DNA from: Geobacter sulfurreducens PCA
Lineage (GTDB): Bacteria; Desulfobacterota; Desulfuromonadia; Geobacterales; Geobacteraceae
DNA: 32,000 nucleotides
Direction: 5' to 3'
NCBI RefSeq assembly: GCF_000007985.2
Contig: NC_002939.5
Coordinates: 3,210,001-3,242,000 of the forward strand
Below are positions 1 through 32,000 of the stretch, piece by piece. Both the position numbers and the translations under genes were made by a program. The notes below the pieces were generated by a model. That model was not told where the DNA came from. It saw only the letters and a program-made list of their open reading frames with translations, and did no database searches. Numbering within the stretch: the first letter of the stretch is position 1; the number at the start of each line of letters is the position of its first letter.

Positions 1-812
1 GCACTCCCCTCATTGCTGCGGGTGAGGAAGGGCGTCAGGGATTTGTCCCCCACGCCGGTATCCTGCCGATCATAGGTGTAACCGTAAGCCACGTGGGGGT
101 CGTGGCAGGTGGAACACTCCATCCGGTCGCGGTTGGGACCGAAGAACCGCAGACCCTGGGACTTGGGGGTCTCAATGGGCCTCAGCGACGAGAGCCCCGC
201 ATCCACCTTTTCCTGGTAGGCGGCGGCATAGGAGAAGGAGATGGGGTGATCGTCCATGAGGTTGCTCCCCGCATAGGGGTCCGCATCGGTCTTCCCCAGG
301 TTAGCCCGGTACCCGCTGCCGAACATGGGAAGGTTGAGGGAGAAGTCCCCGGTCGGATGCGCGCCGAAGGGGTCGTCGTAGTCTCCCCCGATGTCGACTT
401 TCTGGTCGCTGCCCACGGCAATCCCGTAGTTGCCGGTATGGATGACGTTGATGGCGGTCCTGCCGTCATGGCAGGAGAGGCAGAGCAGGGACTCGGGTCC
501 CGGCGCAGTCACCGCTTTGGCCGTATTCGTCAAGGTTGCCGATGATGTGTACATTTTAAATGTCTGTGTCGGCATGACCTTGTTCCAGAGCGGCTTGGCC
601 GGCTCTGAATAGTGCGGCGTATGGCAGAAAATGCAGACCTGATCGACACCGAGGCTCACGAAATGGCGCTGGCCCTGGGTGAGCCCACTGCCCGCATCCG
701 TATTGTTGGACATATTGTGTGCCGTCCAGCGGATATTGTTGTTCCCCGCGTAGACAGCCGTCCAGGCCGTCATCACCATCCCTAGTATCACCGCTTGCAC
801 AACACTCTTCAT
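1..812 (-). CDS. multihaem c-type cytochrome (C-terminus cut off by window edge)
   Basis: Absent from the ORF track because it runs off the window. My minus-strand translation from ATG 812-810 gives MKSVVQAVILGMVMTAWTAVYA (signal-peptide-like), then three CxxCH motifs (CIFCH, CLSCH, CSTCH). GAGG lies about 9 nt upstream of the ATG. The gene starts 66 nt downstream of the NHL gene stop on the same strand. Confidence 0.8.
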   Translation of the reverse strand, partial: MKSVVQAVILGMVMTAWTAVYAGNNNIRWTAHNMSNNTDAGSGLTQGQRHFVSLGVDQVCIFCHTPHYSEPAKPLWNKVMPTQTFKMYTSSATLTNTAKAVTAPGPESLLCLSCHDGRTAINVIHTGNYGIAVGSDQKVDIGGDYDDPFGAHPTGDFSLNLPMFGSGYRANLGKTDADPYAGSNLMDDHPISFSYAAAYQEKVDAGLSSLRPIETPKSQGLRFFGPNRDRMECSTCHDPHVAYGYTYDRQDTGVGDKSLTPFLTRSNEGS

Positions 813-878
813 CCGTGCGACCTCGTTCCGTATATATCCATCTTCAGGCTGCGTCCCGGCACCAATCCGGCCCGCTCA

Positions 879-3575
879 CTACCAGCTTTGCAATCCGAGT
901 GCCTTTCTCAGGATCAGGAGCGCGTCCACCAGGTCAATAACCCCGTTGGGCCGGGACTTGCCCTGATAGAGAGGGCCGATGTCCCCGCTGGCCAAATGGG
1001 ATGCGGAGGGAGACAGCTGTCCGGTGAAAATCCTGAGAGCCACCAGGGCATCGGCCACCGTGATCCTGCCGTCGCCGTCGACATCGCCGTCAGGTGCCCG
1101 CACCACCAGAGACCGGACCGTGCTGTTGCCCGCGGCATCGGTGGCCTTCACCGCCAGCGAATGGGGATCGTAACTTCCCAGTGTCAGGACGGCGTGCCAG
1201 GCGCCCTCTGTGATGACGACCTCTCCGACGGTACCGCTGTGGTCCTCTACGGCCACGGTCGCGCCCCGCTCCACCGTTCCCGAGAGTTCAGCCGGATAGA
1301 CGGTGTTAACCTCATTAAGCGTAAGGACGGGAGGGGTTACGTCGTAGATAAGGGTCCGCGTCACCACACCGGCGTTGCCCGCGGCGTCCGTGGCCCGGAC
1401 GGTGACCGCGTGGGCACCTTCCTCGCCAAGATGCACCGACAGGGAGAACGACCCTTCGACCGTGCTTACCTCAACCGGCACACCGTCCACATCGGCTGTT
1501 ACAGTCACGGGACTCGTGTCGTTCGCGCTCCCCACCAGTCCCACGACCTGACGATTGACCGCCATGTCCTGGGCCGGAGAGGTGATGACGATCGCCGGAC
1601 TGCCCGCATCATAGGTGAGGGTCCGCTTCACCGCGGTCGTATTGCCGGCAAAATCCACCGCCACCACCTCGATCGTATTGAGCCCCTGAACGAGCGGCAC
1701 GTCGGCACTCCAGGCGCTGCCGTCGAACCGTGCCGGATGGCCCGCAACCGTCACGGTGGCTGCCTGGTCAACGGTACCGCTGACGGTCACATGATCGACG
1801 GCAACGAAGGCCCCGTCAGCAGGTGACGTGAAGGTCACCACCGGGAGGTCGCAATCGTAGAAGATGGTGCGCGTATTCACGGTCAGGTTGCCCGCAAGGT
1901 CGGCAGCGGCAACAGTGATAACGTTGGCCCCGGGACTGAGCGTCACCGCCGTGCTGCCGGAACCGTTCGTCATCGTGACCGGCCGGCCGTTCACGGCAAC
2001 CTCACCCGGATGCGCATCGCTCGCCTCGATCCGTACGTTCTGAACCTGTTCGCTGGTATAGCTGCCGTCGGCAAGGGCCGAGACCGTAAGGACCGGAGCG
2101 GCGGTATCGAGAATCGCGGAGAAAGCGGCCAGGGCTGCCGCGCTCAGGGGGCGCACCGCCTTGACTGTCACGCTGTTCACGCCGGGAGCGAGTGCCACCG
2201 TATGGCTCCAGGTATCGCCGAACACGGTGGCGTTGGCGGTAATGCCGGTGGCCGCGTTGGTCACAGTAACCGCGCAACCGGGTTCGACTGCCCCGGAGAT
2301 GTGCTGGGCAAAAACATTGGTCACGGCTGCGGGAACACTGTCGACCGTCAGATAGGGGGCCTGCTGCAGATAGGTGACCGATGCGGTTTTGGTGCTGGTA
2401 TTGCCGGCCGCATCCCGGGCAATGACCGTCAGGACGGTTTCGCCGGGGGCAAAGCCGGCCAGGGAAACCCTCCACGTTGTGGGCGTCGGGAAGGAAAGCG
2501 TACCCACCGTGGTCCTGCCGCCGGCCGTCACCGTTACCGACGCCCCCGCTTCCACGGTGCCGTGGAGTTCGAGCGACGGCGCGTAGAAGGGGCTCACCAG
2601 CGGATCGATGTCAAGGGCGGGGGGGATGGTGTCGGTTGTCAGACCACCGCCGTCAATGCCGTAGACAGTCAGATTACCGTAGCCGTTCACAACCAGCAGA
2701 CGGCCGTTGGCCTGATCAAAGCGAAGATCCGAGGGGACCATCAGCTTGCCGTTGGTGGTACCGTATCCCCCGATATAGGCCAGAAACACCGGCACCGCGG
2801 CCGGCTCCACCACCTGGACCTGGCCCTGGAAGGTGTCCACCACATACATCCGTTTGAGAACCGGTGTCGGATCGTTGGAATACTCGAAAGCAACCCCTTG
2901 GGGGGCGGTAAATTTCAGGGGACCGGAACCGAATGCGCCGATGCTCCTCACAAAGGTGCCGTTCGTATCGAAAAACTGGATACGCCCGTTTCTCGTGTCA
3001 ACAACCGCCAGGTGGCGGGCTCGCTTCTCGAAGGCAATGCCCGTGGGGGTGGAAAACTGGCCCGCAGCAGCACCGAACGTGCCGAACCGCCGCACGAAAC
3101 CGCCGGCCGGATTGAATACCTGTACGCAGTTGTCGAGGCTGTCAACCACGTAGATGTAGCCGGTATCATCGACGGCGATACCGTTGGCCATTTTGAACTG
3201 GCCGGCGCCGATGCCGAGCTGTCCCGTCACGGAACCGGCACCGTCGACGATGACCACGCCATTACCCTGACTGACTATCAGACTGCCGTCCGAGGCGACA
3301 GCCACGCCTTGTGCAGACTTGACCGTCCTGATGACATCCGTTAAATAACCAGAATTGTCATACTTCAGCACACCACCGGAAAGCGCATCGGTGACATAGA
3401 AGTTGCCCGCGGCATCTCCCGCAATTCTAAGTGGAGAGCGAATCCCCTCCGTAATGGGAGCGTGTGTTGCCACCCCGGGAGCGGGTATGGCAAAAGCGCT
3501 CGAAACCAGCGAAATAACAATTAACGCCAGCGAGAAGGCAGTAAACAGCGATCGTCCTGGTGACCTGTGCACCAT
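879..3575 (-). CDS. secreted NHL-repeat beta-propeller protein with about six tandem Ig-like modules and a C-terminal dockerin-like (EF-hand type) repeat pair
   Basis: ORF 879..3629. The 3629 start is TTG. The internal ATG at 3575 has GGAGG 7 nt upstream and yields MVHRSPGRSLFTAFSLALIVISLVSSAFA (signal peptide). NHL-type blades are visible (GIAVDDTGYIYVVDSLDNCVQVF, GIAFEKRARHLAVVDTRNGRIQFF). Modules of about 85 aa repeat, each ending in ..AGN......Y(D). The C-terminus reads DGDVDGDGRITVADALVALR...NGVIDLVDALLILR. Confidence 0.85.
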   Translation of the reverse strand: MVHRSPGRSLFTAFSLALIVISLVSSAFAIPAPGVATHAPITEGIRSPLRIAGDAAGNFYVTDALSGGVLKYDNSGYLTDVIRTVKSAQGVAVASDGSLIVSQGNGVVIVDGAGSVTGQLGIGAGQFKMANGIAVDDTGYIYVVDSLDNCVQVFNPAGGFVRRFGTFGAAAGQFSTPTGIAFEKRARHLAVVDTRNGRIQFFDTNGTFVRSIGAFGSGPLKFTAPQGVAFEYSNDPTPVLKRMYVVDTFQGQVQVVEPAAVPVFLAYIGGYGTTNGKLMVPSDLRFDQANGRLLVVNGYGNLTVYGIDGGGLTTDTIPPALDIDPLVSPFYAPSLELHGTVEAGASVTVTAGGRTTVGTLSFPTPTTWRVSLAGFAPGETVLTVIARDAAGNTSTKTASVTYLQQAPYLTVDSVPAAVTNVFAQHISGAVEPGCAVTVTNAATGITANATVFGDTWSHTVALAPGVNSVTVKAVRPLSAAALAAFSAILDTAAPVLTVSALADGSYTSEQVQNVRIEASDAHPGEVAVNGRPVTMTNGSGSTAVTLSPGANVITVAAADLAGNLTVNTRTIFYDCDLPVVTFTSPADGAFVAVDHVTVSGTVDQAATVTVAGHPARFDGSAWSADVPLVQGLNTIEVVAVDFAGNTTAVKRTLTYDAGSPAIVITSPAQDMAVNRQVVGLVGSANDTSPVTVTADVDGVPVEVSTVEGSFSLSVHLGEEGAHAVTVRATDAAGNAGVVTRTLIYDVTPPVLTLNEVNTVYPAELSGTVERGATVAVEDHSGTVGEVVITEGAWHAVLTLGSYDPHSLAVKATDAAGNSTVRSLVVRAPDGDVDGDGRITVADALVALRIFTGQLSPSASHLASGDIGPLYQGKSRPNGVIDLVDALLILRKALGLQSW
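1100..2625 (-). repeat. protein-level tandem repeat: about six Ig-like modules inside the NHL protein gene (approximate bounds)
   Basis: Recurring pattern, roughly P-x-(L/V)-T-(V/L)...G-x-(V/A)...V-T-V...W...(V/L)-x-L-x-x-G-x-N-x-(I/V)-x-V-x-A-x-D-x-AGN...Y-D, seen about six times between IPPALDIDPL and the dockerin-like tail. Confidence 0.55.
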
Positions 3576-3656
3576 GGCAATGCCTCCGGAGTTATTGGGA
3601 GAACCGTGCGGCTCCCCATTGCACGGCAAAATTATAGTTCTCCTACATTAAGGAAC

Positions 3657-3672
3657 AGCAATTATGGTGCCA
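3657..3672 (-). promoter_or_regulatory. sigma-54 (-24/-12) promoter for the NHL protein / cytochrome operon
   Basis: The minus strand reads TGGCAC-CATAA-TTGCT, matching the consensus TGGCAC-N5-TTGC(A/T). It is intergenic and correctly oriented, about 82 nt upstream of ATG 3575. Confidence 0.65.
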
Positions 3673-3863
3673 AAGACACTGCAAAACGGCCTATTGACAC
3701 AGTCGCCGCTCACGCGGGACAACAGCCCGTTGCCACTCCCCTTCTCATACCGCCCGCGGCCTTGACAGGATTGGCACTAGCGAAAAAAGCCCACTGGCAA
3801 ACGCCTTCAGACTGACAAATTATCGACACGGCGACACAAGAAGCGGCAGACAGGCCAATGGAA

Positions 3864-3903
3864 ACGGCCCCCTGCGCATTCCCGAAAGGGGACAGGGGGC
3901 CGT
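3864..3903 (-). terminator. hairpin terminator downstream of the response regulator gene
   Basis: 11-bp perfect stem, ACGGCCCCCTG / CAGGGGGCCGT. The 18-nt loop itself contains TCCC-GAAA-GGGA. On the minus strand it is followed by TTTCCATT. It lies 35 nt after the stop at 3938. Confidence 0.5.
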
Positions 3904-3937
3904 TATTTGACGTAGAACCACCGAGTGGTGAGGCGGG

Positions 3938-5311
3938 TTATTTAAGGAAGCCGAACTTCTTCATCCGGTAACGGAACGCATCGATTCCCAGGTTCAGCTT
4001 CTTGGCAGCCTTGGACTGGTTCCACTCACTCATCTCCAGGGACTGGCGGATCAGCTCCTTTTCAACCTCTTCAATATCGACCCCGTCAGGCGGCAGCTTG
4101 AAGGTCGCCAAGCCCGTGGTCTGGTTCGATGCCTTGGCAACGATCTCCAGGGGCAGGTGCTCCAGCAGCAGCGTATCTTCGTTGCCGAGGATGATGGCCC
4201 GCTCGATCACGTTCTTGAGCTCACGGATATTGCCGGGCCAGTGGTATTCCAGGAGCAGCTTCTCGGCCATCTTCGAGATGCCGGTCACGTGCTTGTTGAA
4301 TTCGCGGTTGAACACCTCGATGAAGTGGTTGACCAGTTGCAGGATGTCTTCCTTGCGCTCCCGGAGCGGGGGCAGGTAAATGGGAATCACCTGGAGCCGG
4401 TAGTAGAGATCGTTGCGGAAATTCTTCTCCTCAATGGCCTTCAGCAGGTCGCGGTTGGTGGCGGAGATGATCCGGACATCAACGGCAAAGGCTTTGGTGC
4501 CGCCGATCCGGCGGAAGGTCCTTTCCTCCAGGAAGCGCAGGAGCTTCGCCTGCATTCCCATCTCCATGTCGCCGATTTCGTCGAGGAAAACGGTACCCCC
4601 GTCGGCCAACTCGAAGAGCCCTTTTTTCATCACCTTGGCGTCAGTAAAGGCGCCTTTCTCATGGCCGAAAAGCTCGCTTTCCAGAAGCGTGGCAGGTACT
4701 GCCGCGCAGTTGATGGCCACAAACGGCTTTTCCGCGCGGGCAGACTGGTAATGGATCCACTTGGCCACCAGTTCCTTGCCGGTGCCGGATTCCCCCTGGA
4801 TCAGGACCGTGGAGGCATCACTCTTGGCAACCTTTTCCATCATTTCCAGGACGTTTTTCATGTGCCGGCTGGCACCGATGATGTCTGGGGGGCCGAACTT
4901 GCGCGACTGTTCGCTGCGGAGCCGCTGGACCTCCCGACGCAGATCGGAGGTTTCCAGGGCCTTGCGGATGACGATGGACATTTCGTCCAGATTGAACGGC
5001 TTGTTGATGTAATCGTAGGCGCCGAGCCTCATGGCATGAACCGCTGTTTCCAGGGCGCCGTGAGCGGTCACCATGATGACGAGGATTTCCTCATCGTATT
5101 CTTTGATCTTTTCCAGAGCCTCCAGGCCGCTTATTCCCGGCAGCTGGATATCGAGCAGCACCAAGTCGGGCTGCTCCTCGCGGACGATCCGCAGGGCATC
5201 CTCGCCGTTACCGGCGGAAACCACGTCATACCCCTGCTTCTTCAGGTTCTGCTCGAGGGACCAACGGATGAGATGTTCGTCATCCACCACCAGTATCTTT
5301 GTCTTTCTCAC
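3938..5311 (-). CDS. sigma-54-dependent two-component response regulator (NtrC family: receiver + AAA+ sigma-54 interaction + Fis-type HTH)
   Basis: GTG start with GGAG 6 nt upstream. Receiver domain KILVVDDE...DLVLLDIQLPG. Walker A GESGTGKE. Sigma-54 contact loop ESELFGHEKGAFTDA. C-terminal HTH WNQSKAAKKLNLGIDAFRYRMKKFG. Confidence 0.95.
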   Translation of the reverse strand: MRKTKILVVDDEHLIRWSLEQNLKKQGYDVVSAGNGEDALRIVREEQPDLVLLDIQLPGISGLEALEKIKEYDEEILVIMVTAHGALETAVHAMRLGAYDYINKPFNLDEMSIVIRKALETSDLRREVQRLRSEQSRKFGPPDIIGASRHMKNVLEMMEKVAKSDASTVLIQGESGTGKELVAKWIHYQSARAEKPFVAINCAAVPATLLESELFGHEKGAFTDAKVMKKGLFELADGGTVFLDEIGDMEMGMQAKLLRFLEERTFRRIGGTKAFAVDVRIISATNRDLLKAIEEKNFRNDLYYRLQVIPIYLPPLRERKEDILQLVNHFIEVFNREFNKHVTGISKMAEKLLLEYHWPGNIRELKNVIERAIILGNEDTLLLEHLPLEIVAKASNQTTGLATFKLPPDGVDIEEVEKELIRQSLEMSEWNQSKAAKKLNLGIDAFRYRMKKFGFLK

Positions 5312-5421
5312 GGCAGCTCCTTTAACGCATTGAATCGTATAATGAACCCACTATAGCATTACCGGCAGCAGATAGGGAAATCCTTTGATGCACACAGCGC
5401 TCTTCCCGCGCCGGCCATTCC

Positions 5422-6912
5422 TCATACGGCACCGTCGGCCTCCAGTTCGGTCATGGGGAGGTCGATGGAAAAAACCGTGCCCTGGTTAAGCACACTCGAG
5501 ACATGGAGGGTTCCGCCGTGCTGCGTGATGAGCTTCTGGCAAATGGCCAGGCCAAGCCCCGTCCCCTGGGCCTTGGTGGTGAAAAACGGAGTGAAGATTT
5601 TGCTGATGATCGGCTCGGGAATACCCGGCCCCGTATCGGCCACCTCCACGCGGACCCACAAACCTCCCTCGCGCTCCGCGATACGGCTGGCAACGGTGAG
5701 GGTGCCACCGGTCTCCTGCATGGCCTGGATGGCGTTCAGGATCAGGTTGAGCACCACCTGCTGCACCTGCTTGGGGTCCACGAAAACGAGGGGGAGCGGC
5801 TCCTGCAACTCCAACCGTTTCTCGATGTTCTTCCCGCCTTTGTGCTGAAGGGCAAAGAGCAGGGTCTTGCGCAAGACATCGTTCAGATCGGTGGGAGCGG
5901 GCTCCGGATGGGTCGGCTTGCCGAAGAAGAGAAGATCGTTGACCGTCTTGTCCAGACGGTTGACCTGCTCGATTACCTCGCCGATGATTTCCCGGCGGGG
6001 ATCCTCCTCCTGGAAATCCTGGCGGATGATGGTCATTGCTGCGGATATCCCGGCCAGCGGGTTCTTGATCTCATGGGCGATACCAGCGGCCATTTCTCCC
6101 ACGGACGCAAGCCGGTCGGCCCGCTCCATCTGCTGGAAGTGATACTGCTCCAGCTCTTGCTTGGCCTTGTCGAGCTTGTCGACCATGGAGTCAAAACTGG
6201 TTATGAGCCGACCGATCTCATCCCGGCCGCCGTTGACCATCCTGACCTTCAGATCGCCCTGCTCCACCCGGGCCATGCTCTCCACGATACGATTGAGCGG
6301 CTGCCTCACGAAACGCACCATGACGAGAGAAACAGCAGCCGCGCTAAAAAGGATGATGGCGCCGGTGGAGAAGAGGAAGAGACGGGTCGCCTCGTTGATG
6401 CGCCGATTGGTATCCGCCAGGGAGTAGTTGACGTTGAGCACTCCGATGACCCGCCGCTTGCGACCGTGGCAGATGTGGCACTGCTCCTCGTTGTAGATCG
6501 GCTTGATCATGCCGAAGACTTCACCGTGGCTGCCGCTGGCGAAGATCCCTTCCCGCAGATTGTTGGCAAAGAGCTGGTAGTCTCCGTCCGGCACCGTTCC
6601 GCCCATCTCAGAGGGGAGCGACGACTTGAGGACAACCCCCTGGGGATGGAATATCCGCACCCCCAGGAGCTTAGAGTGGCTCTTGCCGACCATCTCCAGC
6701 ATGCGCTGGACGTCCTGGGTATCGCCGATGCTCATGGAACGATAGATGCTCCGCTCAATGGTATTGAGGAGCAGGAGTGTATTCTCGCGGGCCGCCGCGA
6801 TCAGCTGGCGCTTCTCCCGCTTGAAGTTAAGATAGGTAAAGGTACCGATCCCCACGGAAAGCAGGCCGACCAGGATGATTATCACACGTGTTGTGAGGCT
6901 TCTGAATACCAA
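5422..6912 (-). CDS. sensor histidine kinase (2 TM, periplasmic domain with CxxCH haem-c motif, HAMP, HisKA, HATPase_c)
   Basis: TTG start. TM1 is RVIIILVGLLSVGIGTF and TM2 is LFLFSTGAIILFSAAAVSLVMV. CHICH lies between the two TMs. The H-box is AAGIAHEIKNPL. N/G boxes are LNLILNAIQA, DTGPGI and GTGLGLAIC. Confidence 0.9.
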   Translation of the reverse strand: MVFRSLTTRVIIILVGLLSVGIGTFTYLNFKREKRQLIAAARENTLLLLNTIERSIYRSMSIGDTQDVQRMLEMVGKSHSKLLGVRIFHPQGVVLKSSLPSEMGGTVPDGDYQLFANNLREGIFASGSHGEVFGMIKPIYNEEQCHICHGRKRRVIGVLNVNYSLADTNRRINEATRLFLFSTGAIILFSAAAVSLVMVRFVRQPLNRIVESMARVEQGDLKVRMVNGGRDEIGRLITSFDSMVDKLDKAKQELEQYHFQQMERADRLASVGEMAAGIAHEIKNPLAGISAAMTIIRQDFQEEDPRREIIGEVIEQVNRLDKTVNDLLFFGKPTHPEPAPTDLNDVLRKTLLFALQHKGGKNIEKRLELQEPLPLVFVDPKQVQQVVLNLILNAIQAMQETGGTLTVASRIAEREGGLWVRVEVADTGPGIPEPIISKIFTPFFTTKAQGTGLGLAICQKLITQHGGTLHVSSVLNQGTVFSIDLPMTELEADGAV

Positions 6913-6927
6913 CCTGCCCCCATGGGC

Positions 6928-6950
6928 CGGCTGTTCACGAAGAACAGCCG
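6928..6950 (-). other. intercistronic stem-loop between the pseudopilin and kinase genes
   Basis: CGGCTGTTC-ACGAA-GAACAGCCG: a 9-bp perfect stem with a 5-nt loop and no U-tract. Possibly an mRNA processing or stability element or a partial attenuator. Confidence 0.35.
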
Positions 6951-7004
6951 CCGGGTAATGTAAGTAGCGAGAAAAACATCAGCGTGGCCGGAGCCGAAGC
7001 GCGT

Positions 7005-7538
7005 CTACTGAATCAACTGCTGAGACGATGTGGTTGCCTGCGTCCGCGCCCCCTGATTCTGCTGTCCGGCCGGGGCAACGATGGTGAACACCCACTTCTT
7101 GTACTGGTCCTGGTTCTCGAAGGTGGCCAGCTCATCGGGGAAGTTCGTCTTTTTGAGCGGCTCCTGCTCACTGGTGCTCATGACGCCGACGATCCCCTTG
7201 CCCGGCTGGACGATGGTCGCGAAATCCTTGCCGGTGATCGGGTCCTTGTAGAGCCGTCGCAGATACTTCTGCCGCGCGGCGCTCTGGGGATCCTTGAGGA
7301 GATCCTTCAGGTCATTGAGCGGCCTGGGGGCTCCTCCGCCCGATCTGGTCGGAGTGTGCCACTGCTCCAGGGCGATCCGGTACTGGTTCCCCCTGAACAG
7401 GAGCTCTTCCTCCCGCTCCCGCTTCATCACCATCTGCCAGCTCTGCCCCACGATCCCCAGCATGATTCCCATGACAATCACGATCATCAGGGCGCCGACA
7501 AAGGTGAAGCCGCCGGAGGATGCAAGGATTCTCCTCAC
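7005..7538 (-). CDS. GspG-like type II secretion / type IV pseudopilin with prepilin-type N-terminus
   Basis: GTG start 9 nt after the transketolase stop. Leader VRRILASSGG followed by FTFVGALMIVIVMGIMLGIV (G|F cleavage context plus a hydrophobic helix). C-terminal region YLRRLYKDPITGKDF...GKGIVGVMSTS resembles the GspG globular domain. Confidence 0.7.
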   Translation of the reverse strand: MRRILASSGGFTFVGALMIVIVMGIMLGIVGQSWQMVMKREREEELLFRGNQYRIALEQWHTPTRSGGGAPRPLNDLKDLLKDPQSAARQKYLRRLYKDPITGKDFATIVQPGKGIVGVMSTSEQEPLKKTNFPDELATFENQDQYKKWVFTIVAPAGQQNQGARTQATTSSQQLIQ

Positions 7539-7547
7539 CCTCGTTCC

Positions 7548-8492
7548 TCAGGGCCGCTTGCGCGTGAGCACCTCGCGCCCCGCCTCGGCCAGATCGGCCG
7601 GCATGAGTCCGAAATATTTCAGCAGTTCCTCGGCTTTGCCGGACAGGCCGAAGCGGTCATTAATTCCGACCCGCTTGAGGGGCACCGGACAGTTCTCCGC
7701 AAGGAATTCGGCAGCGGCCCCACCAAGCCCGCCCACTATGGAATGCTCTTCGGCGGTAACGATGGCACCGGTTTCTTGAGCGGCGCGCTGCAGAATCTCG
7801 CCGTCCAGAGGCTTGATGGTGGCCATATGGATCACCCGCGCCGAGATACCCTCCTGAGACAGGAGTTCCGCGGCGGCCAAAGCCTGAGCGGTCATGAGGC
7901 CGGTGGTTACGAAGGTCAGGTCCGTACCGTCCGCAAGCTGGACCCCTTTACCGATCTCGAAGGGAGTATCGGTCGAGGTGACGGTGGGGACCTTGTTGCG
8001 GCCCAGGCGTACGTATACCGGGCCGCGATGGGCGGCGGCGGCACGGATCGCCCTGGCCGTTTCCGGGCCATCGGCCGGGACGATAACCGTCATGTTCGGC
8101 ACCGCCCGCATGATGGCAATATCCTCCACCGACTGGTGGGAGCCACCGTCCTCGCCAACGGTGATGCCGCCGTGGGTGGCCACCACCTTGACGTTGGCCT
8201 TGGGATAGGCCAGCGACTGGCGAACCTGCTCCCAGGCCCGTCCCACGGCAAAGATAGCGAACGTTGATACAAAGGGGATTTTACCTGCCGCGGCAAGGCC
8301 CGCGGCCGTGCCGACCATATTGGCCTCGGCGATCCCCATATTGAAGAAACGGTCCGGGAATTTCTTGGCAAAGACCGACGTCTTGGTGGAGCCGGACAGG
8401 TCGGCGTCGAGGACGACGACACTGCCGTTCTCCTCTCCAAGTTCGGCGAGGGTCTGGCCGTAGGCGTCGCGGGTGGCGATCATGGTGCTCAT
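7548..8492 (-). CDS. transketolase, C-terminal (pyrimidine-binding) subunit of a split enzyme
   Basis: 314 aa with an ATG start. Motifs typical of Tkt domains II/III: DADLSGSTKT, FFNMGIAEANMVGTAAGLA, THGGITVGEDGGSHQ. Confidence 0.9.
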   Translation of the reverse strand: MSTMIATRDAYGQTLAELGEENGSVVVLDADLSGSTKTSVFAKKFPDRFFNMGIAEANMVGTAAGLAAAGKIPFVSTFAIFAVGRAWEQVRQSLAYPKANVKVVATHGGITVGEDGGSHQSVEDIAIMRAVPNMTVIVPADGPETARAIRAAAAHRGPVYVRLGRNKVPTVTSTDTPFEIGKGVQLADGTDLTFVTTGLMTAQALAAAELLSQEGISARVIHMATIKPLDGEILQRAAQETGAIVTAEEHSIVGGLGGAAAEFLAENCPVPLKRVGINDRFGLSGKAEELLKYFGLMPADLAEAGREVLTRKRP

Positions 8493-8534
8493 ATGTCAAT
8501 GTCCTTTCTGATCAGTGATGTGGCGCGCGGCACG

Positions 8535-9368
8535 TTACAGGTAGCACTGCTCCCCGAGACACTCCAGTGCCTTGGGAAGCTCCTCGTCACTGGGAGCGAC
8601 GCCGTGGTAGGACGCCTTGTTCTCGAAGAAGGAAACACCTTTCCCCTTGACGGTGCGGGCAACGATGGCGGTCGGCCGGCCGTTGACCTCCGCGGCCTGG
8701 GCCAGCGCGCCGACGATGGCGGCCATGTCGTGACCGTCGATATCGATGACGTTCCAGCCGAAGGCGCGGAACTTGTCGGTGACCGGCTCCACGTTCATGA
8801 CCTTTTCAACCTCGCCGTCGATCTGGAGGCGGTTCACATCAATGAGGGCACAGAGGTTGTCGAGCTTGAAGTGACCGGCGGCCATGGCCGCTTCCCAGAC
8901 CTGTCCCTCCTGGAGTTCGCCGTCGCCCAACAGGGCGTAGACCCGGCTCGCACTGCCGTCAAGACGCAGGCCGAGGGCCATGCCGTTGGCCATGGAAAGC
9001 CCCTGCCCCAGCGATCCGGTGCAGACCTCGACACCGGGGGTCTGCTTGCTGTCCGGATGTCCCTGCAGGTGGCTGCCGAGACGCCGCAGCATCATCAGAT
9101 CTTCTTTCGGGAAATACCCCGTCGCGGCAAGGGCCACGTAAAGAGCCGGCGCCGCATGTCCCTTGCAGAGGACGAACCGGTCCCGTTCGGACCAGGCCGG
9201 ATTGGTCGGATCATGCTTCATTTCGTGGAAGTAGAGGGCGGTCACCATATCGATGGCAGACAGGGAACCACCGGTATGCCCCGACTGGGACGAATGGAGT
9301 GTCTTGACAATGTCGACCCTGAGCCGCCGGGCCGTCTCTTCGAGTTGCTTGATCTTTTCGCTGTCCAC
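8535..9368 (-). CDS. transketolase, N-terminal (thiamine-diphosphate-binding) subunit
   Basis: 277 aa. GTG start with AAGGA 6-7 nt upstream. Motifs SGHTGGSLSAIDM, CKGHAAPALY and GSLGQGLSMANGMA...LLGDGELQEG (TPP motif). Confidence 0.9.
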   Translation of the reverse strand: MDSEKIKQLEETARRLRVDIVKTLHSSQSGHTGGSLSAIDMVTALYFHEMKHDPTNPAWSERDRFVLCKGHAAPALYVALAATGYFPKEDLMMLRRLGSHLQGHPDSKQTPGVEVCTGSLGQGLSMANGMALGLRLDGSASRVYALLGDGELQEGQVWEAAMAAGHFKLDNLCALIDVNRLQIDGEVEKVMNVEPVTDKFRAFGWNVIDIDGHDMAAIVGALAQAAEVNGRPTAIVARTVKGKGVSFFENKASYHGVAPSDEELPKALECLGEQCYL

Positions 9369-9407
9369 AATGGTCCTTTCCGTGGGTGATGTTGGGTGTA
9401 TTTCGTC

Positions 9408-9869
9408 TCAGTCTTTATCGTCTGCCAAGAGAAAATCGAGGATAACCTCATCGAGGCTGGACGGTTTTTCCTGTGGTTTGGCGGGAGGTTTCGGTGGTGG
9501 GGATGACGGGGCGGCAGCCGGCGGGGCCGGCGCAACCTGCGTGGAGGCGACTGCGGGCGCTTGTTCCGGCGCAGCGGCAGGCTTGGCAGCCGGCGCCGGC
9601 TGCCGGGAGGGGAAGGCCCGGTCGTCAAACTCGCCGTTCTTGAGCCGGCGGAGCATGTCCTTGTGTTGTTCCTTCATGAGCTCCTGAACCACCTGATCCA
9701 GGTTATCCATCTTGATGATATCGGCGTAGCTCGTCTTGCGGGAACAGATGATGGTCCCCCCCCGATAGAGGAGGGTTATGATGTGGGGATTGGCAATGCC
9801 GCTGTCTTCCGTCTGAACATGGAAGATCTCGCCCCGGTACATGACGTTGTGGTTGAATCCGACGTTCAT
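9408..9869 (-). CDS. hypothetical protein: compact N-terminal domain, Ala/Pro-rich low-complexity linker, acidic amphipathic tail
   Basis: ATG start, 153 aa. N-terminal domain MNVGFNHNVMYRGEIFHVQTEDSG...LLYRGGTIICSRK. Linker PAPAAKPAAAPEQAPAVASTQVAPAPPAAAPSSPPPKPPAKPQEKP. Tail LDEVILDFLLADDKD. Same strand as the flanking genes, with short gaps. Confidence 0.65.
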   Translation of the reverse strand: MNVGFNHNVMYRGEIFHVQTEDSGIANPHIITLLYRGGTIICSRKTSYADIIKMDNLDQVVQELMKEQHKDMLRRLKNGEFDDRAFPSRQPAPAAKPAAAPEQAPAVASTQVAPAPPAAAPSSPPPKPPAKPQEKPSSLDEVILDFLLADDKD

Positions 9870-9933
9870 GGCTGTCCATCCATCAAGAGACGCAACAGGT
9901 TAAACTAGCACGCAACTCCGCGTAACGCAATGA

Positions 9934-12348
9934 CTAATCCACCCCGAGGAGCGCCTTTATACGCGCCACCGCGTCCATGGCATCCCGGGCATAAAGGTCT
10001 GCGCCGATCCGGTCGGCATACTCCTGGGTCACCACCGCTCCCCCCACCATGGTGAAAGTCCGGATGCCGGCAGCCCTGAGGCGGGCGAGCACGTTTTCCA
10101 TCTCGGTCATGGTTGTGGTCATGAGGGCCGAGAGCCCCACCGCATCGGCCCCGTTGCGCTCGGCTTCCGCCACGATCCGGTCCGCCGGCACGTTCTTGCC
10201 CAGATCGATGACCCGGAACCCGTGGTTTTCCAGCAGAGTGCAGACGATGTTCTTGCCGATATCGTGGATATCCCCTTCCACCGTGGCCATGAGGATGGTC
10301 CCCTTCGATTCCGCCTCTCCTGTCATCTCCTGCTTGAGCCGCGCGAACGCGGCCTGCATGGCCTCGGCCGACTGCATGACCTGGGGGAGGAACACCTGGT
10401 TTTTCTCGAAGCGGCGCCCCACCTCCTCCAGTCCCGGCAGGAGTCCCTCGTTGCTCACCTGGAGCGGCTCAAGCCCATGGGAAAGGGCTTCCTCCACCAG
10501 GGAGACGATTCCCTCTCCGTCGCCGGTTATTACGGCCCGCGCGAGCCGCTGCCGGATATCGGGAAGCTCGCCCGTCGCTGCCGGCTCGGCCGCGGGAGGA
10601 GCAACGCCGGCATAGGCGGCGATGTAGGCGGCGGCGTTCGGATCCCGGTTCAGAAGCACCATTGACGAATGCCAGGCAGCCATCATCTCCTCTTCCTTCG
10701 GGTTCACGATGGCGGCATCGAGCCCGGCAGCCAGGGCCATGGCGAAGAATGCCGAAGAGATGAGCGGCCGGCGGGGAAGGCCGAAGGAGATGTTGCTGAC
10801 CCCGAGGACCGTGGGGCAGCCGAGCCGCTCCTTGACGAGCCGCACCGCTCTCAAGGTTTCCATGGCCCGCTTCTGCTCGGCGCTCACGGTAAGGGTGAGG
10901 CAATCGATCACCACGTCCGGCCGCCGGATACCCGCCTTGCCGGCCGCCTTGACGATCCGCTCCGCCACGGCCAGACGCCCCTCGGCGGTCTCTGGGATCC
11001 CCGTCTCGTCCAGTGCAAGTCCGATCACGGCCGCCCCGTACTTCCGTGCCAGGGGCAGAACGCGCTCCATGCTCTTTGCTTCGCCGTTCACGGAATTAAG
11101 GAGCACCTTGCCGTCGGCGGCCTTAAGCCCCCGCTCCAGGGCGGCGGGATCGGACGAATCAAGGACCAGCGGCGCGCCAACTGCAGTGGCAACGGTAACG
11201 ACGGCCCGTTCCATGGCGGCCGGTTCGTCGATTCCCGGCGTACCCACGTTAACGTCCAGAAGGACGGCGCCGCGGGCGGTCTGCTCCAGGGCCTCCCGCC
11301 GGATGTAGGAGACCTTTCCATCCTGCAGTTCCTGGGCAAATCCCTTCTTGCCCGTGGGGTTGATCCGTTCGCCGATGATGGCGGCAGGAAGCCCTGCGCC
11401 AATGGCCACCACGGTGGTGCGACTGGAGAGGAAGGTAACTCCCTCGGCCGGGCCACAGGCGCGCAGGGACTGATCCCGCAGGGCCAGGGCCTCCCTGATG
11501 GCGCGGATGTGGGCGGGCGTGGTGCCGCAGCAGCCGCCGATGACCCGGACGTTCAGATCCAGCAACCGGTCATGGAACGCCGTCATGTCGTCGGGAGTGC
11601 CGGGGAAGACGGTGGCGCCGTCCACAAGCGTCGGCAGCCCCGCGTTGGCCTGGGAAATGAGAGGAAGCCGCGTAACCCGTCGCATGGCCGCCATGACATC
11701 GCAGATGCCGTCGGGACCCAGGCCGCAGTTGGAGCCGACGATGTCGGCACCGGCCGCCTCCAGGGTCACCGCGGCGGCCTCGGGCGAGGTGCCGAGGACG
11801 GTCCGCCCCTCGTTGTCAAAGGTAAGCTGGGCAATGACGGGGGTTTCCGGCGAAATCTCGCGAATGGCGATGACCGCAGCACGGATTTCCTTGATGTCGA
11901 GAAAGGTCTCCAGGGTGATCAGGTCCGCCCCGGCGTTGATGAGCGCCTGTGCCTGCTCGCGGAAGATGGCGGCCATCTCGTCGAACGACACATCTCCCAC
12001 CGGCTCCACGAACTGCCCCGTGGGGCCGATTGATGCGGCCACGTAGGCCCGGTCGCCGCAGACCTCCCGCGCGATGGCCACGGCCCGGGCATTGATCTCG
12101 GCGACCCGGTCCTGAAGGCCATAGTGCTCCAGCTTGGCACGGCTGCCGCCAAATGTATTTGTAACGATGATATCGGCGCCGGCATCCAGGTATTCCCGGT
12201 GGACGCCGGCAACCACCTCGGGCAGGGTCAGGTTGAGTTCCTCGGGGGACTGGCCGGGTCTGAGCCCCCGCTCCTGGAGCATGGTCCCCATGGCGCCGTC
12301 AAGGACGAGGACCCGCTCGGCAATAGCCTGAAGAAAGGGTTGTTTCAT
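9934..12348 (-). CDS. metH: cobalamin-dependent methionine synthase, short form (Hcy-binding + pterin-binding + B12 cap/binding; no AdoMet reactivation domain)
   Basis: 804 aa. Hcy S-methyltransferase domain VLDGAMGTML...GGCCGTTP. Pterin-binding domain LDVNVG. B12-binding motif EGDIHDIGKNIV...SALMTTT...GGA. The protein ends right after the B12 domain. Confidence 0.9.
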   Translation of the reverse strand: MKQPFLQAIAERVLVLDGAMGTMLQERGLRPGQSPEELNLTLPEVVAGVHREYLDAGADIIVTNTFGGSRAKLEHYGLQDRVAEINARAVAIAREVCGDRAYVAASIGPTGQFVEPVGDVSFDEMAAIFREQAQALINAGADLITLETFLDIKEIRAAVIAIREISPETPVIAQLTFDNEGRTVLGTSPEAAAVTLEAAGADIVGSNCGLGPDGICDVMAAMRRVTRLPLISQANAGLPTLVDGATVFPGTPDDMTAFHDRLLDLNVRVIGGCCGTTPAHIRAIREALALRDQSLRACGPAEGVTFLSSRTTVVAIGAGLPAAIIGERINPTGKKGFAQELQDGKVSYIRREALEQTARGAVLLDVNVGTPGIDEPAAMERAVVTVATAVGAPLVLDSSDPAALERGLKAADGKVLLNSVNGEAKSMERVLPLARKYGAAVIGLALDETGIPETAEGRLAVAERIVKAAGKAGIRRPDVVIDCLTLTVSAEQKRAMETLRAVRLVKERLGCPTVLGVSNISFGLPRRPLISSAFFAMALAAGLDAAIVNPKEEEMMAAWHSSMVLLNRDPNAAAYIAAYAGVAPPAAEPAATGELPDIRQRLARAVITGDGEGIVSLVEEALSHGLEPLQVSNEGLLPGLEEVGRRFEKNQVFLPQVMQSAEAMQAAFARLKQEMTGEAESKGTILMATVEGDIHDIGKNIVCTLLENHGFRVIDLGKNVPADRIVAEAERNGADAVGLSALMTTTMTEMENVLARLRAAGIRTFTMVGGAVVTQEYADRIGADLYARDAMDAVARIKALLGVD

Positions 12349-12441
12349 GGTTCACCAACCTTTGGCAATAGTTACGGATCGATTCGATCGGCCGCCCGGG
12401 GCAGCCCCAGTGCCCGGCGACCGGACGTTGCCCTCACCCGC

Positions 12442-13035
12442 TCACTGGGGCTGACGGGGCTCCGGCTCGGCGGGACGCTCTTTGGAGTAATCGGGCTCTA
12501 TCGGCTGGCGCAGGTCCAGGTGTCCCGTGAGTGATTCGGCCTCGGCGCCGTCCAGAAGGAACCTGACCTGTTTGAGCTGGGGGAAATTGAAGCAGACGGT
12601 ATTCACCACCGAATAGACCGCTGTCATCTCGGAGGAACTGCCGCCGGGGAGACCATCGGCCAACTCACGCCCGAAGTCGATCACCGCCGTATGTCCCTCG
12701 ATTCGCACGTGACGCACGGTTGTCGTGGGGGGAACCGTGGGCTGAAGCGCTCCCAACGGACCATTGATCAACTCGTCCAGGACCGCATCGACACAATCGG
12801 CAAGCTGATCACAGGCGGGGACTTCGCGCCCTTCCCGGGCAAGCCCGTCGCCCTCAGGGGCGGCAAAGAACAGGGTCACCCTGAAACTTCCGGTAGCCCC
12901 AGGCACGGGCTGAACCGTGGGAAGCTCGTGACGCTGACGATATTTGTCGAACATGAGAAGACCGATGACCAGCGCCGCTGCGGTGAAAGCCGCCAGCAGA
13001 ACAAGGCTCCGGCGACGGGGGGTGGAACGCTTCAT
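12442..13035 (-). CDS. GerMN-domain protein (membrane-anchored or secreted)
   Basis: 197 aa. N-terminal anchor SLVLLAAFTAAALVIGLLMF followed by a GerMN-like region (VTLFFAAPEGDGL...VLDELINGP...TAVIDF...VYSVVNT...VRFLLDG). Its ATG overlaps the murI stop (ATGA). Confidence 0.75.
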   Translation of the reverse strand: MKRSTPRRRSLVLLAAFTAAALVIGLLMFDKYRQRHELPTVQPVPGATGSFRVTLFFAAPEGDGLAREGREVPACDQLADCVDAVLDELINGPLGALQPTVPPTTTVRHVRIEGHTAVIDFGRELADGLPGGSSSEMTAVYSVVNTVCFNFPQLKQVRFLLDGAEAESLTGHLDLRQPIEPDYSKERPAEPEPRQPQ

Positions 13036-13850
13036 GGCCGCTCCTTTTCCGCATCGAGACTCACCTGGTAGACATCACCGAGCCTGCCGCCGATGAAGCG
13101 GTTGCCGACCCGAATGAAGCCGGCAGGCACATCAGTGACGAAGAAGTGGTGATTGCCCTGCTCACCGTCCGGCCGGAGCAGGTCACGCCCTCTCAGGATG
13201 TCGGCCACGGTGCGCGCCGTCTCTTCGGCCGAATCCACGAGCCTGACGTCTTCACCAACGGTTTCACCGATGACCCTCTTGAGGAGGGGGTAGTGGGTAC
13301 AGCCGAGTACGATGGTGTCGACCCCCTGCTCCCGCAGACCGGCCAGGTAGGTGCGGGCCGTCAGGCGCGCCACCTCGTTGTCGGTCCACCCCTCTTCGGC
13401 CAGGGGAACGAAGAGCGGACAGGCACGGGTGATCACCTCAACCTCGGGATTAAGTCGCTTGATGGCCTTGGCGTAAGCACTGCTCCGGATAGTCCCCTCG
13501 GTGCCGATAACCCCGACCTTGCCGGTTCGCGTGGTGGCCACGGCCCGGCGGGCACCCGGCTCGATGACGCCGACTACCGGGATGGGAAGCCGCTCGGTGA
13601 GGGCTTCGAGGGAAGCGGCCGAAGCGGTGTTGCAGGCCACCACCAGGAGCTTGATGTCGCGCTTCACCAGGAACGATGCGATTTCGAGGCTATAGCGGGT
13701 GACGGTTTCAGGGGATTTGGTCCCGTAGGGGACCCGGGCGGTATCGCCCAAATAGATGGTATCCTCCTGGGGGAGGACCTTGATGATCTCCTTGAGGACG
13801 GTCAGTCCTCCGACCCCCGAGTCGAAAATACCTATGGCTTTCCAGGGCAC
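13032..13850 (-). CDS. murI: glutamate racemase
   Basis: Motifs IGIFDSGVGGLTV, VVACNTASA and LGCTHYPLL (the two catalytic Cys motifs). The ORF extends to 13907. I prefer the GTG at 13850 (GGAG 7 nt upstream), which places the start directly before the conserved IGIFDSG. Confidence 0.9.
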   Translation of the reverse strand: MPWKAIGIFDSGVGGLTVLKEIIKVLPQEDTIYLGDTARVPYGTKSPETVTRYSLEIASFLVKRDIKLLVVACNTASAASLEALTERLPIPVVGVIEPGARRAVATTRTGKVGVIGTEGTIRSSAYAKAIKRLNPEVEVITRACPLFVPLAEEGWTDNEVARLTARTYLAGLREQGVDTIVLGCTHYPLLKRVIGETVGEDVRLVDSAEETARTVADILRGRDLLRPDGEQGNHHFFVTDVPAGFIRVGNRFIGGRLGDVYQVSLDAEKERP

Positions 13851-14066
13851 GATTCTTCTCCGCACGCGGACGCTCGCCGATATCGCCGGCCCGTGGGCAA
13901 CGGGCATCCCTGCCGGGAAAACGGTCGGCGCTTTCAGTTGTTGCGTCGCTTAAAAATGTATATACTAGGGAAGCCATATTACCTTGTCAAGCCATTTGCC
14001 CGGACACCCAATGGTGTAACCCCGCTTCATTTCAAGGTGAAAGACCGATAGCCGCCTGGAGCTCCC

Positions 14067-14408
14067 ATGGAAAAACAGGAACTGCTCGATAAGACCCGTG
14101 AGACCCTCAGCCCCTTCGAGACGGGAAACATCATCGCGTACATAAAGAGCCTGACGCTCAAAAGCGCCATGGAAAATCCGTGGATCATCAGCATCCTGGC
14201 CATCGTCATCTTTTACGGGGTGTTCAAGAGATCGAAATTCGTCCTGTCGACGGTTTTCGCCATCATCTCCATTACGCTTCTCATCCGGCTCACCCTGCCG
14301 ACGGGAGAGGGAAACGAGCTGACTCTCGGCTCCACCCTTCCCTTTGCCTTCGGCGGCCTCGTGATTGGCGCATTTCTCATCTATTTCATCTTCATCAAAT
14401 CGGAGTAA
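14067..14408 (+). CDS. small integral membrane protein (3 predicted TM)
   Basis: ATG with GGAG 6 nt upstream, 113 aa. Hydrophobic segments WIISILAIVIFYGVF, FVLSTVFAIISITLLI and FAFGGLVIGAFLIYFIFI. Confidence 0.6.
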   Translation: MEKQELLDKTRETLSPFETGNIIAYIKSLTLKSAMENPWIISILAIVIFYGVFKRSKFVLSTVFAIISITLLIRLTLPTGEGNELTLGSTLPFAFGGLVIGAFLIYFIFIKSE

Positions 14409-14415
14409 CATCCCA

Positions 14416-15390
14416 GTGCACCGTGTCGGATTCACAACCACCATCCCGCTGGAGATTGTCCTGGCGGCGGGCATGACTCCCGTTGACCTGAACAATGTCT
14501 TCATCACCAGCCCCCACGCCACCCGGATGATCGAGGAGGCCGAGGTGGACGGCTTCCCCCGCAGCATCTGCGGCTGGATCAAGGGGATCTATGCGGCGGT
14601 GGTCGAGTGCGGCATCCACGAGTTGATCGCCGTGACCGAGGGGGATTGCAGCAACACCAGGGCACTCATGGAGGTGCTGTCGCTGAAGGGGGTGGAGACG
14701 ATCCCCTTTGCCTACCCCCACGACCGGGACCCGGCAGGGCTGCGCTTCGAAATCGAAAAACTCATGCGCCGGTTCGGGGTCGGCTGGGACGCGGTGAAGC
14801 TCTCGCGGGAGCGACTGGGGCGAATTCGGCGCAAAGTCAAGGAGATTGACCGCCTCACCTGGGATGAAAACCGGGTAAGCGGCCAGGAAAACCACTACTT
14901 CCAGGTCTGCACGAGCGACATGAACAGCGACCCGGACCGGTTCGAGGCGGAAGTCGACGCCTTCCTGGAAAAAGCGCGGCAGCGGGAGCCCTTCCGGCAG
15001 CGGCTACGGCTCGCCTACATCGGCGTCCCCCCCATCATGACCGACCTCTACCCTTTTGTGGAAACGCTCGACGCCCGGGTGGTCTTCAACGAAACCCAGC
15101 GCCAGTTCGCCATGCCCTTCGACACGCCGGACCTGGTTGAGCAGTACCGGGCCTATACCTATCCCTACGACATCTTCCACCGCCTCTCGGACATCCTGAT
15201 GGAGCTGGAGCGGCGCAAGGTCGACGCGGTGATCCACTACGTCCAGTCCTTCTGTTTCCGGCAGATCGAAGATATGATCGTTCGCCAGAAGCTCCCCCTG
15301 CCGGTGCTGACCCTGGAAGGTGACAAACCCGGCCCCCTGGATGCACGAACCAGAATCCGGATCGAAGGGTTCCTGGAGATGCTGGCATGA
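14416..15390 (+). CDS. 2-hydroxyacyl-CoA dehydratase family protein (HgdB/BcrC/BadD-like D-component)
   Basis: The ORF runs from 14365. I prefer the GTG at 14416, after the upstream stop, with GGAG about 10 nt upstream. Family-typical sequences are VGFTTTIPLEIVLAAGMTPVDL, ...GDCSN... and ...VIHYVQSFCFRQ....EGD. Its stop overlaps the activase start (ATGA). Confidence 0.85.
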   Translation: MHRVGFTTTIPLEIVLAAGMTPVDLNNVFITSPHATRMIEEAEVDGFPRSICGWIKGIYAAVVECGIHELIAVTEGDCSNTRALMEVLSLKGVETIPFAYPHDRDPAGLRFEIEKLMRRFGVGWDAVKLSRERLGRIRRKVKEIDRLTWDENRVSGQENHYFQVCTSDMNSDPDRFEAEVDAFLEKARQREPFRQRLRLAYIGVPPIMTDLYPFVETLDARVVFNETQRQFAMPFDTPDLVEQYRAYTYPYDIFHRLSDILMELERRKVDAVIHYVQSFCFRQIEDMIVRQKLPLPVLTLEGDKPGPLDARTRIRIEGFLEMLA

Positions 15391-16148
15391 ATCTGGGGAT
15401 CGATCTCGGCAGCAGAAAGGCGAAATTCGCCCTGGTGCAGGAGGGGCACGTGATTCGCCTGGCGGACCACGACACGGTCCCCTTCTACAAGCGCTACGGC
15501 CGACTCGAAGGGGAAGAGCTGGTCCTGGACCTGGCCGCCAGCGGTCTCTTCTCGGCCGAAGAGCTGGAGGGGGCAACGGTGGTGGTCACGGGGTACGGCC
15601 GCAATACCCTGTCGCTGCGGGGCGCACGGGTGGTGTCGGAAATACGGGCCCACGTGGCAGGAGCTCTTGCCCAGACAGGACTCGCCGACTTCACCCTCCT
15701 GGACATGGGAGGGCAGGACACCAAGGTGGCCCTCGTGAAGGCCGGCAAGCTCACCGACTTCGTGATGAACGACAAGTGCGCCGCCTCCAGCGGCCGCTAT
15801 CTGGAAAATATGGCGGCAATCCTGGAGGTATCCCTCGCCGAACTCTCGTCCCACTGGCACGATCCTGTGCCCCTCGATGCCACCTGCGGCATCTTCGGCG
15901 AATCGGAACTCATCGGCCAGATCCTGCGAGGATATCCCGTGGAGCGGCTCTGCGCCGGAGTCAACCAGACCCTGGTAAAGCGGGTGCTCCCCATGCTCAG
16001 GCGCTTTCCGTCCGAGACGGTGGTGCTCACCGGCGGGGTAGCCCACAATCGGGCACTGGTCCGCCTCCTCGAGGAGGCTACCGGGCGTACCCTGGTCGTG
16101 CCGGAGCACCCGCAGCACAACGGCGCCATCGGCTGCGCCAGCATGTAG
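15387..16148 (+). CDS. acyl-CoA dehydratase activase (BadF/BadG/BcrA/BcrD-type ATPase, HgdC-like)
   Basis: 253 aa. MNLGIDLGSRKAKFALV (ASKHA phosphate-1 motif). DMGGQDTK. The NDKCAASSGRYLE and ATCGIFGESE motifs supply the bridging [4Fe-4S] Cys residues. LTGGVAHN. Confidence 0.9.
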   Translation: MNLGIDLGSRKAKFALVQEGHVIRLADHDTVPFYKRYGRLEGEELVLDLAASGLFSAEELEGATVVVTGYGRNTLSLRGARVVSEIRAHVAGALAQTGLADFTLLDMGGQDTKVALVKAGKLTDFVMNDKCAASSGRYLENMAAILEVSLAELSSHWHDPVPLDATCGIFGESELIGQILRGYPVERLCAGVNQTLVKRVLPMLRRFPSETVVLTGGVAHNRALVRLLEEATGRTLVVPEHPQHNGAIGCASM

Positions 16149-16200
16149 GGAGCGCGGTCGCGCCGCAAGCGGGTTACCGCGGGAGGCCGCTTGCGCTCCC
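16148..16200 (+). other. GC-rich bulged stem-loop in the activase / dihaem-cytochrome intergenic region
   Basis: GGGAGC (16148-16153) pairs with GCTCCC (16195-16200), and GCAAGCGG (16165-16172) pairs with CCGCTTGC (16187-16194). No U-tract follows. Confidence 0.35.
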
Positions 16201-16248
16201 CCCCCATGAATGCGTGAACAACTATCCCAGAAGGCCGGAGGTTTTCCT

Positions 16249-16533
16249 GTGAAACTTGCAAAAAAGGACTGGTTTTTTATTGTTCTCATCGTGGTTGTGG
16301 TCGGAGTATTCTGGGCCATCTCCGGTGAAGTAAGGACAAAAAAGGTTCCCCTCGACACCAATCACAAGCGATTCTACGACGCATTCGCCCAAGGAGCGGG
16401 CAAGCTGGATCTGGACCGCCAGTGCGTGGAATGCCACCACGAAAAGCCCGGCGGCATCCCGTTCCCAAAGAACCACCCCGTGAAACCGGCGGACGGCCCC
16501 ATGCGCTGCCTTTTCTGCCACAAGTTCAAGTAG
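16249..16533 (+). CDS. membrane-anchored dihaem c-type cytochrome
   Basis: GTG at 16249 with GGAGG 7 nt upstream (the ORF track starts at 16210). N-terminal TM WFFIVLIVVVVGVFWAI. Two CxxCH motifs (CVECH, CLFCH). Confidence 0.75.
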   Translation: MKLAKKDWFFIVLIVVVVGVFWAISGEVRTKKVPLDTNHKRFYDAFAQGAGKLDLDRQCVECHHEKPGGIPFPKNHPVKPADGPMRCLFCHKFK

Positions 16534-16540
16534 CCGCACC

Positions 16541-17125
16541 ATGGGGGTGCTGAACGTCACCCGGGAACTGGAGCGGCTCATCGCCCACGTGACGGACCGT
16601 GTTCCCGAGCTGGCGCATATCGATCCGACCCGGCTCCTGGTCTGCATTTCCTCTACGCGGGGGACCGGCGTGCGCGGCACCTACGCCCGCATCCACCCCC
16701 TCCGTTTTCCCGGCGGAGCCCGGTCGGTGGAGCGGCGGCGGGGGCGCCATACCTGGGTCAGCACCATGCCGACGGTTGTTCACCGCCAGGTGGAGATTCT
16801 GTACGTCATCTACTTCCTGGTCCCCCGCTTCCTTGATCTCTCCCTCCGCGAGAAACTCATTACGGTCTTCCACGAGCTGTATCATATCTCCCCCGCCTTT
16901 GACGGCGACATCCGCCGTTTTCCGGGCCGTAACTATGCCCACGGCAGCTCGACCCGCCGCTACAACACCCGCATGGGAGAACTGGTTGACATCTATCTGG
17001 CTGACCATGGCGATACTGAACTGCTTGCCTTTCTTGAGGGAAACATGCTGGAGCTGCGCACCCGGCACCGGACCCTGGTGGGGCGAAGGTTCCCGGTGCC
17101 GCGCATCAAAAGCGAACGTGTTTAA
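16541..17125 (+). CDS. hypothetical protein with HExxH motif (putative zinc metallopeptidase-like)
   Basis: 194 aa, ATG 8 nt after the previous stop. Contains VFHELYHISP. I do not recognise a more specific family. Confidence 0.6.
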   Translation: MGVLNVTRELERLIAHVTDRVPELAHIDPTRLLVCISSTRGTGVRGTYARIHPLRFPGGARSVERRRGRHTWVSTMPTVVHRQVEILYVIYFLVPRFLDLSLREKLITVFHELYHISPAFDGDIRRFPGRNYAHGSSTRRYNTRMGELVDIYLADHGDTELLAFLEGNMLELRTRHRTLVGRRFPVPRIKSERV

Positions 17126-17198
17126 AAAAGAGTGCTAAAGAGTCTCTGCACGCTGCCGATATGCTACAAGTAACAACGTCCACCACGAGGGTATCGCC

Positions 17199-17594
17199 AT
17201 GGCAATCGGCTGGAGAGATGATCTGCTGACGGGTGTCGTCGAAGTCGACGATCAGCACAAGGAACTGTTCCGGAGGTTCGGTGAACTGTTGACCGCCTGC
17301 AATCAAGGAAAAGGAGGCGAAGAGGTCCTGCGGCTCTTCAACTTCCTGGACGACTACGTGGTGAAGCACTTCGCCGCGGAAGAGCGGATCATGCGCCAGC
17401 ACGGCTACCCCGACTATCTGGAGCACAAGCAGCAGCACCAGGGGTTCACCCGCCGGCTGGAAGAGCTCAAGCGCCAGTTCCGGGACGAAGGAGCGGGGCT
17501 CTCTCTGGTGATCACCACCAACCATGTGATGATCGAGTGGCTATCGCGGCATATCGAGAAAATGGACAAGGAAATCGCGAAGTACGTCAAGTAG
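17199..17594 (+). CDS. hemerythrin-like metal-binding protein (bacteriohemerythrin)
   Basis: 131 aa. W...L.TG...VDDQHKELF, HFAAEERIM, YLEHKQQHQGF and WLSRHIEKMDKE: the classic His/Glu/Asp di-iron ligand spacing. Confidence 0.9.
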   Translation: MAIGWRDDLLTGVVEVDDQHKELFRRFGELLTACNQGKGGEEVLRLFNFLDDYVVKHFAAEERIMRQHGYPDYLEHKQQHQGFTRRLEELKRQFRDEGAGLSLVITTNHVMIEWLSRHIEKMDKEIAKYVK

Positions 17595-17620
17595 TCTGCA
17601 AGCAGACGTTTCGCAGTGGC

Positions 17621-17654
17621 GGGCCGCCGTGCACGATGCATGGCGGCCCTTTTG
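17621..17654 (+). terminator. rho-independent terminator after the hemerythrin gene (convergent junction)
   Basis: GGGCCGCC - 13-nt loop - GGCGGCCC, followed by TTTTG. It lies between convergent genes ending at 17594 (+) and 17672 (-). Confidence 0.7.
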
Positions 17655-17671
17655 CGTTCAGCCGTAATGCT

Positions 17672-18544
17672 TCAGTTTTCGAGATTGACGCGAAAGAAAA
17701 GAACCAGCTTTGCCTTCTCTTCCTTGTTGAGGGGTACCGGTGACATGAGGGCGCCGGGACGGACGCTGCGGGGATTGTCGAGCCAGCGGCCGAGACGTTC
17801 GGGGGTCCAGGGCTCGCCCGGCTTGAAGGGGGTAGGGTAAAACGGGGAGAAGAGCCCGGAAAGGTTCGGCGCGACGGTGCCGGCACCCAGCCCTCCCTCG
17901 CCGGCGGTAAGGAGCCGGTGGCAGCCGCCGCACTTGGTGACGAACAGGTTGTCTTCCTTCGCGCGGACGGCCTCGAAGTGGACGACAAGAGGGACGGCAG
18001 CGGTCCCTTGTGCGGGAGCGGCCCCGGCAAAGGCCATGATGGCATTCACCACATCGGAGGCCCGGCGATCGTCGAACCGGAAGTCGGGCATGAAGAGAAC
18101 CGGCTGCCGGATTGCCACGAAGAGTCTCACCGGGTCATCGCCGACCAGACGGTCCAGGTCGGCGGCCAAGCGCGTCCCCGTTCCTCCCAGGCGATGGCAG
18201 CGGCGGCAGCCGAACCGCTCTGCCAAGCGCTTTCCCTCCTTCACCCGGACGCTGCCGGGAATCGTAAAATGAGACAGTTCCGCCGGCACGAGCCGATAGT
18301 GGGCGATGGCCAGACGCGTGCTTCTGCCGTTACCCCGGTGACAGGAGACGCAGGTGCCCTTTTCCGCATGGTGGGGGCGGTGGCAGGAGCGGCATCCCTC
18401 GCCCGGCGGCGGTCCGACGCAGGCGGACAGAAGAGCGGCGATCAGGATCAGAAGGGCCAGACGAGCGACCAATTCTCCCCCCGGAAGACCATGGCGAGCA
18501 CAGTCAGGGCTACAATGACGGCAAAGGCTCCCAGCGTGAGCCAC
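17672..18544 (-). CDS. tetrahaem c-type cytochrome, probable lipoprotein; cytochrome c subunit of the Rieske/cyt b complex
   Basis: CRSCH, CVSCH, CRRCH and CGGCH. The last two sit in class-I-like contexts with downstream Met. LLSAC is a lipobox-like sequence. The start is uncertain: ATG 18544 overlaps the upstream gene by 97 nt, while TTG 18472 overlaps it by 25 nt. Confidence 0.8.
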   Translation of the reverse strand: MAHAGSLCRHCSPDCARHGLPGGELVARLALLILIAALLSACVGPPPGEGCRSCHRPHHAEKGTCVSCHRGNGRSTRLAIAHYRLVPAELSHFTIPGSVRVKEGKRLAERFGCRRCHRLGGTGTRLAADLDRLVGDDPVRLFVAIRQPVLFMPDFRFDDRRASDVVNAIMAFAGAAPAQGTAAVPLVVHFEAVRAKEDNLFVTKCGGCHRLLTAGEGGLGAGTVAPNLSGLFSPFYPTPFKPGEPWTPERLGRWLDNPRSVRPGALMSPVPLNKEEKAKLVLFFRVNLEN

Positions 18545-18906
18545 GAGGAGGCGCGGTTACCCTCACCGAACCAGACGGCCCGCTCGGGCCGGTGCCTGCC
18601 AAGCCACGGCATGAGCAGGAACCAGAGAGAGAGGGCCACAATGCCCCAGGCGAAGCCGTTGCCGTGGCTCACGACCTCCTGGGTCCAGAGGAGAAACCAG
18701 GCCGATTTGGCCGGGTTTGGCGGGGCGGCCGGGTTGGCGGGGGCCAGGAGCGGCGCGGGGACAACCAGGGCGAGGAGCGCCAGCAGGAGCAGTCCGGCGG
18801 CAAAGGCCCGTTTGACCGGACGGAAAAAGTAGGGAGAACTCCGGACGTATTCCCCGCCACCCCGGGGCCCGCGGCGCAGGTCCCGCTCCGGTTCACCGCA
18901 ATGCAT
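18448..18906 (-). CDS. cytochrome b C-terminal / subunit-IV-like membrane protein (3 TM)
   Basis: Only the 3' part of track ORF 18448..19299 is used. ATG at 18906 lies 27 nt after the cyt b stop. PNPAKSAWFLLWTQEVV resembles the PEWY-type quinol-site motif of subunit IV. Three hydrophobic helices. Confidence 0.7.
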   Translation of the reverse strand: MHCGEPERDLRRGPRGGGEYVRSSPYFFRPVKRAFAAGLLLLALLALVVPAPLLAPANPAAPPNPAKSAWFLLWTQEVVSHGNGFAWGIVALSLWFLLMPWLGRHRPERAVWFGEGNRASSWLTLGAFAVIVALTVLAMVFRGENWSLVWPF

Positions 18907-18932
18907 AGGTTCTCTCACGGCATCCGCTCCTC

Positions 18933-19553
18933 TCACAGATAGGGAAGCAGCCCCTTGGTCTTGCGTACCCGGTAGAAATGGAGAAACGACAGCCCCATGA
19001 TGCCCAACGGAACGATGACCACGTGCAGGGCGTAGAAGCGCAGGAGCGATAGAGACTCTCCCACCCCGTCGGGAACAAGGACGGCCCGGAGCCAGCCGCC
19101 GCCCGGAAAGGTGGCCAGCAACTCCATGCCGGTACGGGTGGCCCAGAAGGCCAGTTGGTCCATGGGGAGCAGATAGCCGGTGTATGCCTCGAACACCGAC
19201 AGTCCCAGGAGTCCCACCCCCACCACCCAGGTCAGTTCGCGGGGCGGCCGGAAGGCACCGGTGAGCACGACCCGCAGGATGTGGAGGAACATCAGACAAA
19301 GGAACCCGTGGGAGGCAAGCCGGTGAAGCGCCCGCAGGTACTTTCCCCCCACAACCGTCGACTCCAGGAACAGAATCGAATCAAAGGCCCGGTCGGGGGT
19401 CGGCTGGTAGTAGAACAGCAGCAGTACCCCGGACACGATCAGGGCGAAGAATGCCGTAAAGGCGAGTCCGCCCAGACAGAATGTGTAGCTGAACCGCAGG
19501 TTCTCCCGCAGGACCACCCGGGGGAAGAGATGTTTGGCGAATTCCTTGATCAT
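18933..19553 (-). CDS. cytochrome b6-like protein (N-terminal four-helix, dihaem b)
   Basis: 206 aa. Conserved His pairs in helices B and D (RALHRLASHGF.., FYALHVVIVPLGIMGLSFLHF). Its ATG overlaps the Rieske stop (ATGA). Confidence 0.9.
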   Translation of the reverse strand: MIKEFAKHLFPRVVLRENLRFSYTFCLGGLAFTAFFALIVSGVLLLFYYQPTPDRAFDSILFLESTVVGGKYLRALHRLASHGFLCLMFLHILRVVLTGAFRPPRELTWVVGVGLLGLSVFEAYTGYLLPMDQLAFWATRTGMELLATFPGGGWLRAVLVPDGVGESLSLLRFYALHVVIVPLGIMGLSFLHFYRVRKTKGLLPYL

Positions 19554-19945
19554 CCGATGACAATCTCCACCCGCTCGCCCCGGTCCTCCACCCGATGGCG
19601 GGCCAGGGGACGGTCGGCGGGACCTTTGGCAACGTTTCCCTTCAGGTCGAAGCGGCTGCCGTGACAGGGACAGACAATCTCCGACGGCGTGACGGTTACC
19701 GTGCAGCCCAGATGGGTGCAGGTGAGGTCAAGGGCATAGAGCGTATCCCCATCCCTCATGACCGCCAGGTGCCGTTCCTTGAACACAAGGGCGCCCCGTG
19801 GGGGGATCGATGCCTTGGCAACGGTGAATCGCTCTCCCCCGCCCCGCCCCGCGGGAACGAGAAAGCGCCACGCCGCCGCCAGCGAGGCCGTGAATGCGGC
19901 TAACGCCGCGATGAACCGCCGGCGTCCCCGGTCAAATCCCGCCAT
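19550..19945 (-). CDS. Rieske [2Fe-2S] protein with twin-arginine signal
   Basis: Internal ATG at 19945 of track ORF 19550..20470. MAGFDRGRRRFIAALAAF is a Tat motif. The cluster boxes CTHLGC and CPCHGS are present. 131 aa. Confidence 0.9.
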   Translation of the reverse strand: MAGFDRGRRRFIAALAAFTASLAAAWRFLVPAGRGGGERFTVAKASIPPRGALVFKERHLAVMRDGDTLYALDLTCTHLGCTVTVTPSEIVCPCHGSRFDLKGNVAKGPADRPLARHRVEDRGERVEIVIG

Positions 19946-21165
19946 CGTTCCAGATACCCTTTCGTGTATTCGGGGGTCCGCACCCCCATGCGCCGCACCC
20001 GCTCCGGCTCCATGAACGTACCGTTGGCAATCCGCTGGCCGGTGCGGTCCCAGAAGGAATCGAGAGAAAGGCCATCGGCCCGGGTCCGGTAGATCCGCTC
20101 GTGGGGCGGTTCCAGCAGAAAGCGCCGCGGGTTGTCGTGACAGCCGTCGCACATGACCGTTTCGCGCCGGATGGTGTGAGGGGCGAAGGTCTTCCAGCGG
20201 GCTGCCAGGAGCCGGTTCTCCTGCCCCACTACCCGTTCGTTGCGGAAATCCGAATGGTAAAGGATGAACTGGGGCCGGGCCGGGCTCACCCGCCCCGCTT
20301 CGTTGAGCGCGAGGGGGGGGGCGTCCTGCCGCTTGAGATAGGCACTCTTTACCCAGTCGTCCTGACGGGTGACCACCTGGAAGCGGGACTGGAGCCGGGG
20401 GCTGTTGGTGAAGCGCAGCCAGAAGGTACCGTACTCCTGGGGTGCCCACGCGGCATGGCAGGCAACGCATTCGAGCCGGTCCTGGTGGGCGGCGATGCGG
20501 TGTTCAACCACCCGCGGATCCGGCGTGTGACAGTCGGTGCACCTCTTTGCGGTCCGCTTGCCGGCAGCCAGGCTCGCCATGGAGTGGCAGTCGGCGCACC
20601 CCATCCCTGCCTCGGCATGGACGTCGGGCAGCATGGGGAGGAAGGTCTCGCCGTTGGCCAGCTCACCCCGCTGGTAGCGCAGGGCATCCTCCCGGGGCGC
20701 CCGGCCGTGGTAGTCGGTGCCCACGAAGTAGCCCCGGTGGCAGGAGAGACACTGGGCATCCCGGGGGCGGGCCAAGGCATGGCCGCCGCCGGGATGGCAG
20801 TCGAGGCAGCCCGTTACGTGGCAGCCGCCGCACTGGTTGCGGAAGAATGCTCCGTCGGCTCGCCCCAGGGTATCGGCCACGAAGCGCCGTTCCGCGCTCC
20901 GGGTGGTCATGGGGTGGTCGAAGAGACGGTCGTATCCACGGTGGCAAGCCACGCACCGGGCGGCGCGGTCGGCCACGAGTGCCGGGTTGCGCACAGTGGC
21001 CCGGTCGTCGCCGTGGCAGGGGGAACAGCCGATGCCTGCATGGGGGCCGGTAAGGACATCCCGATGGCAGACGCGGCAATTTTCGCCCGTGGCGGCGTCA
21101 GCGGGCCACGGCGCGACCGGCGCTGCCAGTAAGCAGGCGGCGATGCAGAGCATCATCCAGCGCAC
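19900..21165 (-). CDS. decahaem c-type cytochrome (periplasmic)
   Basis: 421 aa. GTG start (ATGs also at 21156 and 21153). Signal peptide ..MMLCIAACLLAAPVAPWPADA. Ten CxxCH motifs: CRVCH, CSPCH, CVACH, CGGCH, CLDCH, CLSCH, CADCH, CTDCH, CVACH, CDGCH. Confidence 0.85.
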   Translation of the reverse strand: MRWMMLCIAACLLAAPVAPWPADAATGENCRVCHRDVLTGPHAGIGCSPCHGDDRATVRNPALVADRAARCVACHRGYDRLFDHPMTTRSAERRFVADTLGRADGAFFRNQCGGCHVTGCLDCHPGGGHALARPRDAQCLSCHRGYFVGTDYHGRAPREDALRYQRGELANGETFLPMLPDVHAEAGMGCADCHSMASLAAGKRTAKRCTDCHTPDPRVVEHRIAAHQDRLECVACHAAWAPQEYGTFWLRFTNSPRLQSRFQVVTRQDDWVKSAYLKRQDAPPLALNEAGRVSPARPQFILYHSDFRNERVVGQENRLLAARWKTFAPHTIRRETVMCDGCHDNPRRFLLEPPHERIYRTRADGLSLDSFWDRTGQRIANGTFMEPERVRRMGVRTPEYTKGYLERWRDLTGDAGGSSRR

Positions 21166-22969
21166 GATAGTCGAGCTCCTTGCGGTAGATGGGATCGTCG
21201 GCCCGGGTGTGGCAGACGATGCAAAGGTTTGCCCGCCAAACCCGTTTTGCCTCCGTGTCGTTCAGGGGGCGTGAGTTCTCGCGGGTGATGGCGGAGAATG
21301 CCCGTACCAGACCACCCTCCATGGTCTGGAAACCGTCCAGGGGCTTCGCTTCGTTCTTGGTACAACGCAATGTGCCATCGATCCGCCCTTTTCCCGTCAC
21401 ATGCTGGCCAAAGCCGAGGAAGGCGGGGTTGGCGTGGCATTCGCCGCAGCCGATGGCCCGTTCGCCGGTGTTATGGGAGTAGAACGGCGCGAACCGGAGC
21501 TGCTTTTTCCCCTTGAAGGTAGAGACGTAGCCCTCCCGGGACAGGGTGCCGTCCGGCTCCACCACGGTGACGAACGTCTGGCAGCCGGGGGTGACCGGCG
21601 CAATGCCCCCGCGCTGGTTCAGAGCCAGGGGAAAGGGATAGAGCATCCGGTAATCCTCGGTTTCCGTGAAGAGCCCGGGGGTGTCCATTCCCTTGATGAA
21701 GTCGGTGCCGGTGCGGCCCTTGTCGTATTTCGTATGACAGCCGTAGCATTGGGGGACCGCCCGGGAATGGCAGGCGGTGCATTCGAGCCGGTCGTGTCCG
21801 ACCACGGTGTGGGCCGGGGAGCCGGTAATGACCTTGCTGGTGAATACCCTGCCGCTCCGCTTGCCGAGCACCGCAACCCTGCCATCCTTCACGAAGACAT
21901 TTGAGTAGGGGCGCCCCTTGGCGGTAACGATCATGCGCATGCCCGGCCGCATCTGCACGGGGTAGCGGGCCGACTCCCGCACCGCCTCCTCGTTCTCCCG
22001 CACGATCTCCCGCCAGCGGGGCGGCGAAGTTGCACTGCCGTGGCAATCCTCGCAGCGAATCTCCACCTGGTGGTAGAGGTTCTCGTAGGCATAACCGTCA
22101 CCCATGATGTCGCGGGAGGTGTGGCAGTCGATGCACTCCATCCCCCGGGCGTGGTGAATGTCGGGAGGGATGCTCGTCACGTTCCGGTTGCCGCTGGTGA
22201 GCTGGGGGCCCGGGAAGCCTCCCCTGGTCGGCACGAGACCGTTGTTGCCGTCGTTCAACCCCAGGTAGGAGAGAGCGATGCGGCCGCTGCGGTTGTGGCA
22301 GCGGAAGCAGACGTCGTTGCCGGGGAGCCCTTCCATCCGGTGGCTGGACGCGGCGGGCCCACGCAGTCGCATGGTCAGGTCGCTGCCCTCATAGGCGGAA
22401 TCGGCATTGCGGGGAAAGTGGCAGGCCGCGCAGCCGGAGCCGTGCCCCACGCCCCAGGCATAGCGGTTTTCGATCCCCACGTGGCAGAGGGAGCAGAACT
22501 TGCGGTAGAGCTCCCCCGAGAGGTTGTTCAGTTCGGCCACGCCGTTGACCCTGACCCGCTTCCCCTCTGCGTCGTAAAGGTCGTCCTGCCGTGCTCCGTA
22601 GCGCCGGCCATCCTCCCCTTCCCAGGTAAGCTGGATATTCCTGATGATCCCCGTATTGGTATACATGAGTCCCGAGCGGACCCGGCCCAGCTGATAGGGG
22701 TGGCAGGCACCGCAACTCTTTTCCCAGACAGCCGGGTCCGAGGGGTTCCGCGGGGCGAACATGGTCCGGTGGGCGTCCTCTTTGCTCCGGGCCCGGCCGT
22801 CGCCGCCGTGGCAGGAGACACAGGAGGGATGGGCCGGTGAGGCGTGCTCGATCTTCCCGTGGCAGGAGAGACACGAGGCGTTCTCTCCCCCGCTGCTGCC
22901 GCACCCGGCAGCACTAAGGAACATAACGGCGACCGCCAGCATGAGAACGACGTCGGAAATCCTGTTCAT
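21098..22969 (-). CDS. dodecahaem c-type cytochrome, lipoprotein
   Basis: Internal ATG at 22969 of track ORF 21098..23071 gives MNRISDVVLMLAVAVMFLSAAGC (lipobox). Twelve CxxCH motifs: CLSCH, CVSCH, CGACH, CSLCH, CAACH, CFRCH, CIDCH, CEDCH, CTACH, CYGCH, CGECH, CIVCH. Confidence 0.85.
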   Translation of the reverse strand: MNRISDVVLMLAVAVMFLSAAGCGSSGGENASCLSCHGKIEHASPAHPSCVSCHGGDGRARSKEDAHRTMFAPRNPSDPAVWEKSCGACHPYQLGRVRSGLMYTNTGIIRNIQLTWEGEDGRRYGARQDDLYDAEGKRVRVNGVAELNNLSGELYRKFCSLCHVGIENRYAWGVGHGSGCAACHFPRNADSAYEGSDLTMRLRGPAASSHRMEGLPGNDVCFRCHNRSGRIALSYLGLNDGNNGLVPTRGGFPGPQLTSGNRNVTSIPPDIHHARGMECIDCHTSRDIMGDGYAYENLYHQVEIRCEDCHGSATSPPRWREIVRENEEAVRESARYPVQMRPGMRMIVTAKGRPYSNVFVKDGRVAVLGKRSGRVFTSKVITGSPAHTVVGHDRLECTACHSRAVPQCYGCHTKYDKGRTGTDFIKGMDTPGLFTETEDYRMLYPFPLALNQRGGIAPVTPGCQTFVTVVEPDGTLSREGYVSTFKGKKQLRFAPFYSHNTGERAIGCGECHANPAFLGFGQHVTGKGRIDGTLRCTKNEAKPLDGFQTMEGGLVRAFSAITRENSRPLNDTEAKRVWRANLCIVCHTRADDPIYRKELDYRALDDALHRRLLTGSAGRAVAR

Positions 22970-23032
22970 GGCATGGTTCGCTCGATGACGCACGGGGGCA
23001 ATGGTACCACAGAATGCGGGCAAAGGTCCCTG

Positions 23033-23066
23033 CAAAAAAGGGCCGGCAGCGGTTCGGCTGCCGGCC
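23033..23066 (-). terminator. rho-independent terminator after the pentahaem cytochrome gene
   Basis: Minus strand reads GGCCGGCAGC-CGAACC-GCTGCCGGCC (10-bp perfect stem) followed by CTTTTTTG. It lies 29 nt after the TAG at 23095-23097. Confidence 0.75.
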
Positions 23067-23094
23067 ATCACATGAAGGAGGTGCTGCGTGGGTG

Positions 23095-24447
23095 CTACTT
23101 GCCCTTGGCGCTGATGCTCACCTTCTGGGTGAACTCATGCCAGAGGAACGGATCGGAATTCATTGAACCGAAGGGGAGATACCAGAGTTTCACCTCCACT
23201 TCCAGATCGTGGGCCAGGGTCTTGCGAACCTTCTTCCCGTCCTCCACCACATCCTCGGTGGGGAAGAGGATATCGAAGCGCTCGTGGATCTTCTTGCCCG
23301 GCGGCAGACCCGTATCCTCGATCATACCGCTTTTCTCATAGGGGCCGCGCCCCATCCGGTCACCCCGGGCCAGCTGCTGGGGCACCGGCATGTAGATCTT
23401 TTCCTGATTGAACACTTCTTCGCCGTCTTTTGTCTTTGCAATGACCGACAGAACCAGTCGGTTGGGGGTCGGTCAGCCATCGGGGATCGAGTGGCCCGCG
23501 TGATTGGTCATCTCGACCTTCACCACTGCCTTGGGCGTCACCAGCGCCCCGTCCCGCCAGTGATAGCCATAGGCCTCGGCCTTGAACTCAACGGCGGCCT
23601 TGGCCATGCCCGGGTCACGGTAGCTCTGCATGTTGTGCCCGAGCTTGCTCTTCTTCATGTGGCATTCCTGGCAGTTTTCCCGCCCGCCCTCGGCCTTGTA
23701 GGCCCAGAGGTAGCTCGCATAGCTGGTGCAGCACTGGGTCGGGTTATCCAATTCCAGGTTCGGCCCCAAGCCGTGGCATTGGCCGCACTGGATGGACTCT
23801 GACATGATCGGACTGACCTTCATCGTGGGGAATGCCGCAGAGGGGTGTTCCCCTTCCTTGGAGCCGTAGACTACCCCGGCCTGGGGATAGCCGTCGGTCC
23901 ACTTGTGGGTGATGGCGTTACGGTTATGGCAAACGAGGCAATTGATGTTGAGGCTCTTGAGCTTGTCGGCCTCTTCAACCGCCTTTGCCGAATCCTTTTT
24001 CCTCAGTGCATCCTGCCAGCTGCCGATGGTGGAGATGATCTCCTTGGCCACCGAGTCCTCGGCGTCGGCCAGTTGGGGGAGATGGCACTTGGCGCATCCC
24101 ATCAGGTGCTCAACTTTCACGTCCGACGGGCTTTTCACCCCCGAATATTCCCATTCCATGAGGCCGTTGACCACAGCAGTCATGAAGGTGGCGGCAGTCC
24201 GGCCGGTACCGAAGATTGAGCGGGCATGGATCGACTGCTCCCATTCATCGTGGACTTCCTGGTGACACTCGATGCAGGAGCTGGAATCATACATCTTTGC
24301 CAACTCGGCCATGGTCTTTGCCTTGCCGCTCTTGGCAACGATCGTCTCCTGCCAGCCGATGCCCGCCTTTTCGGCAAAAACCGGTGCGGCGGCACAGAGC
24401 GCAAGCGCTGCGGCAGCAAGGGTCAGCCATGCGGTTTTGTGCTTCAT
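23095..24447 (-). CDS. pentahaem c-type cytochrome with C-terminal beta-rich domain; contains one in-frame TGA (23475-23473): candidate selenocysteine codon, or else a disrupted gene
   Basis: Track ORFs 23473..24447 and 23095..23415 are in the same frame, and the TGA is the only stop between them. Signal peptide MKHKTAWLTLAAAALALCAAAPVFA. Haem motifs CIECH, CAKCH, CLVCH, CGQCH and CQECH. The reading continues ..MTNHAGHSIPDG-TGA-PTPNRLVLSVIAKTKDGEEVFNQEK.. There is no RBS before the track's GTG at 23415. A terminator follows only the second ORF. Confidence 0.65.
23443..23475 (-). promoter_or_regulatory. 33-nt hairpin starting at the in-frame UGA (SECIS-like candidate)
   Basis: Minus strand: UGACCGAC-CCC-AACC-GACU-GGUU-CU-GUCGGUCA. 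This gives an 8-bp lower stem that includes the UGA, an internal loop, a 4-bp upper stem, and an apical tetraloop beginning with G. Confidence 0.45.
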
Positions 24448-24510
24448 GGTCTACTCCTTTTTTGTGCCATACATAAATAACCGTATTGCAATAAACGAAT
24501 TTCAGCCCAT

Positions 24511-24543
24511 AAAAAGAAACCTCCCCGCCCCAGGACGGGGAGG
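24511..24543 (-). terminator. rho-independent terminator after the small secreted protein gene
   Basis: Minus strand reads CCTCCCCG-TCCTGGGG-CGGGGAGG followed by TTTCTTTTT. It lies 17 nt after the TAG at 24560-24562. Confidence 0.7.
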
Positions 24544-24559
24544 CGGTCATAACAACCGA

Positions 24560-24874
24560 CTAGCAGCCCTGGAGAGCGTCGCCGGCGGATTCGGAGATGG
24601 TCATGGAAGAGTCCGTCTTGATCTTGGCAGCCTTGGCCTTGCCGAACTTGAGGACGACTTCGTCGCCTTTCACCTCGACAATGGTCGGCATACCGCCGCT
24701 GGCCTGAACATGGGCGCCCTTCTTGGCCCAGGCGGGTACTTTCTCGGCCTTGACGGTAACCTTCTCGCCATCAACCTTGACGACCTTCCCCGAGAAGGAG
24801 CCGGCGGCAAAGGCGAATGCCGCCATGGAAAGGGCCACGAGAGCCGCCGCGATCGACATCATGATCTTCTTCAT
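24560..24874 (-). CDS. small secreted protein ending in a C-terminal cysteine (..DALQGC-stop)
   Basis: ATG with AGGAGG 8 nt upstream. Signal peptide MKKIMMSIAAALVALSMAAFAFA. The mature part is about 80 aa, Lys/Val-rich and beta-like (KVVKVDGEKVTVKAEK..IVEVKGDEVVLKFGK). The only Cys is the last residue. Confidence 0.75.
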   Translation of the reverse strand: MKKIMMSIAAALVALSMAAFAFAAGSFSGKVVKVDGEKVTVKAEKVPAWAKKGAHVQASGGMPTIVEVKGDEVVLKFGKAKAAKIKTDSSMTISESAGDALQGC

Positions 24875-24913
24875 TGTTCTTACCTCCTGCGTGTGGTTGT
24901 GCTGCGCTCAGCC

Positions 24914-26134
24914 CTAGAAAAGGAGCTGGAGCTGGGTGATGAACGTGGTGAAGTCCTCGCTCTTGACTCCGTTGTACGTGCCTTCCTTGTCGAAGTCGGT
25001 CTTGCTGATCTCGGCCGTCAGTTTCAGGTTCTGGCCCCAGATGTAGTAGTTGGCGCCGACGCCGTACCAGTTGATGTCCTGGTCCACCACATTGTTGAGG
25101 CTGGCGAAGCTCCACCGCTCGTAGCGGCCGAAGATCTGGAGCGGGAAGTTGGGGAGCATGTAACCGGCCTTGGCATACCAGCCGTTTTTCTCGCCGTTGA
25201 GGCCAATGGCACCGCTGTCCACATTGGTGGATACGGTATATGCGTCATCCATGCTGAAGTCGGCGTAGGCGGCAGAAGCGGTGATGGTGCCGAAGCCTTC
25301 GACCGGATACTCGAAATAACCGTCAACAGTCCAGGCGGTGTAATCCTTGGAGTCGGACTGAGTGGCGGCATTGCCATAAGCGACGTTCGGCTCGTACTGA
25401 ACCCCGGCGCCCACGGTCAGGACCTGCTTCTCGCCCATGTAGGTACCCTTGTAGCCGTAATCCTTCTCGGGATCGAGCAGTGTCACGTGAGCGCGGGCCG
25501 TATAGCGGAAGTTCGAATCAGGCGAAGAATAGCCGTTGGCATCCCGGTCGCCGGCCTTGCGGCCTTCCATCGCGTCGAGGCGATACTGGAAGACGTCGTT
25601 GAACAGGTTACCCCAGACCGCCACACCCACGTCGCGGGTCGAAACATAGGGGGCGCGGATAAAGAGGGACCGGTCCAGGGTCAGAGGCATTTCGCACGCT
25701 TCGAGATTCTCACGGGTCAGGTTGTGCTTGAATTTACCCACATTGACCCGGAACCCATCGTGGAATTTGAAACGCATAACGGCGTCGAGAAGCTGGAACT
25801 CCGTGTCGGCGCTGTTGTCGCCGACTCCGAGGGTACCCACGTTGGGATCTTCGGTGAATTCGGTCTGAACATAAAGGCTCAGCATATCGCCGTACTTGCC
25901 CATAAAGGCGAGACGGTTGCGGCGGAAGTTGAAGTTGGTGGTGGTATCGTCACCGTTGGCGCCGGAGCCGTTGTCGCGGATCGACATCTGGAACTGGCCC
26001 TTGTAGTCGATCTGGAGGGCGCCCTGGTCTTCGGGGCCAAAGGTGATCCGGGGACCGGCGAACGCCGTGCCGGCCAGGAGGGCCGTACCGAGGGCGACGC
26101 CGGAGATGGTCGATATCTTGCGCATATTCATCAT
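24914..26134 (-). CDS. outer-membrane beta-barrel porin, OprO/OprP (phosphate-selective porin O and P)-like
   Basis: 406 aa. Signal peptide ..ALGTALLAGTAFA. Alternating amphipathic strands. FNFRRNRLAFMG and LLDAVMRFKF are typical of porin O_P. C-terminal aromatic signature ..ITQLQLLF. Confidence 0.8.
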   Translation of the reverse strand: MMNMRKISTISGVALGTALLAGTAFAGPRITFGPEDQGALQIDYKGQFQMSIRDNGSGANGDDTTTNFNFRRNRLAFMGKYGDMLSLYVQTEFTEDPNVGTLGVGDNSADTEFQLLDAVMRFKFHDGFRVNVGKFKHNLTRENLEACEMPLTLDRSLFIRAPYVSTRDVGVAVWGNLFNDVFQYRLDAMEGRKAGDRDANGYSSPDSNFRYTARAHVTLLDPEKDYGYKGTYMGEKQVLTVGAGVQYEPNVAYGNAATQSDSKDYTAWTVDGYFEYPVEGFGTITASAAYADFSMDDAYTVSTNVDSGAIGLNGEKNGWYAKAGYMLPNFPLQIFGRYERWSFASLNNVVDQDINWYGVGANYYIWGQNLKLTAEISKTDFDKEGTYNGVKSEDFTTFITQLQLLF

Positions 26135-26161
26135 GCATTCGCTCCTTTTAATTGAGAAGTC

Positions 26162-26181
26162 CCCCGCCCCGAGGGGCGGGG
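26162..26181 (-). other. GC-rich intercistronic hairpin between the rhodanese and porin genes
   Basis: CCCCGCCCC-GA-GGGGCGGGG (realistically a 7-bp stem with a 6-nt loop). On the minus strand it is followed by GACTTCTCAATT. Possibly a partial attenuator or stability element. Confidence 0.4.
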
Positions 26182-26201
26182 ATCAAGAACGTCGCTCACT
26201 G

Positions 26202-27608
26202 CTAGCAGCCACCGCCACCGGTCGAGCCGCCACCACCGGTCGTACCGGTAACGGTGCTGCGGTAGGCCCTGTCGGCATCTTCAATCTGGTTGCCTTGCGC
26301 GAAGCTCGGCTCAACCCCGAAGACCCGGGACGTGTAGTTGATAATAGGCCGCTGGGCAAGATTCGTGGTGCTGATGGTCCGCCCAACGTTCCAGGTCAGG
26401 TTGTCGGTCAGGAGGGTGGTGTCCCAGATAGACCCGACGGCCAGCTTGCCGCCGGCATTGACCGTAGCGCCGGTCGTATCGGTGGCGGTATGGCTCGACG
26501 AGGCCATCAGGTTCCATTGACCCAGCGAGCCGTCATACCATTTGACGTCAACGTTGGAGTTGTAGTAGGCGATGCCGTCAAGTGCGAAATAGGCCACGGA
26601 TGCAGCGTTGCCGGCCCGACAGAAGACGATGAAGGTCTTTGCAGAATCGCGGTTCGCATCCCCCAGGGTGGTAACACCGTCTCCGGCCACTGCGGCACTG
26701 ATGTCGGTTTGCAGGGTTGCCGCGTCTTTGAAATAGAGAGTGCTTGCAGGCGAAACCACGTTGGCGTACGGGAAGCGGTACGAGCCCTTGATGGCGCCGT
26801 CGAACGGAGTATAGAAGTTGCCGTCGAGGAGGTCCGTTGTCGAGGACACCGTGCCGGGACGAATCGTGTCAAGAATAAAGACTTTGTTTGCGTTACCGGC
26901 AACGACTCCCTGAACATAGGCGATCATCTCGGGCAGGGAGACGCGCATGTCGGTGTTTACCCGGCTCGTGCCGTTCTGGGCCACACCGTAAGTTGACTTC
27001 TGGATCGTCGGCACGGCCGTGGTCAGCGAATAACCCGCGGCAACCCAGGCGGGGTTTCCGCCTTGCAGAACCTTAAGACGGGCTTTGGGGAAGCCCCAGT
27101 AACGGAACGTCGTGTACGCCCGCGCCACGTTGATGGTGTTGTTGGCGTTATTGGTGAGCACGATGGTCGTATTTCCGTCGATGCCCGCGTTTTGAATCAG
27201 AGCGTCCATGGTTGCGCCGGTGCAGACCATGTTGCCCGTGACACTCAGGGGCCCTTCAGCACGGGTATTGTCCTGGAAAGCATTCGCTCCGGCAGAAATC
27301 AATTGTGCCCCGGGGATGTGTCCGACGGTGTTGTATTTGTTGGAACCATCGGTTTCATTGCTGGAGACGTCGAGAATCACAACGCGGTCGTAGCTTCCGC
27401 TCGCCTTGTTCACCAGTCCTGCGTCAATCCATGCCTTGAGTTGCTCTGCTGTTACCAGGGCATTGGCCGTCTGCATCGTGACGGCAGATGTGGCCGGCTG
27501 ATCATAGCCCCCGCCACCGCAGCCCCACAGAGTGAGCAGCGTCAGCGCAACAACGCCGAGCATGCTCGCCAGCATGACACGTCCCTTTCTCCATGCCTGT
27601 TTCGCCAT
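26202..27608 (-). CDS. tandem-rhodanese-domain lipoprotein (sulfurtransferase-like) with Gly-rich C-terminal tail ending in Cys
   Basis: ATG with AAAGGAGG 4 nt upstream. Lipobox LTLWGC. The first rhodanese-like domain lacks a catalytic Cys (TTIVLTNNANN). The second has the active-site loop FIVFCRAGNAAS. The C-terminus is TVTGTTGGGGSTGGGGC-stop. Confidence 0.8.
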   Translation of the reverse strand: MAKQAWRKGRVMLASMLGVVALTLLTLWGCGGGGYDQPATSAVTMQTANALVTAEQLKAWIDAGLVNKASGSYDRVVILDVSSNETDGSNKYNTVGHIPGAQLISAGANAFQDNTRAEGPLSVTGNMVCTGATMDALIQNAGIDGNTTIVLTNNANNTINVARAYTTFRYWGFPKARLKVLQGGNPAWVAAGYSLTTAVPTIQKSTYGVAQNGTSRVNTDMRVSLPEMIAYVQGVVAGNANKVFILDTIRPGTVSSTTDLLDGNFYTPFDGAIKGSYRFPYANVVSPASTLYFKDAATLQTDISAAVAGDGVTTLGDANRDSAKTFIVFCRAGNAASVAYFALDGIAYYNSNVDVKWYDGSLGQWNLMASSSHTATDTTGATVNAGGKLAVGSIWDTTLLTDNLTWNVGRTISTTNLAQRPIINYTSRVFGVEPSFAQGNQIEDADRAYRSTVTGTTGGGGSTGGGGC

Positions 27609-27653
27609 ACAACCTCCTTTAACTGGTTATTGCCCCTCCCCGAAGGAAACGGC

Positions 27654-27678
27654 GCCTCGCACGCACGCGGTGCGAGGC
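27654..27678 (-). other. stem-loop in the predicted 5' UTR of the rhodanese operon
   Basis: GCCTCGCAC-GCACGCG-GTGCGAGGC: a 9-bp perfect stem between the sigma-54 promoter (27705-27720) and the ATG at 27608. Confidence 0.4.
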
Positions 27679-27704
27679 AATACAACGACTATCCCGTCAG
27701 CTAT

Positions 27705-27720
27705 TGCAACAAAAGTGCCA
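27705..27720 (-). promoter_or_regulatory. sigma-54 (-24/-12) promoter for the rhodanese-porin-small protein operon
   Basis: Minus strand reads TGGCAC-TTTTG-TTGCA, a perfect match to TGGCAC-N5-TTGC(A/T). It is intergenic and correctly oriented, about 97 nt upstream of ATG 27608. Confidence 0.7.
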
Positions 27721-27817
27721 CACAATTAGAGCCAAATAATGCCGCACAAAGCAACCGCTTATCATGACTTTCTTTTTTCATCTTGAACTATATCGTCGTT
27801 TTTGTAATAACTTGAAG

Positions 27818-27830
27818 TGAAACATTTTCA
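27818..27830. promoter_or_regulatory. T-N11-A inverted repeat (candidate LysR-type regulator box)
   Basis: TGAAA-CAT-TTTCA, a 5-3-5 palindrome. It lies about 50 nt upstream of the LysR ATG and about 100 nt upstream of the divergent sigma-54 promoter. Confidence 0.35.
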
Positions 27831-27878
27831 TAACAGCCATGCGCAACACGCATAACATCCATAACTCACTATAAAACA

Positions 27879-28814
27879 ATGGATTTGATCCTTCTTAATA
27901 CTTTTATAAAGGTCGCGACCATCGGCAGCATCTCAAAGGCTGCAGGGCTGCTTTGCGTCACCCAGTCCGCGGTTTCGCGACGCATCAAGTTGCTGGAAGA
28001 ACACTACGGCCGCCCCCTCCTGGAGCGTACCGGAACCACGCTGAGACCCACCCCTGCCGGAAAAATGCTGATCGAAAAGGCCAAGTCGATCCTTGACATC
28101 GAGCGCCAAATTCTCGACAGCCTTGGTGTCAAGGAAACGAGGCAGAAGATATCCTTCTGCTGCACCCCGTCCTTCGGCATCGGCAGCCTTCCGGCAATCC
28201 TCGACTCCTTTCTGGCCGACAAAGGGGAGAAAACAGATCTCAAGTTCGTTTTCGCCATGCCCGAGGAGGCTCTTGACGGGATCAGAAGCGGCAGGTTCGA
28301 TCTCGCCCTCATCGAGCACTGCGACGATCTTGACCTGAACGGCTACCGGACGTATCCGCTCCCCCCCGACGAGATGATCTTCATCAGCGCCCCCGCGCGC
28401 GGCATCGACATGCCTGCACCGGACATCGACCGGTTGCTGGGGGAGCGGCTCTACCTCAAGAACGAAACCGGTTGCGCCAAACGTTTTCTCGACCGGAACA
28501 TGCGCTCCATCGGGCGCGACGGCAACGAGTTCGTCAACACCGTATACTTTGACGACTGCCCGTTCATCCTCAGCCAGGTACGCGCCGGCAACGGCATCGC
28601 CTTTGTCTCGGCAACGATCGTTCAGGCCGAGCTTCGCGCCGGCACACTGCGCGCACACCGGATCGCCGGATTCGACCCGTTCCGTCCCCGCACCATTGTA
28701 TTCAGCCCGCACATGGAGTGTTCTCCCGCTATTCACGCCTTCACTGAAACGCTCTTTGCAGCCCACGACATCCCCTCCTCCGCTGCCCTGTTCTCCTCCC
28801 GGCGCACCCGGTAA
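27879..28814 (+). CDS. LysR-family transcriptional regulator
   Basis: 311 aa. N-terminal w[42 protein letters not shown], then a LysR substrate-binding fold. Divergent from the rhodanese operon. Confidence 0.9.
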
Positions 28815-28971
28815 GGCCGCCACCTTCCAGGCGATCTCAATTTTCCTTAAAGTTATTCGGGTATGCTCCGATACGCAACAACAGATAACCACACGCGACG
28901 TGTGTTCACGATCAAGGATCCGGCCAACGCCGAGCCATCCGATTGGGCTGGACCGAAAGGAGAGGAGAACG

Positions 28972-30606
28972 ATGCGCGTTATCAGGAACTTGCATCTGAG
29001 CACAAAACTGGTGGCGGGTTTCGTACTCGTGGCCGTTATAGCAGGATTGGTCGGCCTCATCGGCACCCTGAAGATCCGCGTCATGGAAACGGCCGGCACT
29101 GAAATGTACGATCTGGTTACCGAACCCCTCGGCACCATGGGCGGAGTGGCCATCGCCTTCCAGAAGGCACGGGTCAACATTCGCGGCATGATCCTTGACG
29201 ACAATCCCGCCCGAGCCCAGGCCAACGCAAACTCCATCGCCAAGTTCTACAAGGAGATCGACGAAGGGCTGGCGGATTTCGGCAAGAGCATCCTCAGCAA
29301 AGATATCCGGCAGGAATTCGACGCCCTCAGAAACACCATCGCTGAGTATGCACCGGTGCGGGAAGAAATCGTCACCGCGACCCTTGACGGAGACCGGGAA
29401 ACAGCGCTGGCTCTCATGCGGAGCCAGGGGCTGGCCTTCGAAAAGAAGATCGATGAATCGATCAAGAAGCTCTTCGACATGAAGATCGCCGGGGCGAAAA
29501 AGCGAAAAGACATGAATGCGGCAGCGGCACAAAGCGCACTGACCCAGATGATGCTTCTTGCCCTCATCGGCATGGTTGTCGCCGTGGTCCTCGGCCTCTT
29601 TGTCTCTCGCCAGATCACGGTACCGCTCAGGAAGGTCGTAGACTTTGCCCAGGCCATCGCCCAGGGCGACCTGGCTCACCGCCTGGATATGGAACAGAAT
29701 GACGAGACCGGGCAACTGGCCGAGGCCGTCAACACCATGGCGGATCGGCTCAACCGGCTCATTGCCGGCGTGGCCGAAAATGCATCCCAGGTGGCGGCGG
29801 CGGCGAGCCAGCTCACCTCCAATGCAGAGCAAATGGCGACCGGCGCGGAGGAGGTGGCGGCACAAACCGGTACCGTGGCCACGGCCAGCGAGGAAATGGC
29901 GTCCACCTCGGCGGAGATCGCCCAGAACTGCACCGCCGCTGCTGAAGAGTCCCGACGGGCAAGCGATACGGCGGTCCAGGGTTCGGAGGTCATTCGCCAT
30001 ACGGTCGGCGAGATGGAGCGAATCGCCGAGCGGGTCCGCGAGACGGCCAGAACCGTGGAAAGTCTCGGGGCCCGGAGTGATCAGATCGGTGAAATCATCG
30101 GCACCATTGAGGATATCGCCGACCAGACGAACCTTCTGGCCCTGAACGCGGCCATCGAGGCGGCCCGGGCCGGTGAACAGGGGCGCGGCTTCGCCGTGGT
30201 CGCCGACGAGGTCCGGGCACTGGCGGAGCGGACATCCCGCGCTACCAGGGAAATCAGTACCATGATCAAGGCGATCCAGCAGGAGACCAAGGGGGCCGTC
30301 GCCTCCATGGAGCAGGGGGTGCGGGAAGTGGAACGCGGCACGGCCGAGGCATCCCAGTCGGGCAAGGCCTTGGAAGAGATCCTGGAGCAGGTGGGCTGTG
30401 TGACCATGCAGATCAACCAGATAGCAACGGCAGCCGAGCAGCAGACCTCGACCACGTCGGAGATCAGCGGCAACATCCAGCAGATTACCGATGTGGTTCA
30501 GCAGACGGCCCGGGGTGCCCAGGAAACCGCGGCGGCCGCGCGGCAACTCTCGCAGCTGTCGGCAGAGCTGCAGCACCTGATCGGCCAGTTCCATCTCGCA
30601 GCCTGA
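28972..30606 (+). CDS. methyl-accepting chemotaxis protein (4-helix-bundle periplasmic sensor, HAMP, MA domain)
   Basis: Internal ATG at 28972 of track ORF 28549..30606, with AGGAGAGGAG upstream. TM1 [19 protein letters not shown] and TM2 [23 protein letters not shown] domain. Highly conserved signalling hairpin [34 protein letters not shown]. Confidence 0.9.
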
Positions 30607-30624
30607 CCGTCTTCATCTGTTAAC

Positions 30625-30660
30625 GAAAAAAGGACCCTCCGATCCGGGGGGTCCTTTTTT
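30625..30660 (+). terminator. rho-independent terminator after the MCP gene
   Basis: AAAAAAGGACCC - loop - GGGTCCTTTTTT: stem GGACCC/GGGTCC flanked by an A-tract and a T-tract. It begins 19 nt after the stop. Confidence 0.8.
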
Positions 30661-30761
30661 CGTTACGTGACGCAGGCAGGGAACGCTATCGGGCGAGTAC
30701 ATTTTTGATGACAAACAACGGACTCAATGGTAACTATGGGCAAACGCTAATGGGAGTACAC

Positions 30762-31199
30762 ATGAAGCAACTCAGTGCGGCCGCACTTTTCATATCCGGA
30801 GCCCTGCTGCTCCTTTTGCCCCGGATTCTTGCCCCCGTCTGCATCCACGCTTCGAACATCGACCCTAAGCTCGGCGCATTCATGCCGTGCAGCGATGCGG
30901 CTGCCATGACCTACGTAATCGGGGCCATCACCATGGCATGCAGTTGCGCTGTCATGTTCGCCCCCGACACTGCGACTGCGAAAGGGGCTCTCTGGTTGTG
31001 CCTGACGCTGGCGGGGCTCCTCTTCTACGGCTACCTGCTGACTCCCGGCGTCTGCCACGCGGAGGGAATGCCGTGCCGGGCAAGCACCCTGCCAGCGGCC
31101 CTCGCCCTGGGAGCCTTTCAGGTGTTCTTCAGCCTGCTGGGCCTTTTCTCGATCGGATCACTCGACCGGTTCCGCGCCTCGCTTCGCCGCCGCACCTGA
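30762..31199 (+). CDS. Cys-rich integral membrane protein (4 TM; DUF4418-like, tentative)
   Basis: ATG at 30762 with GGGAG 6 nt upstream (the ORF track starts at 30705). Four hydrophobic helices with paired Cys near the helix ends (PVCIH, MPCSD, ACSC, GVCHAEGMPC). Confidence 0.6.
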   Translation: MKQLSAAALFISGALLLLLPRILAPVCIHASNIDPKLGAFMPCSDAAAMTYVIGAITMACSCAVMFAPDTATAKGALWLCLTLAGLLFYGYLLTPGVCHAEGMPCRASTLPAALALGAFQVFFSLLGLFSIGSLDRFRASLRRRT

Positions 31200-31391
31200 G
31201 CAGTAACCCGTCGGAGAGCCCCTTTTACCCTTACACCCAGCCCCCTCAACAAGTCGATCACAGCAACCATGCTCCGCTCACCCGCCCCCGAACGGTAACA
31301 TGCACTATCCCATCGGGTTCACCTTCGTGCAATCTCTCCAACTCTATTCATAATTACAATGCCATTGTTTTAAATCATAAATATTATCAAT

Positions 31392-31420
31392 TTGACATAT
31401 GCATACAATGCAATTGAAAT
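31392..31420 (+). promoter_or_regulatory. candidate sigma-70 promoter for the downstream dehydratase-like gene
   Basis: TTGACA (31392-31397), 17-nt spacer, TGAAAT (31415-31420). It sits in an AT-rich island about 37 nt upstream of ATG 31457. Confidence 0.35.
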
Positions 31421-31456
31421 ACGCATTATTTTACCGCTTGTTGAGGAGGGGAACGG

Positions 31457-32000
31457 ATGACACCGGAACAGTTTGAAGTGAAGGCCAACCCGGCACTGTG
31501 GGAACGCCTGGGGATGAACGTTGAACGGTTTAGCGGCATGCCGAAAATGCTGACCGAGGCATTCCGAGGCATCTATCTGAGCCAGAAGAACAGGCCGGCG
31601 CGGATGGAGTACTTCGACGGCATGATTGCCGAGCTCCACAGCGGCCGGGTCGAGGAGCTCGTGACGGCCAAGGACGCCGGCCGCCCCGTAGTGGGAACGT
31701 TCTGCGTATATGTGCCCGAAGAGGTCATCATGGCAGTGGGCGGCATCTGCGTGGGGCTGTGCGGCGGCTCCCAGGGATCCATTCCCGATGCGGAGAAAGT
31801 CCTGCCCCGTAACATCTGCCCCATGGTGAAGTCGGCCTTCGGATTCAAGCTCGGCAAGATTTGCCCCTACTTCCAGGCCGTCGACCTGGTCTACGGCGAA
31901 ACTACCTGCGATGCCAAGAAAAAGACCTGGGAGCTCCTGGACCGCGAAGTGCCGACTCACGTAATGGAGATTCCCCAGATGAAGCGGGCGCGGGACAAAG
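31457..32000 (+). CDS. 2-hydroxyacyl-CoA dehydratase / benzoyl-CoA reductase BcrC/BadD/HgdB-family protein (N-terminal part; runs off the window)
   Basis: Absent from the ORF track because it is open-ended. ATG at 31457 with GAGGAGGGG 6 nt upstream. My translation is MTPEQFEVKANPALWERLGMNVERF...GRPVVGTFCVYVPEEVIMAVGGICVGLCGG...YGETTCDAKKKTWE, typical of the family N-terminus. Confidence 0.8.
   Translation, partial: MTPEQFEVKANPALWERLGMNVERFSGMPKMLTEAFRGIYLSQKNRPARMEYFDGMIAELHSGRVEELVTAKDAGRPVVGTFCVYVPEEVIMAVGGICVGLCGGSQGSIPDAEKVLPRNICPMVKSAFGFKLGKICPYFQAVDLVYGETTCDAKKKTWELLDREVPTHVMEIPQMKRARDK

Follow-up and report, generated by a model that had tools for sequence, protein, structure and literature searches.

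The extHIJKLMNOPQS cluster of Geobacter sulfurreducens, very probably a periplasmic machine for elemental-sulfur and polysulfide respiration

Described systems and the identity of the locus

In Wolinella succinogenes and Thermus, periplasmic polysulfide is reduced to sulfide during S0 respiration by the molybdopterin enzyme PsrABC, with the help of Sud, a periplasmic sulfur-binding protein of the rhodanese type (compare PMC13510729). A second point of comparison is SoxAX of the Sox pathway of thiosulfate oxidation, an enzyme with a His/Cys-ligated c-haem whose substrate is sulfur carried by a cysteine in the flexible C-terminal arm (GGCGG-COOH) of the small carrier SoxY. The cytochrome b6f and Firmicute-type Rieske-cytochrome b complexes combine a split cytochrome b with a Tat-exported Rieske protein, and the Pcc OmaB-OmbB-OmcB and MtrCAB conduits are encoded by a porin gene clustered with genes for a periplasmic multihaem cytochrome and a lipoprotein. 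The closest system is the extHIJKLMNOPQS cluster of G. sulfurreducens PCA (Jahan et al. 2018, PMC5877670; Mihara et al. 2026, PMC13510729; PDB 9wt8-9wtc), historically classed as an 'Ext' conduit (PMC6148476).

The locus described here lies in a window of 32,000 nucleotides, the whole stretch of DNA that was analysed, and is this same cluster (GSU2940-2930). Locus, gene order and protein sizes show no difference from the published PCA system, ExtKL and the crystallised MccSep share 100% identity, the sigma-54 site agrees with the published genome coordinates, by whose offset the window appears to cover about 3.210-3.242 Mb of the PCA chromosome, and the exact ExtI protein is present on three public contigs. 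Dedicated, curated NCBIfam equivalogs recognize eight of the ten gene products above cut-off, namely H, I, J, KL, M, N, Q and S (E from 1e-23 to 0), and these assignments are therefore not due to chance; the models matched carry the name "selenite/tellurite reduction operon". ExtP reaches 220 bits against NF040969, below the cut-off of 290. The ten genes are co-oriented on the minus strand (27608-17672), and those from M to S overlap or abut. In reading order they are:

26202-27608, minus strand: extH (GSU2940), outer-membrane rhodanese-like lipoprotein; NF040901 ExtH, 577 bits; Pfam Rhodanese
24914-26134, minus strand: extI (GSU2939), anion-type outer-membrane porin; NF040900, 705 bits; Pfam Porin_O_P
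24560-24874, minus strand: extJ (GSU2938), small secreted beta-barrel protein of 104 aa ending in ...LQGC; NF040942, 83 bits
23095-24447, minus strand: extKL, or mccsep (GSU2937-2936), pentahaem selenocysteine polysulfide reductase; NF040886, 622 bits; five CxxCH
21098-22969, minus strand: extM (GSU2935, CbcM), 12-haem lipoprotein cytochrome c; NF040943, 1073 bits; 12 CxxCH; lipobox LSAAGC
19900-21165, minus strand: extN (GSU2934), 10-haem cytochrome c; NF040967, 701 bits; 10 CxxCH
19550-19945, minus strand: extO (GSU2933), Rieske 2Fe-2S protein; Pfam Rieske, E = 5.6e-13; CTHLGC and CPCH; RRRF Tat signal
18933-19553, minus strand: extP (GSU2932), cytochrome b6-type subunit; Pfam Cytochrome_B, E = 4.6e-34
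18448-18906, minus strand: extQ (GSU3620), subunit-IV-like membrane protein; NF040970, 191 bits; weak Cytochrom_B_C match
17672-18544, minus strand: extS (GSU2930), tetrahaem lipoprotein cytochrome c, its real start probably near 18470; NF040971, 371 bits; 4 CxxCH

The sequence-only reading that preceded this work had proposed a chalcogen-respiration module read from a sigma-54 promoter on the minus strand, in this gene order and with 31 c-type haems. All of its elements were found in their places, and 31 CxxCH motifs were counted (5+12+10+4 in ExtKL, ExtM, ExtN and ExtS). That hypothesis is right in outline and largely correct but not novel, since work published in 2026 showed that ExtKL/MccSep is the enzyme reducing polysulfide during respiration of elemental sulfur. 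The present analysis contributes the synteny counts, the ExtJ-like gene beside isolated extKL, the Gly-Cys ends of ExtH and ExtJ, and the hairpins that follow extJ and extKL. Taken as a whole, the best explanation, very probably correct, is that the locus encodes a periplasmic machine for elemental-sulfur/polysulfide respiration which also reduces selenite.

The selenocysteine cytochrome and its putative substrate-side partners

The ExtKL translation is identical to MccSep in PDB 9wt8/9wt9 except at the Sec position, where Cys was entered for this comparison and the aligned U325A chain has Ala; residues R83, H122, C239, U325 and K372 are all present. Two features accompany the selenocysteine:

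23473-23475, minus strand: UGA codon of Sec325, an in-frame TGA six residues past H-A-G-H
23437-23477, minus strand: SECIS-like hairpin beginning at the UGA; -16.9 kcal/mol, z = -2.35

The TGA keeps its place at 80 of 80 related loci, and the nucleotides of the hairpin are almost invariant among those of the Desulfuromonadales. The published N-terminal peptide of MccSep and the peptide VEMTNHAGHSIPDGUPTPNR, by which Sec325 was proven by mass spectrometry, both match the window sequence exactly (PMC13510729). A possible selenocysteine next to HxxH in the pentahaem cytochrome, as suggested from the sequence, is thus borne out by the in-frame TGA and the published spectra.

Published experiments, a crystal structure among them, show that MccSep is a soluble periplasmic homotetramer with five c-haems per subunit, in which Sec325 lies adjacent to haem 2, ligated by His122 and Cys239 (PMC13510729). 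In methyl viologen-linked assays, which the sequence-only reading had put forward as a check, the enzyme cleaves polysulfide reductively to sulfide and also reduces selenite; its deletion causes a growth defect on S0, and it is required for S0 respiration (PMC13510729). The proposed catalytic cytochrome, reducing chalcogens independently of molybdopterin, is therefore a real one. Unlike PsrABC, the system has no Mo-bisPGD subunit, PsrB ferredoxin or PsrC anchor within the window, and a domain search detected no molybdopterin domain in any large ORF of these 32 kb, in line with the absence of such a subunit noted earlier. Catalysis relies here on Sec and a His/Cys haem, and the putative quinol module is a Rieske/cytochrome b complex. 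The authors of MccSep liken its chemistry to that of SoxAX and TsdA in reverse (PMC13510729), the direction being reductive in contrast to SoxY-SoxAX.

The likeness to the Sox and Sud systems extends to the putative carriers, ExtH and ExtJ, both of which almost always end in Gly-Cys-COOH on a flexible tail. ExtH has its lipobox cysteine at Cys30 (LWGC), and its active-site Cys330, its C-terminal Cys468 and the terminal Gly-Cys of its Gly-rich tail each recur in 33 out of 33 homologues. Gly103 and Cys104 of ExtJ are equally invariant (33/33 database homologues), and an ORF ending in ..GC occupies 38 of 39 gaps between extI and extKL. An ExtJ-like ORF with this ending also stands directly 5' of extKL at 10 loci devoid of other ext genes, eight of which have a DUF3373 porin upstream. 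The AF2 model of ExtJ combines a core of pLDDT around 90 with a disordered tail (99-104); the core is a small generic beta-barrel for which structural comparison gave no significant match to any known sulfur carrier, in contrast to SoxY.

On the strength of these conserved ends, ExtH and ExtJ may be thiol carriers that deliver substrate to MccSep, in a role comparable to that of Sud. Sulfide made by MccSep would dissolve external S0 as polysulfide, which would enter through ExtI. Sulfane sulfur would be captured at the outer membrane by ExtH, through Cys330 and the Gly-rich tail with Cys468, and relayed by the flexible Gly-Cys tail of ExtJ to the substrate channel of MccSep.

The putative quinol-side module and its synteny

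The downstream genes encode ExtMNOPQS (Cbc6), in which cytochrome b is divided, as in b6f and Firmicute-type complexes, into b6-like ExtP and subunit-IV-like ExtQ, and in which the Rieske protein is likewise Tat-exported. The haem-ligating histidines of ExtP (His77/91 and His177/192) have the 13/14 spacing, and a conserved cysteine, Cys26 (FCLGG; 36 of 38 homologues), occupies the xCLGG haem ci position. The complex differs from the b6f and Firmicute types in having a tetrahaem lipoprotein for its c-type subunit, with 10- and 12-haem cytochromes alongside; by eye, SAWF stands at the PEWY position of subunit IV.

ExtMNOPQS is a candidate electron donor of MccSep, along a path that would start at the menaquinol pool and pass by way of the b6-type complex ExtOPQ-S to ExtN and ExtM. 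The transfer from menaquinol (~ -75 mV) to polysulfide/HS- (~ -260 mV) is uphill, and the high-potential chain of a Rieske complex worsens the mismatch. A simple downhill wire is therefore unlikely, and the final step would probably depend on proton-motive force or low-potential coupling. The authors of MccSep name no donor (PMC13510729), and a review of September 2026 still assigns no role to Cbc6.

Synteny was scored at 47 related loci with enough flank. In 25 of them extKL has H, I and the complete set M, N, O, P, Q and S beside it with the order kept, and another four lack at most one of the latter six; in most complete loci extM begins a few hundred bp past extKL. The arrangement is found across the Desulfuromonadales and in loci of Vicinamibacteria (Acidobacteriota), where it appears to have been horizontally acquired, which suggests that it is mobile as a block. 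The remaining picture is different at 15 of the 47 loci, mainly from Nitrospirota and extra Desulfuromonas copies, where none of H, I and M-S lies within 10 kb of extKL. MccSep consequently does not strictly need the bc complex.

Transcription units and alternative readings

The following elements surround the genes:

27705-27720, minus strand: sigma-54 (-24/-12) promoter of extH, TGGCACTTTTGTTGCA, an exact match to the consensus
27653-27679, minus strand: GC-rich hairpin of 10 pairs in the extH 5' leader, from a terminator-like scan
24519-24544, minus strand: terminator-like hairpin between extJ and extKL, an 11-bp stem then a T-rich tail
23041-23066, minus strand: terminator-like hairpin between extKL and extM, a 10-bp stem with 9 GC pairs, then CTTTTTT
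27879-28814, plus strand: divergent LysR-family regulator (GSU2941), Pfam HTH_1 and LysR_substrate

The promoter precedes the extH ATG by 97 nt and is one of only two exact sigma-54 consensus matches in the window, against ~0.03 expected by chance by our own estimate. It had been predicted as 'Promoter 13' of an operon limited to GSU2940-2938 (Leang 2009, supplementary file 4). Since this prediction ends at GSU2938 and terminator-like hairpins follow extJ and extKL, co-transcription may not extend over all ten genes.

It is accordingly possible, if rather doubtful, that two independent units are merely adjacent: extHIJKL, a sulfur/selenite reductase module that has a promoter and terminators to itself, and extMNOPQS, a separately expressed bc-type complex serving other acceptors or working in reverse, MccSep being fed by the general periplasmic pool of PpcA-type trihaem cytochromes. 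The strong hairpin before extM, the short predicted operon, the loci with extKL alone and the poor thermodynamic fit between a Rieske chain and an acceptor of low potential all favor this division, as does the fact that genes downstream of a Km cassette in mccsep or extI showed no polar effect (for extI, PMC5877670). It is opposed by the tight synteny across Desulfuromonadales and Acidobacteriota loci and by the preliminary defects in selenite reduction mentioned upon disruption of the downstream cytochrome genes (PMC5877670).

The two other alternatives concern the acceptor. That extHIJKL is a Pcc/Mtr-like outer-membrane conduit to extracellular metals (Fe(III), Mn(IV)) or electrodes, with Cbc6 serving extracellular electron transfer in general as a quinol:cytochrome c oxidoreductase, is quite unlikely, even if the deletion of extHIJKL lowers Fe(III) citrate reduction to ~65% of wild type, the genetics of the Bond laboratory assign these genes a partial part in reducing Fe(III) citrate and Mn(IV) (PMC6148476), and the cluster is reported to be Fur-regulated and up on Fe(III) oxide (PMC5877670). 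The cluster lacks an extracellular cytochrome, its lipoprotein is a rhodanese instead of a cytochrome, ExtI is an anion porin of the Porin_O_P type whose deletion leaves Fe(III) citrate reduction without defect (PMC5877670), and ExtKL is a soluble enzyme that has a substrate channel, carries Sec in its active site and shows no activity with many other acceptors (PMC13510729). The metal phenotypes could be indirect, for instance through shuttling of sulfide or cysteine-derived sulfur. There is just as little likelihood that selenite/tellurite detoxification or respiration is the physiological role and sulfur reduction secondary. The NCBIfam names, the impaired reduction of both oxyanions upon deletion of extI (PMC5877670) and a Vmax of 59 umol/min/mg on selenite (PMC13510729) point in that direction, and the exergonic step from menaquinol to selenite would suit a Rieske/cytochrome b donor. 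However, polysulfide gives a five-fold lower K0.5 and a seven-fold higher Vmax/K0.5 than selenite, S0 induces expression, the mutant grows poorly on S0, growth of G. sulfurreducens on selenite is not known, and the family occurs among sulfur reducers and sulfur disproportionators (PMC13510729).

With regard to regulation, the leader hairpin of extH matched no Rfam family, and other taxa do not conserve the sigma-54 site 5' of extH (3 of 31 loci). Both the promoter and the divergent LysR gene had been recognized by the sequence-only reading. LysR proteins are not known to activate sigma-54 promoters. A divergent LysR gene was detected by tblastn in 12 of 28 complete loci, and one has been reported upstream of homologous clusters (PMC6148476).

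Identity of the ext cluster and of its selenocysteine cytochrome

The ten-gene extHIJKLMNOPQS cluster (GSU2940-2930) has already been described, named, curated and structurally solved, and the function of ExtKL was published in 2026 for this same locus. The feature is real, and its interpretation as a chalcogen-respiration module is supported in its core and inferential at its periphery.

Core features of the cluster (positions within the window)
27608-17672, minus strand: extHIJKLMNOPQS
23095-24447, minus strand: extKL (mccsep), pentahaem cytochrome
23473-23475, minus strand: in-frame TGA (Sec325) of extKL
19900-21165, minus strand: extN, 10-haem cytochrome
19550-19945, minus strand: extO, Rieske protein

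The ORF map is co-linear in the order H-I-J-KL-M-N-O-P-Q-S on a single strand, an order repeated in at least 25 related loci, and it agrees exactly with the ten co-oriented genes of the sequence-only reading. The 31 c-type haems counted in that reading are recovered as CxxCH motifs (5 in extKL, then 12, 10 and 4), and its candidate selenocysteine (Sec) codon in the pentahaem cytochrome is followed by an open frame of 125 further codons. The predicted sigma-54 promoter is an exact consensus, TGGCACTTTTGTTGCA, lying 97 nt 5' of the start codon of extH; the LysR gene is divergent, as described. Jahan et al. (2018), who named extHIJKLMNOPQS, gave an identical list of ten products, among them cytochromes with 5, 12, 10 and 4 haems, a Rieske protein and a cytochrome b; they also reported that the cluster is conserved in Geobacteraceae and found selenite and tellurite reduction impaired in a delta-extI mutant (PMC5877670).

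Pfam searches of the cluster returned Rhodanese, Porin_O_P, multihaem cytochrome domains, Rieske, Cytochrome_B and a weak Cytochrom_B_C. The curated NCBIfam equivalogs comprise a "selenite/tellurite reduction operon" series (ExtH, I, J, M, N, P, Q and S) and a "multiheme c-type cytochrome (seleno)protein ExtKL", which the proteins of the window match at 83 to 1073 bits. ExtP reaches 220 bits against a cut-off of 290, yet its best match is its own ExtP model.

NCBIfam scores of the cluster proteins, each with the cut-off of its model
ExtH: score 577, cut-off 200
ExtI: score 705, cut-off 150
ExtJ: score 83, cut-off 52.5
ExtKL: score 622, cut-off 250
ExtM: score 1073, cut-off 800
ExtN: score 701, cut-off 200
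ExtQ (NF040970): score 191, cut-off 150
ExtS: score 371, cut-off 100

The Rieske protein ExtO gives no match to NF040968 ("FeS_ExtO ... iron-sulfur cluster-binding subunit") because this model matches the ExtN cytochrome instead, with a score of 704 bits. NF040968 seems to have been mis-built from ExtN sequences, which leaves the true ExtO Rieske protein without a working equivalog.

The translation of extKL is identical to MccSep in PDB entries 9wt8 and 9wt9 across all 450 residues, except at the Sec position, entered as Cys in this comparison and replaced by Ala in the aligned U325A chain. Two published peptide sequences of MccSep, the Edman N-terminus EKAGIGWQETIVAKS and the Sec-containing VEMTNHAGHSIPDGUPTPNR, occur verbatim in the window. 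The five CxxCH motifs start at C58, C118, C170, C221 and C259; the haem-2 ligands His122 and Cys239 and the catalytic Arg83 and Lys372 are all present, H122 and C239 being invariant in an 18-sequence alignment. MccSep was characterized by Mihara et al. (2026, PMC13510729) as a periplasmic homotetramer with five haems per subunit, in which Sec325 was confirmed by mass spectrometry and haem 2 is liganded by His122 and Cys239. With methyl viologen it reduces polysulfide, the preferred substrate, and selenite, and it is inactive on thiosulfate, tetrathionate, sulfite, nitrite and others; its expression is induced by S0, and the delta-mccsep mutant is defective in S0 respiration (PMC13510729). The central idea of the sequence-only reading, chalcogen reduction by a catalytic cytochrome that depends on Sec and does without molybdenum, was thus correct and had already been demonstrated (PMC13510729). 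The sulfur reductase long sought in S0 respiration of the Desulfuromonas/Geobacter type is encoded in the cluster; MccSep represents a new enzyme class, combining Sec with a His/Cys haem and devoid of molybdenum, as was published for this very locus in 2026.

Two known types of system were considered and rejected for this cluster. A Psr/Phs/Ttr-type reductase would require a molybdopterin subunit; as the sequence-only reading had claimed, none is encoded in the window, Pfam finding no Molybdopterin or Molydop_binding domain in the cluster proteins and the other large ORFs. Jimenez Otero et al. (2018) described extHIJKL as a putative outer-membrane conduit, and noted the TGA as well as the LysR gene lying divergently (PMC6148476). 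A Pcc/Mtr conduit as the primary function was rejected, since the arrangement of an extracellular multihaem lipoprotein and a periplasmic multihaem cytochrome threaded through a dedicated barrel is missing: the ExtH lipoprotein has no CxxCH, ExtI is a Porin_O_P protein and, unlike in Pcc/Mtr systems, ExtKL is a soluble periplasmic tetramer (PMC13510729).

Conservation of extKL and of its neighbourhood

Relatives of ExtKL are encoded at 80 loci among the matches listed, a set to which the genome of the window does not belong; the identity of the locus rests instead on the PDB match, the published peptides and the published coordinates. At all 80 of these loci the Sec codon is a TGA, set in the context PDG-U-PTPNR(L/V), and the nucleotides 3' of this codon are nearly invariant among the related loci listed. 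In the window, a SECIS-like hairpin follows the UGA (-16.9 kcal/mol, z = -2.35). RNAalifold kept its 4-bp core helix alone, with changes of the G:U/G:C type but without compensatory pairs, covariation support being missing because the sequences are too conserved.

Nine full-length homologues of about 450 aa, sharing about 50% identity with ExtKL (P0065, P0070, P0084, P0089, P0091, P0096, P0099, P0100 and P0115; one bears the label Gemmatimonadota), retain the five haem motifs as well as Cys239 and carry neither Sec nor Cys at the position of Sec325 (PDS-[TGVI]-S...). Judging from the alignment, they may form a sister subfamily that uses neither Sec nor Cys and differs in its chemistry.

Synteny was scored at the 47 listed loci whose sequence extends 4 kb or more upstream of extKL and 6.5 kb or more downstream. 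The genes extH, extI and all six of extM-S accompany extKL in the same order at 25 of the 47 loci, four others retain at least five of the six extM-S genes, and none of H, I and M-S lies within 10 kb at 15. These bare extKL loci, among the matches listed, belong mostly to Nitrospirota or are extra copies in Desulfuromonas. Since the complete arrangement recurs on Vicinamibacteria contigs among the matches listed, the distribution is consistent with a transfer of the ext cluster as a block. The Nitrospirota copies devoid of other ext genes have, among the matches listed, no consistent neighbours, being surrounded by housekeeping genes and spurious antisense ORFs alone.

Upstream of the extra copies in Desulfuromonas-type genomes, which lack extH, extI and extM-S, stand the gene of a DUF3373 outer-membrane protein and an ExtJ-like ORF with a ..GC end. 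The DUF3373 protein, identified by Pfam at positions 7588-9519 of one such locus, L049 (E = 2.8e-125), occupies the equivalent position in 7 others, so that this porin replaces ExtI at 8 listed extKL loci without other ext genes. Judged by gene order, a DUF3373 porin, an ExtJ-like carrier and MccSep would amount to a minimal module.

Proposed sulfur delivery and electron supply to MccSep

The comparative results bear on the electron donor of MccSep and on the delivery of its substrate, and add modestly to a system already known. The relevant points are the synteny of extKL with the Cbc6 block (extMNOPQS, also CbcMNOPQR), the ExtJ-like gene at 10 listed loci, the Gly-Cys ends and the hairpins inside the cluster.

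ExtJ has been listed as a small protein of the ext cluster (PMC5877670). At 21 listed loci it escaped tblastn, and at all 21 the gap between extI and extKL contains an ORF of 74-120 aa with a signal peptide and a ...GC end. A C-terminal Gly-Cys is found in 38 of 39 ExtJ ORFs of the listed loci, and Gly103-Cys104-COOH is invariant in all 33 database homologues. An ExtJ-like ORF ending in ...GC also stands directly 5' of extKL at 10 listed loci without other ext genes, mostly of the Desulfuromonas type. In ExtH, the rhodanese Cys330 is kept in 33/33 aligned sequences, as is a Gly/Ser-rich tail with a terminal Cys, even at about 30% identity. In the AF2 model of ExtJ the beta-barrel core is predicted with confidence, and the tail is disordered (pLDDT < 50). 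Foldseek comparison of this model with the PDB retrieved generic small beta-barrels alone (F1-ATPase N-terminal domain, riboflavin synthase; E > 1e-3), and thus gives no functional lead.

The terminal cysteines of ExtJ and ExtH, the placement of ExtJ beside extKL and its disordered tail support the idea of thiol carriers put forward in the sequence-only reading and suggest, by analogy, a likeness of these tails to the SoxY swinging arm. ExtJ resembles SoxY in that its flexible C-terminal arm bears a conserved cysteine. It differs from SoxY in giving no SoxY match in Pfam or NCBIfam and no SoxY Ig-like fold with Foldseek. Membership of the SoxY family was rejected on these grounds, and ExtJ would be at most an analogue of a SoxY-type covalent sulfur carrier.

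It is tentatively proposed, as a possibility regarded as rather doubtful, that the substrate of MccSep might be sulfane sulfur carried on the C-terminal Gly-Cys-COOH of ExtJ and loaded by ExtH, and not free polysulfide, with ExtOPQS, ExtN and ExtM as the donor. The outer-membrane rhodanese ExtH would load ExtJ through its own C-terminal Cys tail, and the covalently bound sulfane sulfur would then be presented to MccSep, mirroring the SoxY/SoxAX swinging arm in the reductive direction. The b6-type Rieske/cytochrome b module ExtOPQS, together with ExtN and ExtM, would act as a dedicated, energy-coupled donor. The residual value of the analysis lies in this testable hypothesis of a C-terminal-cysteine relay and a Cbc6 donor.

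ExtO has CTHLGC at residue 76, CPCH at residue 92 and an RRRF Tat signal (Pfam Rieske, E = 5.6e-13). ExtP contains the two His pairs H77/H91 and H177/H192 (Cytochrome_B, E = 4.6e-34) and is b6-like, the Cys of FCLGG, at the haem ci-binding position, being conserved in 36 of 38 homologues. ExtQ matches Cytochrom_B_C weakly (E = 0.007) and reads ...PAKSAWFLLW at the stretch equivalent to the Qo-site PEWY, located by eye. ExtP and ExtQ share with b6f-type complexes the split into b6 and subunit IV. The passage of electrons from menaquinol, at about -75 mV, to polysulfide/HS-, at about -260 mV, is endergonic, the more so with a high-potential Rieske branch; if ExtOPQS is the donor, it needs an input of proton-motive force or an unconventional route. 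With selenite as acceptor, the module would be comfortably exergonic.

The genes extM and extN overlap as called by 68 nt (21098-21165), extN and extO by 46 nt (19900-19945), and extO and extP by 4 nt (ATGA). The first two overlaps are unusually long, suggesting translational coupling or mis-set start codons.

Transcription units and neighbouring genes

Hairpins within and around the cluster (positions within the window)
24519-24544: terminator-like hairpin after extJ
23041-23066: terminator-like hairpin after extKL, 10-bp stem (9 GC pairs) and a T-run behind it
27653-27679, minus strand: GC-rich 10-bp hairpin in the extH 5' leader (about 85 nt), between sigma-54 promoter and start codon
17621-17649: strong 13-bp hairpin between the stop codons of extS and of a convergent gene
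17199-17594, plus strand: this convergent gene, encoding a hemerythrin domain

The hairpins after extJ and extKL call for caution about the complete electron path of the sequence-only reading, as do the published operon and cassette data, the scarcity of the promoter at other loci and the energetics. The operon predicted by Leang (2009) comprises GSU2940-2938 alone; its supplementary table has the sigma-54 site of the window upstream of these genes, at 3237711-3237727 (minus strand) of the PCA genome, which puts the window at about 3.210-3.242 Mb of this chromosome. A kanamycin cassette in mccsep (PMC13510729) or in extI (PMC5877670) had no polar effect on downstream genes. A sigma-54 site 5' of extH is found at 3 of 31 related listed loci and is absent from the other 28; on this comparison the promoter is lineage-specific and not a defining feature. 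LysR proteins do not belong to the enhancer-binding proteins of sigma-54, and the sole enhancer-binding protein of the window (3938-5311) is encoded beside its own sigma-54 promoter, 22 kb away from that of extH.

The leader hairpin of extH may act as attenuator or stabiliser. Scanned against Rfam at gathering thresholds, the whole window yielded no family, so that neither this hairpin nor the SECIS belongs to a curated one. The hairpin facing extS is probably the terminator of the plus-strand hemerythrin gene, its minus-strand side having no T-run.

Other features of the window
9934-12348, minus strand: MetH-type methionine synthase (804 aa) without activation domain, housekeeping neighbour
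7548-9368, minus strand: split transketolase, N- and C-terminal halves as separate genes, housekeeping neighbour
14365-16148, plus strand: HGD-D/BcrAD-type dehydratase-activase pair, housekeeping neighbour
5422-6912, minus strand: HAMP histidine kinase, on the same side as the NtrC-type regulator
3938-5311, minus strand: NtrC-type response regulator, flanking the second sigma-54 site
3657-3672, minus strand: second exact sigma-54 consensus, TGGCACCATAATTGCT
879-3629, minus strand: 916-aa NHL/Big/Glucodextran_B repeat protein, on the other side of this site

The last four features probably constitute a separate system, in which a two-component pair and sigma-54 control a surface protein.

Follow-up and report, generated by a model that had tools for sequence, protein, structure and literature searches.

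A selenocysteine-encoding UGA in the mccsep/extKL cytochrome gene of Geobacter sulfurreducens PCA and a candidate SECIS hairpin downstream of it

The extKL locus

The window, the whole 32,000-nt stretch of the Geobacter sulfurreducens PCA genome considered here, contains the complete extHIJKLMNOPQS cluster, including mccsep/extKL (gsu2937-gsu2936; positions 23095..24447, minus strand). This gene occupies a single minus-strand frame from ATG 24447 to TAG 23095, with the TGA at 23475-23473 as its sole interruption. The first ORF (24447..23473, minus strand) encodes 324 aa and ends in this TGA, beyond which 125 further sense codons follow in the same frame up to TAG 23097-23095; read as one gene, the region comprises 450 codons plus the TAG. 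The preliminary description of this DNA had argued from four observations that the two ORFs belong together, and all four were reproduced: the ORFs share a frame with the TGA as the only intervening stop, the 19 codons left without an ORF assignment read PTPNRLVLSVIAKTKDGEE, the second ORF lacks a ribosome-binding site (nothing like AAGGAG precedes GTG 23415), and a strong terminator comes only after the second ORF. The sole downstream candidate for the latter is an intrinsic-terminator-like hairpin at 23041..23066 (minus strand; 10-bp stem with 9 G-C pairs and a T-run), located 29 nt after the TAG, and none was found in the interval from the TGA to the TAG. Direct reading of the sequence places a strong Shine-Dalgarno motif, AAGGAG (24454..24459, minus strand), 6 nt upstream of the ATG.

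The read-through translation, residues 1-450, is 100% identical to MccSep of G. sulfurreducens PCA in PDB entries 9wt8/9wt9 (deposited MccSep chains, 9wt8/9wta/9wtb; U325A chains, 9wt9/9wtc), and no protein-level differences from MccSep (GS_RS14775) were detected. The NCBIfam equivalog HMM NF040886, “(seleno)protein ExtKL,” whose curated cut-off of 250 bits is passed with both halves of the model covered, matches ORF1 with 452.2 bits (model positions 5-314) and ORF2 with 136.8 bits (model positions 316-422), leaving column 315 unmatched between them at the place of the TGA. All family hallmarks are present, namely the Sec/Cys column within ...PDG-[U/C]-PT..., five CxxCH motifs, H122 together with C239, and location in the ext cluster; Pfam returned generic multihaem matches only. 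The first 25 residues form a signal peptide (24373..24447, minus strand) with cleavage before EKAGIGWQETIVAKS, and this part of the translation is identical to the mature N-terminus determined by Edman sequencing (Mihara et al., Sci Adv 2026; PMC13510729).

The five CxxCH motifs of the read-through product (C58, C118, C170, C221, and C259) are all encoded on the minus strand. The haem 1 motif, CIECH (C58-H62; 24262..24276), is invariant among homologues, and the haem 2 motif, CAKCH (C118-H122; 24082..24096), belongs to the active-site haem, for which H122 is the proximal ligand in the published structure (PMC13510729). The motifs of haem 3 (CLVCH, C170-H174; 23926..23940), haem 4 (CGQCH, C221-H225; 23773..23787), and haem 5 (CQECH, C259-H263; 23659..23673) are supported by the translation and by homologues. 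The codon at 23731..23733 (minus strand) specifies C239, the Cys described as binding haem 2 on its distal side and acting with U325 in catalysis (PMC13510729); C239 is invariant in 120/120 homologues, and H122 is found in 119 of the 120.

The flanking minus-strand genes match the models for ExtH, I, J, M, N, P, Q, and S. They comprise extH, encoding a rhodanese-like lipoprotein (26202..27608; NF040901, 577 bits), extI, encoding an outer-membrane porin (24914..26134; NF040900, 705 bits), extJ, encoding a small protein of 104 aa (24560..24874; NF040942, 83 bits), extM, encoding a c-type cytochrome of 623 aa from ATG 22969 (21098..22969; NF040943, 1073 bits; identical contigs carry this gene call too), and extN, encoding another c-type cytochrome (19900..21165; NF040967, 701 bits). 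ExtM and ExtN have been reported to carry 12 and 10 haems, respectively, and ExtO to be a 14-kDa protein (PMC5877670). The ORF holding extO (19550..20470, minus strand) contains a Pfam Rieske Fe-S domain at ORF residues 231-290, and the true extO start probably lies near 19950. Further minus-strand genes are extP, encoding a cytochrome b (18933..19553; NF040969, 220 bits), the ORF holding extQ, which encodes a membrane protein (18448..19299; NF040970, 192 bits, ORF residues 151-283), and extS, encoding a c-type cytochrome lipoprotein (17672..18544; NF040971, 371 bits). A LysR-family regulator of the multihaem-cytochrome-associated type is encoded divergently (27879..28814, plus strand; NF041036, 311 bits). 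Inspection of the extJ-extKL spacer by eye revealed no convincing sigma-54 or Fur-type motifs.

Conservation and hairpins 3' of the UGA

The preliminary description had proposed to ask of orthologues whether Cys or TGA occupies the interrupted column. TGA is present in 80/80 species-representative orthologous loci, the closest of those found in the contig collection being 84% identical, and neither Cys nor TAA, TAG, or any other sense codon was ever encountered there. In nearly all loci with long enough contigs, 110-132 further in-frame codons follow the TGA, with the exception of loci L022 and L046, which stop 38 and 71 codons past it. Among the 120 closest public protein entries, 95 are gene calls still cut off at the Sec column, the last residues being ...PDG in 94 of them and ...PAG in the other, and the Cys-type relatives P0105 and P0119 align at this column. 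Synonymous variation drops to its minimum within the gene at codons 326-334, and the normalised synonymous codon entropy of codons 326-336 is 0.34 vs 0.77 elsewhere; third-codon positions +15 to +30 (counted from the U of the UGA) are constrained, whereas +6, +9, +12, and +33 vary freely. Outside Geobacter, MccSep appears usually to be encoded in tandem with a paralogue that keeps C239 but lacks both Sec and Cys at the catalytic column, and this paralogue might be a partner of MccSep, either hetero-oligomeric or regulatory.

Two alternative folds compete for the RNA downstream of the UGA. The first is a conserved 19-nt hairpin, ACCGAC/UGGUUCU/GUCGGU (23444..23462, minus strand; nt +14..+32), which sequence comparison favors as the candidate SECIS core that SelB would recognize. 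RNAalifold gives this hairpin as the consensus for the class-1 orthologues, and its folding energy is -8.8 kcal/mol; in 55 distinct class-1 sequences it is 99.7% paired, the change from A18 to G18 being tolerated as G-U pairs. The synonymous constraint falls inside it, and the RNA adopts this fold once at least nt +1..+9, and in the tests at most nt +1..+13, are left out to mimic mRNA held in the ribosome. Class 2 accounts for 14 of the 79 loci that were classified, among them Nitrospirota MAGs, and may use another hairpin, which spans +18..+38 and carries GGA in its loop, in which case the SECIS of this family may have been replaced at least once.

The second fold was put forward in the preliminary description as a 33-nt SECIS hairpin with the UGA at its base. 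It exists, being the structure of minimum free energy (MFE; -15.5 kcal/mol) for free mRNA that starts at the UGA, but it is 34 nt long, one C having been dropped: UGACCGAC/CCCC/AACC/GACU/GGUU/CU/GUCGGUCA (23442..23475, minus strand). Its upper stem begins 9 nt after the UGA rather than the 8 nt originally given, and the internal loop is CCCC/CU. The 34-nt and 19-nt hairpins are mutually exclusive, because both use GUCGGU as a consequence of a CCGAC segment duplicated at +4..+8 and +15..+19. Apart from its greater stability, the view that the longer hairpin is the functional SECIS can draw on an upper stem that is 98.6% paired in class-1 sequences, on the E. coli fdhF UGA, which likewise lies within an extended lower stem, and on its covering essentially the stretch, UGA plus 30 nt, on which a SECIS-like stem-loop has been predicted (PMC13510729).

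Several observations count against that view, to which we give limited credence. In the 55 distinct class-1 sequences, the pairs G2-C33, G6-C29, and A13-U24 of the 34-nt hairpin fail in 40, 6, and 3 cases, respectively, without compensation, and pairing of its lower stem reaches just 50% in the 14 class-2 loci. The freely varying third-codon positions also fit the longer structure poorly, the constraint being confined to +15 to +30. With the UGA in the A site, approximately the first 12 nt downstream lie inside the ribosome, and the lower stem of the 34-nt hairpin therefore cannot exist at decoding; once the ribosome-covered nucleotides are removed, a 4-bp stem of -2.4 kcal/mol is left. The 34-nt hairpin including the UGA would then form only in ribosome-free mRNA, competing there for the same 3' arm.

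The bSECIS consensus model of Zhang and Gladyshev, as summarized in PMC13188914, describes an apical loop of 3-9 nt on an upper stem of 4-16 bp, a G among the first two loop nucleotides (typically N(0-1)-G-[G|U]), 16-37 nt from the UGA to the apical loop, and an MFE of no more than -7.5 kcal/mol. The 19-nt hairpin agrees with all four rules. Loop and stem dimensions fall within the model for both structures (7 nt and 6 bp in the 19-nt hairpin; 4 nt and, in the upper stem, 4 bp in the 34-nt hairpin), as do their energies of -8.8 and -15.5 kcal/mol. The 19-nt loop, U-G-G-U-U-C-U, fits the usual pattern, whereas the G-A-C-U of the long hairpin, which starts with GA rather than G[G/U], conforms to the minimal rule only. 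In the long hairpin, 13 nt (+4..+16) separate UGA and loop, below the 16-37 nt of the model. For the 19-nt hairpin, this spacing is 16 nt (+4..+19), at the lower limit.

No two-sided base changes were found in the hairpin of the preliminary description, in that at +14..+32, or in two class-2 hairpins (columns 91-93% identical), and the covariation across orthologues that had been suggested as a check was thus seen in none of the helices tested. Compensatory changes are lacking because the sequences are too conserved, and the choice between the hairpins accordingly rests on the uncompensated breaks and the location of the synonymous constraint. Compared with dinucleotide shuffles, the 76-nt region does not have an exceptional fold energy (z = -0.54), meaning that stability alone is no better than chance. 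Conservation, unlike stability, is far beyond chance, as seen in the 80/80 TGA codons and the lowest synonymous window of the gene. Cys-type genes, three in number and a weak hairpin control with an ambiguous outcome, gave two weak folds and one moderate fold, and one Sec-less paralogue, L084, keeps a strong look-alike hairpin, so that genes of the Sec type are not the only ones with such a hairpin. Rfam searches returned no SECIS-like match in the whole window at the gathering threshold, nor in 23300-23600 at an E-value limit of 10, where the sole match was a chance hit to ybhL.

The likely SECIS is thereby narrowed to the 19-nt hairpin, which is directly testable in the complementation system of Mihara et al. 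The three proposals made here, that the SECIS is the 19-nt hairpin, that the family swapped its SECIS at least once, and that the tandem paralogue acts as a partner, have about an even chance of being right; none of them was found in the available part of PMC13510729.

Decoding of the UGA

MccSep has been described as a periplasmic homotetrameric pentahaem cytochrome c whose N-terminal helical domain holds the five haems and whose C-terminal Ig-like domain positions U325 on the distal face of haem 2, a haem with unusual H122 and C239 ligation (Mihara et al., Sci Adv 2026; PMC13510729). In that report, the crystal structure is given at 1.75 Å, the native protein contains 0.96 Se and 4.9 Fe per subunit, and the carbamidomethyl-Sec peptide has a mass of 2238.0 Da by ESI-MS (2237.8 Da calculated); the sequence of this peptide, VEMTNHAGHSIPDGUPTPNR, is identical to the window translation. 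The enzyme is a polysulfide reductase, reduces selenite less efficiently, and is required for elemental-sulfur respiration, and the U325A, U325C, and C239H variants lose activity (U325C being severely impaired) and fail in complementation (PMC13510729). According to the authors' working model, which is a proposal only, nucleophilic attack by the selenolate would lead to a Sec-Se-(S/Se)-S-Cys239 intermediate, with electrons supplied through the haem chain (PMC13510729).

On the basis of the 450/450 identity with the PDB entries, the published Sec peptide, and NF040886 column 315, the earlier proposal that the two ORFs form one gene with the UGA as Sec stands. We conclude with very high confidence that the region is mccsep/extKL and that the UGA at 23473..23475 (minus strand) is decoded as Sec, the catalytic residue U325. 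The codon would be read by the bacterial SelB/tRNA-Sec pathway, with a putative SECIS stem-loop, located within the gene directly after the UGA, bringing about the recoding. The accompanying suggestion that Sec sits next to a His-x-x-His (HAGH) metal or chalcogen site is rejected, because 115/120 homologues have R or K at position 316 and, of the two histidines, H319 alone is invariant; in the structure, U325 lies by the distal pocket of the H122/C239-ligated haem 2 and not at a His-His site (PMC13510729). A tRNA search detected no tRNA within the 32-kb window, nor did any ORF included in the family scan match a Sel family; none of selA, selB, selC, and selD was found, in line with the preliminary description. 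The stoichiometric Se of the native protein nevertheless implies that the host possesses Sec machinery.

Sec insertion in bacteria is generally inefficient, and the UGA might also terminate a substantial fraction of ribosomes, with the 324-aa haem domain lacking the Ig-like domain as a second, possibly functional, product. The Western blot bears on this in two ways: its ~49-kDa band establishes that the full-length protein is made, which removes the programmed truncation considered earlier as a sole outcome, but the antibody is directed against the C-terminal GSU2936 part only, and a 324-aa product would therefore escape detection (PMC13510729). We consider such partial termination unlikely, given that the purified native enzyme has 0.96 Se per subunit, that the active site requires U325 and K372, both from the C-terminal domain (PMC13510729), and that the downstream frame is kept in nearly all 80 loci. 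Read-through of the stop by a near-cognate Trp or Cys tRNA instead of Sec-tRNA could appeal to the window itself being devoid of Sec machinery, but is highly improbable, being refuted by the published Sec-peptide mass and the stoichiometric selenium and opposed by the severe impairment of the U325C variant (PMC13510729). Finally, the bare stop codon and the splitting of the gene by gene callers into 324-aa and 98-aa products might suggest a nonsense mutation, sequencing error, or pseudogene lesion in a former Cys or Trp codon, as the preliminary description allowed, but this is excluded with near certainty by the TGA in 80/80 species-level genomes (Desulfuromonadales, Nitrospirota, Vicinamibacteria, and others), the identical 324-aa call in 153 blocks of the public assembly collection, and the measured selenium and mass-mapped Sec peptide (PMC13510729).

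The Sec codon of mccsep/extKL is already known, from the 2026 Sci Adv report and the curated NCBIfam model, and the Sec assignment, although correct, is not new, since the product has been purified, mass-mapped, crystallized, and shown to be a polysulfide reductase. What the locus illustrates is that a reading made from sequence only can recover a true selenoprotein, in this case the enzyme that underlies the elemental-sulfur respiration of Geobacter and Desulfuromonas.

Comparison with known systems

At the RNA level, the arrangement resembles the archetypal bacterial SECIS, that of E. coli fdhF, the sequence of which was verified and folded for this comparison, in having an in-gene stem-loop immediately 3' of the UGA. 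The 19-nt hairpin starts 10 nt after the UGA vs 11 nt in fdhF, and in both hairpins the apical loop contains GGU, located 7 nt in from the 5' end. Unlike that of fdhF, the 19-nt hairpin has no bulged U, its stem is only 6 bp long, and its 7-nt loop reads UGGUUCU rather than GGUC; there is no sequence similarity between the two.

At the protein level, MccSep is the first described enzyme to pair a His/Cys-ligated haem with selenocysteine (Sci Adv 2026). It shares His/Cys ligation of the catalytic haem with TsdA and SoxAX, and a multihaem electron wire feeding the active-site haem with NrfA, MccA, OTR, TsdA, and SoxAX, as discussed in PMC13510729. It differs from all five in that the catalytic Sec comes from a separate Ig-like domain, and its fold and sequence are unrelated to theirs (PMC13510729).

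The MccSep gene and its published product

On the minus strand, ORF1 of MccSep runs for 324 codons from ATG 24447, behind a Shine-Dalgarno AAGGAG (24459-24454), to TGA 23475-23473, beyond which another 125 sense codons in the same frame lead to TAG 23097-23095; the translation contains five CxxCH motifs and, after the TGA, the same residues (PTPNRLVLSVIAKTKDGEE...) as in the preliminary description. The family is decided by NCBIfam model NF040886, "multiheme c-type cytochrome (seleno)protein ExtKL": its positions 5-314 align with ORF1 (452 bits) and its positions 316-422 with the downstream ORF (137 bits), leaving column 315 for the TGA. A PDB sequence search with the read-through protein retrieved "Multiheme cytochrome c selenoprotein (MccSep)" (9wt8/9wta/9wtb) and 9wt9/9wtc, in which the Sec position carries U325A; residues 1-450 are identical to chain 9wt9 save at 325 (query Cys versus chain Ala), and the wild-type chain 9wt8 scored nearly equally. 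The window DNA is accordingly that of G. sulfurreducens PCA or a near-identical strain. In the public assembly collection, 153 blocks contain the exact 324-aa gene call.

Jahan et al. (2018, PMC5877670) placed the locus, gsu2937-gsu2936, in the extHIJKLMNOPQS cluster and predicted its product to be a pentahaem cytochrome containing Sec; ExtKL/NF040886 also figures in a 2026 review of known prokaryotic selenoproteins. According to Mihara et al. (Sci Adv 2026, PMC13510729), the purified native protein has the mature N-terminus EKAGIGWQETIVAKS, 4.9 Fe and 0.96 Se per subunit, and the ESI-MS peptide VEMTNHAGHSIPDGUPTPNR; the window translation matches both peptides exactly. The authors also report 1.75 Å crystal structures of a homotetramer with a five-haem helical cap and an Ig-like stem, polysulfide reductase (preferred) and selenite reductase activities, U325 adjoining haem 2, the distal ligand of which is C239, and the failure of U325A, U325C, and C239H variants in vitro and in sulfur-respiration assays. 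The earlier proposal that the two ORFs are one gene with a Sec-decoded UGA is borne out by NF040886 on both sides of the TGA, the PDB match, and the published Sec peptide. The observation is confirmed and its interpretation supported; the Sec finding is correct and already known, the remaining novelty being a refined SECIS core, a second SECIS class, and a tandem paralogue lacking Sec and Cys.

The ext cluster and the remainder of the window

Profile matches place ExtH (rhodanese-like), ExtI (porin), and ExtJ upstream of the MccSep gene, and ExtM, ExtN, a Rieske ORF at the ExtO position, ExtP, ExtQ, and ExtS downstream, all on the same strand; the rhodanese neighbourhood noticed previously is real and corresponds to ExtH. 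PMC13510729 leaves the electron donor and the polysulfide entry route undecided. Divergent from extH lies a LysR-family regulator (27879-28814, plus strand) matching NF041036, "multiheme cytochrome-associated LysR" (311 bits), and more weakly NF040786, "selenium metabolism-associated LysR" (110 bits), a candidate controller of the cluster. As described earlier, a terminator follows only the second ORF: the sole terminator-like site downstream of the gene is at 23066..23041, and none was found between its TGA and TAG. Another terminator-like hairpin (24519-24544, minus strand; 11-bp stem with 8 G-C pairs, T-run) separates the extJ stop (24560) from the extKL start (24447). Terminator-like sites thus flank extKL on both sides; transcription of the gene may be controlled separately, in a sulfur-inducible way, or through an attenuator.

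Two annotation matters concern the downstream genes. A single 421-aa multihaem ORF (19900-21165, minus strand) is hit at nearly equal scores by NF040968 ("b-type cytochrome iron-sulfur cluster-binding subunit ExtO", 704 bits) and by NF040967 ("c-type cytochrome ExtN", 701 bits), and the actual Rieske ORF (19550-20470, minus strand) has generic Rieske matches only; NF040968 looks like a wrong label or a redundant model. The longest extN ORF starts at 21165, overlapping extM (stop 21098) by ~68 nt on the minus strand; gene callers also set the extN start 56-68 nt within extM on identical contigs, and either the overlap is real or the start codon is mis-set. Elsewhere the window holds ordinary genes, on the minus strand at 879-3629, 3938-5311, 5422-6912, 7548-9368, 9934-12348, and 13032-13907: a 916-aa protein of NHL/Ca-tandemer repeats, a sigma-54 response regulator and its histidine kinase, a split transketolase, a MetH-like methionine synthase without the model's C-terminal part, and glutamate racemase. 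In agreement with the preliminary description, a tRNA scan and family profiles run on the ORFs found no tRNA, selA, selB, or selD in the 32-kb window; the Sec machinery must sit outside it, because selenium was measured in MccSep (PMC13510729).

The Sec column in relatives and a tandem paralogue

The protein database gave 95 homologues of 291-329 aa among the best 120, all ending at the residue before the Sec column (94 in ...PDG, 1 in ...PAG); these are gene calls truncated at that column. Public gene calls break this selenoprotein (L081:3001-3975 and 4057-4353) into 324-aa and 98-aa products, and some of the closest protein clusters are misleadingly named "glutaredoxin-related protein" or "uncharacterized protein Veg". 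The "HAGH" motif, previously suggested as a metal or chalcogen site, lacks conservation: 115/120 homologues carry R or K at position 316, and of the two His residues H319 alone is invariant. In the crystal structure, Sec faces the C239-ligated haem 2 (PMC13510729).

The orthologue comparison proposed earlier took in species-representative genomes of Geomonas, Geotalea, Desulfuromonas, Desulfuromusa, and Trichlorobacter together with MAGs carrying labels such as Nitrospirota and Vicinamibacteria; all 80 loci have TGA at the U325 codon, and none has TAA, TAG, or a sense codon. Nearly all loci on long enough contigs continue for 110-132 more codons, the exceptions stopping after 38 (L022) and 71 (L046). 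With low probability, the UGA could in part terminate translation, also yielding a 324-aa species, which would escape the published antibody, as this detects the C-terminal part alone (PMC13510729); the MccSep active site, however, requires the C-terminal domain. Near-cognate read-through is excluded by the mass spectrometry and the U325C phenotype in that paper. A nonsense mutation or sequencing error, both entertained earlier, is ruled out by TGA in 80/80 loci.

Full-length homologues (400 aa or longer) number 25 among the best 120, and in 23 of them the U325 column holds G, T, I, V, or A in place of Sec or Cys ("PGSGS", "PDSTS", "PDSIS"...); five CxxCH, H122, C239, and H319 are still present. 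In 4/4 non-Geobacter loci sampled, such a paralogue (L084:2-1240, L085:4662-5996, L086:6001-7368, L087:6001-7353) lies directly upstream of a true MccSep, which is of Cys type in L084, L085, and L086 and of Sec type in L087, where ExtM/N/Rieske/cyt b/ExtQ/ExtS-like genes follow the pair. The window has no equivalent. The paralogue may be a hetero-oligomer partner of MccSep; the published survey retained Sec- or Cys-bearing sequences only. The L084 paralogue, with Leu CTG at the Sec column, carries a strong, SECIS-like hairpin (CACCGGC-UGGUCCU-GUCGGUG, -12.8 kcal/mol), which could be left over from an ancestor of the Sec type, stem from gene conversion, or result from another constraint.

The RNA element downstream of the UGA

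When 75 complete genes were aligned by codon, the normalised synonymous codon entropy of conserved residues came to 0.34 in codons 326-336 versus 0.77 elsewhere, with the gene-wide minimum 9-column window at 326-334; the codon is always CUG for both L331 and L333 and always UCG for S334. Constraint of this kind is characteristic of an RNA element immediately 3' of the UGA. The 33-nt hairpin of the preliminary description does exist, at 23475..23442 (minus strand; UGACCGAC/CCCC/AACC/GACU/GGUU/CU/GUCGGUCA), and is 34 nt long, one C having been dropped. This long hairpin is the MFE fold of RNA starting at the UGA; the 76-nt region folds no better than its own shuffles (z = -0.54). With the U of UGA as +1, the GUCGGU 3' arm (+27..+32) pairs with CCGAC either at +4..+8, in the long hairpin, or at +15..+19, in a short hairpin (+14..+32), and the two are mutually exclusive folds.

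The loci fall into two classes. RNAalifold on 62 distinct class-1 sequences returned ACCGAC(+14..+19)/GUCGGU(+27..+32) with loop UGGUUCU, a helix 99.7% paired in 55 distinct class-1 sequences, three A18 to G18 changes being kept as G-U pairs. In these 55, the long hairpin loses G2-C33 in 40 and G6-C29 in 6 from its lower stem and A13-U24 in 3 from its upper stem, all uncompensated. Third-codon positions +6, +9, +12, and +33 vary freely; +15, +21, +27, and +30 are fixed or nearly so, +18 and +24 have essentially one alternative, and this constrained stretch, +15 to +30, falls within the short hairpin.

Class 2 comprises 14 loci (L031, L046, L048-L050, L052, L053, L060, L064, L065, L069, L071, L077, and L079), several of them Nitrospirota MAGs; L087:7373-8764 also belongs here. 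The 14 loci encode LVLEV, not LVLSV (LVLDV in L049; V at the first position in L031 and L079), lack the GUCGGU arm, and leave the lower stem of the long hairpin just 50% paired. Over the region examined, about +1..+42 after the TGA, the best fold of their invariant sequence GGUCCUGGAAGUGACCGC is a different hairpin, which spans +18..+38, has GGA in its loop, and is 96.9% paired at about -7.2 kcal/mol. Nitrospirota and related MAGs would thus have a second class of SECIS, which suggests SECIS turnover inside one selenoprotein family. The covariation sought in the preliminary description was absent, with two-sided compensatory changes in none of the helices examined (both class-1 hairpins and the class-2 hairpins).

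A ribosome with UGA in its A site occupies roughly the first 12 downstream nucleotides, so that the short hairpin is then the only fold possible; folding from each start from +10 to +14 yields precisely this hairpin. We regard it, with moderate confidence, as the predicted functional SECIS core; the look-alike hairpin in the Sec-free L084 paralogue and the absence of compensatory changes temper this reading. The bacterial SECIS consensus of Zhang & Gladyshev, summarised in PMC13188914, has a loop of 3-9 nt (short hairpin 7, long hairpin 4), an upper stem of 4-16 bp (6 and 4), the loop pattern N-G-[G/U] (UGG... and GA...), a UGA-to-loop distance of 16-37 nt (16 and 13), and an MFE at or below -7.5 kcal/mol (-8.8 and -15.5). 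The fdhF SECIS, its sequence checked in E. coli genomes and then folded, starts 11 nt past the UGA and the short hairpin 10 nt past it; in both, GGU lies 7 nt from the 5' end of the hairpin.

Follow-up and report, generated by a model that had tools for sequence, protein, structure and literature searches.

Conserved terminal cysteines suggest stepwise hand-over of sulfur or selenium to a polysulfide-reducing enzyme in Geobacter sulfurreducens

The conserved cysteines that terminate the chains of ExtH and ExtJ suggest a stepwise hand-over of sulfur or selenium to a polysulfide-reducing enzyme. The gene trio analysed here is extH, extI and extJ of Geobacter sulfurreducens (GSU2940–2938), and ExtHIJ may constitute a thiol relay, taking up selenium or the sulfur of polysulfide and supplying a periplasmic reductase with it, a reading to which we assign a probability of roughly 0.55. 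Conservation and genomic context form the evidence base for the covalent-carrier reading. Such a relay would work like Sud–Psr, SoxY or DsrC while belonging to none of those families. The gene identities, the conservation of four thiols, the composition and variability of the ExtH arm, the folds and the pattern of gene neighbourhoods were computed here; we infer from them the covalent attachment of chalcogen to the thiols, the order of the transfer steps and their direction, and the membrane side that ExtH faces. The conserved end-of-chain cysteines have apparently gone unreported. The accessible literature on ext and MccSep, the 2019 ExtH paper aside, contains no mention of a functional role for ExtI Cys147, the arm or the cysteines at the chain ends, and published accounts of ext list ExtJ as of 'unknown function' or as a 'small periplasmic protein', and ExtH as a rhodanese-like lipoprotein.

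The three genes lie on the reverse strand of the window, the whole 32,000-nucleotide stretch of DNA that was analysed. They comprise extH (26202–27608), encoding a 468-residue outer-membrane rhodanese-like lipoprotein (NCBIfam ExtH NF040901, exact match to AAR36332.1); extI (24914–26134), encoding a 406-residue OprO/OprP-like outer-membrane porin (NCBIfam ExtI, Pfam Porin_O_P); and extJ (24560–24874), encoding a small secreted β-barrel protein of 104 residues (NCBIfam ExtJ NF040942, exact match to AAR36330.1). All three proteins are identical to GSU2940–2938 of strain PCA, and the NCBIfam equivalog models for ExtH, ExtI, ExtJ, ExtKL and ExtM score far above cutoff. The genes stand at the head of extHIJKLMNOPQS, the remainder of which is also inside the window. 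The original prediction took the system to be undescribed, which proved wrong: this is the named Geobacter ext operon, with a curated NCBIfam model for each gene.

Downstream of extJ, and on the same strand, a terminator-like hairpin with a T-run is predicted by folding at 24519–24544 (11-bp stem with 8 G–C pairs, followed by TTCTTTTTAT; −25 kcal/mol, z = −2.4). Beyond it lies extKL, or mccSep (GSU2937–2936; 23095–24447, reverse strand), encoding a pentaheme selenocysteine polysulfide reductase and recognized by the NCBIfam ExtKL model on both of its open reading frames. The electron-supply part of the operon follows at 17672–23071 (extM, extN, the Rieske protein gene extO, the cytochrome b gene extP, extQ and extS; NCBIfam equivalog matches, reverse strand). 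A LysR-family regulator is encoded divergently at 27879–28814 on the forward strand (NF041036, 'multiheme cytochrome-associated LysR', 311 bits), and such a regulator has been reported upstream of ext clusters (PMC6148476). The extHIJKL genes were initially listed as encoding a putative electron conduit of the outer membrane (PMC6148476), and NCBIfam labels the cluster a "selenite/tellurite reduction operon". Prior work on the extHIJKL(MNOPQS) cluster comprises Jimenez Otero 2018, Jahan 2018 and 2019, and Mihara 2026, in which ExtKL is MccSep.

ExtH matches its NCBIfam profile with 577.2 bits (cutoff 200) and has the lipoprotein signal and the rhodanese active-site cysteine of the family, its gene lying directly upstream of extI. 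The lipobox LWGC (27519–27530, reverse strand), read from the sequence and kept in 118 of the 120 aligned homologues, ends in the lipidated Cys30 and is followed by a GGGG tether. The active-site loop CRAGNAA (residues 330–336, 26601–26621, reverse strand) contains Cys330 and conforms to C[RL][AS]GNxA in all 120 listed homologues. Thr/Asn occupies the equivalent of Cys330 in the N-terminal domain, which is the only one picked up by Pfam; this fits the predicted pairing of an inactive with an active rhodanese domain, and among solved structures the closest relatives are rhodaneses with tandem domains (1uar, SseA type). Cys30, Cys330 and Cys468 are invariant among the 120 aligned sequences, and Cys129 is variable. 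Both Cys330 and Cys468 persist in homologues with 30–35% identity.

The C-terminal arm of ExtH, TVTGTTGGGGSTGGGGC (residues 452–468, 26205–26255, reverse strand), carries Cys468 at its tip, immediately before the stop codon, so that the mature protein starts with C-GGGG and finishes with GGGG-C. The NCBIfam model spans residues 8–449, with the arm outside it. A terminal cysteine on a Gly/Ser/Thr arm of 14–19 residues is present in 120 of 120 listed homologues (46–100% identity), and a Cys-tipped arm is also found in three ExtH-like proteins at 30–35% identity (loci L022, L029 and L030). The arm is 46% Gly and 2% charged or bulky residues, and occurs as 107 distinct sequences among the 120 homologues. 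Its sequence thus drifts, but its length, composition and GGGC tip are fixed, a pattern that marks a flexible tether. The gene extI lies directly 3′ of the gene for an arm-bearing ExtH in 19 of 19 loci, and the three complete rhodaneses without an adjacent porin all lack the Cys tail. The outer-membrane localisation of ExtH depends on ExtI (Jahan 2019, as relayed in PMC8981825).

ExtJ has a Sec signal peptide and a single cysteine, Cys104, its last residue. It matches NF040942 with 82.8 bits (cutoff 52.5) over model positions 1–77 of 77, the C-terminus included. In the AlphaFold2 (AF2) model the core (residues 26–95) forms six strands with a pLDDT of about 90, and the best PDB matches of this barrel are the N-terminal barrels of F1-ATPase. 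The sequence and the model indicate a flexible tail, SAGDALQGC (24563–24589, reverse strand), with pLDDT below 50 for the last three residues. A Gly-Cys end is present in 53 of 55 close homologues; G103 and C104 are invariant alignment columns. Among 90 distant small relatives, counted at the 50%-cluster level, 63 terminate in Gly-Cys, another 13 have a cysteine at or near the end, and 14 have no terminal cysteine, many, though not all, of these having the appearance of fragments. ExtJ additionally gives a faint CusF-like Pfam match (E = 0.036).

Both extH and extJ close with GGC TGC TAG, as originally noted along with other sequence statements that all hold, and this 9-mer occurs at only these two places on either strand of the window. 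Among the 254 six-frame open reading frames of at least 60 residues in the window, 13 end in Cys and three in Gly-Cys, two of the three being extH and extJ. The nucleotide identity itself reflects coincidental codon choice; the Gly codon, the Cys codon and the stop all vary in orthologues, so selection acts on Gly-Cys-COOH and not on the DNA. Absence of the terminal cysteine from orthologues had been named as an outcome that would refute the proposal; the residue is decisively conserved in both proteins. A chance or annotation artefact could draw on the fact that Cys-ended frames are not vanishingly rare in a GC-rich six-frame translation, but the ends persist over hundreds of homologues down to 30–35% identity, with codons free to vary. 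These conservation data already refute a coincidental origin, to which we give practically no weight.

ExtI scores 704.9 bits against NF040900 (cutoff 150). Its AF2 model, of moderate confidence (pLDDT 69.5), has approximately 16 strands, and its top Foldseek matches in the PDB are OprO (4rjw) and OprP (2o4v), with E about 2.5e-13. The predicted OprO/P-like character of the porin between the two genes is thereby borne out, together with the Pfam Porin_O_P assignment. The only cysteine, Cys147 (codon 25694–25696), lies within the motif RENLEACEMPLTLDRS, in a stretch without strand structure that links strands 5 and 6 at the L3 position (residues 137–166, 25637–25726, reverse strand); this placement derives from the secondary structure of the model, in a segment with pLDDT below 50. 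Cys147 is invariant in 19 of 19 loci and 121 of 121 homologues, is the sole mature cysteine in 113 of 120, and is kept in a porin with 32% identity that belongs to a Psr-type operon (RGNLDGCFDPLGIDRS). Deletion of ExtI impairs selenite and tellurite reduction (PMC5877670), and the title of Jahan 2019 names selenite as an ExtI substrate.

The gene of the neighbouring reductase has an in-frame UGA at 23473–23475, whose context, ..SIPDG-TGA-PTPNR, equals the published selenocysteine peptide (PMC13510729). A 2026 study showed that S0 respiration requires MccSep as its pentaheme polysulfide reductase with selenocysteine, and the enzyme reduces both polysulfide and selenite (PMC13510729); S0 respiration is its physiological role, and S0 induces it. 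In vitro it reduces free polysulfide in the absence of ExtH and ExtJ (PMC13510729), so catalysis can proceed without a carrier. Published phenotypes of extHIJKL deletion concern metals only (PMC6148476). The originally guessed chalcogen substrate fits both the phenotype of the ExtI deletion (PMC5877670) and the adjacent polysulfide and selenite reductase (PMC13510729).

Comparison of gene neighbourhoods reveals a travelling module. ExtH-ExtI-ExtJ or ExtI-ExtJ precede MccSep in loci L001–L020, L022 and L025, and precede genes for PhsA/PsrA-like, FeS and NrfD proteins in L029, L030 and L032/L033; the latter arrangement, before PsrABC/Phs-like enzymes, reinforces the analogy with Sud that had been drawn at the outset. 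Porin-less ExtJ-like proteins adjoin secreted rhodaneses (L014, L026, L028 and L035), and in L026 also a YedE/YeeE sulfur-transport protein. A rhodanese, a chalcogen reductase or both are present in nine of nine informative distant contexts. Variants include two loci without an adjacent ExtH (L010 and L032), one with an unrelated Tat protein in place of ExtKL (L006), and two with two ExtJ paralogues and one porin cysteine (L004 and L030).

In the proposed relay, ExtH, ExtI and ExtJ would form the substrate-acquisition front end of the ext operon. Polysulfide or selenite, as the anionic chalcogen species, would enter through the porin ExtI, and the ExtI-dependent outer-membrane lipoprotein ExtH would load sulfane sulfur or selenium onto rhodanese Cys330. 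The cargo would then move within ExtH to Cys468, at the tip of the uncharged Gly-rich arm of approximately 17 residues, and be held by the periplasmic β-barrel ExtJ on Cys104 as a persulfide, polysulfide or selenotrisulfide. ExtJ would hand it to a periplasmic reductase, here MccSep (Sec325/Cys239) and in other lineages a Psr/Phs-type molybdoenzyme, and ExtI Cys147, in the L3-position loop, would probably join in capture or hand-off. Counting against the relay are the in vitro activity of MccSep in the absence of ExtH and ExtJ, the restriction of published deletion phenotypes to metals, the loci lacking an adjacent ExtH or with ExtKL replaced, and the distant ExtJ-fold proteins with no terminal cysteine. 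In a bolder version, which we regard as unlikely, the covalent relay would cross the outer membrane. ExtH would sit at the cell surface, where Cys330 would take sulfane sulfur from S0 or polysulfide; its slender uncharged Gly-rich arm would thread the ExtI pore and transfer the sulfur cargo to Cys147 of the constriction loop, and the C-terminal cysteine of ExtJ would pick it up at the periplasmic side and insert it at Sec325/Cys239 of MccSep. Sulfur or selenium would thus travel by exchange among four thiols and one selenol, not by free diffusion, and Gly-Cys-ended ExtJ-like proteins would be widespread, unrecognized periplasmic sulfur carriers serving haem and molybdenum polysulfide reductases.

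The cysteines might instead carry no substrate and act as structural staples, with permanent disulfides (for example, from ExtH Cys468 or ExtJ Cys104 to ExtI Cys147) tethering or plugging the porin. The reported need of ExtH for ExtI (cited in PMC8981825), the single conserved loop cysteine of ExtI and its invariable position as the next gene all suit such an arrangement. Porin-less ExtJ-like proteins, however, keep the terminal cysteine where a soluble rhodanese is their sole partner (L014, L028 and L035), the loci with paralogous ExtJ proteins do not agree with 1:1 pairing, and a stable disulfide would probably be fragile in a sulfide-producing periplasm; we consider this explanation improbable. 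A comparably low likelihood is given to a chaperone for selenium, a metalloid or a metal, whose thiols would bind selenium, for selenoprotein synthesis or selenite detoxification, or another thiophilic ion, and would have no role in respiratory sulfur supply. The NCBIfam cluster name, the ExtI deletion phenotype (PMC5877670), a selenoprotein encoded in the same operon (PMC13510729) and the CusF-like match of ExtJ accord with it. Nevertheless, the module is equally often linked to Psr/Phs-type sulfur reductases, rhodaneses and the YedE/YeeE sulfur transporter, and the role and induction of MccSep centre on S0. This explanation also overlaps with the thiol relay, whose cargo may be sulfur or selenium.

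Far less probable is a modification or sorting signal, in which the terminal Gly-Cys would be a site of lipidation, cleavage or envelope cross-linking, such as a second anchor for ExtH. The symmetric ends of mature ExtH evoke this, as does a sub-threshold match of its N-terminus to the NCBIfam 'lipo-invert C-terminal anchoring domain' (16.6 bits, cutoff 37). Against it, neither terminal cysteine is preceded by a hydrophobic segment and no conserved modifying enzyme adjoins the module in any locus examined. To our knowledge, bacteria possess no machinery for lipidation of a free C-terminal cysteine. ExtJ is, moreover, reported to be a small periplasmic protein (PMC6148476).

How the substrate reaches MccSep is a question explicitly left by the 2026 study, and the three genes immediately upstream of mccSep are a concrete candidate answer. 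If the carrier reading is true, the small ExtJ-like secreted Gly-Cys barrels would represent a new family of carriers for sulfur or selenium in the periplasm, common to haem-selenocysteine and molybdopterin polysulfide reductases in and outside Desulfobacterota. No earlier porin would share with ExtI a pore thiol that serves catalysis or selectivity, and extHIJKL would move from the 'electron conduit' category to that of substrate-delivery systems.

Structurally, the ExtI model lies closest to OprP and OprO, the phosphate and polyphosphate porins of Pseudomonas aeruginosa, which belong to the same Pfam family. They share only 16–17% identity with it in the structural alignment, were not reached from ExtI by sequence or profile searches, and differ from ExtI in its invariant cysteine in the L3-position loop. 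An MtrCAB/Pcc porin–cytochrome conduit was rejected, as the ExtI model, of moderate confidence, is OprP-sized with approximately 16 strands, versus at least 20 in the sheath of the conduit; the outer partner of ExtI is, in addition, a rhodanese and not a cytochrome.

Sulfur is carried on cysteines of flexible C-terminal arms in SoxY and DsrC. In DsrC/TusE the near-terminal cysteine of a swinging arm reaches into the active site of the reductase and carries sulfur when it withdraws, and ExtJ is likewise a small protein with a flexible C-terminal Cys arm. DsrC is cytoplasmic and helical with two arm cysteines, whereas ExtJ is secreted and all-β with one; with no DsrC match in Pfam, assignment of ExtJ to DsrC/TusE was rejected. 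The resemblance to SoxY originally proposed stands as a functional one, a covalently bound sulfur on the cysteine of a mobile Gly-rich C-terminal peptide being the proposed common element, but does not extend to structure, as ExtJ is a small β-barrel without a SoxY-like fold or motif. SoxY has an Ig-like sandwich, a SoxZ partner and a cysteine internal to GGCGG, whereas cysteine is the last residue in ExtJ (..LQGC) and ExtH (..GGGGC); no SoxY match of ExtJ was detected by Pfam, NCBIfam or fold comparison, and no SoxZ-like gene is present in the ext operon.

Sud of Wolinella succinogenes delivers polysulfide sulfur to the polysulfide reductase PsrABC. The proposed role of ExtH is similar, with a periplasmic rhodanese-type cysteine feeding a respiratory polysulfide reductase, and ExtH/I/J or ExtI/J are located before or inside PsrABC/Phs-like operons (L029, L030 and L032/L033). 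The Geobacter reductase is, however, a haem and selenocysteine enzyme and not a molybdoenzyme. Sud is a soluble single-domain homodimer without an arm, a type rejected for the 468-residue lipoprotein ExtH with its tandem-domain relatives; ExtH differs further in its Cys-tipped arm, its dedicated porin and the second, small candidate carrier.

The three genes lie on the minus strand. The extH gene (27608..26202) encodes a 468-aa lipoprotein with the lipobox LWGC, a CRAGNAA rhodanese loop at residues 330–336 and the tail TVTGTTGGGGSTGGGGC immediately before the stop codon; extI (26134..24914) encodes a 406-aa porin; and extJ (24874..24560) encodes a 104-aa secreted protein ending in ..SAGDALQGC, with its last residue as its sole cysteine. 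The sequence observation behind the original prediction, namely two Cys-ending genes with a porin between them, is confirmed as written. Its claim that the system was undescribed does not hold: the NCBIfam equivalog models name the proteins ExtH (577 bits, cutoff 200), ExtI (705 bits, cutoff 150) and ExtJ (82.8 bits, cutoff 52.5), and all three are letter-for-letter identical to AAR36332.1, AAR36331.1 and AAR36330.1 of G. sulfurreducens PCA (GSU2940–2938). Downstream, NCBIfam assigns ExtKL, as a '(seleno)protein', followed by ExtM, ExtN, ExtO, ExtP, ExtQ and ExtS.

Gly-Cys ends are present in 3 of the 254 open reading frames of the window (six-frame, at least 60 aa), two of which are extH and extJ; this background rate was taken from the window, with the open reading frames of the locus set, which contain ExtH and ExtJ themselves, set aside. 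The nine nucleotides GGC TGC TAG do close both genes, as had been pointed out, and occur nowhere else in the window, but the identity of the DNA is incidental. The Gly, Cys and stop codons differ freely among orthologues, which indicates that selection acts on the peptide end; the idea that the shared GGCTGCTAG is an element at the DNA level was rejected on these grounds.

All 120 ExtH homologues among the matches listed (100% to 46% identity) end in cysteine, preceded by glycine in 115 and by asparagine in five. In the same 120 proteins, the arm starts after a conserved AYRS motif, has a length of 14–19 residues (median of 17) and is composed of Gly (46%), Ser (16%), Thr (15%) and Ala (10%), with charged, aromatic and large hydrophobic residues making up only 2% and no internal cysteine. 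The matches listed contain 107 distinct arm sequences, and the final four residues are GGGC in 107 of the 120. With a drifting sequence and a fixed length, composition and tip, the arm looks like a flexible tether. In an alignment that took in ExtH-like proteins of 30–35% identity from three distant loci (L022, L029 and L030), one of which has the divergent active-site loop CVSGMSC, three cysteines are invariant, namely Cys30 at the lipid anchor, Cys330 in the active site and Cys468, and Cys129 is variable. The closest solved structures are ordinary tandem-domain rhodaneses, with weak E-values.

Of 55 ExtJ homologues with identities as low as 52%, 53 keep the Gly-Cys end, the exceptions being one apparent frameshift and one longer protein of 178 aa on a 724-nt contig; Gly103 and Cys104 are invariant alignment columns. 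An exhaustive profile search over 1.84 billion cluster representatives returned 90 small relatives, of which 63 end in Gly-Cys, one ends in cysteine after another residue and 12 have a cysteine inside the final four residues. The terminal cysteine is missing in the other 14, many of which are short or have aberrant tails. The predicted core of ExtJ (residues 26–95, pLDDT of approximately 90) is a six-stranded β-barrel, and the final residues are modelled with low confidence. In the PDB, the nearest matches to the model are barrels of a generic kind (the F1-ATPase α/β N-terminal domain and riboflavin synthase, E of approximately 1e-3), with no SoxY-, DsrC- or TusA-like structure among them, and the ExtJ profile had no match to PDB sequences.

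The UniRef label of ExtJ is DUF5666. The same type of barrel domain occurs in tandem, in 3–19 copies, in most of 16 large proteins (432–3868 aa), comprising P0299, P0300, P0310, P0318, P0321 and 11 more; one of the 16, P0337, has no stretch above threshold. No C-terminal cysteine was seen in the listed ends of these 16 proteins. As the domain recurs in large proteins, the small Gly-Cys-ended proteins are a single branch within a larger domain family. Duplications of extJ are found in two Geotalea loci (L003 and L004), with one copy ahead of extK and the other ahead of extM, and in L030, with two tandem copies upstream of a PsrA-like gene. The intact duplicate copies all end in LQGC or MQGC, and the second copy of L003 is frameshifted.

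A third conserved thiol, unmentioned in the original prediction, is Cys147 of ExtI (motif RENLEACEMPLTLDRS). It is invariant in 19 of 19 sampled loci and in 121 of 121 homologues, falls where conservation along the protein is highest and is the sole mature cysteine in 113 of 120 homologues. A porin of 32% identity from a Psr-type operon keeps its equivalent as the only cysteine (RGNLDGCFDPLGIDRS). The AF2 model of ExtI (pLDDT of 69.5) is a barrel of approximately 16 strands, with OprO and OprP as best PDB neighbours (E of approximately 2.5e-13, TM of approximately 0.6), and Cys147 is predicted within a 30-residue non-strand segment leading from strand 5 to strand 6 (loop pLDDT below 50). In classical porins, this segment is the L3 constriction loop. 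Strand order in the model and the overall fold match thus place Cys147 putatively at the L3 position; single-sequence and profile PDB searches for an OprP mapping of Cys147 gave spurious antibody matches only. According to a review summarising the 2019 ExtH study (PMC8981825), outer-membrane localisation of ExtH requires ExtI.

Genomic context was sampled by a genome contig search, which yielded at least 21 loci and is not a census; an Alcaligenaceae locus (L021; 43% identity over 56 residues, no ext matches) was left out. Loci from Geobacter, Geotalea, Geomonas, Citrifermentans and Geomobilimonas keep the order H-I-J-K(UGA)L-M and retain the two Cys ends. Among the distant loci, L022 comprises TetR, an ExtH-like protein (arm end ..SGC), ExtI, a 78-aa ExtJ (..MLQGC), ExtK-UGA-L, M, N, a Rieske protein and cytochrome b, and L025 has an ExtJ-like gene with an MccSep-like gene directly downstream. 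The reductase is of another type in L029, which encodes two ExtH-like proteins (the second ending ..ALGGC), ExtI, an ExtJ-like protein (..MLQGC) and, after these, a molybdopterin subunit of PhsA/PsrA-like type, a 4Fe-4S subunit and NrfD, with ExtM and ExtN last; in L030, with an ExtH-like protein (..GGGC), ExtI and two ExtJ-like proteins (..SLQGC and ..DMQGC) ahead of a PhsA/PsrA-like subunit; and in L032 and L033, with PsrA-like and PsrB-like proteins, a divergent ExtI-like porin, an ExtJ-like protein (..SAGC) and NrfD. In L014, ExtJ (..LQGC) and ExtK come after a tandem rhodanese that is soluble, carries a signal peptide and lacks a Cys tail, and no porin was found in the 6.4 kb upstream. 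An ExtJ-like gene lies between the C terminus of a YedE/YeeE 'Sulf_transp' protein (Pfam E = 4e-9) and a secreted rhodanese in L026, and in L028 and L035–L037 ExtJ-like proteins (..CGT and ..CG) are followed by secreted multi-domain rhodaneses of 575–588 aa. In all nine informative distant contexts, the neighbouring genes include a rhodanese, a periplasmic chalcogen reductase or both. ExtI is the next gene after an arm-bearing ExtH in 19 of 19 sampled loci, and none of the three complete rhodaneses that were found with no porin has the Cys tail. Locus L010 has ExtI and ExtJ, with ExtH not adjacent.

Several further features accompany these loci. The transporter fragment of L026 (2–160) also has a Cys end (..VEKTTC). 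In one metagenome-assembled genome (L006, 7378–8229), the place of extKL after extJ is taken by a gene for a Tat-signal C_GCAxxG_C_C 'putative redox-active' protein, and extM comes next; this protein may be a third type of partner. An extra secreted protein of approximately 113–130 aa, absent from the window, sits between extI and extJ in L003 (2476–2868), L004 (2533–2913) and L010 (6598–6939); it carries ..ITYRSG..QT.RL.., ends in ..EWAQPLE or ..EWAPPVE and has no family match.

ExtKL has been identified as MccSep, a pentahaem selenoenzyme that forms tetramers, reduces both polysulfide and selenite, and is required for S0 respiration (PMC13510729, Sci Adv, August 2026). Its in-frame TGA (23473–23475, minus strand) joins the open reading frames 24447..23476 and 23472..23095, and the published Sec peptide ..SIPDG-U-PTPNR matches 23490–23458. 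Assignment of Sec insertion rests on this peptide; the SECIS-like stem-loop right after the UGA (approximately 23438–23477) has a folding energy not separable from that of shuffles (z = −1.1). The TGA and the stem-loop are the Sec codon and SECIS-like element already published for MccSep. Between extJ and extKL (24519–24544, minus strand) there is a strong hairpin with a T-run that resembles a terminator, and a GC-rich hairpin without a T-run lies downstream of extH (26158–26178); transcription or attenuation of extHIJ may therefore be separate from that of extKL, which fits the report that a cassette insertion in extI was non-polar on downstream genes (PMC5877670). A divergent LysR regulator (27879–28814, plus strand) matches NF041036, 'multiheme cytochrome-associated', and has a sub-threshold match to a 'selenium metabolism-associated LysR' model. 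Downstream of it lies a methyl-accepting chemotaxis protein (approximately 29000–30606, plus strand), and such a protein is likewise found beside the module in L030 and the Geotalea loci.

The genes and operon are already known and curated. Deletion of extI impairs selenite and tellurite reduction, and ExtJ was called a small protein of unknown function (PMC5877670); the operon is nowhere discussed in PMC13510729. The literature compared on the ext genes and MccSep, including these two papers, does not mention the terminal cysteines; the 2019 ExtH paper stood outside this comparison and might mention the C-terminal Cys. Within the literature searched, four points appear to be new: an ExtH arm that is conserved and tipped with cysteine, a Gly-Cys end that marks a broad family of ExtJ-like proteins, an invariant cysteine in a loop of ExtI, and the coupling of one module to MccSep-type as well as Psr-type reductases.

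The module is a conserved set of thiols, comprising Cys330 and the arm Cys468 of ExtH, Cys147 of ExtI and Cys104 of ExtJ, and it can precede a periplasmic polysulfide/selenite reductase of swappable catalytic type, either MccSep with haem and Sec or a Psr/Phs-like molybdopterin enzyme. The most parsimonious mechanism, to which we give a probability of approximately 0.55, is the one outlined originally: polysulfide sulfur, or selenium as a selenotrisulfide, would be captured in a Sud-like manner and handed covalently to the reductase through flexible Cys-tipped peptides, while ExtI would let the anion in and possibly participate through its loop cysteine. Two points call for caution: in vitro, MccSep acts on free polysulfide with neither ExtH nor ExtJ present (PMC13510729), and some loci lack ExtH. 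The same thiols could instead form permanent disulfide staples that keep the complex together, which is unlikely, as ExtJ-like proteins retain their cysteine where no porin adjoins. A chaperone role specific to selenium or a metal overlaps with the relay and, taken separately, is doubtful to a similar degree; a terminal cysteine serving as a modification or anchoring signal is highly improbable, and a chance origin of the Gly-Cys ends is excluded. An Mtr-like electron conduit was also rejected, since the ExtI barrel of approximately 16 strands is OprO/OprP-like in size, which is too small for a cytochrome sheath, and its outer partner is no cytochrome.

The module lies outside the Sud–Psr, SoxY and DsrC families, because sequence, fold and motif tests of membership failed; in its proposed function, covalent relay of a chalcogen, it would work in the same way as Sud–Psr, SoxY and DsrC.
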